Assembly (NCBI RefSeq): GCF_046119375.1
Contig: NW_027362769.1
Span: forward strand, 358,794,001-358,858,000
Length of the DNA: 64,000 nucleotides
Reading direction: 5' to 3'
Source of the DNA: Phyllobates terribilis
Taxonomy: Eukaryota
Shown here: positions 1 through 64,000 of the stretch, in pieces
How the letters are laid out: the number at the start of each line of letters is the position of its first letter
Position numbering within the stretch: the first letter of the stretch is position 1
Translations under genes and position numbers: made by a program
The notes under the pieces: model-generated
Databases searched by the model: none
What the model was told of the DNA's origin: nothing
Seen by the model: the letters and a program-made list of their open reading frames with translations, nothing else

Positions 1-419
1 CCGGTACATAGTATATAGTGTAAGTGTACATGTAATACACTGACTCACTGGTGACGTCTCTAGGTGAAGTCCTTCAGCTACGCTTTTCTCCTTCATCCAG
101 CACAGACCGCCATCACGTCTTCCAGCCAGGACTCGTCTCTGCATAAAATAACACAGTTATCTAGAGCACATTCCCCAACTTCTACATTACGCAGCTGAAT
201 ACAGACGTGCACCCACCATTAATATATAGTTATTATGCCACCCACCATTCCAAATATAAATTGTAATCCACCACGGTGCCTCCATTAACTGTAAATAGGC
301 ACTTAATATATAATTTAATTAGAACCTCTACTCTTTCCACCAATTTGTTACCAGTTACACTCCTGCATCCGCAACGCCCCCTACTCTATACTTCCTGCTC
401 CCCGCATTCATTATTTACA

Positions 420-1522
420 TGCACCCCCTGCCCCAATTCATTATATCATGTCCGTGCTCTCCCCACCCCATCATCATTTACTCTCCCCCACCCCACATTC
501 ATTAAGTGCAGCTCATTATCCCCCTACTCCCAATTCCCCCATGTGCAGCTCATTTTCTCCCAATTCCCCCATGTGCAGCTCTCATCCCCCTCCCCATGTG
601 CATCTCTCATCCCCCCACATGTGCAGCTCTCACCACCCCCCCCATGTGCAGCTCTCTCATCCCCCACATGTGCACCTCTCTCATCCCCCTCCCCCACATG
701 TGCACCTCTCTCATCCCCCTCCCCCACATGTGCACCTCTCATCCCCCTCCCCCCATGTGCATCTCCCATTCCCCCCCCATGTGCACCTCTCTCATCCCCC
801 TACCCCCATGTGCATCTCCCATTCCCCCCCATGTTCATCTCCCATTCCCCCCCCATATGTGCATCTCCCATTTCCCCCCCCCCTCCATATGTGCATCTCC
901 CATTTCACCCCCCCATATGTGCATCTCCCATTTCCCCCCCCCATATGTGCATCTCCCATTTCCCCCCCCCATATGTGCATCTCCCATTTCCCCCCCCCAT
1001 ATGTGCATCTCCCATTCCCCTTCCCCCCCATGTGCATCTCCCATCCCCCCCCCCATATGTGCATCTCCCATTCCCCTTCCCCCCCATGTGCATCTCCCAT
1101 TTCCCCCCACTCCTAGTTAATTGTATTTAAAAAAAAAAAATAAAACTTGTTATACTTACCCCCATGCGATCCCTGCAGAATCCTGGCGCTCGTCCAAATC
1201 GCTGACACCAGGTTCTCCTGACTTCCGGTCATGTGACGGCGCGGTCACATGACCGGAAGTCAGGGGAATCATAAAGGCGCTGCCGCAGCAGAGCAGCGCA
1301 GCGCTGATGTCCCGGACCCGGCGCTTAGCATGGGGCCGGAGGCCCCATGAGGAGAGAGACGCACAAGAGGGGGGGCTCCGAGGGGGCCCCTACCGGCCGG
1401 GCCCCATACTGGAGTCAGGGCAGTCATGCCCTGATGGCGGCCCTGCTGGAGGCTGGAGGGGCCCCCTCTCCCTCGGGGCCCCCGTTCAATGAACCGGCTG
1501 CACGGTCGGTAGTTCCGCCCCT
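420..1522. mobile_element. Right part of a non-autonomous DNA transposon (hAT/Harbinger-type, superfamily unresolved) with internal C-rich tandem repeats
   Basis: GC-rich subterminal block with GGGCCCC motifs ending GGTAGTTCCGCCCCTG at 1522, followed by (TA)n. Left terminus not identified. Confidence 0.45.
520..1115. repeat. Degenerate C-rich tandem repeat (CCCCATGTGCATCTC-based)
   Basis: Dozens of CCCC(C)ATRTGCAYCTC units; these generate the spurious Pro/His-rich ORFs in all frames. Confidence 0.9.
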
Positions 1523-1544
1523 GTATATATATATATATATAGTA

Positions 1545-3164
1545 CAGACCAAAAATTTGGACACATTTTTTTATTTAAAGATTTTTCTGTATTTTCATGA
1601 CCATGAAAATTGTACATTCACTTTGAAGGCATCAAAACTATGAATTAACACATGTGGAATTATATACTTAACAAAAAAGTGTGAAACAACTGAAAATATG
1701 TCTTATATTCTAGGTTCTTCAAAGTAGCCACCTTTTGCTTTGATAACTGCTTTGCATACTCTTGGCATTCTCTTGATGAGCTTCAAGAGGTAGTCACCGG
1801 AAATGGTCTTCCAACAATCTTGAAGGAGTTCCCAGAGATGCTTAGCACTTGTTGGCCCTTTTGCCTTCACTCTGCGGTCCAACTCACCCCAAACCGTCTC
1901 GGTTGGGTTCAGGCCTGGTGACTGTGGAGGCCAGGTCATCTGGCATAGCACCCCATCACTTTCCTTCTTGGTCAAATAGCCCTTACACAGCCTGGAGGTG
2001 TGTTTGGGGTCATTGTCCTGTTGAAAAATAAATGATGGTCCAACTAAACGCAAACCGGATGGAATAGCATGCCACTGCAAGATGCTGTGGTAGCCATGCT
2101 GGTTTAGTATGCCTTCAATTTTGAATAAATCCCCAACAGTGTCACCAGCAAAGCACCCCCACACCATCACACCTCCTCCTCCATGCTTCACGGTGGGAAC
2201 CAGGCATGTAGAGTCCATCCGCTCACCTTTTCTGCGTCGCACAAAGACACGGTGGTTGGAACCAAAGATCTCAAATTTGGACTCATCAGACCAAAGCACA
2301 GATTTCCACTGGTCTAATGTCCATTCCTTGTGTTCTTTAGCCCAAACAAGTCTCTTCTGCTTCTTGCCTGTCCTTAGCACTGACTTCCTAGCAGCTATTT
2401 TACCATGAAGCCCTGCTGCACAAAGTCTCCTTTTAACAGTTGTTGAAGAGATGTGTCTGCTGCTAGAACTCTGTGTGGCATTGACCTGGTCTTTAATCTG
2501 AGCTGCTGTTAACTTGCGATTTCTGAGGCTGGTGACTCGGATAAACTTATCCTCAGAAGCAGAGGTGACTCTTGGTCTTCCTTTCCTGGGGCAGTCCTCA
2601 TGTTAGCCAGTTTCTTTGTAGCGCTTGATGGTTTTTGCAACTGCACTTGGGGACAGTTTCAAAGTTTGCCCAATTTTTCTGACTGACTGACCTTCATTTC
2701 TTAAAGTAATGATGGCCACTCGGTTTTCTTTACTTAGCTGCTTTTTTCTTTGCATAATACAAATTCTAACAGTCTATTCAGTAGGACTATCAGCTGTGTA
2801 TCCACCAGACTTCTGCACAACAACACTGATGGTCCCAACCCCATTTATAAGGCAAGAAATCCCACTTATTAAACCTGACAGGGCACACCTGTGAAGTGAA
2901 AACCATTTCCGGTGACTACCTCTTGAAGCTCATCAAGAGAATGTCAAGAGTGTGCAAAGCAGTCATTAAAGAAAAAGGTGGCTACTTTGAAGAACCTAGA
3001 ATATAAGACATATTTTCAGTTCTTTCACACTTTTTTGTTAAGTATATAATTCCACATGTGTTAATTCATAGTTTTGATGCCTTCAGTGTGAATGTACAAT
3101 TTTCATAGTCATGAAAATACAGAAAAATCTTTAAATGACATGGTGTGTTCAAACTTTTGGACTG
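1545..3164 (-). mobile_element. Full-length Tc1/mariner DNA transposon, IR/DR type (1620 bp)
   Basis: TA|CAGACCAAAAATTTGG ... CAAACTTTTGGACTG|TA. Inverted repeats of about 260 bp (1545-1806 and 2903-3164). Transposase on the minus strand. Confidence 0.95.
1703..2755 (-). pseudogene. Tc1 transposase with one premature stop
   Basis: ATG at 2755 is in frame with ORF 1703-2380. Single in-frame TAA at 2603-2605. WSDESK, QQDNDPKH and SPGLNPTE motifs. Confidence 0.9.
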
Positions 3165-3778
3165 TACTATATTTCTTTTTGCACTACCTAATCCATTGTC
3201 ATTGCTACTTTTTCTTTTACACATTTTATGCAACACCATTAACTTTTTACAATCTTTTCAATCACAATTTTTCAGCCCTTGCCAAGAAATACATTATGTA
3301 GGTAGCTACACATATAGAAAACAAATGTGGCAGCAGACAACTGTATTGGTTTAGTATGTACGGTTCTCAAGTTGGACTTGTAAAACAGGTGTTCAAAAAC
3401 ATCCACAGCTAAATGTCTACATTTTTTTTTATTTCTATTTAACAAAATTCAACCCCCTTCCCAAAAATAACATGATTAGAAATGCTTGGTAGGTACAAGT
3501 CTAAAAAGCCAGTAACTGCAACAGGGTGCTGTATAGATGAAACATGTACAGTTGTAACATTTGACTAATAAAATAGATGTGAGAAAAAAATTGTTTGCAA
3601 CATGCACACTTTGTAGGCTACATAAGACAGTTGTTGTTACATGTCTGGATTTGGGGTAATTTTCTTTTGTATTTTTTAAATCAATTATTTCCCTTCCACA
3701 AAATCGAAGAAAGAAATGAAAAAACTCAGCGCAGTTACTTCAGAAAAGCAAGCACACTGTCTTAGTCTGACACTAATG

Positions 3779-3779
<1 letters not shown>

Positions 3780-3815
<36 letters not shown>
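3780..3815. repeat. (TA)n microsatellite
   Basis: About 18 TA units. Confidence 0.95.
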
Positions 3816-3819
<4 letters not shown>

Positions 3820-4559
3820 ATATATTTTAAATATTGTGTTGCCTAGTTGCTGCTTTCTAGTGCATTAAGAACCAAGAGAAAATGTGTAATTGTAATTTAT
3901 ATGCAACAAGACAGATGTAGCTACACCATATCACTGATCAATCATTACACTGAGTCTGGCACTACTGCTTGCATCCCTCCTATCTCTTTCTTCCCCTTCA
4001 AACTAAATCTTTGTATTATTCGTAGATTACTACACTTGTTTTCTTTACTGCTATAGTTATACAACACAATACTATCTGGAGTATTTGTAAAATGTTTTAG
4101 GGCTTTTCCCTACTATTTATTTTGCTGAATTTAAGCTTTAGTGTCCTCTCACTATCCTAAATCACCCTAAAATAGTTGCTGCATTCCCCAACTTGGCTTT
4201 TATACAGGCTATGACAGCCCCTGGTGATTGGCTGCAATTTACTGTGTGATGTGGCCTGTCTGAGGTCACTTGAGGCTTCTGTAACTAATGCAATCTTCTC
4301 CAATGTGTTAAATGGAAGCTAAAATTTTTTAAAAATTCACACAAATCAAATCTGATATTGTTCGAATTCGCCATGACTCAAATTAAATTAACATTGAACT
4401 GATTCTCTATTCATCTGTAGTCAAAATTCAACATGCCTGATCTTTTCTTTCTCATCTTCTATAACCCAAAGAACAAAAATCAGCGGCTTTGGTTATGTTT
4501 CATATTTTTGTATGTGTTTATGTGTAGGGACACTTTTTGCATATCCACAAAATATGCCA

Positions 4560-5360
4560 TGAATGTTTGCCAGATGTGGATTCCATTACTATGTGGACAA
4601 TTTGGGCTTCCCAACCTTTCGGGTAGCCACCCTACCAGACGGGTTAGGGCACCCTTCCCGTTTCAGAGACCAGAATCTGTCAGACGTTATGGCATATACT
4701 GTGGCTGAGAATACTCCTGTAATGGTAGCATTGGATGTGAGGAGCAGTTTTCAGGGTTTGAAAGTTACTTTTGGCCATGTTGAGTTGTATATTCTATACT
4801 TAGAGAATATTTTACATATCAGCACACAATAATATCAGTGAGGTATGGGTCATTTTTTATTTCATCCTTGTAGTCAGCAAAGTATCTGCTTCTAATATAG
4901 TGAAGGAGAAAAACACCAACTTGGCTATTTTATCTGCTTTCCCAAAAGGTTAATATCTTCTGTAGTTCCCATGATCTGGAGGATTAGCATTGTGATTATA
5001 GAGATAAGACTTCTTTGAGGCTCCGTTCCAGATCATTTACAAAAATCCTTCCTGGTCTTGAAAATCTTTGCTCAGAAGAAATTAAACTTTGGAGTAAGGA
5101 GCCTTGTTTGTCAAGAGGCTTCGGCATATTACGAAACAACTAAATCCAATAAAACCAGTGTGTGATGTTCTGTAGATGTGCGGCATTTAATCTCTTCCTG
5201 CCTTGACATACCCATAATGCTGTGCACCATTAAGACGCTGTGCCAAGGGATCTTTCTGGTCAGCATTGATTCCACAAATTGCATACTGTCTGCCAGGTAG
5301 TAGACCGCACAATGGAGCATAAAAGGTTCAATGTTCTTCACACCTGGTTATTAGAGTAGG
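4560..5360 (+). pseudogene. Possible highly degraded L1/Tx1-clade reverse transcriptase fragment
   Basis: By-eye resemblance only: DVMAYTVAENTPVMVALD to the region around the RT LD..KAFD motif, and SVDVRHLIS..IPIMLCTIK to the YADD region. Many stops. Confidence 0.3.
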
Positions 5361-6269
5361 TCTACAACCCCCTCGTAAAACCACACAACATGAAATAAAT
5401 TGTTAACCATATGTTCGAACGTAATGAAATCCACAAATATTGACCTCTTTATAGTACAAGATCCAAATAATCTTAAAGTTGTCAGTATCTGCCTTTTGAA
5501 GGGGTTGTCTAGTTTATAAATCACATTTTGTAAAACAATATTAGGTTAGTATGCTCATGTAACCATTACATTGACTCTTGCTCTAGAAGACCAATAACCT
5601 TCATGCAAAACATAGATATACCACTTTTTATGTTGACTGTGTAATACTTTATTTACCCTGTGGTGGCGCTGTAGAGTGTAGAATGTAACAGTTGGTGCTA
5701 AGCTCCATCAGAGTTTACAGCTGAATTTTAGAGGTACAGAATGACATCCATTGTAATGTGGGCTCCTTTCTAACAAAACAGCCTATCCAAAAAAAAAACT
5801 GAAAGTAGTTCGGTAACAAGGTGGAGGACGACGCAAGATGATGGAGTTTCAAAATCCTTCCATCTAACTTACTCTCCTGCCTGAATGTAAATCAGGCAGC
5901 TCTCATAGAAGGGACAGAAGGAGAGGGGGTACAAAGAGGCTGCTCTCCAATGCTGAGATGTGACTGGAAAGGTAAGTAGGTGAAATGTAAGTATACAGTA
6001 TGTGTATAATGTGTGTTAATGTATGTGTGTAATGTGTATGTTTCCTATGTGTTTATGTGATATGTACAGTTGAAACCAGAAGTTTCCATACAGTATATAA
6101 AAAGACACATCTGCATGTTTTTTTCAATATCTGACATGAAATCAAAATAAACCTTTCCTGTTTTAGGTCAATTAGAATTACCACAATTTTTAATATTTGC
6201 CAAATGCCAGAATAATGAGAGAGAGAGAATGTTTTAAGGCATTTTTATTACTTACTGCAAAGTCAAAGG

Positions 6270-7403
6270 TGTAACGGGTCTGGTAGGCGGAACCTCTGAG
6301 CTACTATACAAGGGGGCGGTCCTTGTAAGGGAGCGGGTGGCGACCAGGGAAGACGGGCAGGCAGTCACAGCAGGTGACCGGGACAGTCTCTGGGTGAACG
6401 GGCAGGAGGTCACGGCAAGTGACTGGGACAGTCTCTGGGTAAACGGGCAGGAGGTCACAGCAAGTGACTGGGGCAGTCTCTGGGTGAACGGGCAGGAGGT
6501 CACAGCAAGTGACCGGGGCAGTCTCTGGGTGGACGGGCAGGAGGTCACAGCAAGTGACCGGGACAGTCTCTGGGTATAGGGTAGGTACGACCTGTGACGG
6601 CTGAGCCTCCAGGTAGGCTAGCAGGCGGATGACAGATGAGTGCTCCCAGGTGAGCAGGCGAGAGTCTCTGGAAAAGCAGGTGGTCACAGCACGTGACGGC
6701 AGAGCCTCCAGGTAGGCAAGCAGGCAGGTAGCGGAGGAGCGCTCCCAGGTGAGCGGGCAAGAGTCTCTGGAATAGCAGGTGGTCACAGCACGTGACGTCG
6801 GAGCCTCCAGGTAGGCAAGCAGGCAGGTAGCGGAGGAGCGCTCCCAGGTGAGCGGGCAAGAGTCTCTGGAATAGCAGGTGGTCACAGCACGTGACGGCGG
6901 AGCCTCCAGGTAGGCTAGCAGGCAGGTAGCAGAGGAGCGCTCCCAGGTGAGCGGGCAAGCTGGTCCATAGACAGACTGACAGGAGTAGGAAGGCAGACCG
7001 TCGGACCTCAGGCTAGCAAGCAGGTAGCAGGAATATCAGGCAGGAAACAGACAGCAAACTGGCAGGACTCTGGCAGGAATCAGGCAGGTAACTGGCAGGT
7101 AACTGGCAACGGGACCTGAGGGCTGAAGCAGAGTAGTGAACAGTGCAACAACATTGCTCGGGTACCTCCATTTTGGAGGAGGTGCCTTATATATGGTGAA
7201 GTCCTCCGGCCATTGGCCGGGGACTCCTTAGGACGGCGCGAGCGGCCCCTCTAAGAGGGAGGGAGCGCGCGCGCGCCCTAAGCACAGTGGCCGGGAAGGA
7301 GCGCGCGCTGCCAGCAGAGCGGGAGGAGGACGCCGGGCTCGGAGCAGAGAGGTGAGGGGAACAGCGTCCCTGCCTAGCAGAGGGCAGGGACGCCGACGCT
7401 ACA
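6270..7403 (-). repeat. Element A 3' LTR
   Basis: Near-identical to 11575-12708 (3 differences seen). Contains 45-bp (x~5) and 99-bp (x4) internal tandem repeats. Confidence 0.97.
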
Positions 7404-10400
7404 GTACCCCCCCCTTTAGGCCCCCCCTTTTTTAGGCCAGACAGAAATTTAGCAAGGATGAGAGGGGCATGGATGTTCTCTCGGGGCTCCCACGTTCTCT
7501 CTTCAGGACCAAACCCCTTCCAATCTACTAGAAAAAAGGTCTTCCCTCTTACCCTTTTGGTGGCCAGAATGTTCTCTACCTCAAATTCGTTTTCAGCGGA
7601 AACCAGAGCAGGAGGCGTGCCTGTAGACTTGGAAAAAGAGTTAAGTACCACAGGTTTGAGGAGAGATACATGGAAGGAGTTAGGGATCCGCAAGTTGGCC
7701 GGGAGTTTCAATTTATAGGCCACCGGGTTGATCTGACTGATGACCTCCAGAGGACCGATGAACCGAGGCCCTAACTTATAGGAAGGAATCTTGAGCCGGA
7801 CATACTTGGACGAGAGCCAGACCTTATCCCCTGGACGGAATTGAGGAGGATCCAGACGTTTTTTGTCAGCATGTCTTTTCATACGCTCGGATGACAGAAG
7901 GAGTGCGGACCGGGTACTCTCCCATATGGAGGAAAATTTGTTAACAAGAGATTCCGCAGCCGGATTGTCCACCGAGGTGGAGACGGGAAACGGGATCCGA
8001 GGATGCTGACCGAAGACTACAAAAAACGGGGATTTGGAGGAGGATTCGCTCTCGTGATTGTTGTACGAGAATTTGGCCCATGGCAGGAGATCCACCCAGT
8101 CAGAATGGTGGGCATTAACGAAGTGCCGGAGGTAACTGGTCAGGATCTGATTGATCCGCTCCACTTGACCATTAGACTGTGGGTGGTAAGCGGAGGAGAA
8201 GTCCAGGGTGACGTCTAGCAATTTACAAGTGGCTCTCCAGAAACGAGAAGTGAACTGTACCCCACGATCCGACACGATGTGACGGGGCAGGCCATGAAGA
8301 CGGAAGATGTGGCGGATAAAGTCTTTAGCCAGCTCGGGTGCAGACGGGAGGCCTGGCAGGGGAATGAAGTGAGCCATCTTGGAAAAGCGGTCAGCTACCA
8401 CCCAAATGACCGTACAACCGGCAGAGACGGGAAGATCAGTTATGAAGTCCATCGCTATATGCTGCCAGGGGGCAGCAGGTACTGGCAGAGGAAGGAGGCG
8501 ACCGGCTGGCAGGTGTCTCGGAACTTTGTTGCGGGCGCAGGACACACAGGCAGAAACAAAGTCTATTACATCCTTGTGCAGGTTAGGCCACCAGTAGTGC
8601 CAGGTAATAAGCTGGAGGGTCTTTTTCTGACCGGCGTGGCCAGCTAGTTTAGATGAATGACCCCAGTGTAGGATCTTCTCCCGATCAGGTACCGATACGA
8701 ACGTCTTACCGGGAGGGAGACGATTTAGACTCACGGGAGCCACCTGCATTACTCTGGCGGGATCGATGATATGTTTAGGTTCCTCCTCGAGGTCAGATAC
8801 CAGAAAGGATCGGGACAAGGCGTCCGCTTTGATGTTCTTGTAAGCCGGGCGAAAATGTAGAACAAAATCAAAGCGAGCAAAAAACAAGGACCACCGGGCT
8901 TGGCGCGGGTTAAGTCTCTGGGCATGCTGGAGGTAAGCCAAGTTCTTGTGGTCAGTGTAAATTATTACCGGATGAAGAGCCCCCTCGAGTAGGTAACGCC
9001 ACTCCTCCAATGCCAGCTTGATGGCCAATAACTCTCGGTCTCCTATGGAATAATTGCGCTCAGAAGAGGAGAAGAGTTTGGAGAAAAAGCCACAGGTTAC
9101 CATTCTCCCGGAAGATGATTTTTGAGTAAGTACAGCTCCAGCTCCAGAGGAGGAGGCGTCAACCTCCAGGAAGAACTGCTTGTTGCCGTCCGGACGATGC
9201 AGCACCGGGGCGGAAGAGAAGGCCTGTTTTAATGAAAGAAAGGCCTCCTCTGCTTCGGACGGCCACTCCTTGGGATTAGTACCCTTACGGGTGAGCGCGG
9301 AAATTGGGGCAGTCCGGGAAGAGAAGTGTGGTATGAAGAGGCGGTAGTAGTTGGCGAAGCCCAGGAACCGCTGAATGGCCTTCAACCCCTCCAGTCGGGG
9401 CCATTTCTCGATGGCAGACAGTTTCTCTGGATCCATTCGTAGGCCGGTCTGAGAAATAATGTAGCCCAAAAACGGAAGCGAGGTCTGCTCAAAGAGGCAC
9501 TTCTCATATTTAGCGAAGAGGTGATTCTGCCTGAGCCTGAGCAGGACCTGACGAACGTCCCTCCGGTGAGTCTGGAGATCCGGAGAGAAGACCAAGATGT
9601 CGTCCAGGTACACCACAACGCAGGAGTAGAGAAGGTCCCAGAAGATGTCATTGACCAACTCTTGAAAGACGGCAGGAGCGTTACAGAGACCAAAGGGCAT
9701 TACCAGATATTCATAGTGGCCGTCCCGGGTGTTGAATGCAGTCTTCCATTCATCCCCTTGACGGATACGGACCAGGTTGTACGCCCCACGGAGGTCCAGT
9801 TTGGTGAAGACTCTAGCCCCCCTCAGGCGATCAAATAATTCTGGAATGAGCGGAAGGGGGTACTTATTCTTCACCGTGATCTGGTTAAGGCCTCTATAGT
9901 CTATACAGGGACGGAGAGAGCCGTCCTTCTTTTTTACGAAGAAGAAGCCTGCTCCCGCCGGGGAGGTAGATTTCCGGATGAATCCCCTGGCCAAATTCTC
10001 CTCAATATATTCGGACATCGACCGGGTCTCAGCAGCGGACAATGGGTAAATACGCCCACGGGGAGGAGTAGTACCGGGTAACAGGTCGATAGGACAGTCG
10101 TATGGTCTATGAGGTGGTAATGTCTCTGCCTCCTTTTTATTAAAGACATCAGCAAATGACCAATAGGGAATCGGAAGTCCAGGTAGATTAGTTGGGGTAG
10201 GAGAAGGACGGACGGGACGAACAGGAACCAAACAAGTCTTATGACAGTCCTGTCCCCAGCGAAGGACTTCTCCGGTCTGCCAGTCAAGCACGGGTGCATG
10301 TCTCTGGAGCCAAGGTAGACCTAGTAAAAGGGCGTGAGAGAGTCCAGGCAGAACATGAAAAGAGATGCTCTCAGAATGCAGCATTCCCACCTGCAGAGTT

Positions 10401-10672
10401 ATGGATTCGGTGATGAGTTGGATGGGACGTGGTAAGAGGCCCCCATCCACAGCAGCGACAGATAATGGTACAGCCAGAGGTTTGGTGGGAATGCGGTATT
10501 TTTCTACCAGGGACTGTGAAATAAGATTCCCGGCCGCTCCAGAGTCAAGTTGGGCTAGTTCGAAATAACGATTCTCCCCGCAGATAATAGAGACTGACAG
10601 TAGCAGAGATGGAGAGGATTTATTCTTGTCTAGGTGGACCTCTCTGAGCGAACCTAGACACAGGCGTTTCCC
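7187..10672 (-). CDS. pol: Element A Pol (protease, RT, RNase H, integrase, chromodomain), entered by -1 frameshift
   Basis: The frame is open from the GGGAAAC slip site. LDSGAAG protease, YLDD RT, HHCC and DDE integrase, GPxF motif, EFEVENIL..VDWKGFGP chromodomain. Confidence 0.95.
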   Translation of the reverse strand, partial: GKRLCLGSLREVHLDKNKSSPSLLLSVSIICGENRYFELAQLDSGAAGNLISQSLVEKYRIPTKPLAVPLSVAAVDGGLLPRPIQLITESITLQVGMLHSESISFHVLPGLSHALLLGLPWLQRHAPVLDWQTGEVLRWGQDCHKTCLVPVRPVRPSPTPTNLPGLPIPYWSFADVFNKKEAETLPPHRPYDCPIDLLPGTTPPRGRIYPLSAAETRSMSEYIEENLARGFIRKSTSPAGAGFFFVKKKDGSLRPCIDYRGLNQITVKNKYPLPLIPELFDRLRGARVFTKLDLRGAYNLVRIRQGDEWKTAFNTRDGHYEYLVMPFGLCNAPAVFQELVNDIFWDLLYSCVVVYLDDILVFSPDLQTHRRDVRQVLLRLRQNHLFAKYEKCLFEQTSLPFLGYIISQTGLRMDPEKLSAIEKWPRLEGLKAIQRFLGFANYYRLFIPHFSSRTAPISALTRKGTNPKEWPSEAEEAFLSLKQAFSSAPVLHRPDGNKQFFLEVDASSSGAGAVLTQKSSSGRMVTCGFFSKLFSSSERNYSIGDRELLAIKLALEEWRYLLEGALHPVIIYTDHKNLAYLQHAQRLNPRQARWSLFFARFDFVLHFRPAYKNIKADALSRSFLVSDLEEEPKHIIDPARVMQVAPVSLNRLPPGKTFVSVPDREKILHWGHSSKLAGHAGQKKTLQLITWHYWWPNLHKDVIDFVSACVSCARNKVPRHLPAGRLLPLPVPAAPWQHIAMDFITDLPVSAGCTVIWVVADRFSKMAHFIPLPGLPSAPELAKDFIRHIFRLHGLPRHIVSDRGVQFTSRFWRATCKLLDVTLDFSSAYHPQSNGQVERINQILTSYLRHFVNAHHSDWVDLLPWAKFSYNNHESESSSKSPFFVVFGQHPRIPFPVSTSVDNPAAESLVNKFSSIWESTRSALLLSSERMKRHADKKRLDPPQFRPGDKVWLSSKYVRLKIPSYKLGPRFIGPLEVISQINPVAYKLKLPANLRIPNSFHVSLLKPVVLNSFSKSTGTPPALVSAENEFEVENILATKRVRGKTFFLVDWKGFGPEERTWEPRENIHAPLILAKFLSGLKKGGPKGGGTVASASLPSARQGRCSPHLSAPSPASSSRSAGSARSFPATVLRARARSLPLRGAARAVLRSPRPMAGGLHHI
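10612..10672 (-). promoter_or_regulatory. -1 ribosomal frameshift signal: G_GGA_AAC plus predicted H-type pseudoknot
   Basis: Slip heptamer at 10672-10666, 5-nt spacer, stem1 TGTCTAGGT/ACCTAGACA, stem2 GAGAGG/CCTCTC. Confidence 0.8.
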
Positions 10673-11561
10673 GACCTCTCCTGGCAGGTACGGATCCGGT
10701 GCTCCTTACTGCCACAGTAGAAGCAGCTCCCTGGTCGACCTGCATAGGCTCAGGAGAGTGTACCTGGGGAGAAACGGAGGGAGTGACGGGTTTCTGAAAA
10801 GTAGGAGCTAGACGTGGAAACCTCCTCTCACGGGTGACCTCTTTGGCACGCTCCTGGAACCGTAGGTCAATCCGGGTGGCAAGGGTTATTAAGTCATCGA
10901 GAGTGGTTGGAATGTCCCGACCGGCGAGTTCATCTTTAATACGGCCGGACAGACCCTCCCAGAAGACAGATACCAGAGCGTCGTTATCCCAAGCCAGCTC
11001 CGAGGCAAGGGTACGGAACCGTATGGCATATTGGCCCACGGTGAGATTTCGCTGGTGGAGGCGTAGCAGAGATGATGCGGATGAGGTCTTCCGTCCGGGT
11101 TCGTCGAAGACTTTCCGGAAAGCCGTGAGAAAGGCAGGCAAATCGGACACCAGGGGGTCTCCTCTCTCCCAAAGAGGATTTAGCCAGGCCAGGGCCTCCC
11201 CGGTGAGATGGGACATGATGAAGGCAATTTTGGCCCGGTCGGAGTTAAACTGGTGGGACAGGAGTTCAAAGTGCAGGGTGCACTGATTTATGAAGCCCCG
11301 AGCCTGAGCGGAGTCGCCTCCGAAGCGAGGAGGTGCAGAAAGCCGGGGTCCGGGGTAGGATACCATGGTATTGGTGGGCAGCGGAGCTGCCGGGTTGCGA
11401 GTCATGGCACTGGCGGTGGTTGCTGGTGGAGCAGTCAGAGTGTCCAGACGAGAATTGACATTCCGCAGGTGACCCAGGATGGACTCCTGTTGGGACCTCT
11501 GACGGGACAGTTCATGACAGAGGTCCGAGAGCGAGGGAGCTTGGGTGCCACCGGGTTCCAT
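10620..11561 (-). CDS. gag: Element A Gag (capsid), frameshifted upstream of the zinc knuckle
   Basis: PPRFGGD..FINQC..F..QF..D.AKI.FIMSHLTGEALAW capsid motif. The CFYCGSKEHRIRTC knuckle lies in a different frame after EPMQVD. Confidence 0.9.
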   Translation of the reverse strand: MEPGGTQAPSLSDLCHELSRQRSQQESILGHLRNVNSRLDTLTAPPATTASAMTRNPAAPLPTNTMVSYPGPRLSAPPRFGGDSAQARGFINQCTLHFELLSHQFNSDRAKIAFIMSHLTGEALAWLNPLWERGDPLVSDLPAFLTAFRKVFDEPGRKTSSASSLLRLHQRNLTVGQYAIRFRTLASELAWDNDALVSVFWEGLSGRIKDELAGRDIPTTLDDLITLATRIDLRFQERAKEVTRERRFPRLAPTFQKPVTPSVSPQVHSPEPMQVDQGAASTVAVRSTGSVPARRGRETPVSRFAQRGPPRQE

Positions 11562-11574
11562 GGCCCGAGCAAAC

Positions 11575-12708
11575 TGTAACGGGTCTGGTAGGCGGAACCT
11601 CTGAGCTACTATACAAGGGGGCGGTCCTTGTAAGGGAGCGGGTGGCGACCAGGGAAGACGGGCAGGCAGTCACAGCAGGTGACCGGGACAGTCTCTGGGT
11701 GAACGGGCAGGAGGTCACGGCAAGTGACCGGGACAGTCTCTGGGTAAACGGGCAGGAGGTCACAGCAAGTGACTGGGGCAGTCTCTGGGTGAACGGGCAG
11801 GAGGTCACAGCAAGTGACCGGGGCAGTCTCTGGGTGGACGGGCAGGAGGTCACAGCAAGTGACCGGGACAGTCTCTGGGTATAGGGTAGGTACGACCTGT
11901 GACGGCTGAGCCTCCAGGTAGGCTAGCAGGCGGATGACAGATGAGTGCTCCCAGGTGAGCAGGCGAGAGTCTCTGGAAAAGCAGGTGGTCACAGCACGTG
12001 ACGGCAGAGCCTCCAGGTAGGCAAGCAGGCAGGTAGCGGAGGAGCGCTCCCAGGTGAGCGGGCAAGAGTCTCTGGAATAGCAGGTGGTCACAGCACGTGA
12101 CGGCGGAGCCTCCAGGTAGGCAAGCAGGCAGGTAGCGGAGGAGCGCTCCCAGGTGAGCGGGCAAGAGTCTCTGGAATAGCAGGTGGTCACAGCACGTGAC
12201 GGCGGAGCCTCCAGGTAGGCTAGCAGGCAGGTAGCAGAGGAGCGCTCCCAGGTGAGCGGGCAAGCTGGTCCATAGACAGACTGACAGGAGTAGGAAGGCA
12301 GACCGTCGGACCTCAGGCTAGCAAGCAGGTAGCAGGAATATCAGGCAGGAAACAGACAGCAAACTGGCAGGACTCTGGCAGGAATCAGGCAGGTAACTGG
12401 CAGGTAACTGGCAACGGGACCTGAGGGCTGAAGCAGAGTAGTGAACAGTGCAACAACATTGCTCGGGTACCTCCATTTTGGAGGAGGTGCCTTATATATG
12501 GTGAAGTCCTCCGGCCATTGGCCGGGGACTCCTTAGGACGGCGCGCGCGGCCCCTCTAAGAGGGAGGGAGCGCGCGCGCGCCCTAAGCACAGTGGCCGGG
12601 AAGGAGCGCGCGCTGCCAGCAGAGCGGGAGGAGGACGCCGGGCTCGGAGCAGAGAGGTGAGGGGAACAGCGTCCCTGCCTAGCAGAGGGCAGGGACGCCG
12701 ACGCTACA
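11575..12708 (-). repeat. Element A 5' LTR (TATATAAG at 12498-12491)
   Basis: TG..CA termini; adjacent PBS-like sequence at 11564-11572. Confidence 0.97.
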
Positions 12709-12869
12709 AAAGGTTTATATACACAAAGATTACTATGCCTTTAAACAATTCTGGACTGCCCATATGATGATGTCATGTGTTTGGAAGCTTCTGATAGGTT
12801 TTTGGCAACATCTCAGTTAATTAGAGACACACCTGTGGGTGTATTTTAATGCACACCTAAAACACACTG

Positions 12870-14812
12870 TGTTACGCTCGCGCCCGGACTAACTGGCGTG
12901 AGCATGATTAGTGATCCCACTGTACCATGAACTGGGGAGTGCCTGGAGGGGCGTAACTAAGTATCTACCCGATCCGACCAAGGTCGCACGGCGGCTAACG
13001 ACTCCGTGAAATAAGGAGGAACCGAGCAGAGGGACCAGGTGCGACTCCAGGTCAGACCCCGGTCACAGTTGTTGACCCACACCGGGGAATGCAGGAACAG
13101 GCAGGTAGGCTGGCACACAGGCAGGTGGGTATTGGCAAGTACGGCTGGTATGCTAGCAGGTGGGCACTGGCAAGCACGGCTGGTATGTAGGCAGGAGGGG
13201 GTACTGGCCGGCTCGGCTGGAGTGCCAACAGGGAGGCACTAGCAGGTTGGAGCGCAGACTGGATAGAGGCCAGTACAGACTGGGAGACAGGAACAAAGCC
13301 GCATTAGCCGTAGACAGGCAAAGCAGAAAGGAACCGCCGGAGCGGTGGACTAGACAGAGCAAAGGGGAACCGCCGAAGCGGTGAGCAAGCAGAGCAGAAC
13401 TAAACTGCAGATGCGGCGAACAAGGCAGAGCAGAAAGGAACCGCCGGAGCGGTAACAAGATGAGCAAAGCAAAACCCGCAGATGCGGTAGACAAGCTAAG
13501 CAGAGCAAAACCTGCAGATGCGGTAGACAAGCTTGAGCAGAGCAAAACCCGCAGATGCGGTAGACAAGCTGAGCAGAGCAAAACCCGCAGATGCGGTAGA
13601 AAAGCTGAGCAGAGCAAAACCGCAGACGCGGTAGACTAGCTGAGCAGAGCAAAACTGCAGATGCGGTAGACAAGCTTGAGCAGAGCAAAACCCGCAGATG
13701 CGGTAGACAAGCTGAGCAGAGCAAAACCCGCAGATGCGGTAGACAAGCTGAGCAGAGCAAAACTCGCAGATGCGGTAGACAAGCTGAGCAGAGCAAAACC
13801 GCAGACGCGGTAGACTAGCTGAGCAGAGCAAAACCGCAGGTGCGGAGAACAAGCAGAGCAGAGCAAAACCGCAGGCGCGGAGAACAAGCAGAGCGAAGCA
13901 AAACCGCAATCGCGGTGAACAAGTAGAGCGAAGCAAAGCCACAGGTGTGGAGAACAAGCAGAGAGGAGCAAAAACCGCAAGCTCGGTGAACAGACAAAGC
14001 GGAGCAGAACCGCAAGCGCGGTGGACAAAATAGAGCAGAGCAGGACTGACAGTGCAAGCAGAAAGGCCTGGGCTCTGTTCACATGGCACAGATAAGAAAA
14101 TACAGTAAAATGGCTAGAACACAGAAGGGAGATACAGAGGAAGGGAAAAGAGACAAACAGAACCAGATACACACAAGGTACTTACAATGAAGTAGCGAGT
14201 GGACACAAAACTCACAAACAGAAGTACAGAGACAACAAATTGGAGCTAGGTGCAGGTTCAGACAATGCAGGAAAGGGAGGGTACGGACATAGAAACAAAA
14301 CAGGTAACAGGCTAAGGTACAGTTCAGACAGGAACTGCTACTGCAAGAAATACAGGAGCGAGTCTGGGTATACGGCCCCCAGAATGGCGGACTGACAGGC
14401 TAGGGTACAGTTCAGACAGGAACTGCTACTGCAAGGGATAAATGAACCAGTCTGGGAATACAGTCCCCAGAGTGGCAGAAACAGACTAGAAGACAGAGGT
14501 AACAGGACAGGACCTGGCAATACAGAATGCAAAGACAAACTGAGTGAAGATGTTGCTCAGGCGCCTCCTACTGGGTGAAGGGGGTTTAAATATCCAGGGA
14601 CTCACAGCAATAGGCAGGAGACATATTAGGGGTGTGCCCACAGCAGCTATAAGAAGCAGGAAGTAACCGGGCCGCCGCCCTAAGCAGTCAGACCAGAGCA
14701 TGAACACAGTAAGAACAGGAGCACGGCTTACAAACTGGACTGAAGGCTAAGATTGCGATCTTGCATAGTGGGAGATGGTGCACTATGCAAGTACGCCGCC
14801 AGGTATGTTACA
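12870..14812 (-). repeat. Element B LTR-1 (1943 bp) with 36-bp minisatellite
   Basis: TGTTACGCTCG..TATGTTACA termini; GCAGATGCGGTAGACAAGCTGAGCAGAGCAAAACCC repeats. Confidence 0.95.
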
Positions 14813-16616
14813 GTACCCCCCCCCCCTTACGCCCCAATTTCTTCAAGCCTGCAAGGGTCATCTGTAGAGAATTAGGAGGCCAATCCTTCTCTTCAAGAGG
14901 ATTACTTCTTCTGTCCACTAGAGGAAACGAAACTGGTCTCATCATCTTGGTGACTAGGATGCTTCCTCCCATCGAGCCATCCTCACTAACAGATGAAGTG
15001 GGAGAAGTACCAGTAACAGCACAAAGGAAAGTCTCTCTCCATTTGTTATCAGGAAGCACCCTGGTGGATTCAGGAGACAACTGGAGGTCCTCTGCCTGGT
15101 TGGAGGGGTGCAGAGACTCGGGGGTTACCACCGCCATGACATACACTTTGCCAAGCTTACTGGAAGAGATGGGCGTCGTACCAGGTACCGGGTGTAGAGA
15201 AGTCTCTCTCCGTTTATCAGGTAGCACCCCGGGGAATTCAGGAGGCAACTGGGGTTCCTCCGCCTAGTTGGAGGGCGGCAGAGACTTGGAGGTAGGTGCC
15301 GCCTTTATGGACTTGAGACCAGATTTATTAGAGATGGAGGGTCCTGGCTTTGGGACCATCTTCAATCTGGTTTCAGGGATGACATGTCTGTGAGGCGGGG
15401 CGGTACCTGAAGCCAGATCATTGGTACAATCGTCGAGACTGTGTGGGGACATCGCCTCCGCTTCTCTTCCTTTGGAGACTTCAGCGCACAGCGAGTCAGC
15501 GACTAGCAGATCTGGTGAAGAAGAAACTGCTGACTGTCCTGAAGATATGGGGACTGGACACCCCTTGTACTTTAGCAGTCCCCCAGGATACACCATGCAG
15601 GATCTCCAGATCTGAGCGGGTACTAGAAGTCTCCGTTCCGGACGACCTGTGGGTAAGCCAGTCAGCACCTGGAATGTGAACTTCTTCATGAGTAATGCTC
15701 CAATCTGGAGCTTAATTTGTACAGACATATTTTGACTGTTTTTGAGTAGGGCTCGTCCTTCAGCTGACAATGCCCAAACCGGCTTCTGAAGTTGTCGGAC
15801 GGGAATCAGACACCGACTCTTCAAGGTTTTAAGCCCGAAACTTCCGGTTAATCCGAGGCCTTCACTTGCCACGGAGACAGTCATGGTCATCTGTGGAGAG
15901 GAAACACTAACACCAAGGGCAGCCTCTCCTACAGGCCTAATGTCTAGGGATTCTCCAACCTTCACTGGACAAAGACCGTCAGGGGGTCCCAAACAACCGC
16001 AGCGGGACCGCAATCCGATTTTGTGACTGAGTTCTGGCTTCTGCTTTGCCTGACGAACATAGTCATCCTTCATGGATTCTGTGCGGAAAACTGCCTCTAC
16101 AGGCTGGGATACAGGAGGTCTTTGGGAGGACAGAACCTGGCGTGACGGTTTACCTCTACGCCTTGCTCGTCTGGACTGCCTCTTGAGGTTGGGAAGAGAA
16201 GTATTCTGTGGAGCATAGTCATCCTGTCTGGATTCTGGGTGGGCAGCAGTCTCTTCGGGCAGGAGGACTGGTAGGCTGCCTACACACATTACCCATCGGG
16301 GCTGCTCCGGGATATTGGGAAGGGAAGCTTTAGCAGAGGCTTCAGGGTTAGGGTCATCGAAGACCATTAGAAAGGCCACCAGGAAGGCCTGCGGGTCAAA
16401 GACGATAGGATCCCATGCTTCCCATAGGGGGGTGATCCATTTCAAGGCATCACTCGCTAGGTAGGACATCATAAATGCCAATTTAACATGATCGGTAGGA
16501 AAATAGTGAGCATAGAACTTGAAATGCAGCATGCATTGCTCCACAAACGCACGGCTTCGTTTTGGTTCCCCATAGTACCGTGGTGGATCCGCAGGAACAA
16601 GTGCTGATAGGTCCAT
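14808..16616 (-). CDS. Element B copy 1: Gag-capsid/degenerate-protease/repeat ORF (450 aa, then TAG, then an in-frame extension)
   Basis: N-terminal PPRYYGEP..FVEQC..HF..D.VK.AFMMSYL..DAL.W capsid motif. IKLQIGALL..FTFQVLTGL aligns with the element A protease C-terminus. ORFs 15264-16616 and 14808-15248 share one frame. Confidence 0.8.
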
Positions 16617-16758
16617 TTGGGCTGGTGCCTAAATCACCTGGGCCATAGCTTGAGAAAAAAAAAAATTTCTTGGTATACGTATTCGCCAGACAAGGATTCA
16701 AAATGTCTCTGAGAGCGAAAGGCTGTGGGGCTCAACGGGAACCATGGCCTGAGCAAAC

Positions 16759-18557
16759 TGTTACGCTCGCGCCCGGACTAACTGGCATGAGCATGATTAG
16801 TGATCCCACTGTACCATGAACCGGGGAGTGCCTGGAGGGGCGTAACTAAGTATCTACCCGATCCGACCAAGGTCGCACGGCGGCTAACGACTCCGTGAAC
16901 CAAGGAGGAACCGAGCAGAGGGACCAGGTGCGACTCCAGGTCAGACCCCGGTCACAGTTGTTGACCCACACCGGGGAATGCAGGAACAGGCAGGTAGGCT
17001 GGCACACAGGCAGGTGGGTATTGGCAAGTACGGCTGGTATGCTGGCAGGTGGGCACTGGCAAGTACGGCTGGTATGTAGACAGGAGGGGGTACTGGCCGG
17101 CACGGCTGGAGTGCCAACAGGGAGGCACTAGCAGGTTGGAGCGCAGACTGGATAGAGGCCAGTACAGACTGGGAGACAGGAACAAAGCCGCATTAGTGGT
17201 AGACAGGCAAAGCAGAAAGGAACCGCCGGAGTGGTGGACTAGACAGAGCAAAGGGGAACCGCCGAAGCGGTGAGCAAGCAGAGCAGAACTAAACCGCAGA
17301 TGCGGCGAACAAGGCAGAGCAGAAAGGAACCGCCGGAGCGGTAACAAGCTGAGCAAAGCAAAACCCGCAGATGCGGTAGATAAGCTAAGCAGAGCAAAAC
17401 CTGCAGATGCGGTAGACAAGCTTGAGCAGAGCAAAACCCGCAGATGCGGTAGACAAGCTGAGCAGAGCAAAACCCGCAGATGCGGTAGACAAGCTGAGCA
17501 GAGCAAAACTCGCAGATGCGGAGACAAGCTGAGCAGAGCAAAACCGCAGACGCGGTAGACTAGCTGAGCAGAGCAAAACCGCAGGTGCGGAGAACAAGCA
17601 GAGCAGAGCAAAACCGCAGGCACGGAGAACAAGCAGAGCGAAGCAAAACCGCAATCGCGGTGAACAAGTAGAGCGAAGCAAAGCCACAGGTGTGGAGAAC
17701 AAGCAGAGAGGAGCAAAAACCGCAAGCTCGGTGAACAGACAAAGCGGAGCAGAACCGCAAGCGCGGTGGACAAAATAGAGCAGAACAGGACTGACAGTGC
17801 AAGCAGAAAGGCCTGGGCTCTGTTCACATGGAACAGATAAGAAAATACAGTAAAATGGCTAGAACACAGAAGGGAGATACAGAGGAAGGGAAAAGAGACA
17901 AACAGAACCAGATACACACAAGGTACTTACAATGAAGTAGCGAGTGGACACAAAACTCACAAACAGAAGTACAGAGACAACAAATTGGTGCTAGGTGCAG
18001 GTTCAGACAATGCAGGAAAGGGAGGGTACGGACATAGAAACAAAACAGGTAACAGGCTAAAGTACAGTTCAGACAGGAACTGCTACTGCAAGAAATACAG
18101 GAGCGAGTCTGGGTATACGGCCCCCAGAATGGCGGACTGACAGGCTAGGGTACAGTTCAGACAGGAACTGCTACTGCAAGGGATAAATGAACCAGTCTGG
18201 GAATACAGTCCCCAGAGTGGCAGAAACAGACTAGAAGACAGAGGTAACAGGACAGGACCTGGCAATACAGAAAGCAAAGACAAACTGAGTGAAGGTGTTG
18301 CTCAGGCGCCTCCTACTGGGTGAAGGGGGTTTAAATATCCAGGGACTCACAGCAATAGGCAGGAGACGCATTAGGGGTGCGCCCACAGCAGCTATAAGAA
18401 GCAGGAAGTAACCAGGCCGCCGCCCTAAGCAGTCAGACCAGAGCATGAACACAGTAAGAACAGGAGCACGGCTTACAAACTGGACTGAAGGCTAAGATTG
18501 CGATCTTGCATAGTGGGAGATGGTGCACTATGCAAGTACGCCGCCAGGTATGTTACA
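16759..18557 (-). repeat. Element B LTR-2 (1799 bp, shared middle LTR)
   Basis: Same termini as LTR-1; 144 bp (4 x 36) shorter. Confidence 0.95.
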
Positions 18558-20358
18558 GTACCCCCCCCTTACGTCCCAATTTCTTCAAGCCTGCAAGGGT
18601 CATCTGTAGAGAATTAGGAGGCCAATCCTTCTCTTCAAGAGGATTACTTCTTCTGTCCACTAGAGGAAACGAAACTGGTCTCATCATCTTGGTGACTAGG
18701 ATGCTTCCTCCCATTGAGCCATCCTCAGTAACAGATGAAGTGGGAGAAGTACCAGGAACAGCACAAAGGAAAGTCTCTCTCCATTTGTTATCAGGAAGCA
18801 CCCTGGTGGATTCAGGAGACAACTGGAGGTCCTCTGCCTGGTTGGAGGGGTGCAGAGACTCGGGGGTTACCACCGCCATGACATACACTTTGCCAAGCTT
18901 ACTGGAAGAGATGGGCGGCGTACCAGGTAACGGGTGTAGAGAAGTCTCTCTCCATTTATCAGGTAGCACTCCGGGGAATTCAGGAGGCAACTGGGGTTCC
19001 TCCGCCTAGTTGGAGGGCGGCAGAGACTTGGAGGTAGGTGCCGCCTTTATGGACTTGAGACCAGATTTATTAGAGATGGAGGGTCCTGGCTTTGGGACCA
19101 TCTTCAATCTGGTTTCAGGGATGACATGTCTGTGAGGCGGGGCGGTACCTGAAGCCAGATCATTGGTACAATCGTCGAGACTGTGTGGGGACATCGCCTC
19201 CGCTTCTCTTCCTTCGGAGACTTCAGCGCACAGCGAGTCAGCGACTAGCAGATCTGGTGAAGAAGAAACTGCTGACTGTCCTGAAGATATGGGGACTGGA
19301 CCCCCCTTGTACCTTAGCAGTCCCCCAGGATACATCATGCAGGATCTCCAGACCTGAGCGGGTACTAGAAGTCTCGGCTCCGGACGACCTGTGGGTAAGA
19401 CAGTCAGCACCTGGAATGTGAACTTCTTCATGAGTAATGCTCCAATCTGGAGCTTAATTTGTACAGACATATTTTGACTGTTTTTGAGTAGGGCTCGTCC
19501 TTCAGCTGACAATGCCCAAACCGGCTTCTGAAGTTGTCGGACGGGAATCAGACACCGACTCTTCAAGGTTTTAAGCCCGAAACTTCCGGTTAATCCGAGG
19601 CCTTCACTTGCCACGGAGACAGTCATGGTCATCTGTGGAGAGGAAACACTAACACCAAGGGCAGCCTCTCCTACAGGCCTAATGTCTAGGGATTCTCCAA
19701 CCTTCGCTGGACAAAGACCGTCAGGGGGTCCCAAACAACCGCAGCTTGACCGCAATCCGATTTTGTGACTGAGTTCTGGCTTCTGCTTTGCCTGACGAAC
19801 ATAGTCATCCTTCATGGATTCTGTGCGGAAAACTGCCTCTACAGGCTGGGATACAGGAGGTCTTTGGGAGGACAGAACCTGGCGTGACGGTTTACCTCTA
19901 CGCCTTGCACGTCTGGACTGCCTCTTGAGGTTGGGAAGAGAAGTATTCTGTGGAGCATAGTCATCCTGTGTGGATTCTGGGTGGGCAGCAGTCTCTTCGG
20001 GCAGGAGGACTGGTAGGCTGCCTACACACATTACCCATCGGGGCTGCTCCGGGATATTGGGAAGGGAAGCTTTAGCAGAGGCTTCAGGGTTAGGGTAATC
20101 GAAGACCATTAGAAAGGCCACCAGGAAGGCCTGCAGGTCAAAGACGATAGGATCCCATGCTTCCCATAGGGGGGTGATCCATTTCAAGGCATCACTCGCT
20201 AGGTAGGACATCATAAATGCCACTTTAACCTGATCGGTAGGAAAATAGTGAGCATAGAACTTGAAATGCAGCATGCATTGCTCCACAAACGCACGGCTTC
20301 GTTTTGGATCCCCATAGTACCGTGGTGGATCCGCAGGAACAAGTGCTGATAGATCCAT
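18553..20358 (-). CDS. Element B copy 2 of the Gag/dead-protease fusion ORF
   Basis: 450 aa, about 15 aa differences from copy 1, same in-frame TAG at 19006-19008. Confidence 0.8.
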
Positions 20359-20732
20359 TTGGGCTGGTGCCTAAATCACCTGGGCCATAGCTTGAGAAAA
20401 AAAACATTTTCTTGGTGTACGTATTCGCCAGACAAGGATTCAAAATGTCTCTGAGAGCGAAAGGCTGTGGGGCTCAACGGGAACCATGGCCTGAGCAAAC
20501 TGTTACGCTCGCGCCCGGACTAACTGGCGTGAGCATGATTAGTGATCCCACTGTACCATGAACCGGGGAGTGCCTGGAGGGGCGTAACTAAGTATCTACC
20601 CGATCCGACCAAGGTCGCACGGCGGCTAACGACTCCGTGAACCAAGGAGGAACCGAGCAGAGGGACCAGGTGCGACTCCAGGTCAGACCCCGGTCACAGT
20701 TGTTGACCCACACCGGGGAATGCAGGAACAGG

Positions 20733-23700
20733 TGTTAGAACTCTCCTGTTAGGTTTTTTTTAGTTTGCTGGTCACATGACCATTTTTGCCTATTTAATCC
20801 GGCTCCGCCCTCCTGGTTTTGCTGGACTTCATTGTATTTACTACTCTTGAGCTAGCTTGGTGCTCTGTTGCCGTTCTCTGTTAGTTTTGCTAGGTCTTCT
20901 GACCTCTATGCTTTTTGTTGTGTGTTTGTCTTTGACTGCTACTATTTCTGCTAGGAGGTGTCCAACTTATCCCAGTCCCTAGTTCTTGTAGGGATCCCTC
21001 CCTCACATCTATAGGTCTTCGTTCAGACTAGCCGAGGACTTTAGCGGGTCTGATCGCAGGATCAGGTTCCCCGTTACATCGTAGGGATCTAGTTTAGTTC
21101 TATTGTAGGGACAGTTCTCCTGTCTTTCCTTAGTTCCGTAGCAGATCATAACAGTAAGTCCAGCCTTAAAAGAAAAAAAAAAAAAATTTTCTCTAAGGAA
21201 AGACCTCCAGTTTTCCTTCATGGTCTCGGTTCAAGATTTGGCTCAACACTTGCAGGGACTCTCTCTGGAGGTGACCAAGCTCCAACAACACGTGAGTAGC
21301 TGTTCTGGAGCACATTTTGTGGAACCAAAAGTACGTCTGCCTGATTTATTTTTTGGCGAACAACAATATTTTTTTTCTTTTAAAAATGCTTGTTTATTGT
21401 ATTTTCGTTTGAGACCCGGATCCTCTGGTGATGAATCACAGCGCATAGGGTTCATAATGTCACTTTTGAGCAAAGATCCTCAGGGATGGGCCTTCTCTCT
21501 CCAACCTAGTGATCCGTGCTTTAGATCAGTGGATAGTTTTTTTTCTGCTTTGGGTTTGTTGTATGATGATCCTGATCGTGTCTCATCTGCTGAGTCTGAA
21601 TTGAGACGTTTGAGGCAGGGATCAGGTAATGTGGAAAAATATTGTTTTCACTTCCGTCGGTGGTCTGCCCAGGTGGGGTGGAACGATTCAGCTTTGAAAA
21701 GCTTGTTTCTTGCAGGGCTAGGTGAAAGGGTTAAGGATTTACTGATTGCTTATCCCACACCTGGAAACTTGCAGGAGGCAATGCAATTAGCTATACGGGT
21801 GGACAGGAGACTGCGTGCAAGGGTTAATGAGAGCAAATCCTCTGCTATGTCAGCTCCGAGTCTTGAGAGGGTCTGTGCTGACAATGGAGAGCCGATGGAG
21901 ATTGGGGCGATGGCACCCCGCTCTCAGGAAAAAGATCGCAGGCTTTCTGAAGGCTTGTGCTTCTATTGCGGAAATTCTGGTCATTTCATTAAGAACTGTG
22001 TGCTTCGTATGAAGAAAGAAAAAAAAATGGTCAGTTATGCCCGTATTGCCTGTTTAAATTCTAAGGGAGTATTCCTATCTGCCACTACTGCTGCTCAGGA
22101 TGAGTTAATTGAATTTCGGGTATTTGTGGATTGTGGTTCTACTCTGAATGTGATTGATGGGGGATTCTTGGAAAAACTTAGATTAGAACCTAAAACTTTG
22201 TCATCCCCTATTGCTGTGGTTTCTGTTGATGGCTCTCCCTTGAAGAGTGTTACTCATAAGGTCTGTGAATTTCCCCTCACTATTAATGGTATTCACCAAG
22301 AAAATTTGGATTTGGTGGTATTGGATAATTTGCCTTCTCCAGTAATATTGGGGTTACACTGGTTAAAATTGCACAATCCTGTACTGGATTGGTCTACCAA
22401 TGAAATTAAGTCCTGGAGCCCTAAGTGTTATGACAAGTGTTGTAACGGACGTATTGCCGCTGTGGATAAAGGGGAATTGCCTGTACCTATTCAGGATTTT
22501 TGGAGAGTTTTTTCTGAGGAGGAGTCACAAATTTTGCCTCCCCATAGAGACTATGATTGTACCATTGAATTTGTCCCTGGAGCGACTCTTCCTAAAAGTC
22601 GTTTATTTAATCTTACTATTCCTGAGAGAAAGGCTTTGGAGGAATACATACAGACAAGCTTGGCCGCCGGTCACATTAGGCCTTCCAAGTCTCCTGTGGC
22701 TGTTGAATTTTTTTTTGTAAAAAAAAAAGATGGCGGTTTACGTCCTTGTCTGGACTTTCGTGAGATTAATAAAATTACTGTACGCAATCCTTACCCACTG
22801 CCATTGATTCCTGATTTATTTAACCAGTTAGTGGGGGCCAAGTGGTTCTCTAAAATTGATCTCCGGAGGGCATACAATCTGTTGCGCATGAAGGAGGGTG
22901 ATGAATGGAAGACTGCTTTTAACACTCCTGTGAGTCATTTTGAGAATCTGGTTATGCCTTTTGGTCTTACCAATGCTCCAGCATTTTTTCAGAATCTTAT
23001 TAATGACATCCTTAGACCTTTAATCGGCAAAAATGTGGTTGTGTATTTGGATGACATTCTGATTTATTTGCCTGATCTGGAGTCTCATTGGCGGAGCGTA
23101 CATGAGGTATTACAGTTATTAATGGACAATTCGCTTTTTGCTAAGCTGGAGAAATGTGAGTTTGCTGTACAGAGAATTAGTTTTTTGGGCTACATTATCT
23201 CCAGTGAAGGTTTTGAGATGGACCCGGTTAAAGTTCAAGCTGTGCAGGAATGGCCTAGGCCTATTGGTTTGAAATCGATACAGAGGTTTTTGGGTTTCGC
23301 CAATTATTACAGAAAATTCATAAAAAAAATTTCTATTATTGTCAAACCGCTGACCGATCTCACCAGGAAAGGTGCTAATGCGGTTCAGTGGACTTCTGAG
23401 GCCATTGAAGCTTTTGTGTTTCTAAAGGAGAGGTTCACCTCTGCTCCCATCCTTATGCAGCCTGATGTGACTAAGCCGTTTTTGGTTGAGGTTGATGCTT
23501 CTTCGGTGGGGGTCGGTGCGGTGTTGTCTCAGGAAAACAAGGATGGAGTACATCCCTGTGCCTTTTTTTCAAAAAAATTTTCTGAGACTGAACTTAATTA
23601 CGATATTGGTAATCGGGAATTGCTGGCGATTAAACTCGCATTTGAACACTGGCGTCACCTCTTGGAAGGTGCTGAATTTCCCATTCAGGTTTTCACTGAT

Positions 23701-25723
23701 CATAAAAATCTGATCTATCTTGATGCTGCCAAGCGCTTGAATGCCCGTCAGGCTAGGTGGGCACTTTTTTTCTCGCAGTTTAATTTTTCCGTTACTTACA
23801 TCCCGGGTACCAAGAATGTTAAAGCGGATGCTTTGTCTCGCAGCTTTTCTCCCATGGTCGGTGTTGAGGAGGAAGAGGAGAGCATTTTACAAGAAGGTGT
23901 TGTGATTGCTGCTTTGGACTCCATTTTGGAGGATGAGATTCTTAAAGCTCAGGAGAATGCCCCATCTAACACTCCCCATGGGAGGTTGTTTGTGCCTAGG
24001 ACCTTTAGGAGAGATTTGTTTGTTGAGTGTCATGAGTCTCGGTTGGCAGGTCATCCAGGAATTTCTGAGACCAAGAGACTTGTGGGTCGCAGTTTTTGGT
24101 GGCCTGGATGGCAGAAGGAAGTCATTAAGTGGGTGCGCCAATGTACTGTGTGTGCTAGATCCAAGTCTTCGCATGCTCCTGCTGCGGGGTTGCTTTGCCC
24201 TCTGGAGGTTCCTAGTGCACCTTGGACACATCTGGCTATGGACTTTATTGCTGACCTTCCCCCCTCTGAAGGTTTCACGGTCATCTGGGTGGTCGTGGAC
24301 CGTTTTAGCAAGATGTGTCACTTGGTTCCCTTCATCAAACTGCCTTGCGCTAAGACACTCGCTAAGGCCTTTGTCAAGGAAATTGTCAGACTACATGGTG
24401 TTCCTACTGACATTGTTTCTGATAGGGGACCTCAGTTCGTGGCTCGTTTTTGGCGTGCCTTTTGTGACAGGTTGGGAGTACATTTGTCATTTTCATCTGG
24501 ATATCATCCTGAGTCTAATGGCCAGACAGAAAGGAAGAACCAGGATGTTGAGCAGTTCTTGCGTTGTTTTGTGGCAGACAATCAAGAGGGGTGGTCTGAG
24601 TTTCTGCCACTTGCTGAATTTGCTCTTAACAACCATACATCCTCTTCTGCTGGGTGTTCGCCTTTTTTTTGTTGTTCTGGGAGACATCCGTCTTTTGGGT
24701 CATTCTCCAAATTGGTTTCGGCTGTGCCTGAGGAGGAGAGTTTTTCCGGTGATTTGGAGAGAGTTTGGACGGATGTGCGTGGTAATCTTCAGGAGGCTAA
24801 CAAAAAATCTAAGAGGTACTTTGATAGGAAACGGCAAGAGGTTTTGTTTGCTGTTGGTGACATGGTTTGGTTGTCCTCTAAGAATCTGCGATTGAGGATT
24901 CCTTCTAAAAAATTGGGTCCCAAGTTCGTAGGGCCCTTTAAGGTGCTTCAGATAGTTAACCAATCTGCTGTTAGGTTGGAGGTTCCTACGTCCTGGAAGA
25001 TTAACCCGGTGTTTCATGTTTCTCTGTTGAAAAAAGCTGATGTGTCTGATGGTGACGCCTCTGCCACTGTTCCTCCGGTGGTGGAGGACGGGGAATATGA
25101 AATTTCCCGCATCCTAAATTCTAGACGGTATAGAGGGAGTTTGCAGTATCTCGTCGCTTGGAAGGGTTTCGGACCTGAGGATAACTCATGGGTGAGGGCG
25201 GATGATGTTTATGCTTCCAGACTTGTCAGAGCGTTTCACAGGAGGTTTCCTGGTAAGCCTGGGCCTAGGGGATCCGGAGGATCCTCTTAGAAGAGGGGGT
25301 ACTGTTAGAACTCTCCTGTTAGTTTTTTTTTAGTTTGCTGGTCACATGACCATTTTTGCCTATTTAATTCGGCTCCGCCCTCCTGGTCTTGCTGGACTTC
25401 ATTGTATTTACTACTCTTGAGCTAGCTTGGTGCTCTGTTGCCGTTCTCTGTTAGTTTTGCTAGGTCTTCTGACCTCTATGCTTTTTGTTGTGTGTTTGTC
25501 TTTGACTGCTACTATTTCTGCTAGGAGGTGTCCAACTTATCCCAGTCCCTAGTTCTTGTAGGGATCCCTCCCTCACATCTATAGGTCTTCGTTCAGACTA
25601 GCCGAGGACTTTAGCGGGTCTGATCGCAGGATCAGGTTTCCCGTTACATCGTAGGGATCTAGTTTAGTTCTATTGTAGGGACAGTTCTCCTGTCTTTCCT
25701 TAGTTCCGTAGCAGATCATAACA
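20733..25723 (+). mobile_element. Element C: Ty3/Gypsy chromovirus nested in element B LTR-3
   Basis: 421-bp LTRs (20733-21153 and 25303-25723, 4 differences seen), ACAGG TSD, PPT AGAAGAGGGGG at about 25289-25299. Confidence 0.98.
21220..25290 (+). CDS. gag-pol: Element C single Gag-Pol ORF (1356 aa)
   Basis: CFYCGNSGHFIKNC knuckle, VDCG protease, YLDD RT, RNase H, HHCC/DDE integrase, EYEISRIL..VAWKGFGP chromodomain. Confidence 0.95.
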   Translation: MVSVQDLAQHLQGLSLEVTKLQQHVSSCSGAHFVEPKVRLPDLFFGEQQYFFSFKNACLLYFRLRPGSSGDESQRIGFIMSLLSKDPQGWAFSLQPSDPCFRSVDSFFSALGLLYDDPDRVSSAESELRRLRQGSGNVEKYCFHFRRWSAQVGWNDSALKSLFLAGLGERVKDLLIAYPTPGNLQEAMQLAIRVDRRLRARVNESKSSAMSAPSLERVCADNGEPMEIGAMAPRSQEKDRRLSEGLCFYCGNSGHFIKNCVLRMKKEKKMVSYARIACLNSKGVFLSATTAAQDELIEFRVFVDCGSTLNVIDGGFLEKLRLEPKTLSSPIAVVSVDGSPLKSVTHKVCEFPLTINGIHQENLDLVVLDNLPSPVILGLHWLKLHNPVLDWSTNEIKSWSPKCYDKCCNGRIAAVDKGELPVPIQDFWRVFSEEESQILPPHRDYDCTIEFVPGATLPKSRLFNLTIPERKALEEYIQTSLAAGHIRPSKSPVAVEFFFVKKKDGGLRPCLDFREINKITVRNPYPLPLIPDLFNQLVGAKWFSKIDLRRAYNLLRMKEGDEWKTAFNTPVSHFENLVMPFGLTNAPAFFQNLINDILRPLIGKNVVVYLDDILIYLPDLESHWRSVHEVLQLLMDNSLFAKLEKCEFAVQRISFLGYIISSEGFEMDPVKVQAVQEWPRPIGLKSIQRFLGFANYYRKFIKKISIIVKPLTDLTRKGANAVQWTSEAIEAFVFLKERFTSAPILMQPDVTKPFLVEVDASSVGVGAVLSQENKDGVHPCAFFSKKFSETELNYDIGNRELLAIKLAFEHWRHLLEGAEFPIQVFTDHKNLIYLDAAKRLNARQARWALFFSQFNFSVTYIPGTKNVKADALSRSFSPMVGVEEEEESILQEGVVIAALDSILEDEILKAQENAPSNTPHGRLFVPRTFRRDLFVECHESRLAGHPGISETKRLVGRSFWWPGWQKEVIKWVRQCTVCARSKSSHAPAAGLLCPLEVPSAPWTHLAMDFIADLPPSEGFTVIWVVVDRFSKMCHLVPFIKLPCAKTLAKAFVKEIVRLHGVPTDIVSDRGPQFVARFWRAFCDRLGVHLSFSSGYHPESNGQTERKNQDVEQFLRCFVADNQEGWSEFLPLAEFALNNHTSSSAGCSPFFCCSGRHPSFGSFSKLVSAVPEEESFSGDLERVWTDVRGNLQEANKKSKRYFDRKRQEVLFAVGDMVWLSSKNLRLRIPSKKLGPKFVGPFKVLQIVNQSAVRLEVPTSWKINPVFHVSLLKKADVSDGDASATVPPVVEDGEYEISRILNSRRYRGSLQYLVAWKGFGPEDNSWVRADDVYASRLVRAFHRRFPGKPGPRGSGGSS

Positions 25724-26909
25724 ACAGGCAGGTAGGCTGGCACACAGGCAAGTGGGTATTGGCAAGTACGGCTGGTATGCTGGCAGGTGGGCACTGGCAA
25801 GTACGGCTGGTATGTAGGCAGGAGGGGGTACTGGCCGGCACGGCTGGAGTGCCAACAGGGAGGCACTAGCAGGTTGGAGCGCAGACTGGATAGAGGCCAG
25901 TACAGACTGGGAGACAGGAACAAAGCCGCATTAGTGGTAAACAGGCAAAGCAGAAAGGAACCGCCGGAGCGGTGGACTAGACAGAGCAAAGGGGAACCGC
26001 CGAAGCGGTGAGCAAGCAGAGCAGAACTAAACCGCAGATGCGGTGAACAAGTAGAGCGAAGCAAAACCACAGGTGTGGAGAACAAGCAGAGAGGAGCAAA
26101 CACCGCAAGCTCGGTGAACAGACAAAGCGGAGCAGAACCGCAAGCGCAGTGAACAGACAGAGCGGAGCAGAACAGCAAGCGCGGTGGACAAAATAGAGCA
26201 GAACGGGACTGACAGTGCAAGCAGAAAGGACAGGGCTCTGTTCACATGGAACAGATAAGAAAATACAGTAAAATGGCTAGAACACAGAAGGGAGATACAG
26301 AGGAAGGGAAAAGAGACAAACAGAACCAGATACACACAAGGTACTTACAATGAAGTAGCGAGTGGACACAAAACTCACAAACAGAAGTACAGAGACAACA
26401 AATTGGAGCTAGGTGCAGGTTCAGACAATGCAGGAAAGGGAGGGTACGGACAGAGCAACAAAACAGGTAACAGGCTAAGGTACAGTTCAGACAGGAACTG
26501 CTACTGCAAGGGATAAATGAACCAGTCTGGGAATACAGTCCCCCGAGTGGCAGAAACAGACTAGAAGACAGAGGTAACAGGACAGGACATGGCAATACAG
26601 AATGCAAAGACAAACTGAGTGAAGGTGTTGCTCAGGCGCCTCCTACTGGGTGAAGGGGGTTTAAATATCCAGGGACTCACAGCAATAGGCTGGAGACGCA
26701 TTAGGGGTGCGCCCACAGCAGGTATAAGAAGCAGGAAGCAACTGGGCCGCCGCCCTAAGCAGTCAGACCAGAGCATGAACACAGTAAGAACAGGAGCACG
26801 GCTTACAAACTGGACTGAAGGCTAAGATTGCGATCTTGCATAGTGGGAGATGGTGCACTATGCAAGTACGCCACCAGGTATGTTACACACTGCTTCTTTG
26901 TGTAGCATC

Positions 26910-27913
26910 ATGGGAAAGTCTAAAGAATTCAGCCAAGATATCAGGAAGAGAACTGTGGACTTGCACAAGTCTGGCTCATCCTTGGGTAAAATTTCAAGAT
27001 ACTTGAAGGTGCCTTGTTCATCTGCACGAACAATTATACGCAAGTATAAACAAGATGGGAATGTTTAGCCATCATACCGCTCAGGAAGGAGACGGGTTCT
27101 ATGTCCCAGAGATGAACGTGCTTTGGTCCGACATGTGCATATCAACCCAAAGATAAAAGCAAAAGACCTTGTAAAGATGATGGCAATAGCTGGTAAGATT
27201 GTGTCAATATCCACAGTGAAACGAGTTCAGTATCAACATGGGCTGAAAGGCCACTCTGCCAGGAAGAAGCCATTACTCCAAAAGAAACATAAAATAGCCA
27301 GATTAATGTTTGCAAATGCACACAGGAACAAAGACCTTAATATTTGGAGACATGTCCTTTGGTCTGATGAAACTAAAATTTAACTTTTCGTGCCTAATGA
27401 CCTTCGTTACGTTTGGAGGAAAAACAGAGAAGCTTGGAAGCATAAGAACACCATCCCAACTGTGAAACACAGGGGTGGCAGCATCATGTTGTAGGGTTGT
27501 TTTGCTGCAGGAGGGACTGGTGCACTTCACAAAACAGATTGCTTTATGAGAAAAGAAGATTATGTGGCAATACTGAAGCAACATCTCAAGACATCAGCCA
27601 GGAAGTTAAAGCTTGGGCAGAAATGGGTCTTCCAAATGGACAATGATCTGAAGCATACTGCCAAAATGGTAACAAAGTCAATGTTTTGGAGTGGCCATCA
27701 GAAAGCACTGATCTCAATCCTATTGAAAATTTATGGGTAAAGCTGAAAAGGCAGGTGCGAGCAAGGCGACCTACAAACCTGGATCAGTTACACCAGTTTT
27801 GTCAGGAGGAATGGGCCCAAATTCCAGCCAACTATTGTGAGAAGCTTGTGGAAGGATATCCCAAACGTTTCACCCAAGTCATTCAGTTTAAGGGCAATGG
27901 TACCAAATACTAA
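26910..27913 (+). pseudogene. Sleeping-Beauty-like transposase pseudogene of the host Tc1
   Basis: MGKSKEFSQDIRKR..HKSGSSLG, ARKKPLL, WSDETKI, DNDLKH and FKGNGTKY* fragments with stops and frameshifts. Confidence 0.92.
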
Positions 27914-28254
27914 TGAAATATATGTAGACTTTTGACTTTGCACTAAGAAATAAAAATGCCTTAAAACATTCTCTCTGTCTCATTATTCTGGCATTTGGCA
28001 AATATTAAACATTATGGAAATCCTAATTGACCTAAATCAGGAAAGGTTTATTCTGATTTCATGTCAGATATAGAGTAAAACATACAGATGTGTCTTTTTA
28101 TATAGCGTATGGAAACTACTGGATTCAACTGTATGTGTGATATGTTGTATATTAATAATGTATGTGTGGGAAAGTGGGAAATAGTGTTGTGTTTCATTCG
28201 TTAAATCTTTTGGGGGGAAGGGGCAGAGTTAGTTAAAGGGAGACAATGCTTTAA

Positions 28255-29355
28255 AGGAAACCTGTTAGGTACCCCATGCCCACCAACCCACCAGCATTTG
28301 TGTATTTATTGCTAAATTCCCTGCCTAACCAGCCCTTTATCCTGTTATCTGAGAGACACCGCTCGCTTTGATGGCAATCCTGGCATTGGGTGAATCCTGG
28401 CAGGGTGGGGTGCTGTCTGTGCATGCGCCATCAAATGGATTCCTGTAAGCCTGACACAGCATTACCCAGTATGACGCGGTGCTGGTCGTTTTAGGGATGT
28501 GTCATTAACATAGCGTGCTGCTTCCTCCAGGATTGGAGGTGGAGGATTGGAGTTCTGTAGCAATAATGCTACAACACGCATAATAGGCTGCGCGCTCATA
28601 TATCCTTGAGACATAATGAAGGATAGGGTGATGGATGGTGACACACTAATGGGGAGTGTACTTACACATTCATGCTGCGGACATCCTCATAGCCTGTTAG
28701 GATAGATATATATATATAGTACATATGATGGGATTTGTAGAAGTTAGATGACATAACGTATAAGGCTCTTGTGATTGGTCCATTTCATACACACACAAAA
28801 AAAATTCAGCCATCATTGGTTAATTAGTATACACACTTACCTTTATATACCCACCTCTTTGCTCCTTCTCCAACACGCCCCCCTGATGAAACAAGAGTGA
28901 AACGAACGTTGGGGAACCAGGACCACATACCACACCATCTTGTCAGACATATAAGCAATTTCTTCTATTTTTTAGTATATATGTCCTACCACACCATCTT
29001 GTCTGCACTGCACTTCACATGACCGGAAGTGCAGAAGATGGCTCAGCTACATTTTCTGCACTTTTGGCCATGCGCAGTGCACCTCTGAAGCTGGGAAGCA
29101 TATACCAGGCTTCAGAAGTGCTATGATTTGCCTGAAGAACTAAAGAAAGCCGCACGCATGCTAGCATTCAAAGAGGGACCGCTAGTCTGGGGAAACTAAC
29201 GCTCCTTTGACTCATTAAAGGAGTAATTTGCGCAAGAATAATGGAGCTTATAAATACCTAACTAACAGGATAAAGGGCAGGTTAGGCAGGGAATTTAGCA
29301 ATAAATATACATATGCTGCTGGGTTGTAGGGCATGGGGGACCTGACAGGTTTCCT
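28255..29355. mobile_element. T2/Kolobok-type MITE with TTAA TSD
   Basis: TTAA|AGGAAACCTGT ... ACAGGTTTCCT|TTAA; subterminal AAATTCCCTGCCTAACC also present in inverted copy. Confidence 0.85.
28879..28914 (+). ncRNA. Minimal type I hammerhead-ribozyme-like motif (Penelope pLTR-type)
   Basis: CCCC-CTGATGA-(weak stem II)-GAAA-CGAACG-TT-GGGG: core residues present, 4-bp stem I. Confidence 0.45.
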
Positions 29356-30525
29356 TTAAAGCATTGTCTCAAAGCAGACAACCTTTTTAATACTAAAGGC
29401 GCCATTGATTTACTTCTCAACATGCCTGGCGAACAGTTTTCTACTGTCTCTGCAGCGGCAAATGCAGGGAAAATGTAGTTGGTAAAGTTAAATGGACTTT
29501 ATTACTGTCTTTCAGTTTGCTGATACGACTGAGGTCTTATGGGATTGACCCGGTCTTGAAGTCTATTTAATCCTATAGTTTATGGTTAGTTTCCCACTTA
29601 AATAACTAAGTTTGGAGCGAGATTATTTATTTGCGGTAATAAATGGATTTAATATTTATACATGGCAAGAGACCAATACGACCATCATCCACCACGTTCT
29701 GTCGGCTCGTCGGCTGCAGATGATAATGTGATTGTTGTATTCTCTTCCGACACATGAACGTGTATTAATCATAGCTTCTTCTCGTTGATCTTAAGATCCG
29801 GCTCGGGAGAAGGTTGGCTCCATATTAGCCATTACTGAATACAATATATATGTCTGGCATCTGCAGGGAAAGATACCGGAGCAGAGTGACTTGTGCATTG
29901 TAAATAATAGTCTTCCCGTGATAATGAGTTCTGCCTGTGTTCCGGATAAAATCTGCGCACCCCAGAAATGCAATGCAGGTAGGCGTGAAATGACTTACTG
30001 TACGAGTCTTATGACTTCACTCATCATGAGATAAGTCAGAGAGGGGCTCTGAGCGGTCTCAGGCTGAATTTTAGAGAACGGTCCTTTACTTTGGATAGTG
30101 GAATTTACAAAATAACTCTGCTGCGTCGGCTATATCCATGACAGAGCTATAGTGAGGGATATAAATTCCCTAGTATACAGGGTGTGGGTTGTAACACATG
30201 TTGTGTTGTTTACAAAACAGCTACAATGTTGTTACAATGTAGAAACCGCACTGCAACAGCGAAGATGAGGAACACTGACTTTACAATGAAGATAAAGCAT
30301 ACTAACCATAGGAATCCATGGTTCTCACATGTGCTTACTTTCATATGTATAAACCATAAGGGAAAGGGAAACTCCAGTCATCACATAATCCAAAAAGTTA
30401 CATTAATGACACCCTAATAAGAATCTCAAAGCGTATAGAGCTTGGAAAAATAAAATAAAAAAATGTATTGGTAAAGATTTTTTGACCGAGGTGGTGATTA
30501 ATTGATTTCTGTATCCATAAACTAA

Positions 30526-31700
30526 AGGGCGTGATATGGCGCAGGGTGGGGGAGGGTGTCCACTGTGGTAGCAGTGTACTATGTGTGGAGGAACTCGGGG
30601 GACATCATAGTATGTGTGGGGAACGATATAAGCACCATACTGTGGGGGTCACTGTAAGGGCATTGCACTGAGGGGGTAATATAATATGGGGTGGGTTGGA
30701 ACTCTAGGGCATCATGCTGTGGGGGGTTCACTGTGGGGGCATTACACTGTGGTAGTGGCACTGAGGGGGTAATGTAATATGGGGTTTGAACTCTGGGGGC
30801 ATCATACTGTGGGGGTCACTGTGGGGGCATCACACTTTGGGAATGGCACTGTGGGAGCAATATTATATGGAGTTGGAACTGTGGGGACATTGCACTGTGG
30901 GTGGGACTGTGGAGTTATCACAATGTGCAGGGGTACTGTGGGGGTCAAAACTGTGTGGGGCGATTCACTCTGGAGTATACTGTGTGGGGGAGGAATTTGA
31001 GGGGCATCATACTGTGGAGGGATCACTGTGGGGACATTACACTGTGGGGGTGGCACTGTAAGGTCAATATAATATGGGGTTGGAACTCTAGGGGCATCAT
31101 ACTGTGGGGGATTGCACTGTGGGGTGGCACTGTAAGGTCAATATAATATGGGTTTGGAACTCTAGGGGCATCATACTGTGGGGGCTCAATGTAGGGGTAA
31201 TATGAGGTTGGAACTCTGGGTGCATCATGCTCTGGGGGGGCACTGTGGGGGAATTACACTGGGAATTACACTGTGGGTGTGGCACTGTGGGTGTAATATC
31301 ATATGGGGTTGGAACTCTGGGGGCATCATACTGTGGGGGGTTACTGTGGGGGAATTGCACTGTCGGTGATGGTGGGACTGTGGAGTTTTCACAATGTGCA
31401 GGGGTATTGTGGGGGAAAAATTGTATGGGGCAATTCACTCTGGAGTATACTGTGTGGGGAGGAATTTTTGGGGGGTTTCACACTGTGGGGGTCACTGTGG
31501 GGGCATTGCACTGTGGGTGGGACTGTGGAGTCATCACAATGTGCATTTGGGGGTACTGTGGGAGGCAAACTGTGTTGGGCGATCCACACTGGAGTATACC
31601 GTGTGTGTGTGTGCGCGGGGGGTAATTTGGGAGGCATCATACTGTATGGAGGCCATAAAAGGGTAGAATATTGAGTAAGAACACTAAGGGGCTTCATTAG
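30526..31700. repeat. G-rich degenerate tandem repeat (ACTGTGGGGG-based), probably the interior of a non-autonomous DNA transposon
   Basis: Repeated CATCATACTGTGGGGG and CACTGTGG units; boundaries approximate. Confidence 0.7.
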
Positions 31701-31732
31701 GGGCTTTATTTTTGTCTATATGCAGGAATATA

Positions 31733-33382
31733 CAGTCATATGAAAAAGTTTGGGCACCCCTATTAATCTTAAGCTTAATGTTTTATAAAAATTGGTGTTT
31801 TTGCAACAGCTATTTCAGTTTGATATATGTAATAACTGTTGGACACAGTAATGTTTCTGCCTTGAAATGAGGTTTATTGTACTAACAGAAAATGTGCAAT
31901 CTGCATTCAAACAAAATTTGAAAGGTGCATAAGTATGGGCACCCTTATCATTTTCTTGTTTTAAATACTCCTACCTACTTTTTACTGACTTACTAAAGCA
32001 CTTTTTTTGGTTTTGTAACCTCATGGAGCTTTGAACTTTATAGCCAGGTTTATGCAATCATGAGAAAAGCTACTTAAAGTGGCCACTTGCAAGTTGTTCT
32101 CCTGTTTGAATCTCCTCTGAAGAGTGGCATCATGTGCTCCTCAAAACAACTGTCAAATGATCTGAAAACAAAGATTATTCAACATAGTTGTTCAGGGGAA
32201 GCATACAAAAAGCTGTCTCAGAGATTTAACCTGTCAGTTTCCATTGTGAGGAACATAGTAAGGAAATGGAAGAACACAGGGACAGTTCTTGTTAAGGCCA
32301 GAAGTGGCAGGCCAAGAAAAACATCAGAAAGGCAGAGAAGAAGAATGGTGAGATCAGTCAAGGACAATCCTCAGACCACCTCCAGAGAGCTGCAGCATCA
32401 ACTTGCTGCAGATGGTGTCATTGTGCATCGGTCAACTATACAAGGCACTTTGCACAAGGAGAAGCTGTATGGGAGAGTGATGCGAAAGAAGCCGTTTCTG
32501 CAAGCACGCCACAAACAGAGTTGGCTGAGGTATGCAAAAGCACATTTGGAGAAGCCAATTTCTTTTTGGAAGAAGGTCCTGTGGACTGATGAAATCAAGA
32601 TTGAGTTATTTGGTCATACAAAAAGGCGTTATGCATGGTGGCAAAAAAACACAGCATTCCAAGAAAAACACTTGCTACCCACAGTAAAATTTGGTGGAGG
32701 TTCCATCATGCTTTGGGGCTGTGTGGTCAATGCTGGCACTGGGAATCTTGTTAAAGTTGAGGGACGCATGGATTCCACTCAGTATCAGCAGATTCTTGAC
32801 AATAGTGTTCAAGAATCAGTGATAAATATGAAGTTACAAAGTGGATGGATCTTTCAGCAAGACAATGATCCAAAACACCGCTCCAAATCTACTCAGGCAT
32901 TCATGCAGAGGAACAATTACAATGTTCTGGAATGGCCATCCCAGTCCCCAGACCTGAATATCATTGAACATCTGTGGGATCATTTGAAGAGGGCTGTCCA
33001 TGCTCGGCGACCATCAAACTTAACTGAACTGGAATTGTTTTGTAAAGAGGAATGGTCAAAAATACCTTCATCCAGGATCCAGGAACTCATTAAAAGCTAC
33101 AGGAAGCGACTAGAGGCTGTTATTTTTGCAAAAGGAGGATCTACTAACTATTAATGTCACTTTTCTGGTGAGGTGCCCATACTTATGCACCTGTCAAATT
33201 TTGTTTGAATGCAGATTGCACATTTTCTGTTAGTACAATGAACCTCATTTCAAGGCAGAAACATTACTGTATCCAACAGTTATTACATATATCAAACTGA
33301 AATAGCTGTTGCAAAAACACCAACTTTTATAGAACATTAAGCTTAAGATTAATAGGGGTGCCCAAACTTTTTCATATGACTG
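31733..33382 (+). mobile_element. Full-length Tc1 (1650 bp)
   Basis: TA|CAGTCATATGAAAAAGTTTGGGCACCCC ... GGGGTGCCCAAACTTTTTCATATGACTG|TA; inverted repeats of about 220 bp. Confidence 0.97.
32132..33154 (+). CDS. Open Tc1 transposase, 340 aa, DD34E
   Basis: ATG at 32132. GRPR, WTDE, QQDNDPKH and SPDLNIIE motifs with exactly 34 residues between D and E. No stops. Confidence 0.9.
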   Translation: MCSSKQLSNDLKTKIIQHSCSGEAYKKLSQRFNLSVSIVRNIVRKWKNTGTVLVKARSGRPRKTSERQRRRMVRSVKDNPQTTSRELQHQLAADGVIVHRSTIQGTLHKEKLYGRVMRKKPFLQARHKQSWLRYAKAHLEKPISFWKKVLWTDEIKIELFGHTKRRYAWWQKNTAFQEKHLLPTVKFGGGSIMLWGCVVNAGTGNLVKVEGRMDSTQYQQILDNSVQESVINMKLQSGWIFQQDNDPKHRSKSTQAFMQRNNYNVLEWPSQSPDLNIIEHLWDHLKRAVHARRPSNLTELELFCKEEWSKIPSSRIQELIKSYRKRLEAVIFAKGGSTNY

Positions 33383-34700
33383 TATGTCCTTTTCCCCCGT
33401 GTTTAAAAGTTGGGAGGGATTAACCGCCATGTGAATGCGGTTATGTACCTTGACTATGTCTTCTTTGCCATATTTTTTTTGCAGGGGGTGGGGGTATCAA
33501 CACAGATTTTTGTTATGGGGCCTATGATTTCTATGTACACCCCTGTTCTCTTTAAGTGGAATTTTAAGATTTCATTTTTTTTACTCCCCTGTTGGCTACA
33601 AGTCATTACTGGATACAAATTACTGTCCCCGCTTCCCCTCGAATGGTAGAGAACTAGAGATGAAACATCTTTTTACATTTATTCGAGGATTCCCTGTAAT
33701 GCTTTCTCTGTCTGGAACACTTTACCTACAGTTGACTGCATTTGACAGCACCCCAGTTTGAAAGCAATCCAACTCCCACCAACACTGGCTAAACCCAGTT
33801 CTTCCTTTATCTGCATTTTCGAGACCCACCATACTTTTTGAAACTACTTTCTGTGCACTACTGATTTTTTTTCCATAAAACTGCCCCTTTTGAAAGACCA
33901 CCACCCTTTAAACCCATTCCCGCCCCCTGGACTTGTGTTTGGGAATCTGATGATGTAGCATCCCAGTGCCAAGCACAGGGAACACTCTTATTCTGATTTT
34001 GAAGAGTCTTCTAAAATGCCCAAGATACCTGAAAGCACCTCCGGGAGTCCAGGTGGTCTACAATTTTTCTTGGGATCCTCCTGGTCATTTTGGGAGAGAA
34101 GGCCCAATTCAATCAATGTTCCTATGCTTACTTCTGGAATCTACCTTTCAGGAAAACAAATGTTCTCTGATGGATGTTCAGCAGTCCTAATCAACCAAGA
34201 AGAGATGGCCATGCACCCATGGTGGTCTTTCTTTTGAAGTCTAAGGAAATTGTGTCTACTTTTATGCACATAGCAATGCTTGGACACCTCTCTTATACAT
34301 AGCTGTAAAAAAGGGTCATATAGGGTCCAGGTCCAATAATTGGGCCTGAGTCACCTCCATTAATCTTAAATTATCTATTTCTCTATGCATGTGGACCAGA
34401 AGATGCCAAAATAATGGCTCAAAAGGAGAAATATTATAATCCCTATAAATTATTACTAAACATGAACTGAAACATGAACTCCATCACGTATCATCAATAA
34501 GATTTTACCCAACCTACATTTGGAATCTGTTTTCTGGTAAGGATATGCCATCAATGGAAAACCCCTTTAAAGATTATTATGATGATACAGCTTAAAATCT
34601 TTATCAGCCAGACGTTTAGATTTGTTAATCCAAGAGAAATACACTATTATTTTTGTGTTGACTTCTATTGGTCTGTGGAACAATGTATGTTTGCTAATTA

Positions 34701-35560
34701 TGTTGATTAACCTTTGTCGTCCCTGTGGCTTATTGACTCACAAGACAGGAGGACACACTAAGCAAATTCATTAAATGCTCAAACAATGAGACATGAGGCT
34801 GCCCTTCCCCCAACCTGTGGATGGATACTTAAAAAGGCATGTGCTTCTTTAGCAGGGGAGACTTGGAACAGAAATTAGAAAGAGACTTTAAAGTGAAAGT
34901 CAAGGTTCAGACTCTATCACACCATCAGCTTGGAAGCATGGCTTTACCTAAAGAGACACAGATTTGGATTCTACATGATTCTAATCTAATGGTATATAGC
35001 CCTGACTGGAAAGATACGGATCTGCTCCATTAACCATCAGAGACACCATGGATACATTTGGGGAGACCAGGTTGGGACAATTATGTCACCTGGCCCCATA
35101 GATATGTTGCTTGGGGTTGCAAGATGGGACCCTCCCGTTGCCTGGAACCCATGGAGACATTGGGAGAAGCCAGATTGGGATCAGTCGGTCATCTGGCCCC
35201 ATGGAAACTCTCGGAGAGACCAGGGTGGGACCCTCGGGTCCCCTGGCCTTGTACCTCGATGAACTGTCGGCTTCCTAAGCTTGCTGATACCTTCTCTCTG
35301 TGGGGGCCTGCGAGAAGCGGAGGGCCACTGGTTAAGGTAGTTGTCCCTGGAAGTCCCAAAGGTGTAGCTGTTCTATCTCAGGCGGGCGGAGCAGAAGGGT
35401 GAGACTGTGTAATGTTGTACCATCTTGGGTATTTGCTGGGACTGTTCTGTGTGTTTATAGCCCGTTTTGTGGTTCAATAAAGTAATGCCACGCTGCTTTA
35501 CCATTACCCTGTGTTATCTGAGTAGTGTTTCGCCCACGGAAGACCCCCCAGGTCTTCACG
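34701..35560 (+). mobile_element. Possible solo LTR
   Basis: Starts TG, ends TTCACG, ATTA on both flanks, AATAAA near 35476, three ~52-bp internal repeats. Left boundary uncertain. Confidence 0.4.
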
Positions 35561-36041
35561 ATTATAAACACCTTTAGGAATATTTTTGGCTTCTTAATTT
35601 GCATTTATTTTCGGATAAAAGTTATTTTTGCTACTGGATTTCATTAAAAATGTTGCACCATTTGGTTTTTATAGACTCTTTATCTCTCTGCATCTGGCTG
35701 ACTGCAGAAGGAGTTAACAGAGAAATTATCAGTGAGCTCGCTCTGATAGGAGAGGTTGTACCTCTTTTGTGTGCTTTCTTCTGAACTCCTCTGCTCTGAT
35801 TTTTTACAAAAAGCTAAAAAAAAGATATAAAAAAGCTACAAACTCCCCATCAGAACTAACTCACTGCCAAATTATAATTTAACTCATTTTGCAGCTTTTA
35901 GTGTGCAGAGAAACAAGGAGCTTCTAAAAGCCAAACGGTGCAAAATTTTTAATGTAATCCAATTGCAAAAATATTTTTTTAACCCAACATACGTGTATTT
36001 ATGTCAAATCAAATTACCCTAAAGGTTTCCAAATCCTTTAA

Positions 36042-36830
36042 CCCCTTCACAACATATGATGCATATTTACGTCATATGTCGCGTCCCTGACTTTGATGCA
36101 GGCTCTGGCAATGCACCCGCATCTTTCCCCGCACATGACAGTTGATTTAATCAGCTGTCATGTGCCTTTAACAGTCGGATTTAACATCTTTGACAGCAGG
36201 ATTTAACAAGCACCACCCGGAAGAGCACCACAAGTACCGCCCCTCGGTGCCCCTGTCACGTGATCAGAGGGCGCTGATGGATTGTCATTAGAGCCGGGAG
36301 TCTACAGAAGACCCCCGTGCCTGGCATTTTGAATCTCCTGTGAACGCCGGTTTGTGGCCGGCGTTCAAAGGAGATCGGTACTTTTGCTATATATAGCAGT
36401 GCTGAAGCACTTCTATATGTAGCACAGGTGATCGGATAATCGCAGCTTTAAGTCTCCTAAGGGGACAATTGAAGACAGTAAAAAGTGAAAAAAAAAGTTT
36501 TTAAAAATATGAAAAAATTAACAAAAAAACCACAAAAGTTCAAATCACCCTCCTTTTGCCCCATTGAAAAATAAACTAGACATGTTTGGTATCTGTGTAC
36601 TCGTACTATCCTGGAGAATCATATTGCCAGGTCAGTTTTACCATATAGTGAACATGGTAAATAAAAAACTCAAAAAAACAATTGTGGAATTGCACATTTT
36701 TTGCAATTTCATCGCACTTGGAATTTTTTTTCCAGTTACCAGTACACTATATGGTAAAATCAATGGAGTCATTCAAAAGTACAACTGGTCCCACAAAAGA
36801 CAAGCACTTACATAGCCATATTTAATGAAA
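36042..36830. mobile_element. piggyBac-type non-autonomous element fragment
   Basis: TTAA|CCCCTT terminus; other end not found. Confidence 0.45.
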
Positions 36831-37797
36831 AATAACACAACCCCCATCATGTGCCATTCATTGGTCACTGTGTGAACAGTGTGTACATTTCTTCCCTTTA
36901 CTAAATATTTGATATTTTTGGTGTAAAATGTAATTATATTCCCAGCTTTGATTTATTATTATATGATTAAACTAAAGACTTAGTCATGTCTTCTGCAGCC
37001 CGATGGGATTATGTTACTATGAATTTTCTCCTAGATTATATCTCTCACATCGTCTTTACCATTGACAGTTCCCTTAAATATGATCCATATCTGGTTTTCA
37101 CATCCAGTCTTTAATCTTTCATTTTTCTTCGCCTGCCATGATCTAGTCATCTTCATCTCCTTTATGTCAAGATCTGAGCATGAGAATGAGTTTAAAGGAG
37201 TGTTGTCATCAGAAAATGACTTATTGTTTAAATCAAGTTTTTAATTTAAATTTTTAATTTATTTTGTTTTTCATATATGAAAAAAGATGTTAAATATCTG
37301 TCAATTTTCAAACTGGACACTAGGCATAATATTAGGCTCCTACTTCTAATTAGCAATAGACTGATTCAGACCCTATTTGTATATATAAGTGCAATAGGTA
37401 AGGACGCTCTCATGTGGGCAAAGGTCATTGTGCAGGAAGGGAGAGGAGGTGAGCTGTAAAATCAGTTATTGAGAATAGGGGATCCTGTGTTATCTACTGT
37501 ATACAGAGGTGTAATAAGTTATTGTACAGGAGGAGGAGGCGGGGAGCTGTGATATCACCTATTGTGAATGGTTGATCCTGTGTTATATACTGTATATAGA
37601 GATGTTATCAGTCATTGTACAGGAAGAGGAGGTGAGCTGTGACATCACCTATTGTGAATGGTGGACCCTGTATTATCCACTGTATACAGAGGTGTTAACT
37701 GGCATTGTACAGGAGGAGGAGGTGGGGAGCTGTGCTATCACCTATTGTGAATGGTTGATCCTGTGTGATCTGCTATATATAGAGTGGTTATTAGTCA

Positions 37798-39642
37798 CTA
37801 GATGGTGGCCCGATTCTAATCCATCGGGTATTCTAGAATATGTATGTGGCCGACCGGGCACAATCAGCAAAACGGTGTTTAAATTTGGCGGCAAGATCGG
37901 TGATTGGTCACGGGTGGCGGCCGCGACCAATCAGCGAACTGTGTTAGTGAGGACCGGAGAGCTTGTTTAAATTTGGCGATAAAATCGACCAATCAGCAGA
38001 GCGTTGTTTAAATTTGGTGGCAATCTCGCTGATTGGTCTCCGCCGGCCGGCGGCCGGGACCAATGAGCAGAGCGGTGTTTAAATTTGGCGCCAAAATCGC
38101 TGATTGGTAGCGGTCGCTGGCGGCCGCGACCAATCAGCACAGCGGTGTTTACATTTGGCGCCAATCTCGCTGATTGGTCGCGGTCGGCCGGCGGCCGCGA
38201 CCAATCAGCAGAGCTGCGTTTAAATTTGCAGCCTATATCGCTGATTGGTCGCGGCCGGCCACTGCGACCAATCAGCAGAGCGGCGTTTAAATTTGCCGCC
38301 AATCTCGCTGATTGGTCGCGGTGGCCGGCCGCGATTAATCAGCAGAGCGGCGTTTAAATTTGCCGCCCATCTCGCTGATTGGTTGCGGCCGGCCACCGCG
38401 ACCAATCAGCAGAGCGGCGTTTAAATTTGCCGGCCATCTCGCTGATTGGTTACGGTGGCCGGCTGCGACGAATCAGCAGAGCGGCGTTTAAATTTGCCGC
38501 CCATCTCGCTGATTGGTCGCGGTAGCCTGCCGCCGCGACCAAGCAGCAGAGCGTTGTTTAAATTTGGCGCCAATCTCGCAGATTGGACGCGTCTGGCATC
38601 CACGACCAATCAGCAGAGCGTTGTTTAAATTTGGCGCCAAGCTCGCTGATTGGTCGTGGCTGGTGTCCGCGACCAATTAGCACAGCAGTGTTTAAATGTG
38701 GCGTCAAAATTGGTGATTGGTCGCGGCAGCTATTTAAATGTGCCGCCCAAATCGGTGATTGGTCGCGGGCAGGAGAGCGCGACCAATCAGCGAATCGTAT
38801 TGGTGAGGAGCGGGGAGCGGAATCATATTAGTGAGGACCGGGGAGCGGGGCTGCCTGTGCGGCTACTTCCGCTGCGAGAAGCCGGGACATGAGCGACTGC
38901 TCGCAGCAGAAGTATCCCGACCCGCAGCGCCGCTCCCCGGTCCTCCCTTGACACCCTAGCCGCTGATGTCCCCACAGTATCCGCATGGTGTTACAAAGGT
39001 CCGGACATTTGTGTTAAAAACCGCTGATTGGTCGCGGGCGCTGCCCGCGACCAATCACCGATTTGGGCGCCAAGTTTAAATATCGGCCGCGACCAATCAC
39101 CGATCTTGGCTCCACATTTAAACACCGCTGTGCTGATTGGTCGCGGCCGAAATTTAAATGTGGCGCCCAAATCGGTGATTGGTCGGGGGCAGTGTCCGCG
39201 ACCAATCAGCACAGCGGGGTTTAACTTTTGCGGTAAGATCAGTGATTGGTCGGGTCCGAAGACCGCGACCAATCATCGAATCGTCTTGGTGAGCACCGGG
39301 GAGCGGCGCTGCCTGTCCGGGTACTTCTGCTGCGAGAACCCGGGACATGAGCGGGCGCTCGCAGCAGAAGTATCCCGACCCGCAGCGCCGCTCCCCGGTC
39401 CTCTCTTCCGCATGGAGGTCAGTGACGCCGGTGGTCCTTCCGCTGCTACCGGCCGGGAGATGAGCACCTCGCGGCGCTCATCTCCCGGCTGCATCGCCGC
39501 TCAGCTCCGTCCCGCAGATGAGCCGCTAACGGCCGCCATCTTTTTTCAGAAATCCCGCGGCGCTGATTGGCCGCTGCCGGACCAATGAGCGACGCGGGAT
39601 TTCCTGGACAGACAGACGGGATAAGACGATTATATATATAGA
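37798..39642 (-). mobile_element. Non-autonomous Helitron (1845 bp)
   Basis: On the minus strand it starts TC and ends CTAG. CCCGAT/ATCGGG hairpin 7 nt before CTAG. Inserted between A and T with no TSD; the empty site GTCA/TTGTAC restores the satellite unit. Confidence 0.88.
37865..39280. repeat. ~68-bp tandem array of CCAAT-box hairpins inside the Helitron
   Basis: GCTGATTGGTCGCGG..CCGCGACCAATCAGC inverted arms plus TTTAAAT per unit. Confidence 0.85.
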
Positions 39643-39999
39643 TTGTACAGGAGGAGGAGGTGAGATGTGACATCACCTATTGTGAATGGTGTATCCTGTG
39701 TTATCTACTGTATATAGAGGTGTTATCAGCCATTGTACAGGAGGGGGAAGTGAGCTGTGACATCACCTATTGTGAATGGTGGATCCTGTGTTATCTACTG
39801 TATATAGAGGTGTTATCAGTCATTATACAGGAGGGGAGGAGGAGAGCTGTGATATCACCTATTGTGAATGGTGGATCCTGTGTTATCTACTGTATATAGA
39901 GGTGTTATCAGTCACTGTACAGGATGGGGAGGAGATGAGCTGTGACATCACCTATTAAGAATAATGGGCCCCTTCAAGTCCCTATGACCACTCATTGGT

Positions 40000-40800
40000 T
40001 ATGGTGAGTGCATTAGAGAACGTACCACGCTGTACTCGGGAGTCCCCAGAACTGAAATACCTCTATGAAAGTCATGAACCCTAATGAGACATAAGGAGAG
40101 GAGTTATTCTGGCTGGCCAAGTGTCTTGTTACTGCTTTGATCGTTGTACTTGGAAACCTCTCCTGATAGAACGTGGTTGTTCTCAGTATCTGGAGCGCTT
40201 CATGTGATCCTGCTTGTGATATTTGCCTTGATTTTGGTATTTTTCTAAGATATATGCATTAGCCCCCAGCATTGTTGTACCTGCTTTTTCCATACACCTC
40301 TTTCTTCTGGTCTTTGAATCAAATGTTTTTCGCAACCTCTAAACGAGATTATTAAACGTGCTCCCCAGGTCCTGAGCAAAATCAATTCTTATCGATCCAC
40401 TTCCTGAGTTTCAAGATGCCTCCGAACAGCAGCTGAAAGACTCTTCAGAAACCGTCCTCACCAACCAATAAAAATATATCTGTTTAACAAGAGACAAGTC
40501 GGATACGTGCGGGATCCGCGGTCCACAGAGGAACGCCGCACTGTACTCTGCAGCACGTGAACATCTACAAAAGGGGCGAAACACCATGAAAATCTTGTCC
40601 ATTTCTTCTATTACATTGTGCTCATGAAATCCATGTAGAATTGTCCAATTGCTGCAACTGCACCAAGACTTCAGTCCTGCCAGTGGATAAACCTTGTTGC
40701 AATATCAGCATTTCTTTTGGAAAAAACAAAAGTTGAAAAATGTCCTTGACATGGACGAATTTCACGATGGGTATAAGGTGGCTGGAGACTTTCTTCCCAT
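40000..40800 (-). pseudogene. Degraded Penelope-like element remnant (RT/GIY-YIG)
   Basis: By-eye resemblance: RYI..FIGW to RYIDDIF.W, and CIYLRK..VTRHL..N.S..LGFMTFIEV to the GIY-YIG C-terminus. Confidence 0.35.
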
Positions 40801-40855
40801 AAAGGAACAAAGTTGCAGAATGATCATGGTAATCCTATGATTTTACCGTGAGGAC

Positions 40856-41128
40856 TAGAGATGAGCGAATCCGAACGTAAAAGTTAGTATATGGTGTTAA
40901 ATGCCGAATGCGGACTTTCCCCCATAGTTCGTTGCAATGTTCGGCGTTCCGGGGGAAGAGAGATTTTTTTTTTCTTACCAAGACCCAAAGTTTGGGCCTC
41001 CATTGTCTCCAATGGAGTTCGGGTTCTAGTTCAAGGTCGGATATAATTCTGGTACCCAAACTGAACTTTGGAATAAAGTTCAGGTCAGGCACCAAAACCC
41101 CAAACTTCCACTGGTCCTCTCATCCCTA
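40856..41128. mobile_element. hAT-type MITE
   Basis: TAGAGATGAG / CTCATCCCTA TIRs; decayed 8-bp TSD (GTGAGGAC vs GAGAGGAT). Confidence 0.65.
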
Positions 41129-43079
41129 GAGAGGATGCCATAACGAGGTATATCTCTAGCCTACAAACAACCTTGTGATTAGAGAAAAATGTCCAACATA
41201 ATCAAACTGTTTTGGTGTTGATGTCAATTCTTTTACTCCAGAATCCGATAATCCATCAAAAAATCAAATAATTCGTCACTGATTTCTAGCTAGGAACCCC
41301 AATATGTATGGAATTTCCTCACATTCACATGTTCAGTATTCGGTCAGTATTTTACATCTGTATTTCTGGGTGAAAAATACAGAAATGGTGACGTGTTTCT
41401 ATTATACATTTTCTCTGATTGTTCCACTCTTGGTTTTGGCTTACAAATACTGATGGAAAATACTGACAAAATAATGAACGTGTGAACATGGCCTTAGCCA
41501 AAATTGGTGTAATATGTCTCTTACTTGCCAGTTCTTCCAGGACATCTAAGAGGCTCCTGGGAAAAGTTGAAGATCTCCCAGAAGAGTTGGTAAATCTTTT
41601 GGGCAGGTCAGAAGCCTTCTGCAACCCCCCAGTAACAGAAGCCCCTGAAGGCTTCCTCTGTGCTCAAACCTACATTCAAAGGCAGGAAAAGGGTCTGTGG
41701 GTGGGGGATGTGGTCTATAAAATGGGGGGTGATTACATGAAAAATAAGAAATCCATTCTGCGCAATGGAGACTGCCATAAGGCCAATTCAAAAAGTCACT
41801 ATGAATGACATACTATATCTTGATCTTTCTGAATATTCTTTACCAGAGTACTTGGGGTTCAAATGCTTCTCTATGTCCAGATTGTAATCCACAATATTTC
41901 ATAATCTGGTTTTGTTAAAAAGGGTTGTCTCATTTTATCAAAATTGAAAAATTCTTGTAAAAAATTAGCAACTTTAAAAATTACCTCGTATTTTCTGTTC
42001 TCAATAACTGAGGAATTTTTAATTTTATCCTTTACGGATAGTTGCCTAGGTTATCGGCCACCACTTAGGTGGCCAGTTTCCTATGCAAGGAAGCTCTTTG
42101 CTATACAGCTGCTCTGAAGCTGGCAGGATCACTGCTTACCGCCAGCTTCAGTCCTCCTGTGCTCCTCTGATGCTACACAGGAAAAGCTTGACTGTGCCGC
42201 TGATCTGACCTGTCAGTCTTCAGGAGCACACCGCCCCCGGGCAAGCAGGAAGCCGGGAGGCAGAGGAGTAGTGCGCTCCTGAAGATAGGATCTTGGGAAA
42301 ACCCCAATAAAATTGTGCTAATGGACCTTTTCTGTAATTAGACAACACAGGACATTGGATTGGGACAAAGAGAGGGGTTTAGTTATAGGGGTGCCAAGGT
42401 AGCAGCGGTCCGAGTGGCGTAAAGACGAAGGCCACTTAGGAAGATGTCAGTATTATAGATGGCACATGATAGTGGACTTATTTTTTTTATTTCAGCCTCA
42501 AGACCTTCAAGTTAAACCTTCGAGACCAACATATTGCAAATGTTCATTTCTACGTCTCGTCTTCCTCGGTGCACAAAAGCATATGGCACGGCCTGGCTAT
42601 AACCCGAACAGGGCTGTAATGATCCCATATAGGTCCCATTAGCGCTAAGTAGTTTGTGCATTCAGCAGGAGAGCAGTGACAGGACTCAGAGGATCACAGC
42701 TAATAAATATTCCCCCGTTATTATTTCATGACTTTCGGGAACGTTCCGACCGTGAATACATTGACAGCGACTCTCCGGGGGCCGACACTCATGTTTGTAG
42801 TACATGCCGCCTTTTCATCCTCTGCTATCTTGTGATTATATTAAAGTAATTAATAAAATTATCATCACTAATAGTCACGACCTGAAAACTATTTACCTAT
42901 TGTGTAGAGGTATGTACACATTGTATACTGTATGTACAACATATACACAGATATAATGGAATTCTGCAAATGGAGAGTATATCCAGGCAATATGCATATT
43001 TATTACACAATTTATTAAACTAGGTTATCATAATGCTATGGAGATTTTTGAGTTTGTGTATTTGAATAATTAATTGTAA

Positions 43080-44448
43080 GGAGGAGTGTTCAAAATAATA
43101 GCAGTGTGGAGTTCGATTAGTGAAGTCAATCATTTTGTGAAAAAACAGCTATGAATCAGATGGCCCTTATTTAATGGTGAAACCAGCACATGTTGTACAT
43201 GCATTTCTCCTTGAAAGCCTGAGAAATATGTATAGATTGAGACATTGTTCAGAAGAATAGCTCACTTTGATTACAAATTTGATTGGAGAGGGTAAAACTT
43301 ATAAAGAAGTGCAGACAATGATAGGCTGTTCAGCTAAAATGATCTCCAATGCTTTAAAATGGAAAGAAAAAACAGAGAGACGTGGAAGAAAACGGAAGGC
43401 TACCATTCGAATGGATCGAAGAATAGCCAGAATGGCAAAGGCTCAGCCAATGATCAGCTCCAGGATGATCAAAGACAGTCTCAAGTTACCTGTGAGTACT
43501 GTGACAGTTAGAAGATACCTGTGTGAAGCTAATCTCTTAGCAAGAAGTCCCCGCAAAGTCCCACTGTTAAAAAAAAAGACATGTACTGAAGCGGATACAA
43601 TTTGCCAAAGAACACATCAACTGGCCTAAAGAGAAATATTTTGTGGACTGATGAAAGTAAAATTGTTCTTTTTGGGTCCAAGGGCCACAGACAGTTCAGA
43701 CAACCCCCAAACTCTGCATTCAAGCCACAGTACACTCTGAAGACAGTGAAGCATGGTGGTGCAAGCATCATAATATGGGCATGTTTCTCTTACTATGGTG
43801 CCGGATCTATTTACCGCATACCAGGGATCATGGACCAGTTTGCATATATTAAAATACTTGAAGAGGATATGCCCTTGAAATGGGTGTTTCAACAAGGCAA
43901 CGACCCTAAACACACCAGTAAACTAGCAAAATCTTGGTTCCAGTCCAACAAAATTGAGGTTATGGAGTGGCCAGCCCAATCCCCGGACCTTAATCCAATA
44001 GAACACTTGTGGGGTAACATCAAAAATGCCGTTTCTGAGGCAAAGCCAGCAAATGCCCAAAAATTGTGGGATGTGTCAAAGCATCCTGGGCTGGAACAAC
44101 AGCTGACAGGAGCCAGAAGTTGGTTGACTCTATGCAACATAGATGTGAAGCAGTTCTAAATAACTGTGGGTATACAACTAAATATTAGATTAGTGATTCA
44201 CAGGAATGCTAAATCCTCAAAAAAAAAAAGAAGAGTACATATTGTGAGTTTGTAAACACAAATGCAGACACTGCTATTTTTTAGAACAGCCCAATGTTCA
44301 TGTTTTGTTATTTTCTGTAAATGTAAAAATTATATACATTTCTCTTCATGTTTTGAATTAGAAAACAGTGTGCAATGTTCCCAGTGCATGGAAATAAAAA
44401 CTAGTATAAAGATTTTGTGCTTAACTCATGTTTTTGAAGACACTACTG
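43080..44448 (+). mobile_element. Degraded Tc1 with transposase pseudogene at about 43228-44188
   Basis: GEGKTYKEVQ..GRKRK, WTDESK, QQGNDPKH and SPDLNPIE fragments; right end CACTACTG|TA. Confidence 0.85.
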
Positions 44449-44492
44449 TATTATTTCTCCTACGGCTAGATAAAAAATGTAGACCCTTTTTA

Positions 44493-45274
44493 GGCTGTGT
44501 GCGTTTTTTAAGCTTTGTGCTGCGGAAATTTCCGCTGCGGATTACCATTGCGGAAAAAAACGCAGCACTACCAATTATTTTGCGGAAGTGCTGCGTTTTC
44601 GCCGCCATTGACTTGCATTAGACAGCATGGATTGCGCATCACTGCATATGTAGATGCGCATTCCATGCGTTCTAATGTGCGGATGGTACCCAGGTCTAGA
44701 GGAGAGGAGACTCTCCTCCGGACCTGGGTTCCATAGAATACTGTAAAAAAGAGAATAAAATAAAAAATAAATATATACTTACCTTCTGGCGGCCCGCGGT
44801 GCGCTCCTTCTTGCTTGCCGGCAGTTCGCGATGGAATGAAGGACCTGCGCTGACGTCAGAGTCATGTGATGGGTCACGCGACACTGACGTTGGCAGATCC
44901 TTCAGTCTACCGCTGCCAGCAGCCGGGACGGTGAAGCAAGACAGCGCGGGCCATCGGAGGGTAAGTATATATTTATTTTTTTATTTTTTGACATTCTCTC
45001 GGGTCACACTATATAAATCCATGCTGTTTTCTTGGATTTATATAGTGTGACCAAGTTGACAAGCACTTTCCAAATGATGCTAAAATCACTTGGAAAGCGC
45101 TTGTCAACCTGCATGCGGAAATGCATGTGAAGAACGCTTCACTTTCGCTTGTCCCTGGCAGGAAAACGCATGTACAATCCGCATGTACAATCAGCATGCG
45201 TTTTTTTCAGCCAGGGAGATGCAGAAACGCTCAGGAAAAAATCCAGAGCATTTCTGCATCGTGGGCACATAGCC
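44493..45274. mobile_element. PIF/Harbinger-type MITE
   Basis: TTA|GGCTGTGTGC ... GCACATAGCC|TTA (3-bp TSD). Confidence 0.75.
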
Positions 45275-45329
45275 TTATACAAATGTACAGTGTAAGAATT
45301 AATAAGCGCCACTTCTAGGAGATTATATA

Positions 45330-46476
45330 CACTGCTCAAAAAAATAAAGGGAACACTTAAACAATAGAATATAACTCCAAGTAAATCAAACTTCTGTGAA
45401 ATCAAACTGTCCACTTAGGAAGCAACACTGATTGACAATCAATTTCACATGCTGTTGTGCAAATGGAATAGACAATAGATGGAAATTATTGACAATTATC
45501 AAGACACCCTCAATAAAGGAGTGGTTCTGCAGGTGGGGACCACAGACCACATCTCAGTACCAATGCTTTCTGGCTGATGTTTTGGTCACTTTTGAATGTT
45601 GGTTGTGCTTTCACACTCGTGGTAGCATGAGACGGACTCTACAACCCACAGAAGTTGCTCAGGTAGTGCAGCTCATCCAGGATGGCACATCAATGCGAGC
45701 TGTAGCAAGAAGGTTTGCTGTGTCCGTCAGCGTAGTGTTCAGAGGCTGGAGGCGCTACCAGGAGACAGGCCAGTACACCAGGAGACGTGGAGGGGACCAT
45801 AGGAGGGCAACAACCCAGCAGCGGGACTGCTACCTCTGCCTTTGTGCAAGAAGGAACAGGAGGAGCACTGCCAGAGCCCTGCAAAATTACCTCCAGCAGG
45901 CCACAAATGTGCATGTGTCTGCACAAACGGTTAGAAACCGACTCCATGAGGGTGGTATGAGGGCCCGACATCCACAGATGGGGGTTGTGCTCACAGCCCA
46001 ACACCGTGCAGGACGCTTGGCATTTGCCACAGAACACCAGGATTGGCAAAGTCGCCACTGGCGCCCTGTGCTCTTCACAGATGAAAACAGGTTCACACTG
46101 AGCACATGTGACAGAAGAGGAGGAGATCCCACAGGAGACCATCCGCAACCTCATCAGGAGCATGCCTAGGCGTTGTAGGGAGGTCATACAGGCACGTGGA
46201 GGCCACACACAATACTGAGCCTCATTTTGACTTGTTTTAAGAACATTACATCAAAGTTGGATCAGCCTGTAGTGTGTTTTTCTATTTTCATTTTGGGGTG
46301 ACTCTAAATCCAGGCCTCCATTGGTTAATAAATTTGATCTCCATGGATGATTTTTGTGTGATTTTGCTGTCAGCACATTCAACTTTGTACAGAACAAAGT
46401 ATTCAATGAGAATATTTCATTCATTCAGATCTAGGATGTGTTATTTGAGTGTTCCCTTTATTTTTTTTGAGCAGTG
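45330..46476 (+). mobile_element. Internally deleted Tc1 (1147 bp)
   Basis: TA|CACTGCTCAAAAAAATAAAGGGAACAC TIRs. Transposase starts at ATG 45627, is open to FTDENRF, then jumps to the C-terminal [12 protein letters not shown] segment; second D and E lost. Confidence 0.92.
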
Positions 46477-48809
46477 TATATGACATTGCATCTTATCCCC
46501 ATTTACTTTTGTTGAGAAGGAAGCATCAAATACAAAAGAGGGAGCAACTCAAGGAATAAATGCCCAGCAGCAGGGGGCAAGGTTTTTATCTAGATTAGTG
46601 CAAAGAGGTTTTGCAAACAAACTCGATAAAGCCATTATGAGACCGTCGTGGGCTTTCTCTGTCGGAGCAGTTTCCAGTTTTACCTTTATGACCCTTCATA
46701 TAAAGTTCAGGCCTCCTATTGCCTTTATTGCAGCTTTATTAGACACATCCACATTTATGCATAGCACGTAGTTGGCCGATTAACCAAGCGTTGCCTTCAC
46801 CACCCCCCAGACCAGGCTGCCTTAGCATTGTGTGAACTGGTTCTTCGTAGACGGCAGCTACAGTCCGAGTGGATGATCCATTCCTTCCATATAACTGGCG
46901 TGAGTCCTCTCTATCAGCACTACATTAAAGGCGGTTTGCCACAATGGATTATTACCAGCCCTGTGAGCTTGGGTATTGCCTGAGTGGGAAGCGGTTCCAG
47001 CTTTGTCACAAGTAATTCATGCTTGCAGTTGTTAATCAGATTGGTGTTCATGGGACAGTAATTCCTTTCTCAAGAGATTATCCGTCTGATCGGCTGCAGC
47101 TTGCAGGGGGAGGCTCAGAGCGGCTAAGAGATTTGTGGTTTTCTAATTTCTTCTAACGTGTTGTGTTTACAGGGATGAGGATGCTCAAGAAGACAAGACC
47201 GACCCCAAGAAATCCTCTCTTTCCAGACTATTCCCCAAAGGATCAAGGAGCTGCTAATATGTATGGCGGCTGGAATAAAACGAACGAGCTTACAAAGAGC
47301 ATTAGGGAGAGTGACATTTACTTAGCCATCATTTATCACAGGGAAATACAGTTTATCGTCTTCTTTCCTTTCGGGAAGTTCTCGGTGGTATCTTTACCGT
47401 GTACAAATATGCCATTCAGTAACCAAAGCAGAAACAGCTTATTGTTTGGGTATAAAAGTTATACATTTTAGAGTAAATATTTACAGATGTTACATTGTGA
47501 CGCTCCTCTGTTATTCCTCCTTGAAATGTGTAACGAAATTAAAGGGAAACTGTCATCTATTCCACTCTGTCTGCACCAAAGGCAGACAGACTCCTTAATT
47601 TATAGAAACCACTGATGGCATAGCTGGTAAAATGAGTCCGGGTGCGGAGAAAAGCCAGTTGGTGGCATCCTTCAGTTCCTCCCCGCCCAGTTTCGCTTGA
47701 TTGACAGGTCTACCGATAAACAAGTAGGGAAAGGTCCATCATTCAAGTGGAGGCAGCGGGAAGAAGCTTCCATTGATCTCTTCACTCCATGCCAGGACTC
47801 ATCTTTTGTAAGGAGGAAGTATTTTTGATTTTTATGCAGCCAGTCCGGGTTGTCCTAAGTTGGCAAGTTATCACCTATCTACAGAATTGATAACGTGCTG
47901 ATGGAAGGGGGATATTAACTACTAGGACCCTTACCAGTCCTGAAAACAGGGCTCTGAAGTGAGCATCCCTTCTCATGAGAGGCGAGACTCCGAACCGGGT
48001 AATATCCCTTTACAAACTGGGTATTAACATTCCCCTTGACCCCACTGTTATTTCTGATTAGAGAAATATCTCCATGTGTTTATGCAGGGCTGAACGTGAT
48101 GGACCTAGGTCTTTATTCAACCTACGTTACTATGTGACAGTACGTCCTGCACTGGGGTCCACCACTGTGGAGGGGGCTCAGGAGGGGAGCTAGCTCCGCA
48201 CACAGTAGATGCCGACTATATTGCACAGCCTTCATCTGTCTCTAACAGGAGGCTGATAACCTGTTAGATGCCGCATTCTATATCGGAATGTGGCACATAA
48301 ATCACATCATTGCCAGTGCGCATGCACCGCCGCCCGTCCACTACCCGCAAAGCAATCGTGGGGCACAAATAGATGACCATGAGAGCTGGGGGAAAAAAAA
48401 TTATATTGTCCGGGGATGGACATTCACTTTACACCAGACTATCCATATTGCTTAATATAACATTTACAGTGGCTTGGGTTGTTGAAAAGTCCATTTTACA
48501 TAATTGTCTATTAAAGCATACATGTTCTTTTACATAACACCTGTAGAAAAGTATGATCTTGGTGCCCTCATCCCCAAGGTAAATTGCTTTTGGTGCACAT
48601 ACTAGTTTAATATGTGCAGGGACACTCATACTGTGGAACTTTTCAGCTACTCTTTTTGAGTGGTTCTTCATTATCAGCATTTTACCAGCACTCTAGGAGC
48701 TGGAACTTCCATTTTTAGACTTACCAAGCTCAGCTACTCCCATTTCCCAATAGCTTGCTTTCCCTTAACTAAAAGGTCACCTCTCTGTTATGCCTGCAGA
48801 GAGCCCCTC

Positions 48810-49116
48810 CCCACTTCTTGAAGACAGATAAAGCCCAGCCCCCACTTCCTGTAGAGAAACAAAGCCCCACCCCCACTTCCTGTAGAGAAACAAAGCCACA
48901 CCCCCACTTCCTGTAGAGAAACAAAGCCTCACCTCCACTTCCTGTAGAAAAAGAAAGACCCACCTCCACTTCCTGTAGAGACAAAGACCTGCCCCCACTT
49001 TCTGTGGAGACAGATCCACGCCCACTTCCTGTGGAGGAACAAAGACCCACTTCCTGTAGAGAAAGACCGGCCCCCACTTCCTGTAGAGAGACAAAGATCC
49101 ACCTCCACTTCCTGTA
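48810..49116. repeat. ~31-bp minisatellite, about 11 copies, each with a CACTTCCTG core
   Basis: CCCACTTCCTGTAGAGAAACAAAGCCCCACC units; 9 perfect cores. Confidence 0.9.
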
Positions 49117-50129
49117 ATCTGTCTCGGTGTCTCTGCTGCTAGAGGTGGATTACGCTTGACAACAGGCAGTGGACAGAACGTTAGACAGAGATTAGACCCA
49201 GTGGCCTTCACTTGAGAGATTTTTTTTATGGATGAGACATTTTTAAACCAAGTGATTTGAAAAGTTCAGAGACCATTCCATGAAATTCTCAGTCAAATTC
49301 CATTTGAAAACATACATTTCCTGAATGAACTAACCTTGATTGGGTTCACATATTAATATGCAATCCCACAACCAGTCAGTGATGGGAAATTACCCAAGAA
49401 TTTTGAGTGCTCAGATTATTGTGCGCATTACTGACAAAACTCATAAAGCTTTAATCTCGACTTTCCTTCATTATAAAACTTCATTTAAATCTATCAGTTA
49501 ATGCGTTTGAGAAAGAAACATAAATAAAAGAGTGCAGCAGTGGGGCGTAATATTGCTTATCTTTACCCGTACGAACGCGAAAGAAAAAGCCTGTGTTTGA
49601 TTCGTCTCTGGAGCATTAGATTAGGTTAGAAGCAGCACAAAAGGGTAGAGGAAAAAGGCGCACTGCAGTCTATCATATTTCTGGAATTAGTCTGATAAAA
49701 GCTTTCAAAAATAATTTTAGGTTATAAAGCACATTCTAAAAATGGAACCCGCGGTGTCAAGATTGAGGACCTTAATGAAAATCAAATAAACTCCATGAAG
49801 CAAGGCAACATCTTAAAGGTACGGAAATTAACACGAGATGTAACAGCGTGGCCACAAGACGCTCGGTGTAATTATTTCTACAACCTAGAATGTTGTACAG
49901 GGAGTAATGTCACCGGAAGAACCAAGATACGCAGGTAAGACTGAGCTACAAGGTGGATTTGTTCCCACTGAATGGTCCCGTATGCGCCCTTTATGTACCC
50001 AAGGGCTCAAAATCTGTGTAGATTTGTTAATTTTTCACCACGGAGATTGACCTGTGGCAATTTCTAATTCTGCAACATATCAATTTTTGTTGTGAATATC
50101 CACCAATTTCTTGAATAAGGTCTATAAAA

Positions 50130-50380
50130 TGCTAGTGATTGCCCTCATCACCTCCCACCTAGACTACTGTAACATTTTGCTCTATGACTTCCCATACAAG
50201 TCTTGTGCCCCTCCAACCTCAACTCTGCTGTCCAGGTAATCCACCTTTCCCTACTTTGCTCCTCTTCCTTCTCGTACACAAAATAACCTTTTTTTATGCT
50301 ACTCGCACAATCATTTCAAGATTCCTTCTCTGCATCCCGCATATTCTGGAACTCACTACCCCAATCAGTTACTCTCCACA
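50130..50380 (+). mobile_element. L2-clade LINE 3' ORF2 fragment
   Basis: LVIALITSHLDYCN.LL and FWNSLPQS motifs typical of the L2/CR1 ORF2 C-terminus. Confidence 0.6.
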
Positions 50381-51518
50381 GGCAGGATTTACATCTTGTG
50401 TATATGTGTGCTGAGTGCTGTTTCATGCATCTTCTCCAGTCGGTACATTCTTGTCTTCTGCACCCAACGACGTCATTGCGCCTGCTCATGCAACCTGGCT
50501 CAGGTGGCAGGACATTGCCTGAGTTTTCAGGTAGTTGTCATTCCTTGTTTCTTTGTTCCACTGCAGGTTGGCTGTTCAAACTCAGATACAAGTTGACTCC
50601 TCTATAACATGGTTGTTCCGACCATGCTACATACAGACAGGTAGCTCAGCTGTCATATACCCTTTACAGACTGGGACTAAAAGCCTGATTCATTTGTGCA
50701 GTTGCATGTTTTTCGCCTGTTTCTTTATCTGTGCCTTATTTTTCATTTACCTTGTGCCTTTTTTTAAAGCCTTTTACATAGGTTCGCCTTATTTTTTTTT
50801 TTTTAATTTGCCATTGTGGACAGAGTTTTAGATTTTTAGGTGTTTTGGGCCAAATTCAACAGTGACTTTTTAAAATATTGCAAATTTTTTTTTGCATACT
50901 GTAGTCAAATTTTTTGGAGTGAATTTATGTACGTCCAAAATTTCTGCACAAATTTAGTGACGTTTTAGCAGAAAATGCCTTTTTGGGTTAAAAAAGGTCG
51001 CAAAATGCATGAGACAAAAGATAAAAAGCATTTTTGATTTTGTGCATAACTCATGAATGGAAGTGCGGCATTTTGAAGAATTTGGTGCAAAAAAAAAAAA
51101 TAAAAAATCAACGAATACAAAAAAAAATTATTTTAACCCCTCAGATGATGAATTGGGCCCTTAATCCTATCCTGGGGTTCTGCATTTAAAAAAAAGCAAA
51201 CACTGATATAAAAGAAATATCAAGAGATTAATCAGCGGGAGATGGACATACTTTAGATGACATTCTTTCGACTTGGTCTAGGGAGTTTTGCATAAACAGA
51301 TTTTTAATATTTTTATATCATAAAAAATGAAATTATTTTGTAAGTTGCGATTGATATAGCGCTCTACACTATGAAAGAAAAGGAAAGCAAATGAGGAGGA
51401 AGGTGAACACCAGCTACACACTGTACAACAGTGCGACTCATTACCGCCCTCTAGAGGGAAACTGAAGCAGCGCGCAGAGCTCGAAATAAAGACAACTCTC
51501 GAGTTTGGGTTATTTTTG

Positions 51519-51524
51519 TTTATT
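51519..51524 (-). terminator. Candidate distal polyadenylation signal of usp31
   Basis: AATAAA on the minus strand followed by a GTTGTCTTT downstream element; not proven. Confidence 0.35.
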
Positions 51525-54500
51525 TCAATGCTTTTAAATACCGCATTATAATATTCTCAACTACAGGTTATCAAACGCGTCTCTCACAAAGAAGCATTCT
51601 TGAACGTAAAAAATATAAATTCTGCATATTAAAAGTGCATACACCTGGCATAATAAAACATAAAAATAAATAAAAAGGCATTGTTACACCGTCATGCACC
51701 AGGCCCGACATTATTAGAACCAGTGTTCCCAAAGAGCAGAGTAGGAGAGGTATGGGAAGGCGAGCGATAAGTGTCCATCAATCACCCTCTCCCAACCTCA
51801 CAGGTAGCAATTTTATCATATGTACAACCCAAAACAAAAGAAACATTAAAAAAACACACAAATTATAACATACTGCATCAATGAGAAGGCAAATTGGTAA
51901 TGACACAGTGAAACAAAGAAAATATAGAAACAAAGCCGGTCACAGCCATTGACGAATCCAGTGTAACCCAGAAGGGTCGTAGATACAAGATGTCCTCGAA
52001 AGAAGGTGGAAAGGCGGAGAGAAGTCCAAGAAACCCATAATTGCTCTCGACAGGAGGTATAAGAACTCACATCCCTCCGAGGCCGGTGGTCCTCACCATG
52101 GAAGGGGCAATTATGTAGTGTGTCGTAAAGGTTGCAATCTCCGTTTTGTCCCATTTTCCAGACGGGAAGGCAAGGGGTAAAACCATTGAGGAGCCTTGCT
52201 CTGGTCATCACCGACGTGTGCATGACGGTCTATCATGGCGGAGAACTAGACCAAAAGGTTGCACTCTAACCGCCATGAGACCAGACTGTGAATGGCCAGC
52301 ACAAAGTGGTCAGTGACACGCCAGAGCTTGAACAGGAAGACTAAACGGAGGCAGCAAGCCATTTTGCTCATTGGAAGGGAATGTAGATCCATTTTTTAAG
52401 CAGCAAAAAAAAAAAAAAAAACCACAACAAAAAATAAAAAAAAATAAACATACATGATATAAATGTTTCCTAATATTTGGCAGCCAGATAAAAGGGGAAT
52501 AAAGATGACACTACAGACTGCACCACTTCAAATTCATTCAATTTTCATTATTCTAATTTGAGTTTTTGTTTTTTCTCGTTTGCATGAAACAGCGCCACTC
52601 TTGTCCAACAGTGGTGTCTGGTATTGCAGCTCAGATCCATTCAAGAGAACAAGGACTGAGCTGGAGTAACTGCACACGGCTTTGTGGTCAAGGGTGGTAC
52701 AAGAATAGATCTGGGCTGTATATATCTACTCGTTCTAAGTGTATTAAAGCAGAAAGCAAATATGTGGTCTAGAGGAGATCTGGAAAACAAATGTCCTGTG
52801 AACAGGTATTGAATCAAATTTGGCATCATTAAACAGGATATTAGATGGTCGGCCAGCCCCTTCCAAAAACCCATCTAATGTGTATGGCCAGCGTAACTGT
52901 GGAAAGGATGCCAAGGCCAATGGCCGCTTACTAGGCCTGGCAGCATTTGCCATGGTGGCCATACCCAAATCACACTGGCATGACCGGTCTAGCGACGAGG
53001 CCTTATGTAACATCATCCCATTTCAGGTACGAGTTGGAAATCAATTTGCAGGACTCTGTAGTAATCTGTGGCCCTTGGAGTCCTGAGAACCACCTCCTGC
53101 TAGACGGCATCCCCCAGCTCCTCTTTCGGTCAGCGGATATGTCGTGATGTGATCACTGTGGCGTTGTGTCAGACCGGCTAATCAAAAGAAGAGCCATGGA
53201 TGCGTTCCTCAGGACTCCAGTCCAATGGCCACGTATTATAGAGGAGGCTGATGGACGGCGTTCTGCAAATTTATTCGCACAAACTCTATTCTCAGGGAAT
53301 AACAAGCACAAGAGGTGCAGAGGTGACGTCAGGCTGCCATGGCAGCCTGGACAAAGTGGGACCAGGACAGGGCAAATCAAATTGCTCATCGCTACCTCTT
53401 CTTTGAATGTCACATGTTCATAAAATCGTAGTATTCTGGGCCTTTAAAAACATAAAAAAGGGTTTAAAGATAATTCTATAAAATGCACCTCACCAAATAA
53501 TTTGCAAGCAGCATTCCCATCTTTGTTACAAGGCCAACATGCTTTAAAAGTATACAAAAACATTAAAAAAAAAACCTTTATAAAAGGTTTTCGGCCTAAA
53601 GTGAATGTCCATTTTTCAATACCATCATGTTCAGAGCACCAAATCCCAAGCATAGATGTAAGAGGGGTAGATGAAAGGCTTTAAGCCATTTTTTATGGTG
53701 TAGAAAAGTCAAAAAGTATGGTGTACACCATACATGTACCTTTTAGGATAGAAAAAAAAGACCTTAGGCCTTAAAAAACAAACAAAAAATAAATAAATAA
53801 AAAAAAAGTTGCATTGATGTAATTCCCTTCCTGCAGAGATAATTAGTGAAATTCTGGCTGCATGTATCTGCCACTAGAGGGAGCTCACTGCATATTGTTT
53901 TATTATGTGGCTCTATGTATTAACAGTATGGAGTAAGCTCATAAGCTCCCTCTTGTGGTGGCTACAGGGAGCAAAAATAAATATTTTTCTTTGCAGGGAA
54001 TTTGGAGCTCTGTATGAGAATAATTAACTATTGGCAGCTGTAAATCTAGATTAAGAAATCAGGACAAGATTTTTGACCTAGAAAAAAAAAACGCAATGAT
54101 AAAAAGGTGGAGATTCACTTTTAAACACATCATTAAAATAAGGGTCAAGTCTGAGATATTAATCCAATGTGAAGTGCGTGGTATAAAACGGCTGGACAAT
54201 AAAATGACCCAGGGATACAAGAACCGCTACAACCTAAACAGTGGAGAGAATTTCACACTCTGCTTCCCATCCCAAGTTTCTGCCGCCAGTTATTAGATCG
54301 ATAAGGTCTTGGAAAACGCGACCTTGTACAGCTGGCACGACACACTGACTTTGAAAGCCTGGGGCAGAGCAATGATCGCAAGCCAGAAAAAAAAGAAAAA
54401 AAGTCAGACATTACGCTGCCAAAAGTCAAAGGACAATGAAAATGAGACCGCGCTATGCGAAGGAGACTGCGTAACATTTAGAGGAGCCTATTAAAACGTG

Positions 54501-54924
54501 AAATTCTCTTTAACCTTTCGGGACCGGTCTATAGTGTGGAGGATTTTCGGATTTTTTTTCTTTGCAGATTTGCATAATATTTGCATTTGGCAGCTCAGAG
54601 CTTCTCCAGCCTTCCAACCGGGCTCTAATGTATGCGCTGAAGAAATGTGGAGCAACGTAGAGAAAATGGAAAAGCGCGACAGATATTGAGCGAGACCATA
54701 AAGTTTCCGGAAAAAGTTGGTTTTTCATTAAAATTGCTATTTTCTGAGCATCTTTATGTCTCTGCTTGCTTTCAGTGAATAAAAATGGAAGATTCTTGGT
54801 TAATATACTGCCACCTGGAGGCTTACACTAAGAATACATCTTAGAAAAAAAGTGGAATCCTCCCCACTGGACTACATCTGGGCAGCAAACACCCAGTTAT
54901 TCAGTTAGTGTAAAAGCAGGAGGG

Positions 54925-55335
54925 GTGCAGTGTCCCCCAATGAAGGCTACGAGACAGATTTTACGGTTAGTATCAAAGATCTTCATTGCTTCGTTGGGGA
55001 CCCCGGAACTATAAAGCTGTCCCTGGGGTGGGAAAACTAATGCCAGTACAGCAAAAATTAAAAAGAAAGAACCCAACCAAGGCTAAGACAGGTCTGAAAC
55101 TCAGACCCATGTCTGCCTCCAAATGACACTAAGCTAAACTGAATAACTGGGTGTCGGTGGCCCCAGGAACATGTCTGCCTCCAAATGACACTACGCTAAA
55201 CTGAATAATTGCGTGTCAGCTGCTTTGGTCTACGCTGGTGGGAAAGTCAGCTAGATGTAAGCTTAGGTGTCAGCCTCCCGATGGCAGCATATTAACCCAT
55301 GGTTCCTGTGTCCCCCAATGAAGCAACCGAGAAAC
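54925..55335. mobile_element. Possible DIRS-like terminal remnant
   Basis: GTGTCCCCCAATGAAG twice, with an internal complementary CTTCATTG..GGGGAC segment (ITR/ICR-like layout). Confidence 0.35.
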
Positions 55336-56548
55336 ATTCTTATTTCATCTGAAAGACTCGCCTTTTAACTAAAAAGCAGATGCATGGCTCATTATATTGC
55401 ATCAGAACCCTCCGAGTACAGACGTAAGTATTACCATTCACTGCAAGAAAGCAAAGATCTTAAAATGTAAAAGCAGAGCCACTTGGACATGTAGCTAGTA
55501 TGGCAGAGCACGGAGGCCATCTGGATTTCCTCCCGTTCTGCCATACGAGCTACGAGGAGCCCTTTGTATAAAGTTCATCTCTGCTGTTGGGGATCCAATC
55601 GCAGTGACGCAAACAGAGTGGAATACTCAAACATTTTCCCCCGCGTAGTACAACCGTACAACACAAGAACTTACTGCATGATATGAGTTGAGTACCTAAC
55701 AGAATCTGAGAGCTCAGTTCCCCTTCGTCCTGAAAGATAGGCCAACTATGACAACAACCATGACAAGCAAAAAGACAGACGTTACTAACCAGCCGGAGTG
55801 ATCAGAGGCAAATTTTTCCTAAGTGTTTTGCAGCGCTTATGTTATGGAAATATAGCAAATTGTAATGCATGCCATATTTGCACTACAATTTGCTACTTTT
55901 TTTGGCACTTTTGATAACTGGTGGCTGTGGCCATAGATATGTTAGAAGCTCAAAAAATATAGAAACTGATGCCTGCTGATAGCAAGAGTAGATTTCATTC
56001 TCAGGCTGAAAGACCAGCTCAATTTACAAGTGGCGTGCACCTTTTAATAAACGAGGCCTATTTTACTCCAATGCAAATCGACTTAATATGAGCACAGAGA
56101 GTTGTGGAGCAGAAACTCCAAGTTTTTGAGATATGGAGAGTTTCTCCTCAAAAAAAAAAAAAAATACCTCTATGTGTCCATAGTGTAAAAACCGACATAA
56201 GAAATCGCCCTGTTACGTCCGTAGGGGGAATATAAACGACCTTAGTAGACTTCAGCCTCAAAAATGGCTGCAATAACATCTGTACATAAAAACAAAAAAC
56301 CAACAATAACCAGTGATGCCAAGCAATAAAACATAAAAGCTACCACCTTGCGGCCATAACGATCCACACACATAAAAGCTACCACCTTGCGGCCATAACG
56401 ATCCACACACACGGGAAGAGATGTTGGGACACTTGCGGAGAGGTGAGAGCACCGAGTAAATTGCCACTATTTGTTTGCATAGGTTACAAGTGCGTGCACA
56501 TTCAAACACTGCCATGCAAAAAAAATAAAAAAAAGTGCCTGAGCAAAA

Positions 56549-57633
56549 GGGACAGAAGACTAAGGAGAGGCCCGGCCGAGGGGACAGAAGACTAAGGAGA
56601 GGCCCGGCCGAAGGGACAGAAGACTAAGGAGAGGCCCGGCCGAGGGGACAGAAGACTAAGGAGAGGCCCGGCCGAAGGGACAGAAGACTAAGGAGAGGCC
56701 CGGCCGAAGGGACAGAAGACTAAGGAGAGGCCCGGCCGAAGGGACAGAAGACTAAGGAGAGGCCCGGCCGAAGGGACAGAAGACTAAGGAGAGGCCCGGC
56801 CGAAGGGACAGAAGACTAAGGAGAGGCCCGGCCGAAGGGACAGAAGACTAAGGAGAGGCCCGGCCGAAGGGACAGAAGACTAAGGAGAGGCCCGGCCGAA
56901 GGGACAGAAGACTAAGGAGAGGCCCGGCCGAAGGGACAGAAGACTAAGGAGAGGCCCGGCCGAAGGGACAGAAGACTAAGGAGAGGCCCGGCCGAAGGGA
57001 CAGAAGACTAAGGAGAGGCCCGGCCGAAGGGACAAAAGACTAAGGAGAGGCCCGGCCGAAGGGACAAAAGACTAAGGAGAGGCCCGGCCGAAGGGACAGA
57101 AGACTAAGGAGAGGCCCGGCCGAAGGGACAGAAGACTAAGGAGAGGCCCGGCCGAAGGGACAGAAGACTAAGGAGAGGCCCGGCCGAAGGGACAGAAGAC
57201 TAAGGAGAGGCCCGGCTGAAGGGACAGAAGACTAAGGAGAGGCCCGGCCGAAGGGACAGAAGACTAAGGAGAGGCCCGGCCGAGGGGACAGAAGACTAAG
57301 GAGAGGCCCGGCCGAAGGGACAGAAGACTAAGGAGAGGCCTGGCCGAAGGGACAGAAGACTAAGGAGAGGTCCGGCCGAAGGGACAGAAGACTAAGGAGA
57401 GGCCCGGCCGAGGGGACAGAAGACTAAGGAGAGGCCCGGCCGAAGGGACAGAAGACTAAGGAGAGGCCTGGCCGAAGGGACAGAAGACTAAGGAGAGGCC
57501 CGGCCGAAGGGACAGAAGACTAAGGAGAGGCCCGGCCGAGGGGACAGAAGACTAAGGAGAGGCCCGGCCGAAGGGACAGAAGACTAAGGAGAGGCCCGGC
57601 CGAAGGGACAGAAGACTAAGGAGAGGTCCGGCC
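56549..57633. repeat. 32-bp minisatellite x34
   Basis: GGGACAGAAGACTAAGGAGAGGCCCGGCCGAA with exact 32-bp period from 56551 to 57607; very homogeneous. Confidence 0.97.
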
Positions 57634-58239
57634 ATGCGTCCAGTAGTGTGACAGCCTGTGCTGTAAAAACGGGAAAAAGAAAAAAAAGTACACACGTACT
57701 ATTTCACTATATTTCTTCTTGCCTGAGCAGCAATGAAAACATACAACAAATGAATAAAAAACAAACATAAAACAAAAAACTATTCATCCTTTGTGTCCAC
57801 TGGGAATTTTTAGTGTTCTACTATATTGTACTCGTCACGTTCATTGCTAAACTAATGAAAGGGGGGAGCACCATGTGATTGGCAAATCAGAAATGGCAGA
57901 TATGGTGGTCCGCGCTAAAAAGCCAACCTTTTAGGAATGTCAGTTGCTGTACACGAAATGTATCATAAAATCTTCCTCTTTGACGAATGACTGTGGAATA
58001 TCCAATACTGCTACAAAAGCTGCCCTGGGATATCACAATTCCTTCCTGAGGTCAAACATGTGGTTAGAAAAACAAAAAACACTGGGGATGGTGCAAGAGA
58101 GAAGAAGAAATATGTTGTTAATAGGTTATGATAAACCCTCAGCCAATAAAAAAATAAAATAAAACCGTATGTCATATTACCGTAGGCCCAAAGCGTGTTT
58201 TGCAGAGAGAGCACAAGCCGTCAGTCTTGCAGGGCAGCA

Positions 58240-58245
58240 TTTATT
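58240..58245 (-). terminator. Candidate proximal polyadenylation signal of usp31
   Basis: AATAAA on the minus strand about 0.9 kb after the stop, with a U-rich tract downstream. Confidence 0.3.
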
Positions 58246-59139
58246 AAAGCAGCTTCAGAGCTCGTTAATATCGGGTGTATATGGAGCGTGGAATGGCGGT
58301 GAGGATTTACAGTCCGACCCCTCCTGTGCTTACCGACGCTTTATAGTAGTAGTATTATACAGTGCAATGGTACTGCATAGGCTGGAGGCATGACGATAAC
58401 ATGAGGGGGCGCAAAGCGGTACGCTATCACACGGGGCAAAAACCACCGCTACTATGGGGGAAAGGTAACACCCGGGCGGTCTAACAGCTGACCAGGCATT
58501 AGTTAGCTTACAGAATTAACCTCTATATCTAGACGTAGAGTAACACCACTAATATGATATTATTAAGAGCGGGATATGAGAAGTCAACATGGCGGCAGAT
58601 TACCTATATGCAGGTGATATAACGAGATAATGAAGAAGAGCTTGATGGAGAGAAAGTGCTCTGCTGACTTCCAGAAAGGGTAAGCAATGTGGAACTTCAA
58701 GGAACGTTACCCTCCGTAGCCAGAGAAGTCGCCCAACCATGGTCCTACTCCTCTCTGTGCCAAGAGTCACAGCCGGGCTTTGGTAAGGAAGATAAGGGAG
58801 AGATAAAGAGCAGCATTCTGTTGGCAGAAGAGAAATCAAAGTGTTTCCTCCTCTTCCCTTGAGAATTAGGACAAGCGGGCAAAGTTCAGCAGGACTGGCA
58901 GAGTCAAACAGTTCAGCTGCTGGTAAGGGGCATGGCTCACTCCAGCAGGGTCGACGCAACAAAAGTCAACTTCCATGCGCAAGCGATGCTGGGAGAATAC
59001 AAGGACAAGACCCTTATCCCACAAAAGATTAAAAATAAAAAAAGTGCATACATTCCCATACACCAGCGTAGGCAGGGACAGCTTCTCCTGCAGGTATCTG
59101 CAGTCAGGGCTTGTGGTGCGGCTGCCCCTGCACCCTGGG

Positions 59140-60539
59140 TCACTGGGCTTTAGGCAATGGCTTTGTTGAAGAAGGGAATTTTTTAAGGTACTTATCAGAA
59201 GTCTTTTTCCCACCAGGCGATGACTGGGCTTGTCTTTCATCAGGGGAAGACTTGGCTTTGTTTTGAGGTAAGGCAGAATGCTTTTTAGGACTTGGGGTGA
59301 CCTCAGCAGTTGGCGACAATGGCGCAGTTTCCGGTTTCTCCTGACCTACGCTCTTGGTTCCCAACGTTTTTTTAGATAATAGGCTCGTCTTCCCCAAGTC
59401 TGCTGACCGCCTGTTCTCCTTCTGCCTTAGAGCAGACTTAAAGAAACTCAGTCCCTTTTCCTCCGACTTGCTGTCCCGCTTTAGACTAGACCGTGCTGCG
59501 GTCTGAGGTGTGCGGAGGCTAGCCATGGAGGAACTTCGTACAGTCCGACTATCTGCTGGAGTATCGTTGCTCTTGGGATTTGTAACACGGGTAGTGTTGT
59601 TGAGTTTGGTGGCGCAGGCTTTGTCTGAGCCCAGGCTTACTTTAGATGCCTCCCTGCTGAGAGTCTTTTCGGGTGCTCGATGCTTACTGGAGGAGCTGGA
59701 TATAGAAGAGGTTCTAGAAGAGGGAGCAGGTTTTTTCGGTGCTGGAGACGAGGTGTTTACATGTGCAGGAGTTGAGGATTTAGGCCTCGGCTGAGACACC
59801 GGGGTGGAGGGTTCCTGTGGCTTCCCGGCATCTTTCTTCTGCTGTGTGGATGAACGACGTGTAGGAGTTTTGACCTCACTCCTCTTGGTTTTGGAGACCG
59901 GTTTCCCACTGCTGCTAGGTGCAGAGGATGTGGTCTTAGTACTCTCTTTTTCTGGGGTCCGTGTTGTCTTCTCCTGCCCGGTTGACACCTTACTGGTCAC
60001 TGGTCTCTTCGTCTGCACTTCCTCGCTCTGTGGCGACTCGCGGACGGGGGATGAACTCACAGAATCACTCTGATCAACAAAGGCGATGTGGTTATTGTTA
60101 TCTATAGGATCCAGCGGGTTACTGCTCACCAGCTCTGCCGCAGTCTTTGCGGGGGTCTCTGCAGGCACAATTTTCTTAACCACTGGATCTTTCTGAGCAC
60201 CGCACTCAGCTACCGCCAATGGTGCCCGGCATGATGCACGATGCTCACGTCGAACCCCCTCAAGGTGATCATGGAGGCTGCCGGACAGATTTCGAAGGCT
60301 TCCGAAACAGGATGTTGACACGTGGTCATCGGCCTCACCGATCTTGCCGAGGGAAGACCCGTGTATGGGCGAGTCTGAAGGGTGACGGCAAGAAGTGGCT
60401 GCACGCAGGTGGAGTTTTGCTGCTAGGGACCATGATGGCCTAAAACCATTCTCATTGGAGACCAGGGGACTGGTGACAGAAGCTCGGCCAGAGCTTTGAC
60501 GTTGGACACTGCGGACAAACGGCCGGGAAGAGAAGCCAC
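59140..60539 (-). CDS. usp31: Ubiquitin carboxyl-terminal hydrolase 31, last coding exon
   Basis: Acceptor TCCTTCCTTAG at 60540. GGFSSRPFVRSVQRQS, SCFGSLRNLS, VRSSSMASLR and LKRDSKSEEKGLSFFKSALRQKE match USP31 as recalled. TGA at 59140-59142. Confidence 0.93.
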
Positions 60540-61583
60540 CTAAGGAAGGAGGAATAGATTACAAGTCCGTGTATGCAAAGTACAAAATCAGCAAATAAAA
60601 TGCATTCAATATACAAACACTAAAGAAAACTAAGCTACAAATACAGGGGCGGTCACCAGCTCTCCAGTCTTCTGAATGATAAGCTTAACCGTCCGTCACG
60701 AAAAGGTGGAGTAGATTGGTAGCAAAAAAAAAAAAGGATCAACTCTCAGAGGTTTAAACCATTACTGGATTATGGCTGCAATAATTGGATTGTCCCACAG
60801 TTTTACTACGTCAGACTAACCATACTAAGGTACAATGGAGACCTAAGTTTAGTTAAAGGGGTTTCATGGTCTTTTTTCAAAGGGTTTGTCTCAACATGAT
60901 AAATGGCTAAAATTGCAAACTGCTTGTAATAACAAGCCACTTTGCAATTTGTTCAGTTTGTTATTAAAAATCCTCTCAGTTCTCGAAAAAGAAATTCCAA
61001 AGTTTACTGCTCATTGCCTTGGTTACTGGTCACCAATGCAGTCTTTCAGAGGTGGCCGGTTGCCTAGGCAGGAAGTACAGTGCTTTCAGGCTCTTTGCTG
61101 TAGAACTTGCAAGCGCTGATTTCAAGATCGCTGGATCCGGCCCCTGTGCTCTTCCGATGGGGCAAAGCTGCGTCTGCTAGCAGTGTCGGAAACAGCACAG
61201 TTTGGACCAGAGGAGAGACCACGTCATTAGTGTAGACAGGCCTCTGTACACATTTGAAGAAAGCTGGCTGAACACTGATTTCGGCAGGACCGGGACAATC
61301 ATCTGATGTGCATGTGAGCGTCCCGAGAACATCGGGCAGTCGAAATTTCAATGCCTGATCCGTTTGTGTTTAGGGGAAGTAATCTTACAGGGAGGTGACA
61401 GCACTCTGCACCTCCAGCAAGAATACCCACCACTGTGGGTCTTTCATTTTTTATTATTCTTTGTTTTTTCTTTTTTGGACACTAGGCACTTTATGAAAAC
61501 CGAGACACTTTTTGATGTATGTTTGTTGGAGCAATCTGGGCCTTATTTTGTCTGTGCCTTTTCCACTTGACAAGTACACTTCC

Positions 61584-61618
61584 CTGATGACTTCTCTTTA
61601 CTGAGAACGAAACGCGTT
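61584..61618 (+). ncRNA. Second minimal hammerhead-like motif (degenerate), in the last usp31 intron, antisense to the gene
   Basis: CTGATGA-c-TTCTC/GAGAA stem II-c-GAAA-CGCG-TT; stem I poorly paired. Confidence 0.35.
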
Positions 61619-62159
61619 GTGTGGGATTTTTCATGGGGTATACATCATGAGAGCTACATTTGGGTACTGCCCTTGTTAGGGTGGGAGAAAACAGAAAGGG
61701 CACGACAGGGTAGAAAGGTTGGATAAGCTTTTCCACTGCTGATGGAACCCCTTTAAGTTTTACATCCCTACAGCTCAAATGGGTGAGATCTACACTTCTC
61801 TCTATCTTTTATGCACAATGACACTTTATACGTGATATGTCCTACTTTATAGATCATAGTTTCAGTGGGACCTCCTATGGGTCTTAATTGTTGACTATTT
61901 ATGGTTATGTGATTTTACTATTGTTATTAAAAGTTATATTTTAAAGGGATCCTCCTCGATATATATATTGAAGTAATCTGTCGCCAGCAGCTTTCTCCTC
62001 TCTTTCCAGCTCGCATTGTGTGCCCTTGTGTATAGGGAAGTCAAAAGAGATCGCTGTCTGCCGACCTGATAGTTATCTCATTTGTAGGAGCAGATTTACA
62101 GACATCTGAAAGCCGCCATCACAATATCTCAAATAACAGCAACAAGTTTTATTTCTCAC

Positions 62160-62312
62160 CATCGTCCTCGCTCCTCTCTCCCGTCAGCTCCACGGACTCC
62201 GCCAGTGATGCCAGAGATGTTCGCCTGGAAGAGGCTGCAGATGCAATACTGGGTTGTCGGCTGCCGGGTAGTCTTGAGATCCAATGATCACATAAGGAGG
62301 AGCTCGTGGATC
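62160..62312 (-). CDS. usp31: usp31 exon (153 bp)
   Basis: AG/GT boundaries, phase 1-1; GSTSSSLCDHWISRLPGS..SSRRTSLASLAES..ERSEDDG. Confidence 0.95.
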
Positions 62313-62393
62313 CTACGTAGAAGAAGCACAATCCTGAATGCATAGAACTTCTACTTTCCTGCATAACAGAAGAGAAACTCTGCTGGATCGTAC

Positions 62394-62552
62394 CTGCCAC
62401 AGAACTGTTCGCAGACCAGGACGGCACAGCCGCTCTGCGCTGGTAGAAGAGGATGTAGGCCGTTGGTTTGCACACTTCGTCCTCCGCGAGGGCCTGCACA
62501 TCGCTGTCGTCGAAGCAGTACCACAAGCCGTCCACAGAGTTCTTACAGTACG
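62394..62552 (-). CDS. usp31: usp31 exon (159 bp), end of the USP catalytic domain
   Basis: AYCKNSVDGLWYCFDDSDV..AYILFYQRR; canonical splice sites. Confidence 0.96.
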
Positions 62553-63674
62553 CTGAGACACAAACAGCTGGTTACTCCAAGAGTCCGGGACAGTTCTCAC
62601 ACCGGAGAATATGGGGGGGGCGTCATATATTCTCAGACTTTTCTGTGCACTCAGTGCCAATTTATATAACTATCTACACATAACTCAGTAAGTGATGGCA
62701 CATGGCTAGGGTATGGCACCAATGAGGGGGGTATTCCTGCTCTAATCACGAGCACATTGGGGGTGAGAGCGGGGTAGTAATGTCACATCAACTGATATGT
62801 AGCAATGTGCCTTTTTAATGAAATCCTGAAAATTCACAAGGACGCTGCCAAACACCCACTCTATTCAAGTAAATGGGGCTGGCTTCACCTCCCTGCACGG
62901 CTCAGTGGCTAAGAGCACCGCTGTGCAGGAAAAAAAAAAGTGAAGAGGTAGCACCAAAGCAGTGTGGCACCTCCTTCATTCTCAGGATCTGTGGGTATCC
63001 CAAAGATCCTTACAGGGTTAATCTAATTTTCACACGAGTATTATCAGAGAGTGCTTGTAAATACGAGCAATTATGCCATTTTCTGCTTATTAACATTTTC
63101 CCGATTACAACACTTTTCTTTTGTTTACAGTTTATTGCCTTGGAGACCGACCACCGCTGCCAGACAGCAGCACATGCGCAGTGCTGACAATCTATCGAGC
63201 TTGTAGGATGTGTTTTGAAGCTGGCTGGGTTCGTTGTTACCTTCAATTCCCAACCAACTTCAGCGCAGCACTTACAAGCTAGACAGCAGCGGTGGTCGGT
63301 GTCCTAGGCAACAAGCTGTAAACAAAAGAAAAAAAGTGTTTGCATCTCAAGAACGACTGCAAATTATAATAAGCAGAAAATTACAAAAGTGGTTGTATTT
63401 ACAAGTCCTATCCGACAATACCCATCTATCAAGAAGGAAATAATCCTTTAAGTGATGACATATCGTAGCACTAGGCCATCACTTACTATTCCTTGGCTTA
63501 CCCCTTTCAGTCCCTTTTCAACACTGCATTATTTCCTTCCTATTGGGTTTCCATTACCTACTGACAAGCACAGCAGTGCAGTATGCTGCAATGGAGGTTA
63601 TGACAGGCCATGGTACAACATGGCTCCTGCAAGCTCTAAAGCACCTGCGGCATCACTGCTTCCATACTATATAC

Positions 63675-63900
63675 CTGTATAGTGTCCCCCCTGCATGGTC
63701 CCATGGTGGTTGCACACGGCATAAAGGTCATATATGAAGTCTTCAGGGTCACGACCCAGGCCGTAGGGTCGTCTCCATGGTGACCAGTGTGATGGGAGGC
63801 TCCAGGAACTCTGACTGCGCTTGACTACGTGGGGCGTCATATCCAACCCTACTAATGGGAAGCGGACCATGTTCTGCAACTTCAGCCTCCGATCTCCATC
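63675..63900 (-). CDS. usp31: usp31 exon (226 bp) containing the His box
   Basis: DGDRRLKLQNMVRFPL..YDLYAVCNHHGTMQGGHYT; CAG acceptor at 63901-63903 and GT donor at 63674. Confidence 0.96.
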
Positions 63901-64000
63901 CTGTGCGGGGAGAAGATGGTTACAGACACCAGCGACCACATCCCCCCCCCCCCCTAAGTAAGTCACACATTTATGGGGTATCCTTCCACCAAGACCACAG

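Follow-up and report, generated by a model that had tools for sequence, protein, structure and literature searches.

The window, a stretch of 64,000 nucleotides from Phyllobates terribilis (contig NW_027362769.1, positions 358,794,001 to 358,858,000 of the forward strand), contains a nest of three LTR elements, referred to here as A, B and C (Table 1). Self-alignment places all three between a pair of inverted repeats, which we take from their style of sequence to be the ends of a Tc1-like transposon. A and B lie on the minus strand, B as a tandem of LTR, internal region, LTR, internal region and LTR that runs from 26887 to 12870, and C lies on the plus strand, inserted in the first LTR of B. 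We found LTRs of the form TG...CA, purine tracts, and 5-bp target-site duplications for A, C and the outer ends of B. In A and C, RVT_1, RT_RNaseH, rve, SH3_Tf2-1 and Chromo all score over the Pfam cut-off, and the order of protease, reverse transcriptase (RT), RNase H and integrase with a C-terminal chromodomain identifies both as Ty3/gypsy chromoviruses. The zinc knuckle of A is out of frame in the window copy, and PEG10 is the sole PDB match of its Gag. B is a gag-like, RT-less tandem; as it lacks pol, its likeness to the others in primer-binding site (PBS) and gag is what suggests grouping it with them. In their internal regions, A and B do not align with each other.

Table 1. Coordinates of the nested elements and of their predicted priming features, in window positions
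Feature	Position	Strand	Details
Tc1-like (presumed) terminal inverted repeat	6065-6273	.	Partner 27925-28133; 209 nt, 91%; encloses whole nest
A 3′ LTR	6270-7403	-	1134 bp; 99.7% identity with 5′ LTR; target-site duplication CCTTT
A pol frame	7187-10705	-	Protease, RT, RNase H, integrase, SH3, chromodomain (Pfam)
A gag	10620-11561	-	GGGAAAC slippery heptamer 3′ of zinc knuckle
A cap-opposite C	11562	-	Just past duplex, facing predicted cap
A PBS	11563-11572	-	2 nt past LTR
A 5′ LTR	11575-12708	-
A predicted self-primer	12459-12468	-	RNA nt 1-10; first base A here, G in family
A TATA motif	12492-12498	-	First T 30 bases upstream of predicted start
B last LTR	12870-14812	-	Outer target-site duplication CAGTG
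B internal region, second copy	14813-16758	-	gag-like ORF (DUF4939), no RT; PBS 16747-16756; cap-opposite C 16746
B middle LTR	16759-18557	-	Common to both tandem units; TATA 18331-18337; predicted self-primer 18298-18307
B internal region, first copy	18558-20500	-	PBS 20489-20498; cap-opposite C 20488
B first LTR	20501-26887	-	Divided by C into 20501-20732 and 25724-26887; TATA at 26661-26667; predicted self-primer 26628-26637
C 5′ LTR	20733-21153	+	421 bp, 99% to 3′ LTR; target-site duplication ACAGG
C TATA-like motif	20791-20797	+
C predicted self-primer	20821-20829	+
C LTR-end strand of predicted helix	21123-21133	+	Partner leader 21193-21203; p = 0.010 vs 200 shuffles; one Tf1-like flanking duplex
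C PBS	21156-21164	+	2 nt past LTR; cap-opposite C 21165
C Gag-Pol, single frame	21142-25290	+	CCHC, protease, RT, RNase H, integrase, SH3, chromodomain
C 3′ LTR	25303-25723	+	Purine tract upstream

A sequence-only reading of this DNA had proposed that the three elements prime their own reverse transcription without a tRNA, each PBS pairing with the stretch of its own LTR that lies at the predicted 5′ end of the transcript. The twelve coordinates given for these pairings all read as written, base for base. The LTR of A ends at 11575, those of B at 16759 and 20501, and that of C at 21153, and in each case GT follows and then the PBS; with the initial T of the TATA motif counted as base 1, the 31st base falls, as claimed, at 12468 (A), 18307 and 26637 (B) and 20821 (C). 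Family A usually has a 10-bp duplex whose first base, at this 31st position, is G, as in 8 perfect copies, and that of the window copy is 9 bp because A replaces this G in both LTRs. As a measure of chance, 788 of 211,064 internal 9-mers (0.37%) are perfectly complementary to somewhere in their own LTR.

We surveyed the 10.6-Gb assembly through 120 stretches of 10 kb taken from the best 150 matches of five Pfam searches, a selection that favoured long open frames and ignored the primer site. The 121 inputs yielded 59 candidate LTR pairs, from which 11 without an exact 5-bp duplication were removed; three of these (L020, L085 and L137) still have a 10-base duplex, and the others have mis-called ends or, in the case of L070, lie on a plant-type contig. 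The final set comprises 50 elements, 48 with an RT and an exact 5-bp duplication plus L083 and B of the window. PBS positions +3 to +12 (+3 to +11 in family C) pair perfectly with the element's own LTR in 39 of the 50 and with at most one non-Watson–Crick pair in 49, and for 4 of the 11 imperfect duplexes the 3′ LTR gives perfect pairing back. A TATA-like motif begins 27–33 bases upstream of the LTR match in 41 elements, against a background of 2.8% of LTR positions; the remaining nine, without a canonical TATA, are two families with TTAA at the same place and one decayed copy. The match itself begins at a pyrimidine/purine step, with a pyrimidine at base −1 in 49 of 50 (T 42, C 7, G 1) and a purine at base +1 in 49 of 50 (G in 48). 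Between predicted primer and PBS lies a loop of 326–1648 nt (median 619) in this genome, and these loops are often full of tandem repeats. Many lineages, C among them, have a single Gag-Pol frame, and a poly(A) hexamer about 24 bases from the LTR end was found in lineage D only within this set.

Relatives were also sought in metagenomes by a scan with the RT of C, in which 80 loci with 41–53% identity were retained. A search of these for ACA followed by a 10-base self-complement returned 32 rows in 25 loci. Fourteen loci, whose LTR ends were inferred from the motif and not from LTR pairs, likewise have an offset of 2; their base −1 is a pyrimidine, their base +1 is A, a TATA-like motif mostly lies upstream, and the letters of the duplex are different ones. 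The 11 measurable loops are 104–160 nt long, against the far longer ones here. We took the remaining rows (other offsets, low complexity or plant-type PBSs) to be chance matches, and no clean duplex is seen in L235, L242 and L256, three metagenome relatives in which the LTR pair is complete. In a quick tree the 14 form one clade with 100% support within the group that contains the own-genome elements, and the self-pairing elements from both sources group together with 98% SH-aLRT support, separate from TGGTATCA-type elements and from the Gmr1-like outgroups. One lineage, L055, was considered as a relic, its PBS resembling the plant-type tRNA-Met PBS of L068; it is nested, not basal, which leaves the idea unsupported.

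The perfect duplexes comprise 12 distinct sequences across at least 8 RT lineages (quick tree). Positions 1 and 2 are invariably G-C and C-G and positions 3–10 each show two to four pair types, so that at family level 8 of 10 positions vary with pairing kept. The compensatory change noticed between A and B is present, as CG to CA in the PBS and CG to TG in the LTR, but it is weak evidence by itself because both are CpG transitions, and CpG decay yields both sides without selection. Covariation is instead carried by transversions elsewhere. A sharper test used family A, which has at least 16,000 copies (16,016 LTR–PBS junctions matched) and in which a second pattern returned nine junctions with an altered base at PBS +7. 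Where this base is A, a T-to-A transversion, the matching T is found in the LTR in five of six cases, two of the five being neighbours 9.5 kb apart. Where it is C, the matching LTR base is found in none of three, as expected for mutation after insertion.

An alternative source for the primer would be an intact or cleaved host tRNA, with the LTR match incidental. Priming by tRNA is the rule for LTR elements and occurs in this genome: all 10 elements with integrase before RT and an LTR pair, a Gmr1-like architecture, have TGG no more than 3 bases from the LTR and a self-complement of at most 6 bases (an eleventh, without an LTR pair, was left out of the count), and two small-contig elements have the plant-type TGGTATCAGAGC. 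By contrast, TGG is absent from the first 7 positions of the PBS region in all 50 surveyed elements. A and B do have a TGG at offset 14, but it lies within the Gag start context, and position 16, at which the invariant C61 of tRNAs would need a G, is not G. An Rfam search gave two clusters of host tRNA genes, and the 30 loci taken from it contain Lys-TTT genes only, which leaves this reading some room. However, the 12 PBS types each match their own LTR alone, cross-family pairings of PBS and primer being perfect in 0 of 132 (mean 57% paired), so a fixed host RNA cannot explain them. With the TGG missing and the duplexes covarying, the tRNA explanation falls, and we give it hardly any credence.

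If the LTR segment is the primer, it might still be internal to the RNA, with transcription starting farther upstream and the segment being excised by a cut at each end or coming from another RNA molecule. The start sites are predictions; assembled contigs from four runs, aligned to C, mark neither starts nor ends and speak for neither side. With loops so much longer than those of the metagenome loci, two packaged RNAs could plausibly pair with each other. When leaders are folded without pseudoknots, the primer helix is favoured in four of nine (C included), partial in one and not favoured in four (A of the window included); such folding is unable to show the primer helix together with a flanking helix because the two cross. 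A helix between the leader past the PBS and the last 70 LTR bases exceeds 200 shuffles (p ≤ 0.05) in 27 of 50 elements, across six lineages that include C and differ in sequence, but not in the A, A-like, B and D lineages (window A, p = 0.37; B, p = 0.23); among the metagenome loci it does so in 1 of 13. The second flanking helix of the Tf1 type reaches z < −2.5 in 2 of 15. Support here for the two helices that flank the duplex in Tf1 is thus partial. We also considered a hairpin between TATA and start and rejected it as a general feature, since it is strong in A-type lineages but reaches p ≤ 0.05 in only 16 of 50 elements and in none of the 14 metagenome loci. What speaks against an internal primer is that pairing starts at the pyrimidine/purine step 30 bases past the TATA and ends there although both strands go on, and that an unpaired, invariant C on the PBS side (see below) fits a cap at exactly that base. 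We therefore regard an internal primer as very unlikely, if a shade less so than a tRNA.

The duplex could instead serve packaging, dimerisation or control of Gag translation, with priming achieved otherwise. In A and B it ends one base short of the AUG, and the flanking helix overlaps the Gag start in several lineages. Yet in own-genome and metagenome elements alike the duplex always lies two bases past the LTR end, where minus-strand synthesis must start, irrespective of the distance to the AUG, and no other primer site exists; this reading seems to us as improbable as the tRNA one. The claim of tRNA-independent self-priming is thus supported by the absence of TGG, the pairing with the element's own LTR, the fixed TATA spacing and the covariation, and we conclude that A, B and C are very probably Tf1/sushi-type LTR retrotransposons in which the first 9–10 predicted RNA bases prime reverse transcription through the element's own PBS.

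On the PBS side, all 50 own-genome elements have a C directly after the duplex, a count that is not one of independent cases because the lineages are related. The base after this C varies (A 33, T 14, C 3), as do the two spacer bases. Because the LTR base at −1 is mostly T or C, this C lacks a genomic partner; it recurs in 13 of the 14 distant metagenome loci, and because their predicted RNA begins with A instead of G it stands outside any GC motif. RT reads an m7G cap as C (PMC3562004), and at the 3′ end of Tf1 cDNA a copy of the PBS is often retained (PMC11042837). We consider it likely that the cap-opposite C is the reverse-transcribed or paired m7G cap. Two cases go against such a rule: in the old, CpG-decayed lineage L011 the base past the duplex is A or G in every one of the 11 copies that have a PBS, and in L195 it is A. 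There was no sign that a primer variant is copied into the PBS: A stands at +1 in 94 LTRs, and among the 30 of them examined first the ten 5′ LTRs all have C at PBS +12, which is also found at four further loci, including one where both LTRs have the A. The cap-opposite C of A and B doubles as Kozak context. The broader proposal, on which we are evenly divided, is that in self-priming chromoviruses at large, those of vertebrates as well as the remote metagenome lineages, the invariant C answers the m7G cap, which would act as the eleventh base to template or to pair, that the genome thus records the transcript start to the nucleotide, and that priming works over loops of up to 1.6 kb.

By analogy with Tf1, a replication cycle can be sketched in which Pol II would initiate at the purine 30 bases past the TATA, the capped 5′ end of the RNA would fold back across a loop of 0.3–1.6 kb onto the PBS, the element's RNase H would cleave behind the duplex and RT would extend the freed 3′ end. 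The invariant C would face the m7G cap, either pairing with it during priming or being added by RT as synthesis of the plus strand reaches the end of the capped primer. In the latter case a plus strand ending in the PBS plus C would have to match its template at second-strand transfer, so the PBS would have to carry the C. B, without an RT, would be copied in trans.

To our knowledge, self-priming has been demonstrated in yeast Tf1 only, and the vertebrate proposal derives from few sequences. That it had been proposed for the vertebrate Tf1/sushi group, as the sequence-only reading stated, is borne out by print (PMC10085805, PMC6317226, PMC4600332). Our literature search for an amphibian self-priming paper found nothing relevant, and a search for statements on a cap-opposite C in self-priming elements found none, although primary Tf1 papers, outside that search, may already mention it. 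The self-priming signature itself being known for vertebrates, the new element here is the cap-opposite C. The genome provides a large natural test, with 12 covarying duplexes, fixed promoter spacing and tRNA-primed controls, and the covariation makes the vertebrate proposal much firmer; a known proposal is strengthened and no new mechanism is opened. The cap-opposite C is a small addition that can be tested in yeast Tf1. If real, it predicts start sites to the single base, offers a second marker for detecting self-priming elements, and means that the cap remains on the primer and is read in replication.

Among known systems, the V-clade (sushi-ichi and Amn elements) shares with the elements described here a vertebrate-type host, a chromodomain, a CCHC knuckle, a slippery site of the −1 kind (in A), a Gag with PEG10 and DUF4939 as relatives, and a self-primer predicted in print; this likeness is indirect, coming from the PEG10 match, DUF4939 and the GGGAAAC of A, as the RT tree contains no named V-clade sequences. 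Vertebrate Tf1/sushi members were reportedly treated by Butler et al. in 2001. Unlike in the V-clade, Gag and Pol share one frame in many lineages of this genome, C being one of them, and B is a non-autonomous tandem. In plants, the Tcn1 clade and TAR copia elements are predicted to self-prime by the same criterion in different hosts, namely complementarity to the 5′ LTR of at least 10 bases that start 0–5 bases past the LTR (Neumann et al. 2019, PMC6317226); the portion of that survey seen here reports no TATA spacing, covariation test or cap-opposite base.

The closest functional comparison is with Tf1 of Schizosaccharomyces pombe, for which self-priming is demonstrated with an RNase H cut between bases 11 and 12 (PMC7175516) and a three-duplex ‘pretzel’ structure is described as required (PMC10085805). 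Self-priming is described as a shared trait of the Tf1/sushi group, in fungi as in vertebrates (PMC10085805, PMC6317226, PMC4600332; PMC3601003, PMC2864245 and PMC12786077 give context). Tf1 and Tf2, in which it has been shown, and Tj1, Tosmo1-3 and Tcry1, in which it is proposed, resemble the elements here in being chromoviruses with a PBS complementary to the RNA 5′ end and not to a tRNA (PMC7175516, PMC4600332, PMC10085805). Cleavage and priming are demonstrated for Tf1, whereas the signature here is read from sequence. The CCHC knuckle present here is absent from the fission-yeast elements (PMC10085805), and whereas Tf1 uses an 11-nt duplex, these elements would prime with 9–10 nt across loops that span 326–1648 nt and often carry tandem repeats.

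The duplex that pairs the primer-binding site (PBS, 2 nt past the 5' LTR) with the predicted RNA start in the element's own LTR is retained throughout copies of elements A and B, in which the length of the loop between primer and PBS differs widely from copy to copy. In the window, this loop is packed with 45-, 99- and 35-bp tandem repeats. The A-type LTRs also carry a perfect or near-perfect 8-bp inverted repeat that lies between the TATA and the predicted start, such that the first two RNA bases fall inside it; most other lineages lack this repeat.

Four loci fetched from the same genome (L055, L130, L138 and L139) form reverse transcriptase lineage D, in which the PBS is similar to the plant-type tRNA-Met PBS along about 10 bases and is also complementary to the LTR of the element itself. 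An ancestral link from this lineage to the tRNA-Met PBS is unsupported because the lineage is nested. The best SH3_Tf2-1 matches listed in the host assembly fall on unplaced contigs of 40–55 kb. Two of these loci, L068 and L069, have LTRs of more than 2 kb and a plant-type PBS, TGGTATCAGAGC, and place among plant-type elements. Small-contig location, LTR size, PBS type and grouping together suggest that the assembly contains plant DNA.

Elsewhere in the genome, near-identical chromovirus copies are densely clustered on one contig, apparently as a duplicated block, and tRNA genes occur in large tandem arrays; Lys-TTT was the only tRNA type in the 30 fetched loci.

Coordinates of features in the window and the host assembly
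Feature	Location	Strand	Remarks
Additional Tc1/mariner-type transposase frames	window 1537–3172, 31730–33385, 43590–46169		long inverted repeats at two of three
Primer-to-PBS loop repeats, A and B	window 11575–12340, 16759–17900		
Inverted repeat, A-type LTR	window 12467–12490	minus	
Element B	window 12870–26887	minus	two gag-only units, shared middle LTR, one target-site duplication
67–70-bp tandem repeats	window 37438–40016		long inverted arms; Foldback- or MITE-like
Open frame, 472 codons	window 59140–60558	minus	no Pfam match
SH3_Tf2-1 matches	contigs C5097 (L070), C6167 (L068), C6743 (L069), about 30 more listed (C3xxx–C7xxx)		small contigs
Chromovirus cluster	contig C4, 752.2–753.4 Mb		
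tRNA gene arrays	contigs C1, 817.2–817.9 Mb; C11, 574–575.8 Mb		

The 450-aa frame of element B has DUF4939 as its sole family match. The tandem arrangement of B resembles the tandems of Tf1, the self-priming retrotransposon of Schizosaccharomyces pombe, which arise without integrase (PMC11042837).

Follow-up and report, generated by a model that had tools for sequence, protein, structure and literature searches.

A high-copy LTR retrotransposon family of Phyllobates terribilis without enzymes and with a maintained Gag-derived reading frame

The element B tandem and its reading frame

The window, a stretch of 64,000 nucleotides of Phyllobates terribilis DNA, carries on its minus strand two copies of an LTR element, here termed B, arranged as LTR-interior-LTR-interior-LTR (12870-26887) and enclosed as a whole by a single 5-bp target duplication (Table 1). 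The long LTRs flank short interiors of 1946 and 1943 bp, as described in the initial annotation of this DNA. The tandem and a neighbouring gag-pol chromovirus, A, both lie inside one Tc1-like transposon with inverted ends at 6065 and 28133. Two more Tc1-type transposons are located at 1537-3172 and 31730-33385, the latter with a 358-codon open transposase frame and ends that are 98% complementary. The window also contains a 472-codon Ser/Lys/Pro-rich open frame without a Pfam match (59140-60558, minus strand), probably a large host exon, as well as a 67-bp palindromic repeat array and a 32-bp minisatellite of ~35 copies (37400-40050 and 56394-57800).

Table 1. Features of the B tandem and adjoining elements in the window.
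Feature	Position	Strand	Remark
Left 5-bp target duplication of whole tandem	12865-12869	+	Same 5-mer at 26888-26892
LTR1 (3' LTR of copy 1), 1943 bp	12870-14812	-	TG..CA ends; internal 35-bp repeats
Polypurine tract at LTR boundary	14813-14828	-	Frame of last segment stops at first LTR bases
Degenerate chromodomain/integrase C-terminal remnant	14814-15014	-	Behind stop in copy 1; no Pfam match
168-bp (56-codon) repeat units	14992-15294	-	2 to 5 per copy in the family
In-frame stop shared by the window copies	15264-15266	-	Seen in 1/28 other copies examined
Remnant of first RT residues	15372-15491	-	0/500 shuffles
Protease-derived segment, fused in frame to Gag tail	15597-15965	-	Catalytic strand and second motif deleted
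Junction of lost capsid C-lobe, basic Gag tail, degenerate zinc-knuckle region	15966-16316	-
Capsid N-terminal lobe, DUF4939-like	16317-16604	-
Leader with PBS-adjacent ATG and second ATG	16617-16745	-	Both stop-terminated in copy 1
Primer-binding site (PBS)	16747-16758	-	Complementary to element's own LTR
LTR2, 1799 bp, common to both copies	16759-18557	-	5' LTR of copy 1, 3' LTR of copy 2
TATA-like box, then 10-nt self-primer ~30 nt on	18298-18337	-	Self-primer complementary to PBS
Copy 2 interior	18558-20500	-	98.5% identical to copy 1, identical stops
LTR3, ~1396 bp	20501-26887	-	Split by Gypsy element C
Full-length Gypsy element C	20733-25723		Within LTR3; own 5-bp duplication
Neighbour A, full gag-pol chromovirus, B relative	6270-12708	-	LTRs 99.7% identical

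The main frame of copy 1 runs from an ATG at 16616 through 450 codons to the stop at 15264-15266, and a further 151 in-frame codons lead from there to the LTR edge; in 1000 shuffles of the interior, the longest frame averaged 115 codons and reached 249 at most. The region 14808-16616 had been read as one ORF. A 450-codon frame is indeed present in both copies, but the stop interrupts the ORF, leaving beyond it most of the repeats and the chromodomain remnant, which the first reading had missed. The open frame of two "diverged" copies had also been offered as support. The copies, however, are 98.5% identical, share one target duplication and have their stops in common, making them twins of one decayed insertion that provide no independent support for an open frame; they differ by 20 nonsynonymous and 7 synonymous codon changes. 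The PBS-adjacent ATG, put forward as part of a junction shared with A, cannot be read into the main frame in either copy because stops intervene, and in roughly half of the B copies it lies in another frame. The leader upstream of the ORF would be ~1.5 kb long with 5-6 upstream ATGs. Across the family, the B frame spans the interior and most commonly ends on entering the 3' LTR. It joins Gag tail and protease, whereas A uses two overlapping frames.

Protein parts, family and relatives of element B

Retention of the capsid N-terminal lobe, as first proposed, is confirmed by 48% identity to A Gag (E 1e-26). The lobe covers residues 5-100, with a DUF4939 Pfam match at E 1.7e-5, below the curated cut-off, and a profile match to Ty3 Gag 37-122 (E 9e-5). 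Its structure model (pLDDT 88) has capsid lobes as best-matching folds, with VIA-align Z scores of 7.6-9.1 that lie below the bar for helical bundles and do not distinguish N- from C-lobes, so that the identity of the lobe rests on sequence. A phmmer search of the N-lobe alone against PDB gave no match, nor did Foldseek at E 0.001. The capsid C-lobe is absent, and B thus lacks a whole capsid. The basic region that follows had been taken as a replacement of the rest of Gag; in one full Gag (P0016) it aligns instead to the tail and the zinc-knuckle region (score 58, 0/500 shuffles), although the alignment to another full Gag (P0004) is not significant (128/500 shuffles).

The protease-like continuation was correctly recognized, the protease-to-RT region being 29% identical to A Pol (E 7e-19), as was the RT-proximal remnant behind it (0/500 shuffles). 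The DSG catalytic site is missing, as initially noted, but it was lost through a deletion of ~10 residues and not by substitution. A second lesion removes 4 residues at the second motif, and B therefore has neither the D-S/T-G motif nor the second conserved motif of active retropepsins; two rows were left out of the protease alignment after a stop in one of them. The structure model of this segment (pLDDT 42, 9 rows) is unusable and silent on folding. The repeat units were considered as duplicates of the RT-proximal motif and rejected, the similarity being weak for the first unit (13/500 shuffles) and null for the second (284/500). The chromodomain remnant gives a pairwise score of 100 (0/500 shuffles) and no Pfam Chromo match.

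These features define element B as a non-autonomous, enzyme-less Tf1/sushi-type LTR retrotransposon in high copy. B lacks RT, RNase H and integrase core, has the TG..CA LTR ends and 5-bp target duplication of Tf1/sushi chromoviruses, the latter intact in 20 of 22 sampled copies with both ends, and forms a multicopy dispersed family in which a gag-derived frame is maintained. A 22-mer spanning the LTR end and PBS has 2,040 exact matches in the genome, 119 of them A-like, which puts the B-type leader at ~1,900; among 90 matches sampled in positional order, 83 were B-type. The exact 22-mer occurs in only 14 of the 30 best B copies, suggesting roughly 4,000 B interiors. The PBS is complementary to a 10-nt stretch of B's own LTR, ~30 nt after a TATA-like box, and the same self-primer arrangement is found in A and C. 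Self-priming is described as a mark of the Tf1/sushi group (bioRxiv 10.1101/2022.12.06.519325), and B RNA is predicted from these signals to be self-priming, the complementary stretch lying at the predicted 5' end of the RNA. A short inverted repeat lies between the TATA-like box and the self-primer (18308-18330, minus strand, and likewise in the A LTR and at loci L102, L120 and L101); main B, protease-less B and A each have their own version of it, with complementarity kept.

Head-to-tail B tandems recur in the genome (L003/L006, L049/L050 and G000:C1:365431363-365443191), and L003 and L006 have private stops in common, like the window twins. B copies with identical scores and frame length are found on many small unplaced contigs (G000 C108, C325, C338, C397, C621, C1090 and C1542) and probably belong to some larger unit that was amplified or duplicated. 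A candidate non-coding mini-family (L033/L034) was rejected, as it reflects local deletions reaching into the LTR.

In a subfamily comprising 5 of 90 sampled elements, everything between the N-lobe and the repeats is essentially missing, namely the basic patch and knuckle as well as the protease and the RT remnant, and the loss preserves the frame in all five copies. These carry 4-5 repeats, versus mostly 2-3 in the others, and one has a perfect target duplication and an LTR divergence of 1.5%. The protease-like part is thus dispensable. What stays constant across the family is the N-lobe, the repeats, the chromodomain-like end and an open frame connecting them; the N-terminal leader is labile.

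Contigs from four presumed-RNA runs, all belonging to one study, cover 29-30 of 30 B bins, a coverage that is not counted here as evidence of expression. In all four runs, a 40-nt skip (15936-15975) interrupts the main contig across the protease-like part. The skip is frame-shifting, would have GT..AG ends on the sense strand with the cut moved by one base, and is found at 0 of 113 genomic loci spanning the site (some places counted twice). It reflects either one transcribed deleted copy, a lineage from another species or an unusually small intron.

A full HMMER protein search returned 473 matches at E 0.001, with matches to the linker-protease part in Dendrobates tinctorius (XP_073442088) and Ranitomeya imitator (CAJ0964197). 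XP_073442088 matches at 41% over 202 residues and has both protease deletions as in B, and a quick tree places B and the proteins of these two species apart from autonomous proteases (SH-aLRT 100). This grouping implies that the dead protease arose once, before the lineages split or by transfer among them. In one Ranitomeya gene model (P0003), B-type sequence is joined to a short-chain dehydrogenase start, probably through annotation fusion. Word-index protein searches for relatives yielded no matches in 7,993 candidates and none in 1,050 shorter ones, and one such search (P0002) recovered only itself among 5,003 candidates. Atlas look-alikes of B were discarded as generic gag-protease clusters.

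The B N-lobe falls among A-like elements, well away from C (27% identity), on a long branch whose position within the A-like group is unsettled; no autonomous family closer to B was found, the best N-lobe identity being 54%. Exact matches to A-type leaders number 17,514 in the genome, and the LTR divergence of A-type copies (median 0.6%, n=19; 19/20 measurable) identifies family A as a very young burst. LTR divergence has a median of 3.7% in B (range 1.5-7.0, n=32, none under 1.5%) and is 5.0% (4.5-8.3%; 5/23 measurable) in older A-like elements with B's PBS and 3' LTR end, the LTR windows measured differing slightly between the three groups. Since its LTRs are this much more diverged than those of A, B seems not to have taken part in the recent burst of A and was more likely carried by an earlier A-lineage wave. 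B had been proposed as a parasite of A-type elements; A itself as the helper is not supported by these ages, nor by the presence of A's PBS variant in only one B leader among the first 100 in the list. B-type leaders stand to older A-like leaders with the same PBS at ~16 to 1. Another A-like element (L060:1500-3000), with a near-full Gag joined to an integrase C-terminal and chromodomain part, appears from its sequence to be a second, independent deletion derivative.

Selection on the B family

From 73 loci with both interior ends, removal of 3 short copies and 2 tandem twins left 68 full-length B copies, of thousands, for selection analysis. Real copies were compared pairwise, and variants were split into private and clade-diagnostic changes. 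Private changes (697 N / 247 S) give a dN/dS of 0.96 (bootstrap 0.83-1.10), whereas clade-diagnostic changes (77 N / 58 S) give 0.56 (0.40-0.80), a significant contrast (Fisher p 9e-5). Stops are absent from clade-diagnostic changes, versus 7.1 expected, and number 42 among private ones, versus 40.1 expected. Two shifted frames, used as controls, give 0.99 and 1.07, and across four threshold settings dN/dS ranged from 0.50 to 0.56, with all bootstrap intervals below 1. Indels present in at least 4 copies are mostly in frame (10, versus 3 shifting, of which one is a homopolymer slip and two are rows of one compensated alignment artefact), while private indels are mostly shifting (44, versus 18 in frame).

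The clade-diagnostic signal is strongest in the N-lobe, with 1 N / 7 S (CI 0-0.31) against a dN/dS of 0.63 (0.46-0.94) in the rest of the frame, on a small count of 8 to 15 changes that shrinks to 1 N / 3 S, with a CI to 1.07, at the strictest setting. In 107 N-lobe rows, variants found in at least 6 copies are 17 N / 18 S, versus 131 / 52 for singletons (p 0.01), and shifted frames give p 0.67 and 0.83. The chromodomain remnant has 15 N / 14 S clade-diagnostic changes, and dN/dS is 0.99 in the RT-proximal part and 0.7-1.0 in the linker and RT-proximal parts.

The frame is open from the N-lobe to its end in 6 of 41 sampled full-length copies and broken in the other 35. The initial annotation had named dN/dS near 1 with frequent disruption as grounds for regarding B as a decaying derivative. 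Private changes show this pattern (0.96; 35/41 broken) and clade-diagnostic changes, at 0.56, do not; for a multicopy element it is the wrong test. Private neutrality and purified clade-diagnostic changes together indicate that copies die neutrally, but that a filter on source lineages kept the frame open and the N-lobe intact. The claim that B is non-autonomous, derived from the A-type lineage and endowed with a protein of consequence is supported by the family-wide test, but not by the two-copy argument with which it was made. For filtering of this kind, the RNA that encodes the protein would have to gain from it, the source loci active in a cell would have to be few, or the host would have to exert the selection. 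Fixed-locus selection, as in domesticated SIRH/RTL genes, is not seen in these 68 of thousands of copies: private dN/dS is 0.96, and the window copies are broken.

A possible role for the half capsid and comparison with known systems

The usual view of non-autonomous LTR elements is that they require RNA signals only, or contribute whole Gag. A capsid half that is unable to assemble alone and is under selection in replicating lineages points instead to a protein-mediated cis route into helper particles. We put the probability at about one half that the frame was kept open and the N-lobe conserved during replication through docking of the half capsid on an A-lineage helper particle, bringing its own RNA. 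The LTR promoter, with signals seen in B and an activity extrapolated from Tf1, would make a self-priming B RNA, and RT, integrase, protease and full capsid, all absent from B, would have to come in trans. The N-terminal N-lobe would contact helper Gag through a lobe-to-lobe interaction like that of RTL8 with PEG10, and the long, loosely constrained tail would tether the nascent lobe to its own mRNA through the ribosome, yielding the cis advantage that lineage-level selection requires. The basic patch would also help to hold the mRNA in the main subfamily; as the protease-less subfamily lacks it, direct RNA binding cannot be general. After insertion each copy, both window copies included, decays neutrally. 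A tether role would fit the strict frame constraint, weak residue constraint and variable repeat number, and protection from nonsense-mediated decay fits the tail equally.

Co-assembly of the B protein with helper capsids, as originally suggested, is plausible by analogy with RTL8, which is reported to be unable to form particles alone, to bind the PEG10 N-lobe and to be incorporated (PMC11684626). In the same report RTL8 lowers particle yield, which counts against docking. So do the long leader with its upstream ATGs, the PBS-adjacent ATG that is often out of frame, the small number of N-lobe changes and the frame-shifting skip in the main contig. Cis packaging has been proposed for MaLR elements in a discussion (PMC10735291). 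A more far-reaching version, in which the N-lobe, synthesized on its own mRNA and attached to it through a long spacer, serves as a "boarding pass" that joins the helper lattice and loads the RNA, B being a selfish precursor state of LDOC1/RTL8 kept across poison-frog lineages, is offered tentatively, as a possibility we would not yet favour.

It is unlikely that translation itself is what matters, an open frame up to the LTR edge shielding the RNA from nonsense-mediated decay. Such shielding would account for a frame that spans the interior and mostly stops at the first 3' LTR bases, for the lack of shared stops and for the near-neutral linker and RT-proximal parts; it may still explain the tail, but leaves the conserved N-lobe (1 N / 7 S) and the value of 0.63 elsewhere unexplained. 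Selection could also act on the host, with expressed source loci serving the animal, in development as zebrafish Bik Gag does or as a restriction decoy like RTL8, and acting as templates. The N-lobe-only architecture shared with LDOC1 and RTL8 (PMC11011659, PMC11684626), the persistence of B-type sequence across frog species and the Bik precedent (PMC12067270) would all suit this explanation. We nevertheless think it improbable, given that private changes are neutral, that 35 of 41 sampled copies are broken and that no conserved locus is known; the abundance of A-type leaders in the same genome means that restriction of A is not evident.

There is a rather slim chance of selfish interference, whereby N-lobes in helper particles cut the packaging of helper RNA and raise the share of B without carrying its own RNA. 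RTL8 is described as entering PEG10 particles through the N-lobe and reducing them (PMC11684626), and the ~16 to 1 excess of B-type leaders would agree with such an effect, although that ratio rests on one exact pattern. A benefit common to all B RNAs would, however, let stop-bearing lineages spread, and no stops are found among clade-diagnostic changes. A merely decaying deletion derivative, its frame open by youth or luck, is very improbable and largely refuted by the selection tests, since private neutrality, the broken state of most copies and of the window copies and the unconfident protease model are outweighed by 48% and 29% identity to autonomous relatives with a frame open across several deletions, by a frame-specific purifying signal and by lesions in common with another species.

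B resembles Tf1/sushi-group chromoviruses of the sushi-ichi type (bioRxiv 10.1101/2022.12.06.519325) in its LTRs, own-LTR PBS, polypurine tract, DUF4939-like lobe and a putative chromodomain remnant at the frame's end, and differs from autonomous members in lacking RT, RNase H, integrase core and capsid C-lobe and in the fusion of Gag tail and protease. RLG_Quinta (PMC11302176), RLG_Sabrina_SA and WHAM (PMC9744471) and TR-GAG combine, like B, high copy number, absence of RT and IN, an intact Gag-derived frame and the PBS of an autonomous relative. These are plant lineages described as supplying GAG or GAG-protease, whereas B cannot give a whole capsid or an active protease. ERVL-MaLR (PMC10735291) and zebrafish Bik-1/Bik-2 (PMC12067270) are vertebrate LTR elements with a single gag frame, like B, but are retrovirus-derived and not Metaviridae. 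Bik Gag has a demonstrated host function (PMC12067270), whereas B is known here from sequence.

RTL8 and LDOC1 (SIRH/RTL; PMC11684626, PMC11011659) have, as B does, a sushi-type capsid N-lobe without a C-lobe, but are fixed host genes, whereas B is a mobile family with neutral evolution of its individual copies; the likeness to domesticated LDOC1/RTL genes drawn in the initial annotation is therefore one of architecture only. A literature search, with Repbase, subscription papers and supplements outside its scope, found no description of family B or of a mobile N-lobe-only element under selection. Gag-only passengers (MaLR, Bik, Quinta) are already known, and N-lobe-only capsids are known as host genes. 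Family B suggests a possible route by which N-lobe-only capsid genes arise within a transposon before domestication, and provides a natural setting in which cis preference of LTR elements can be studied.
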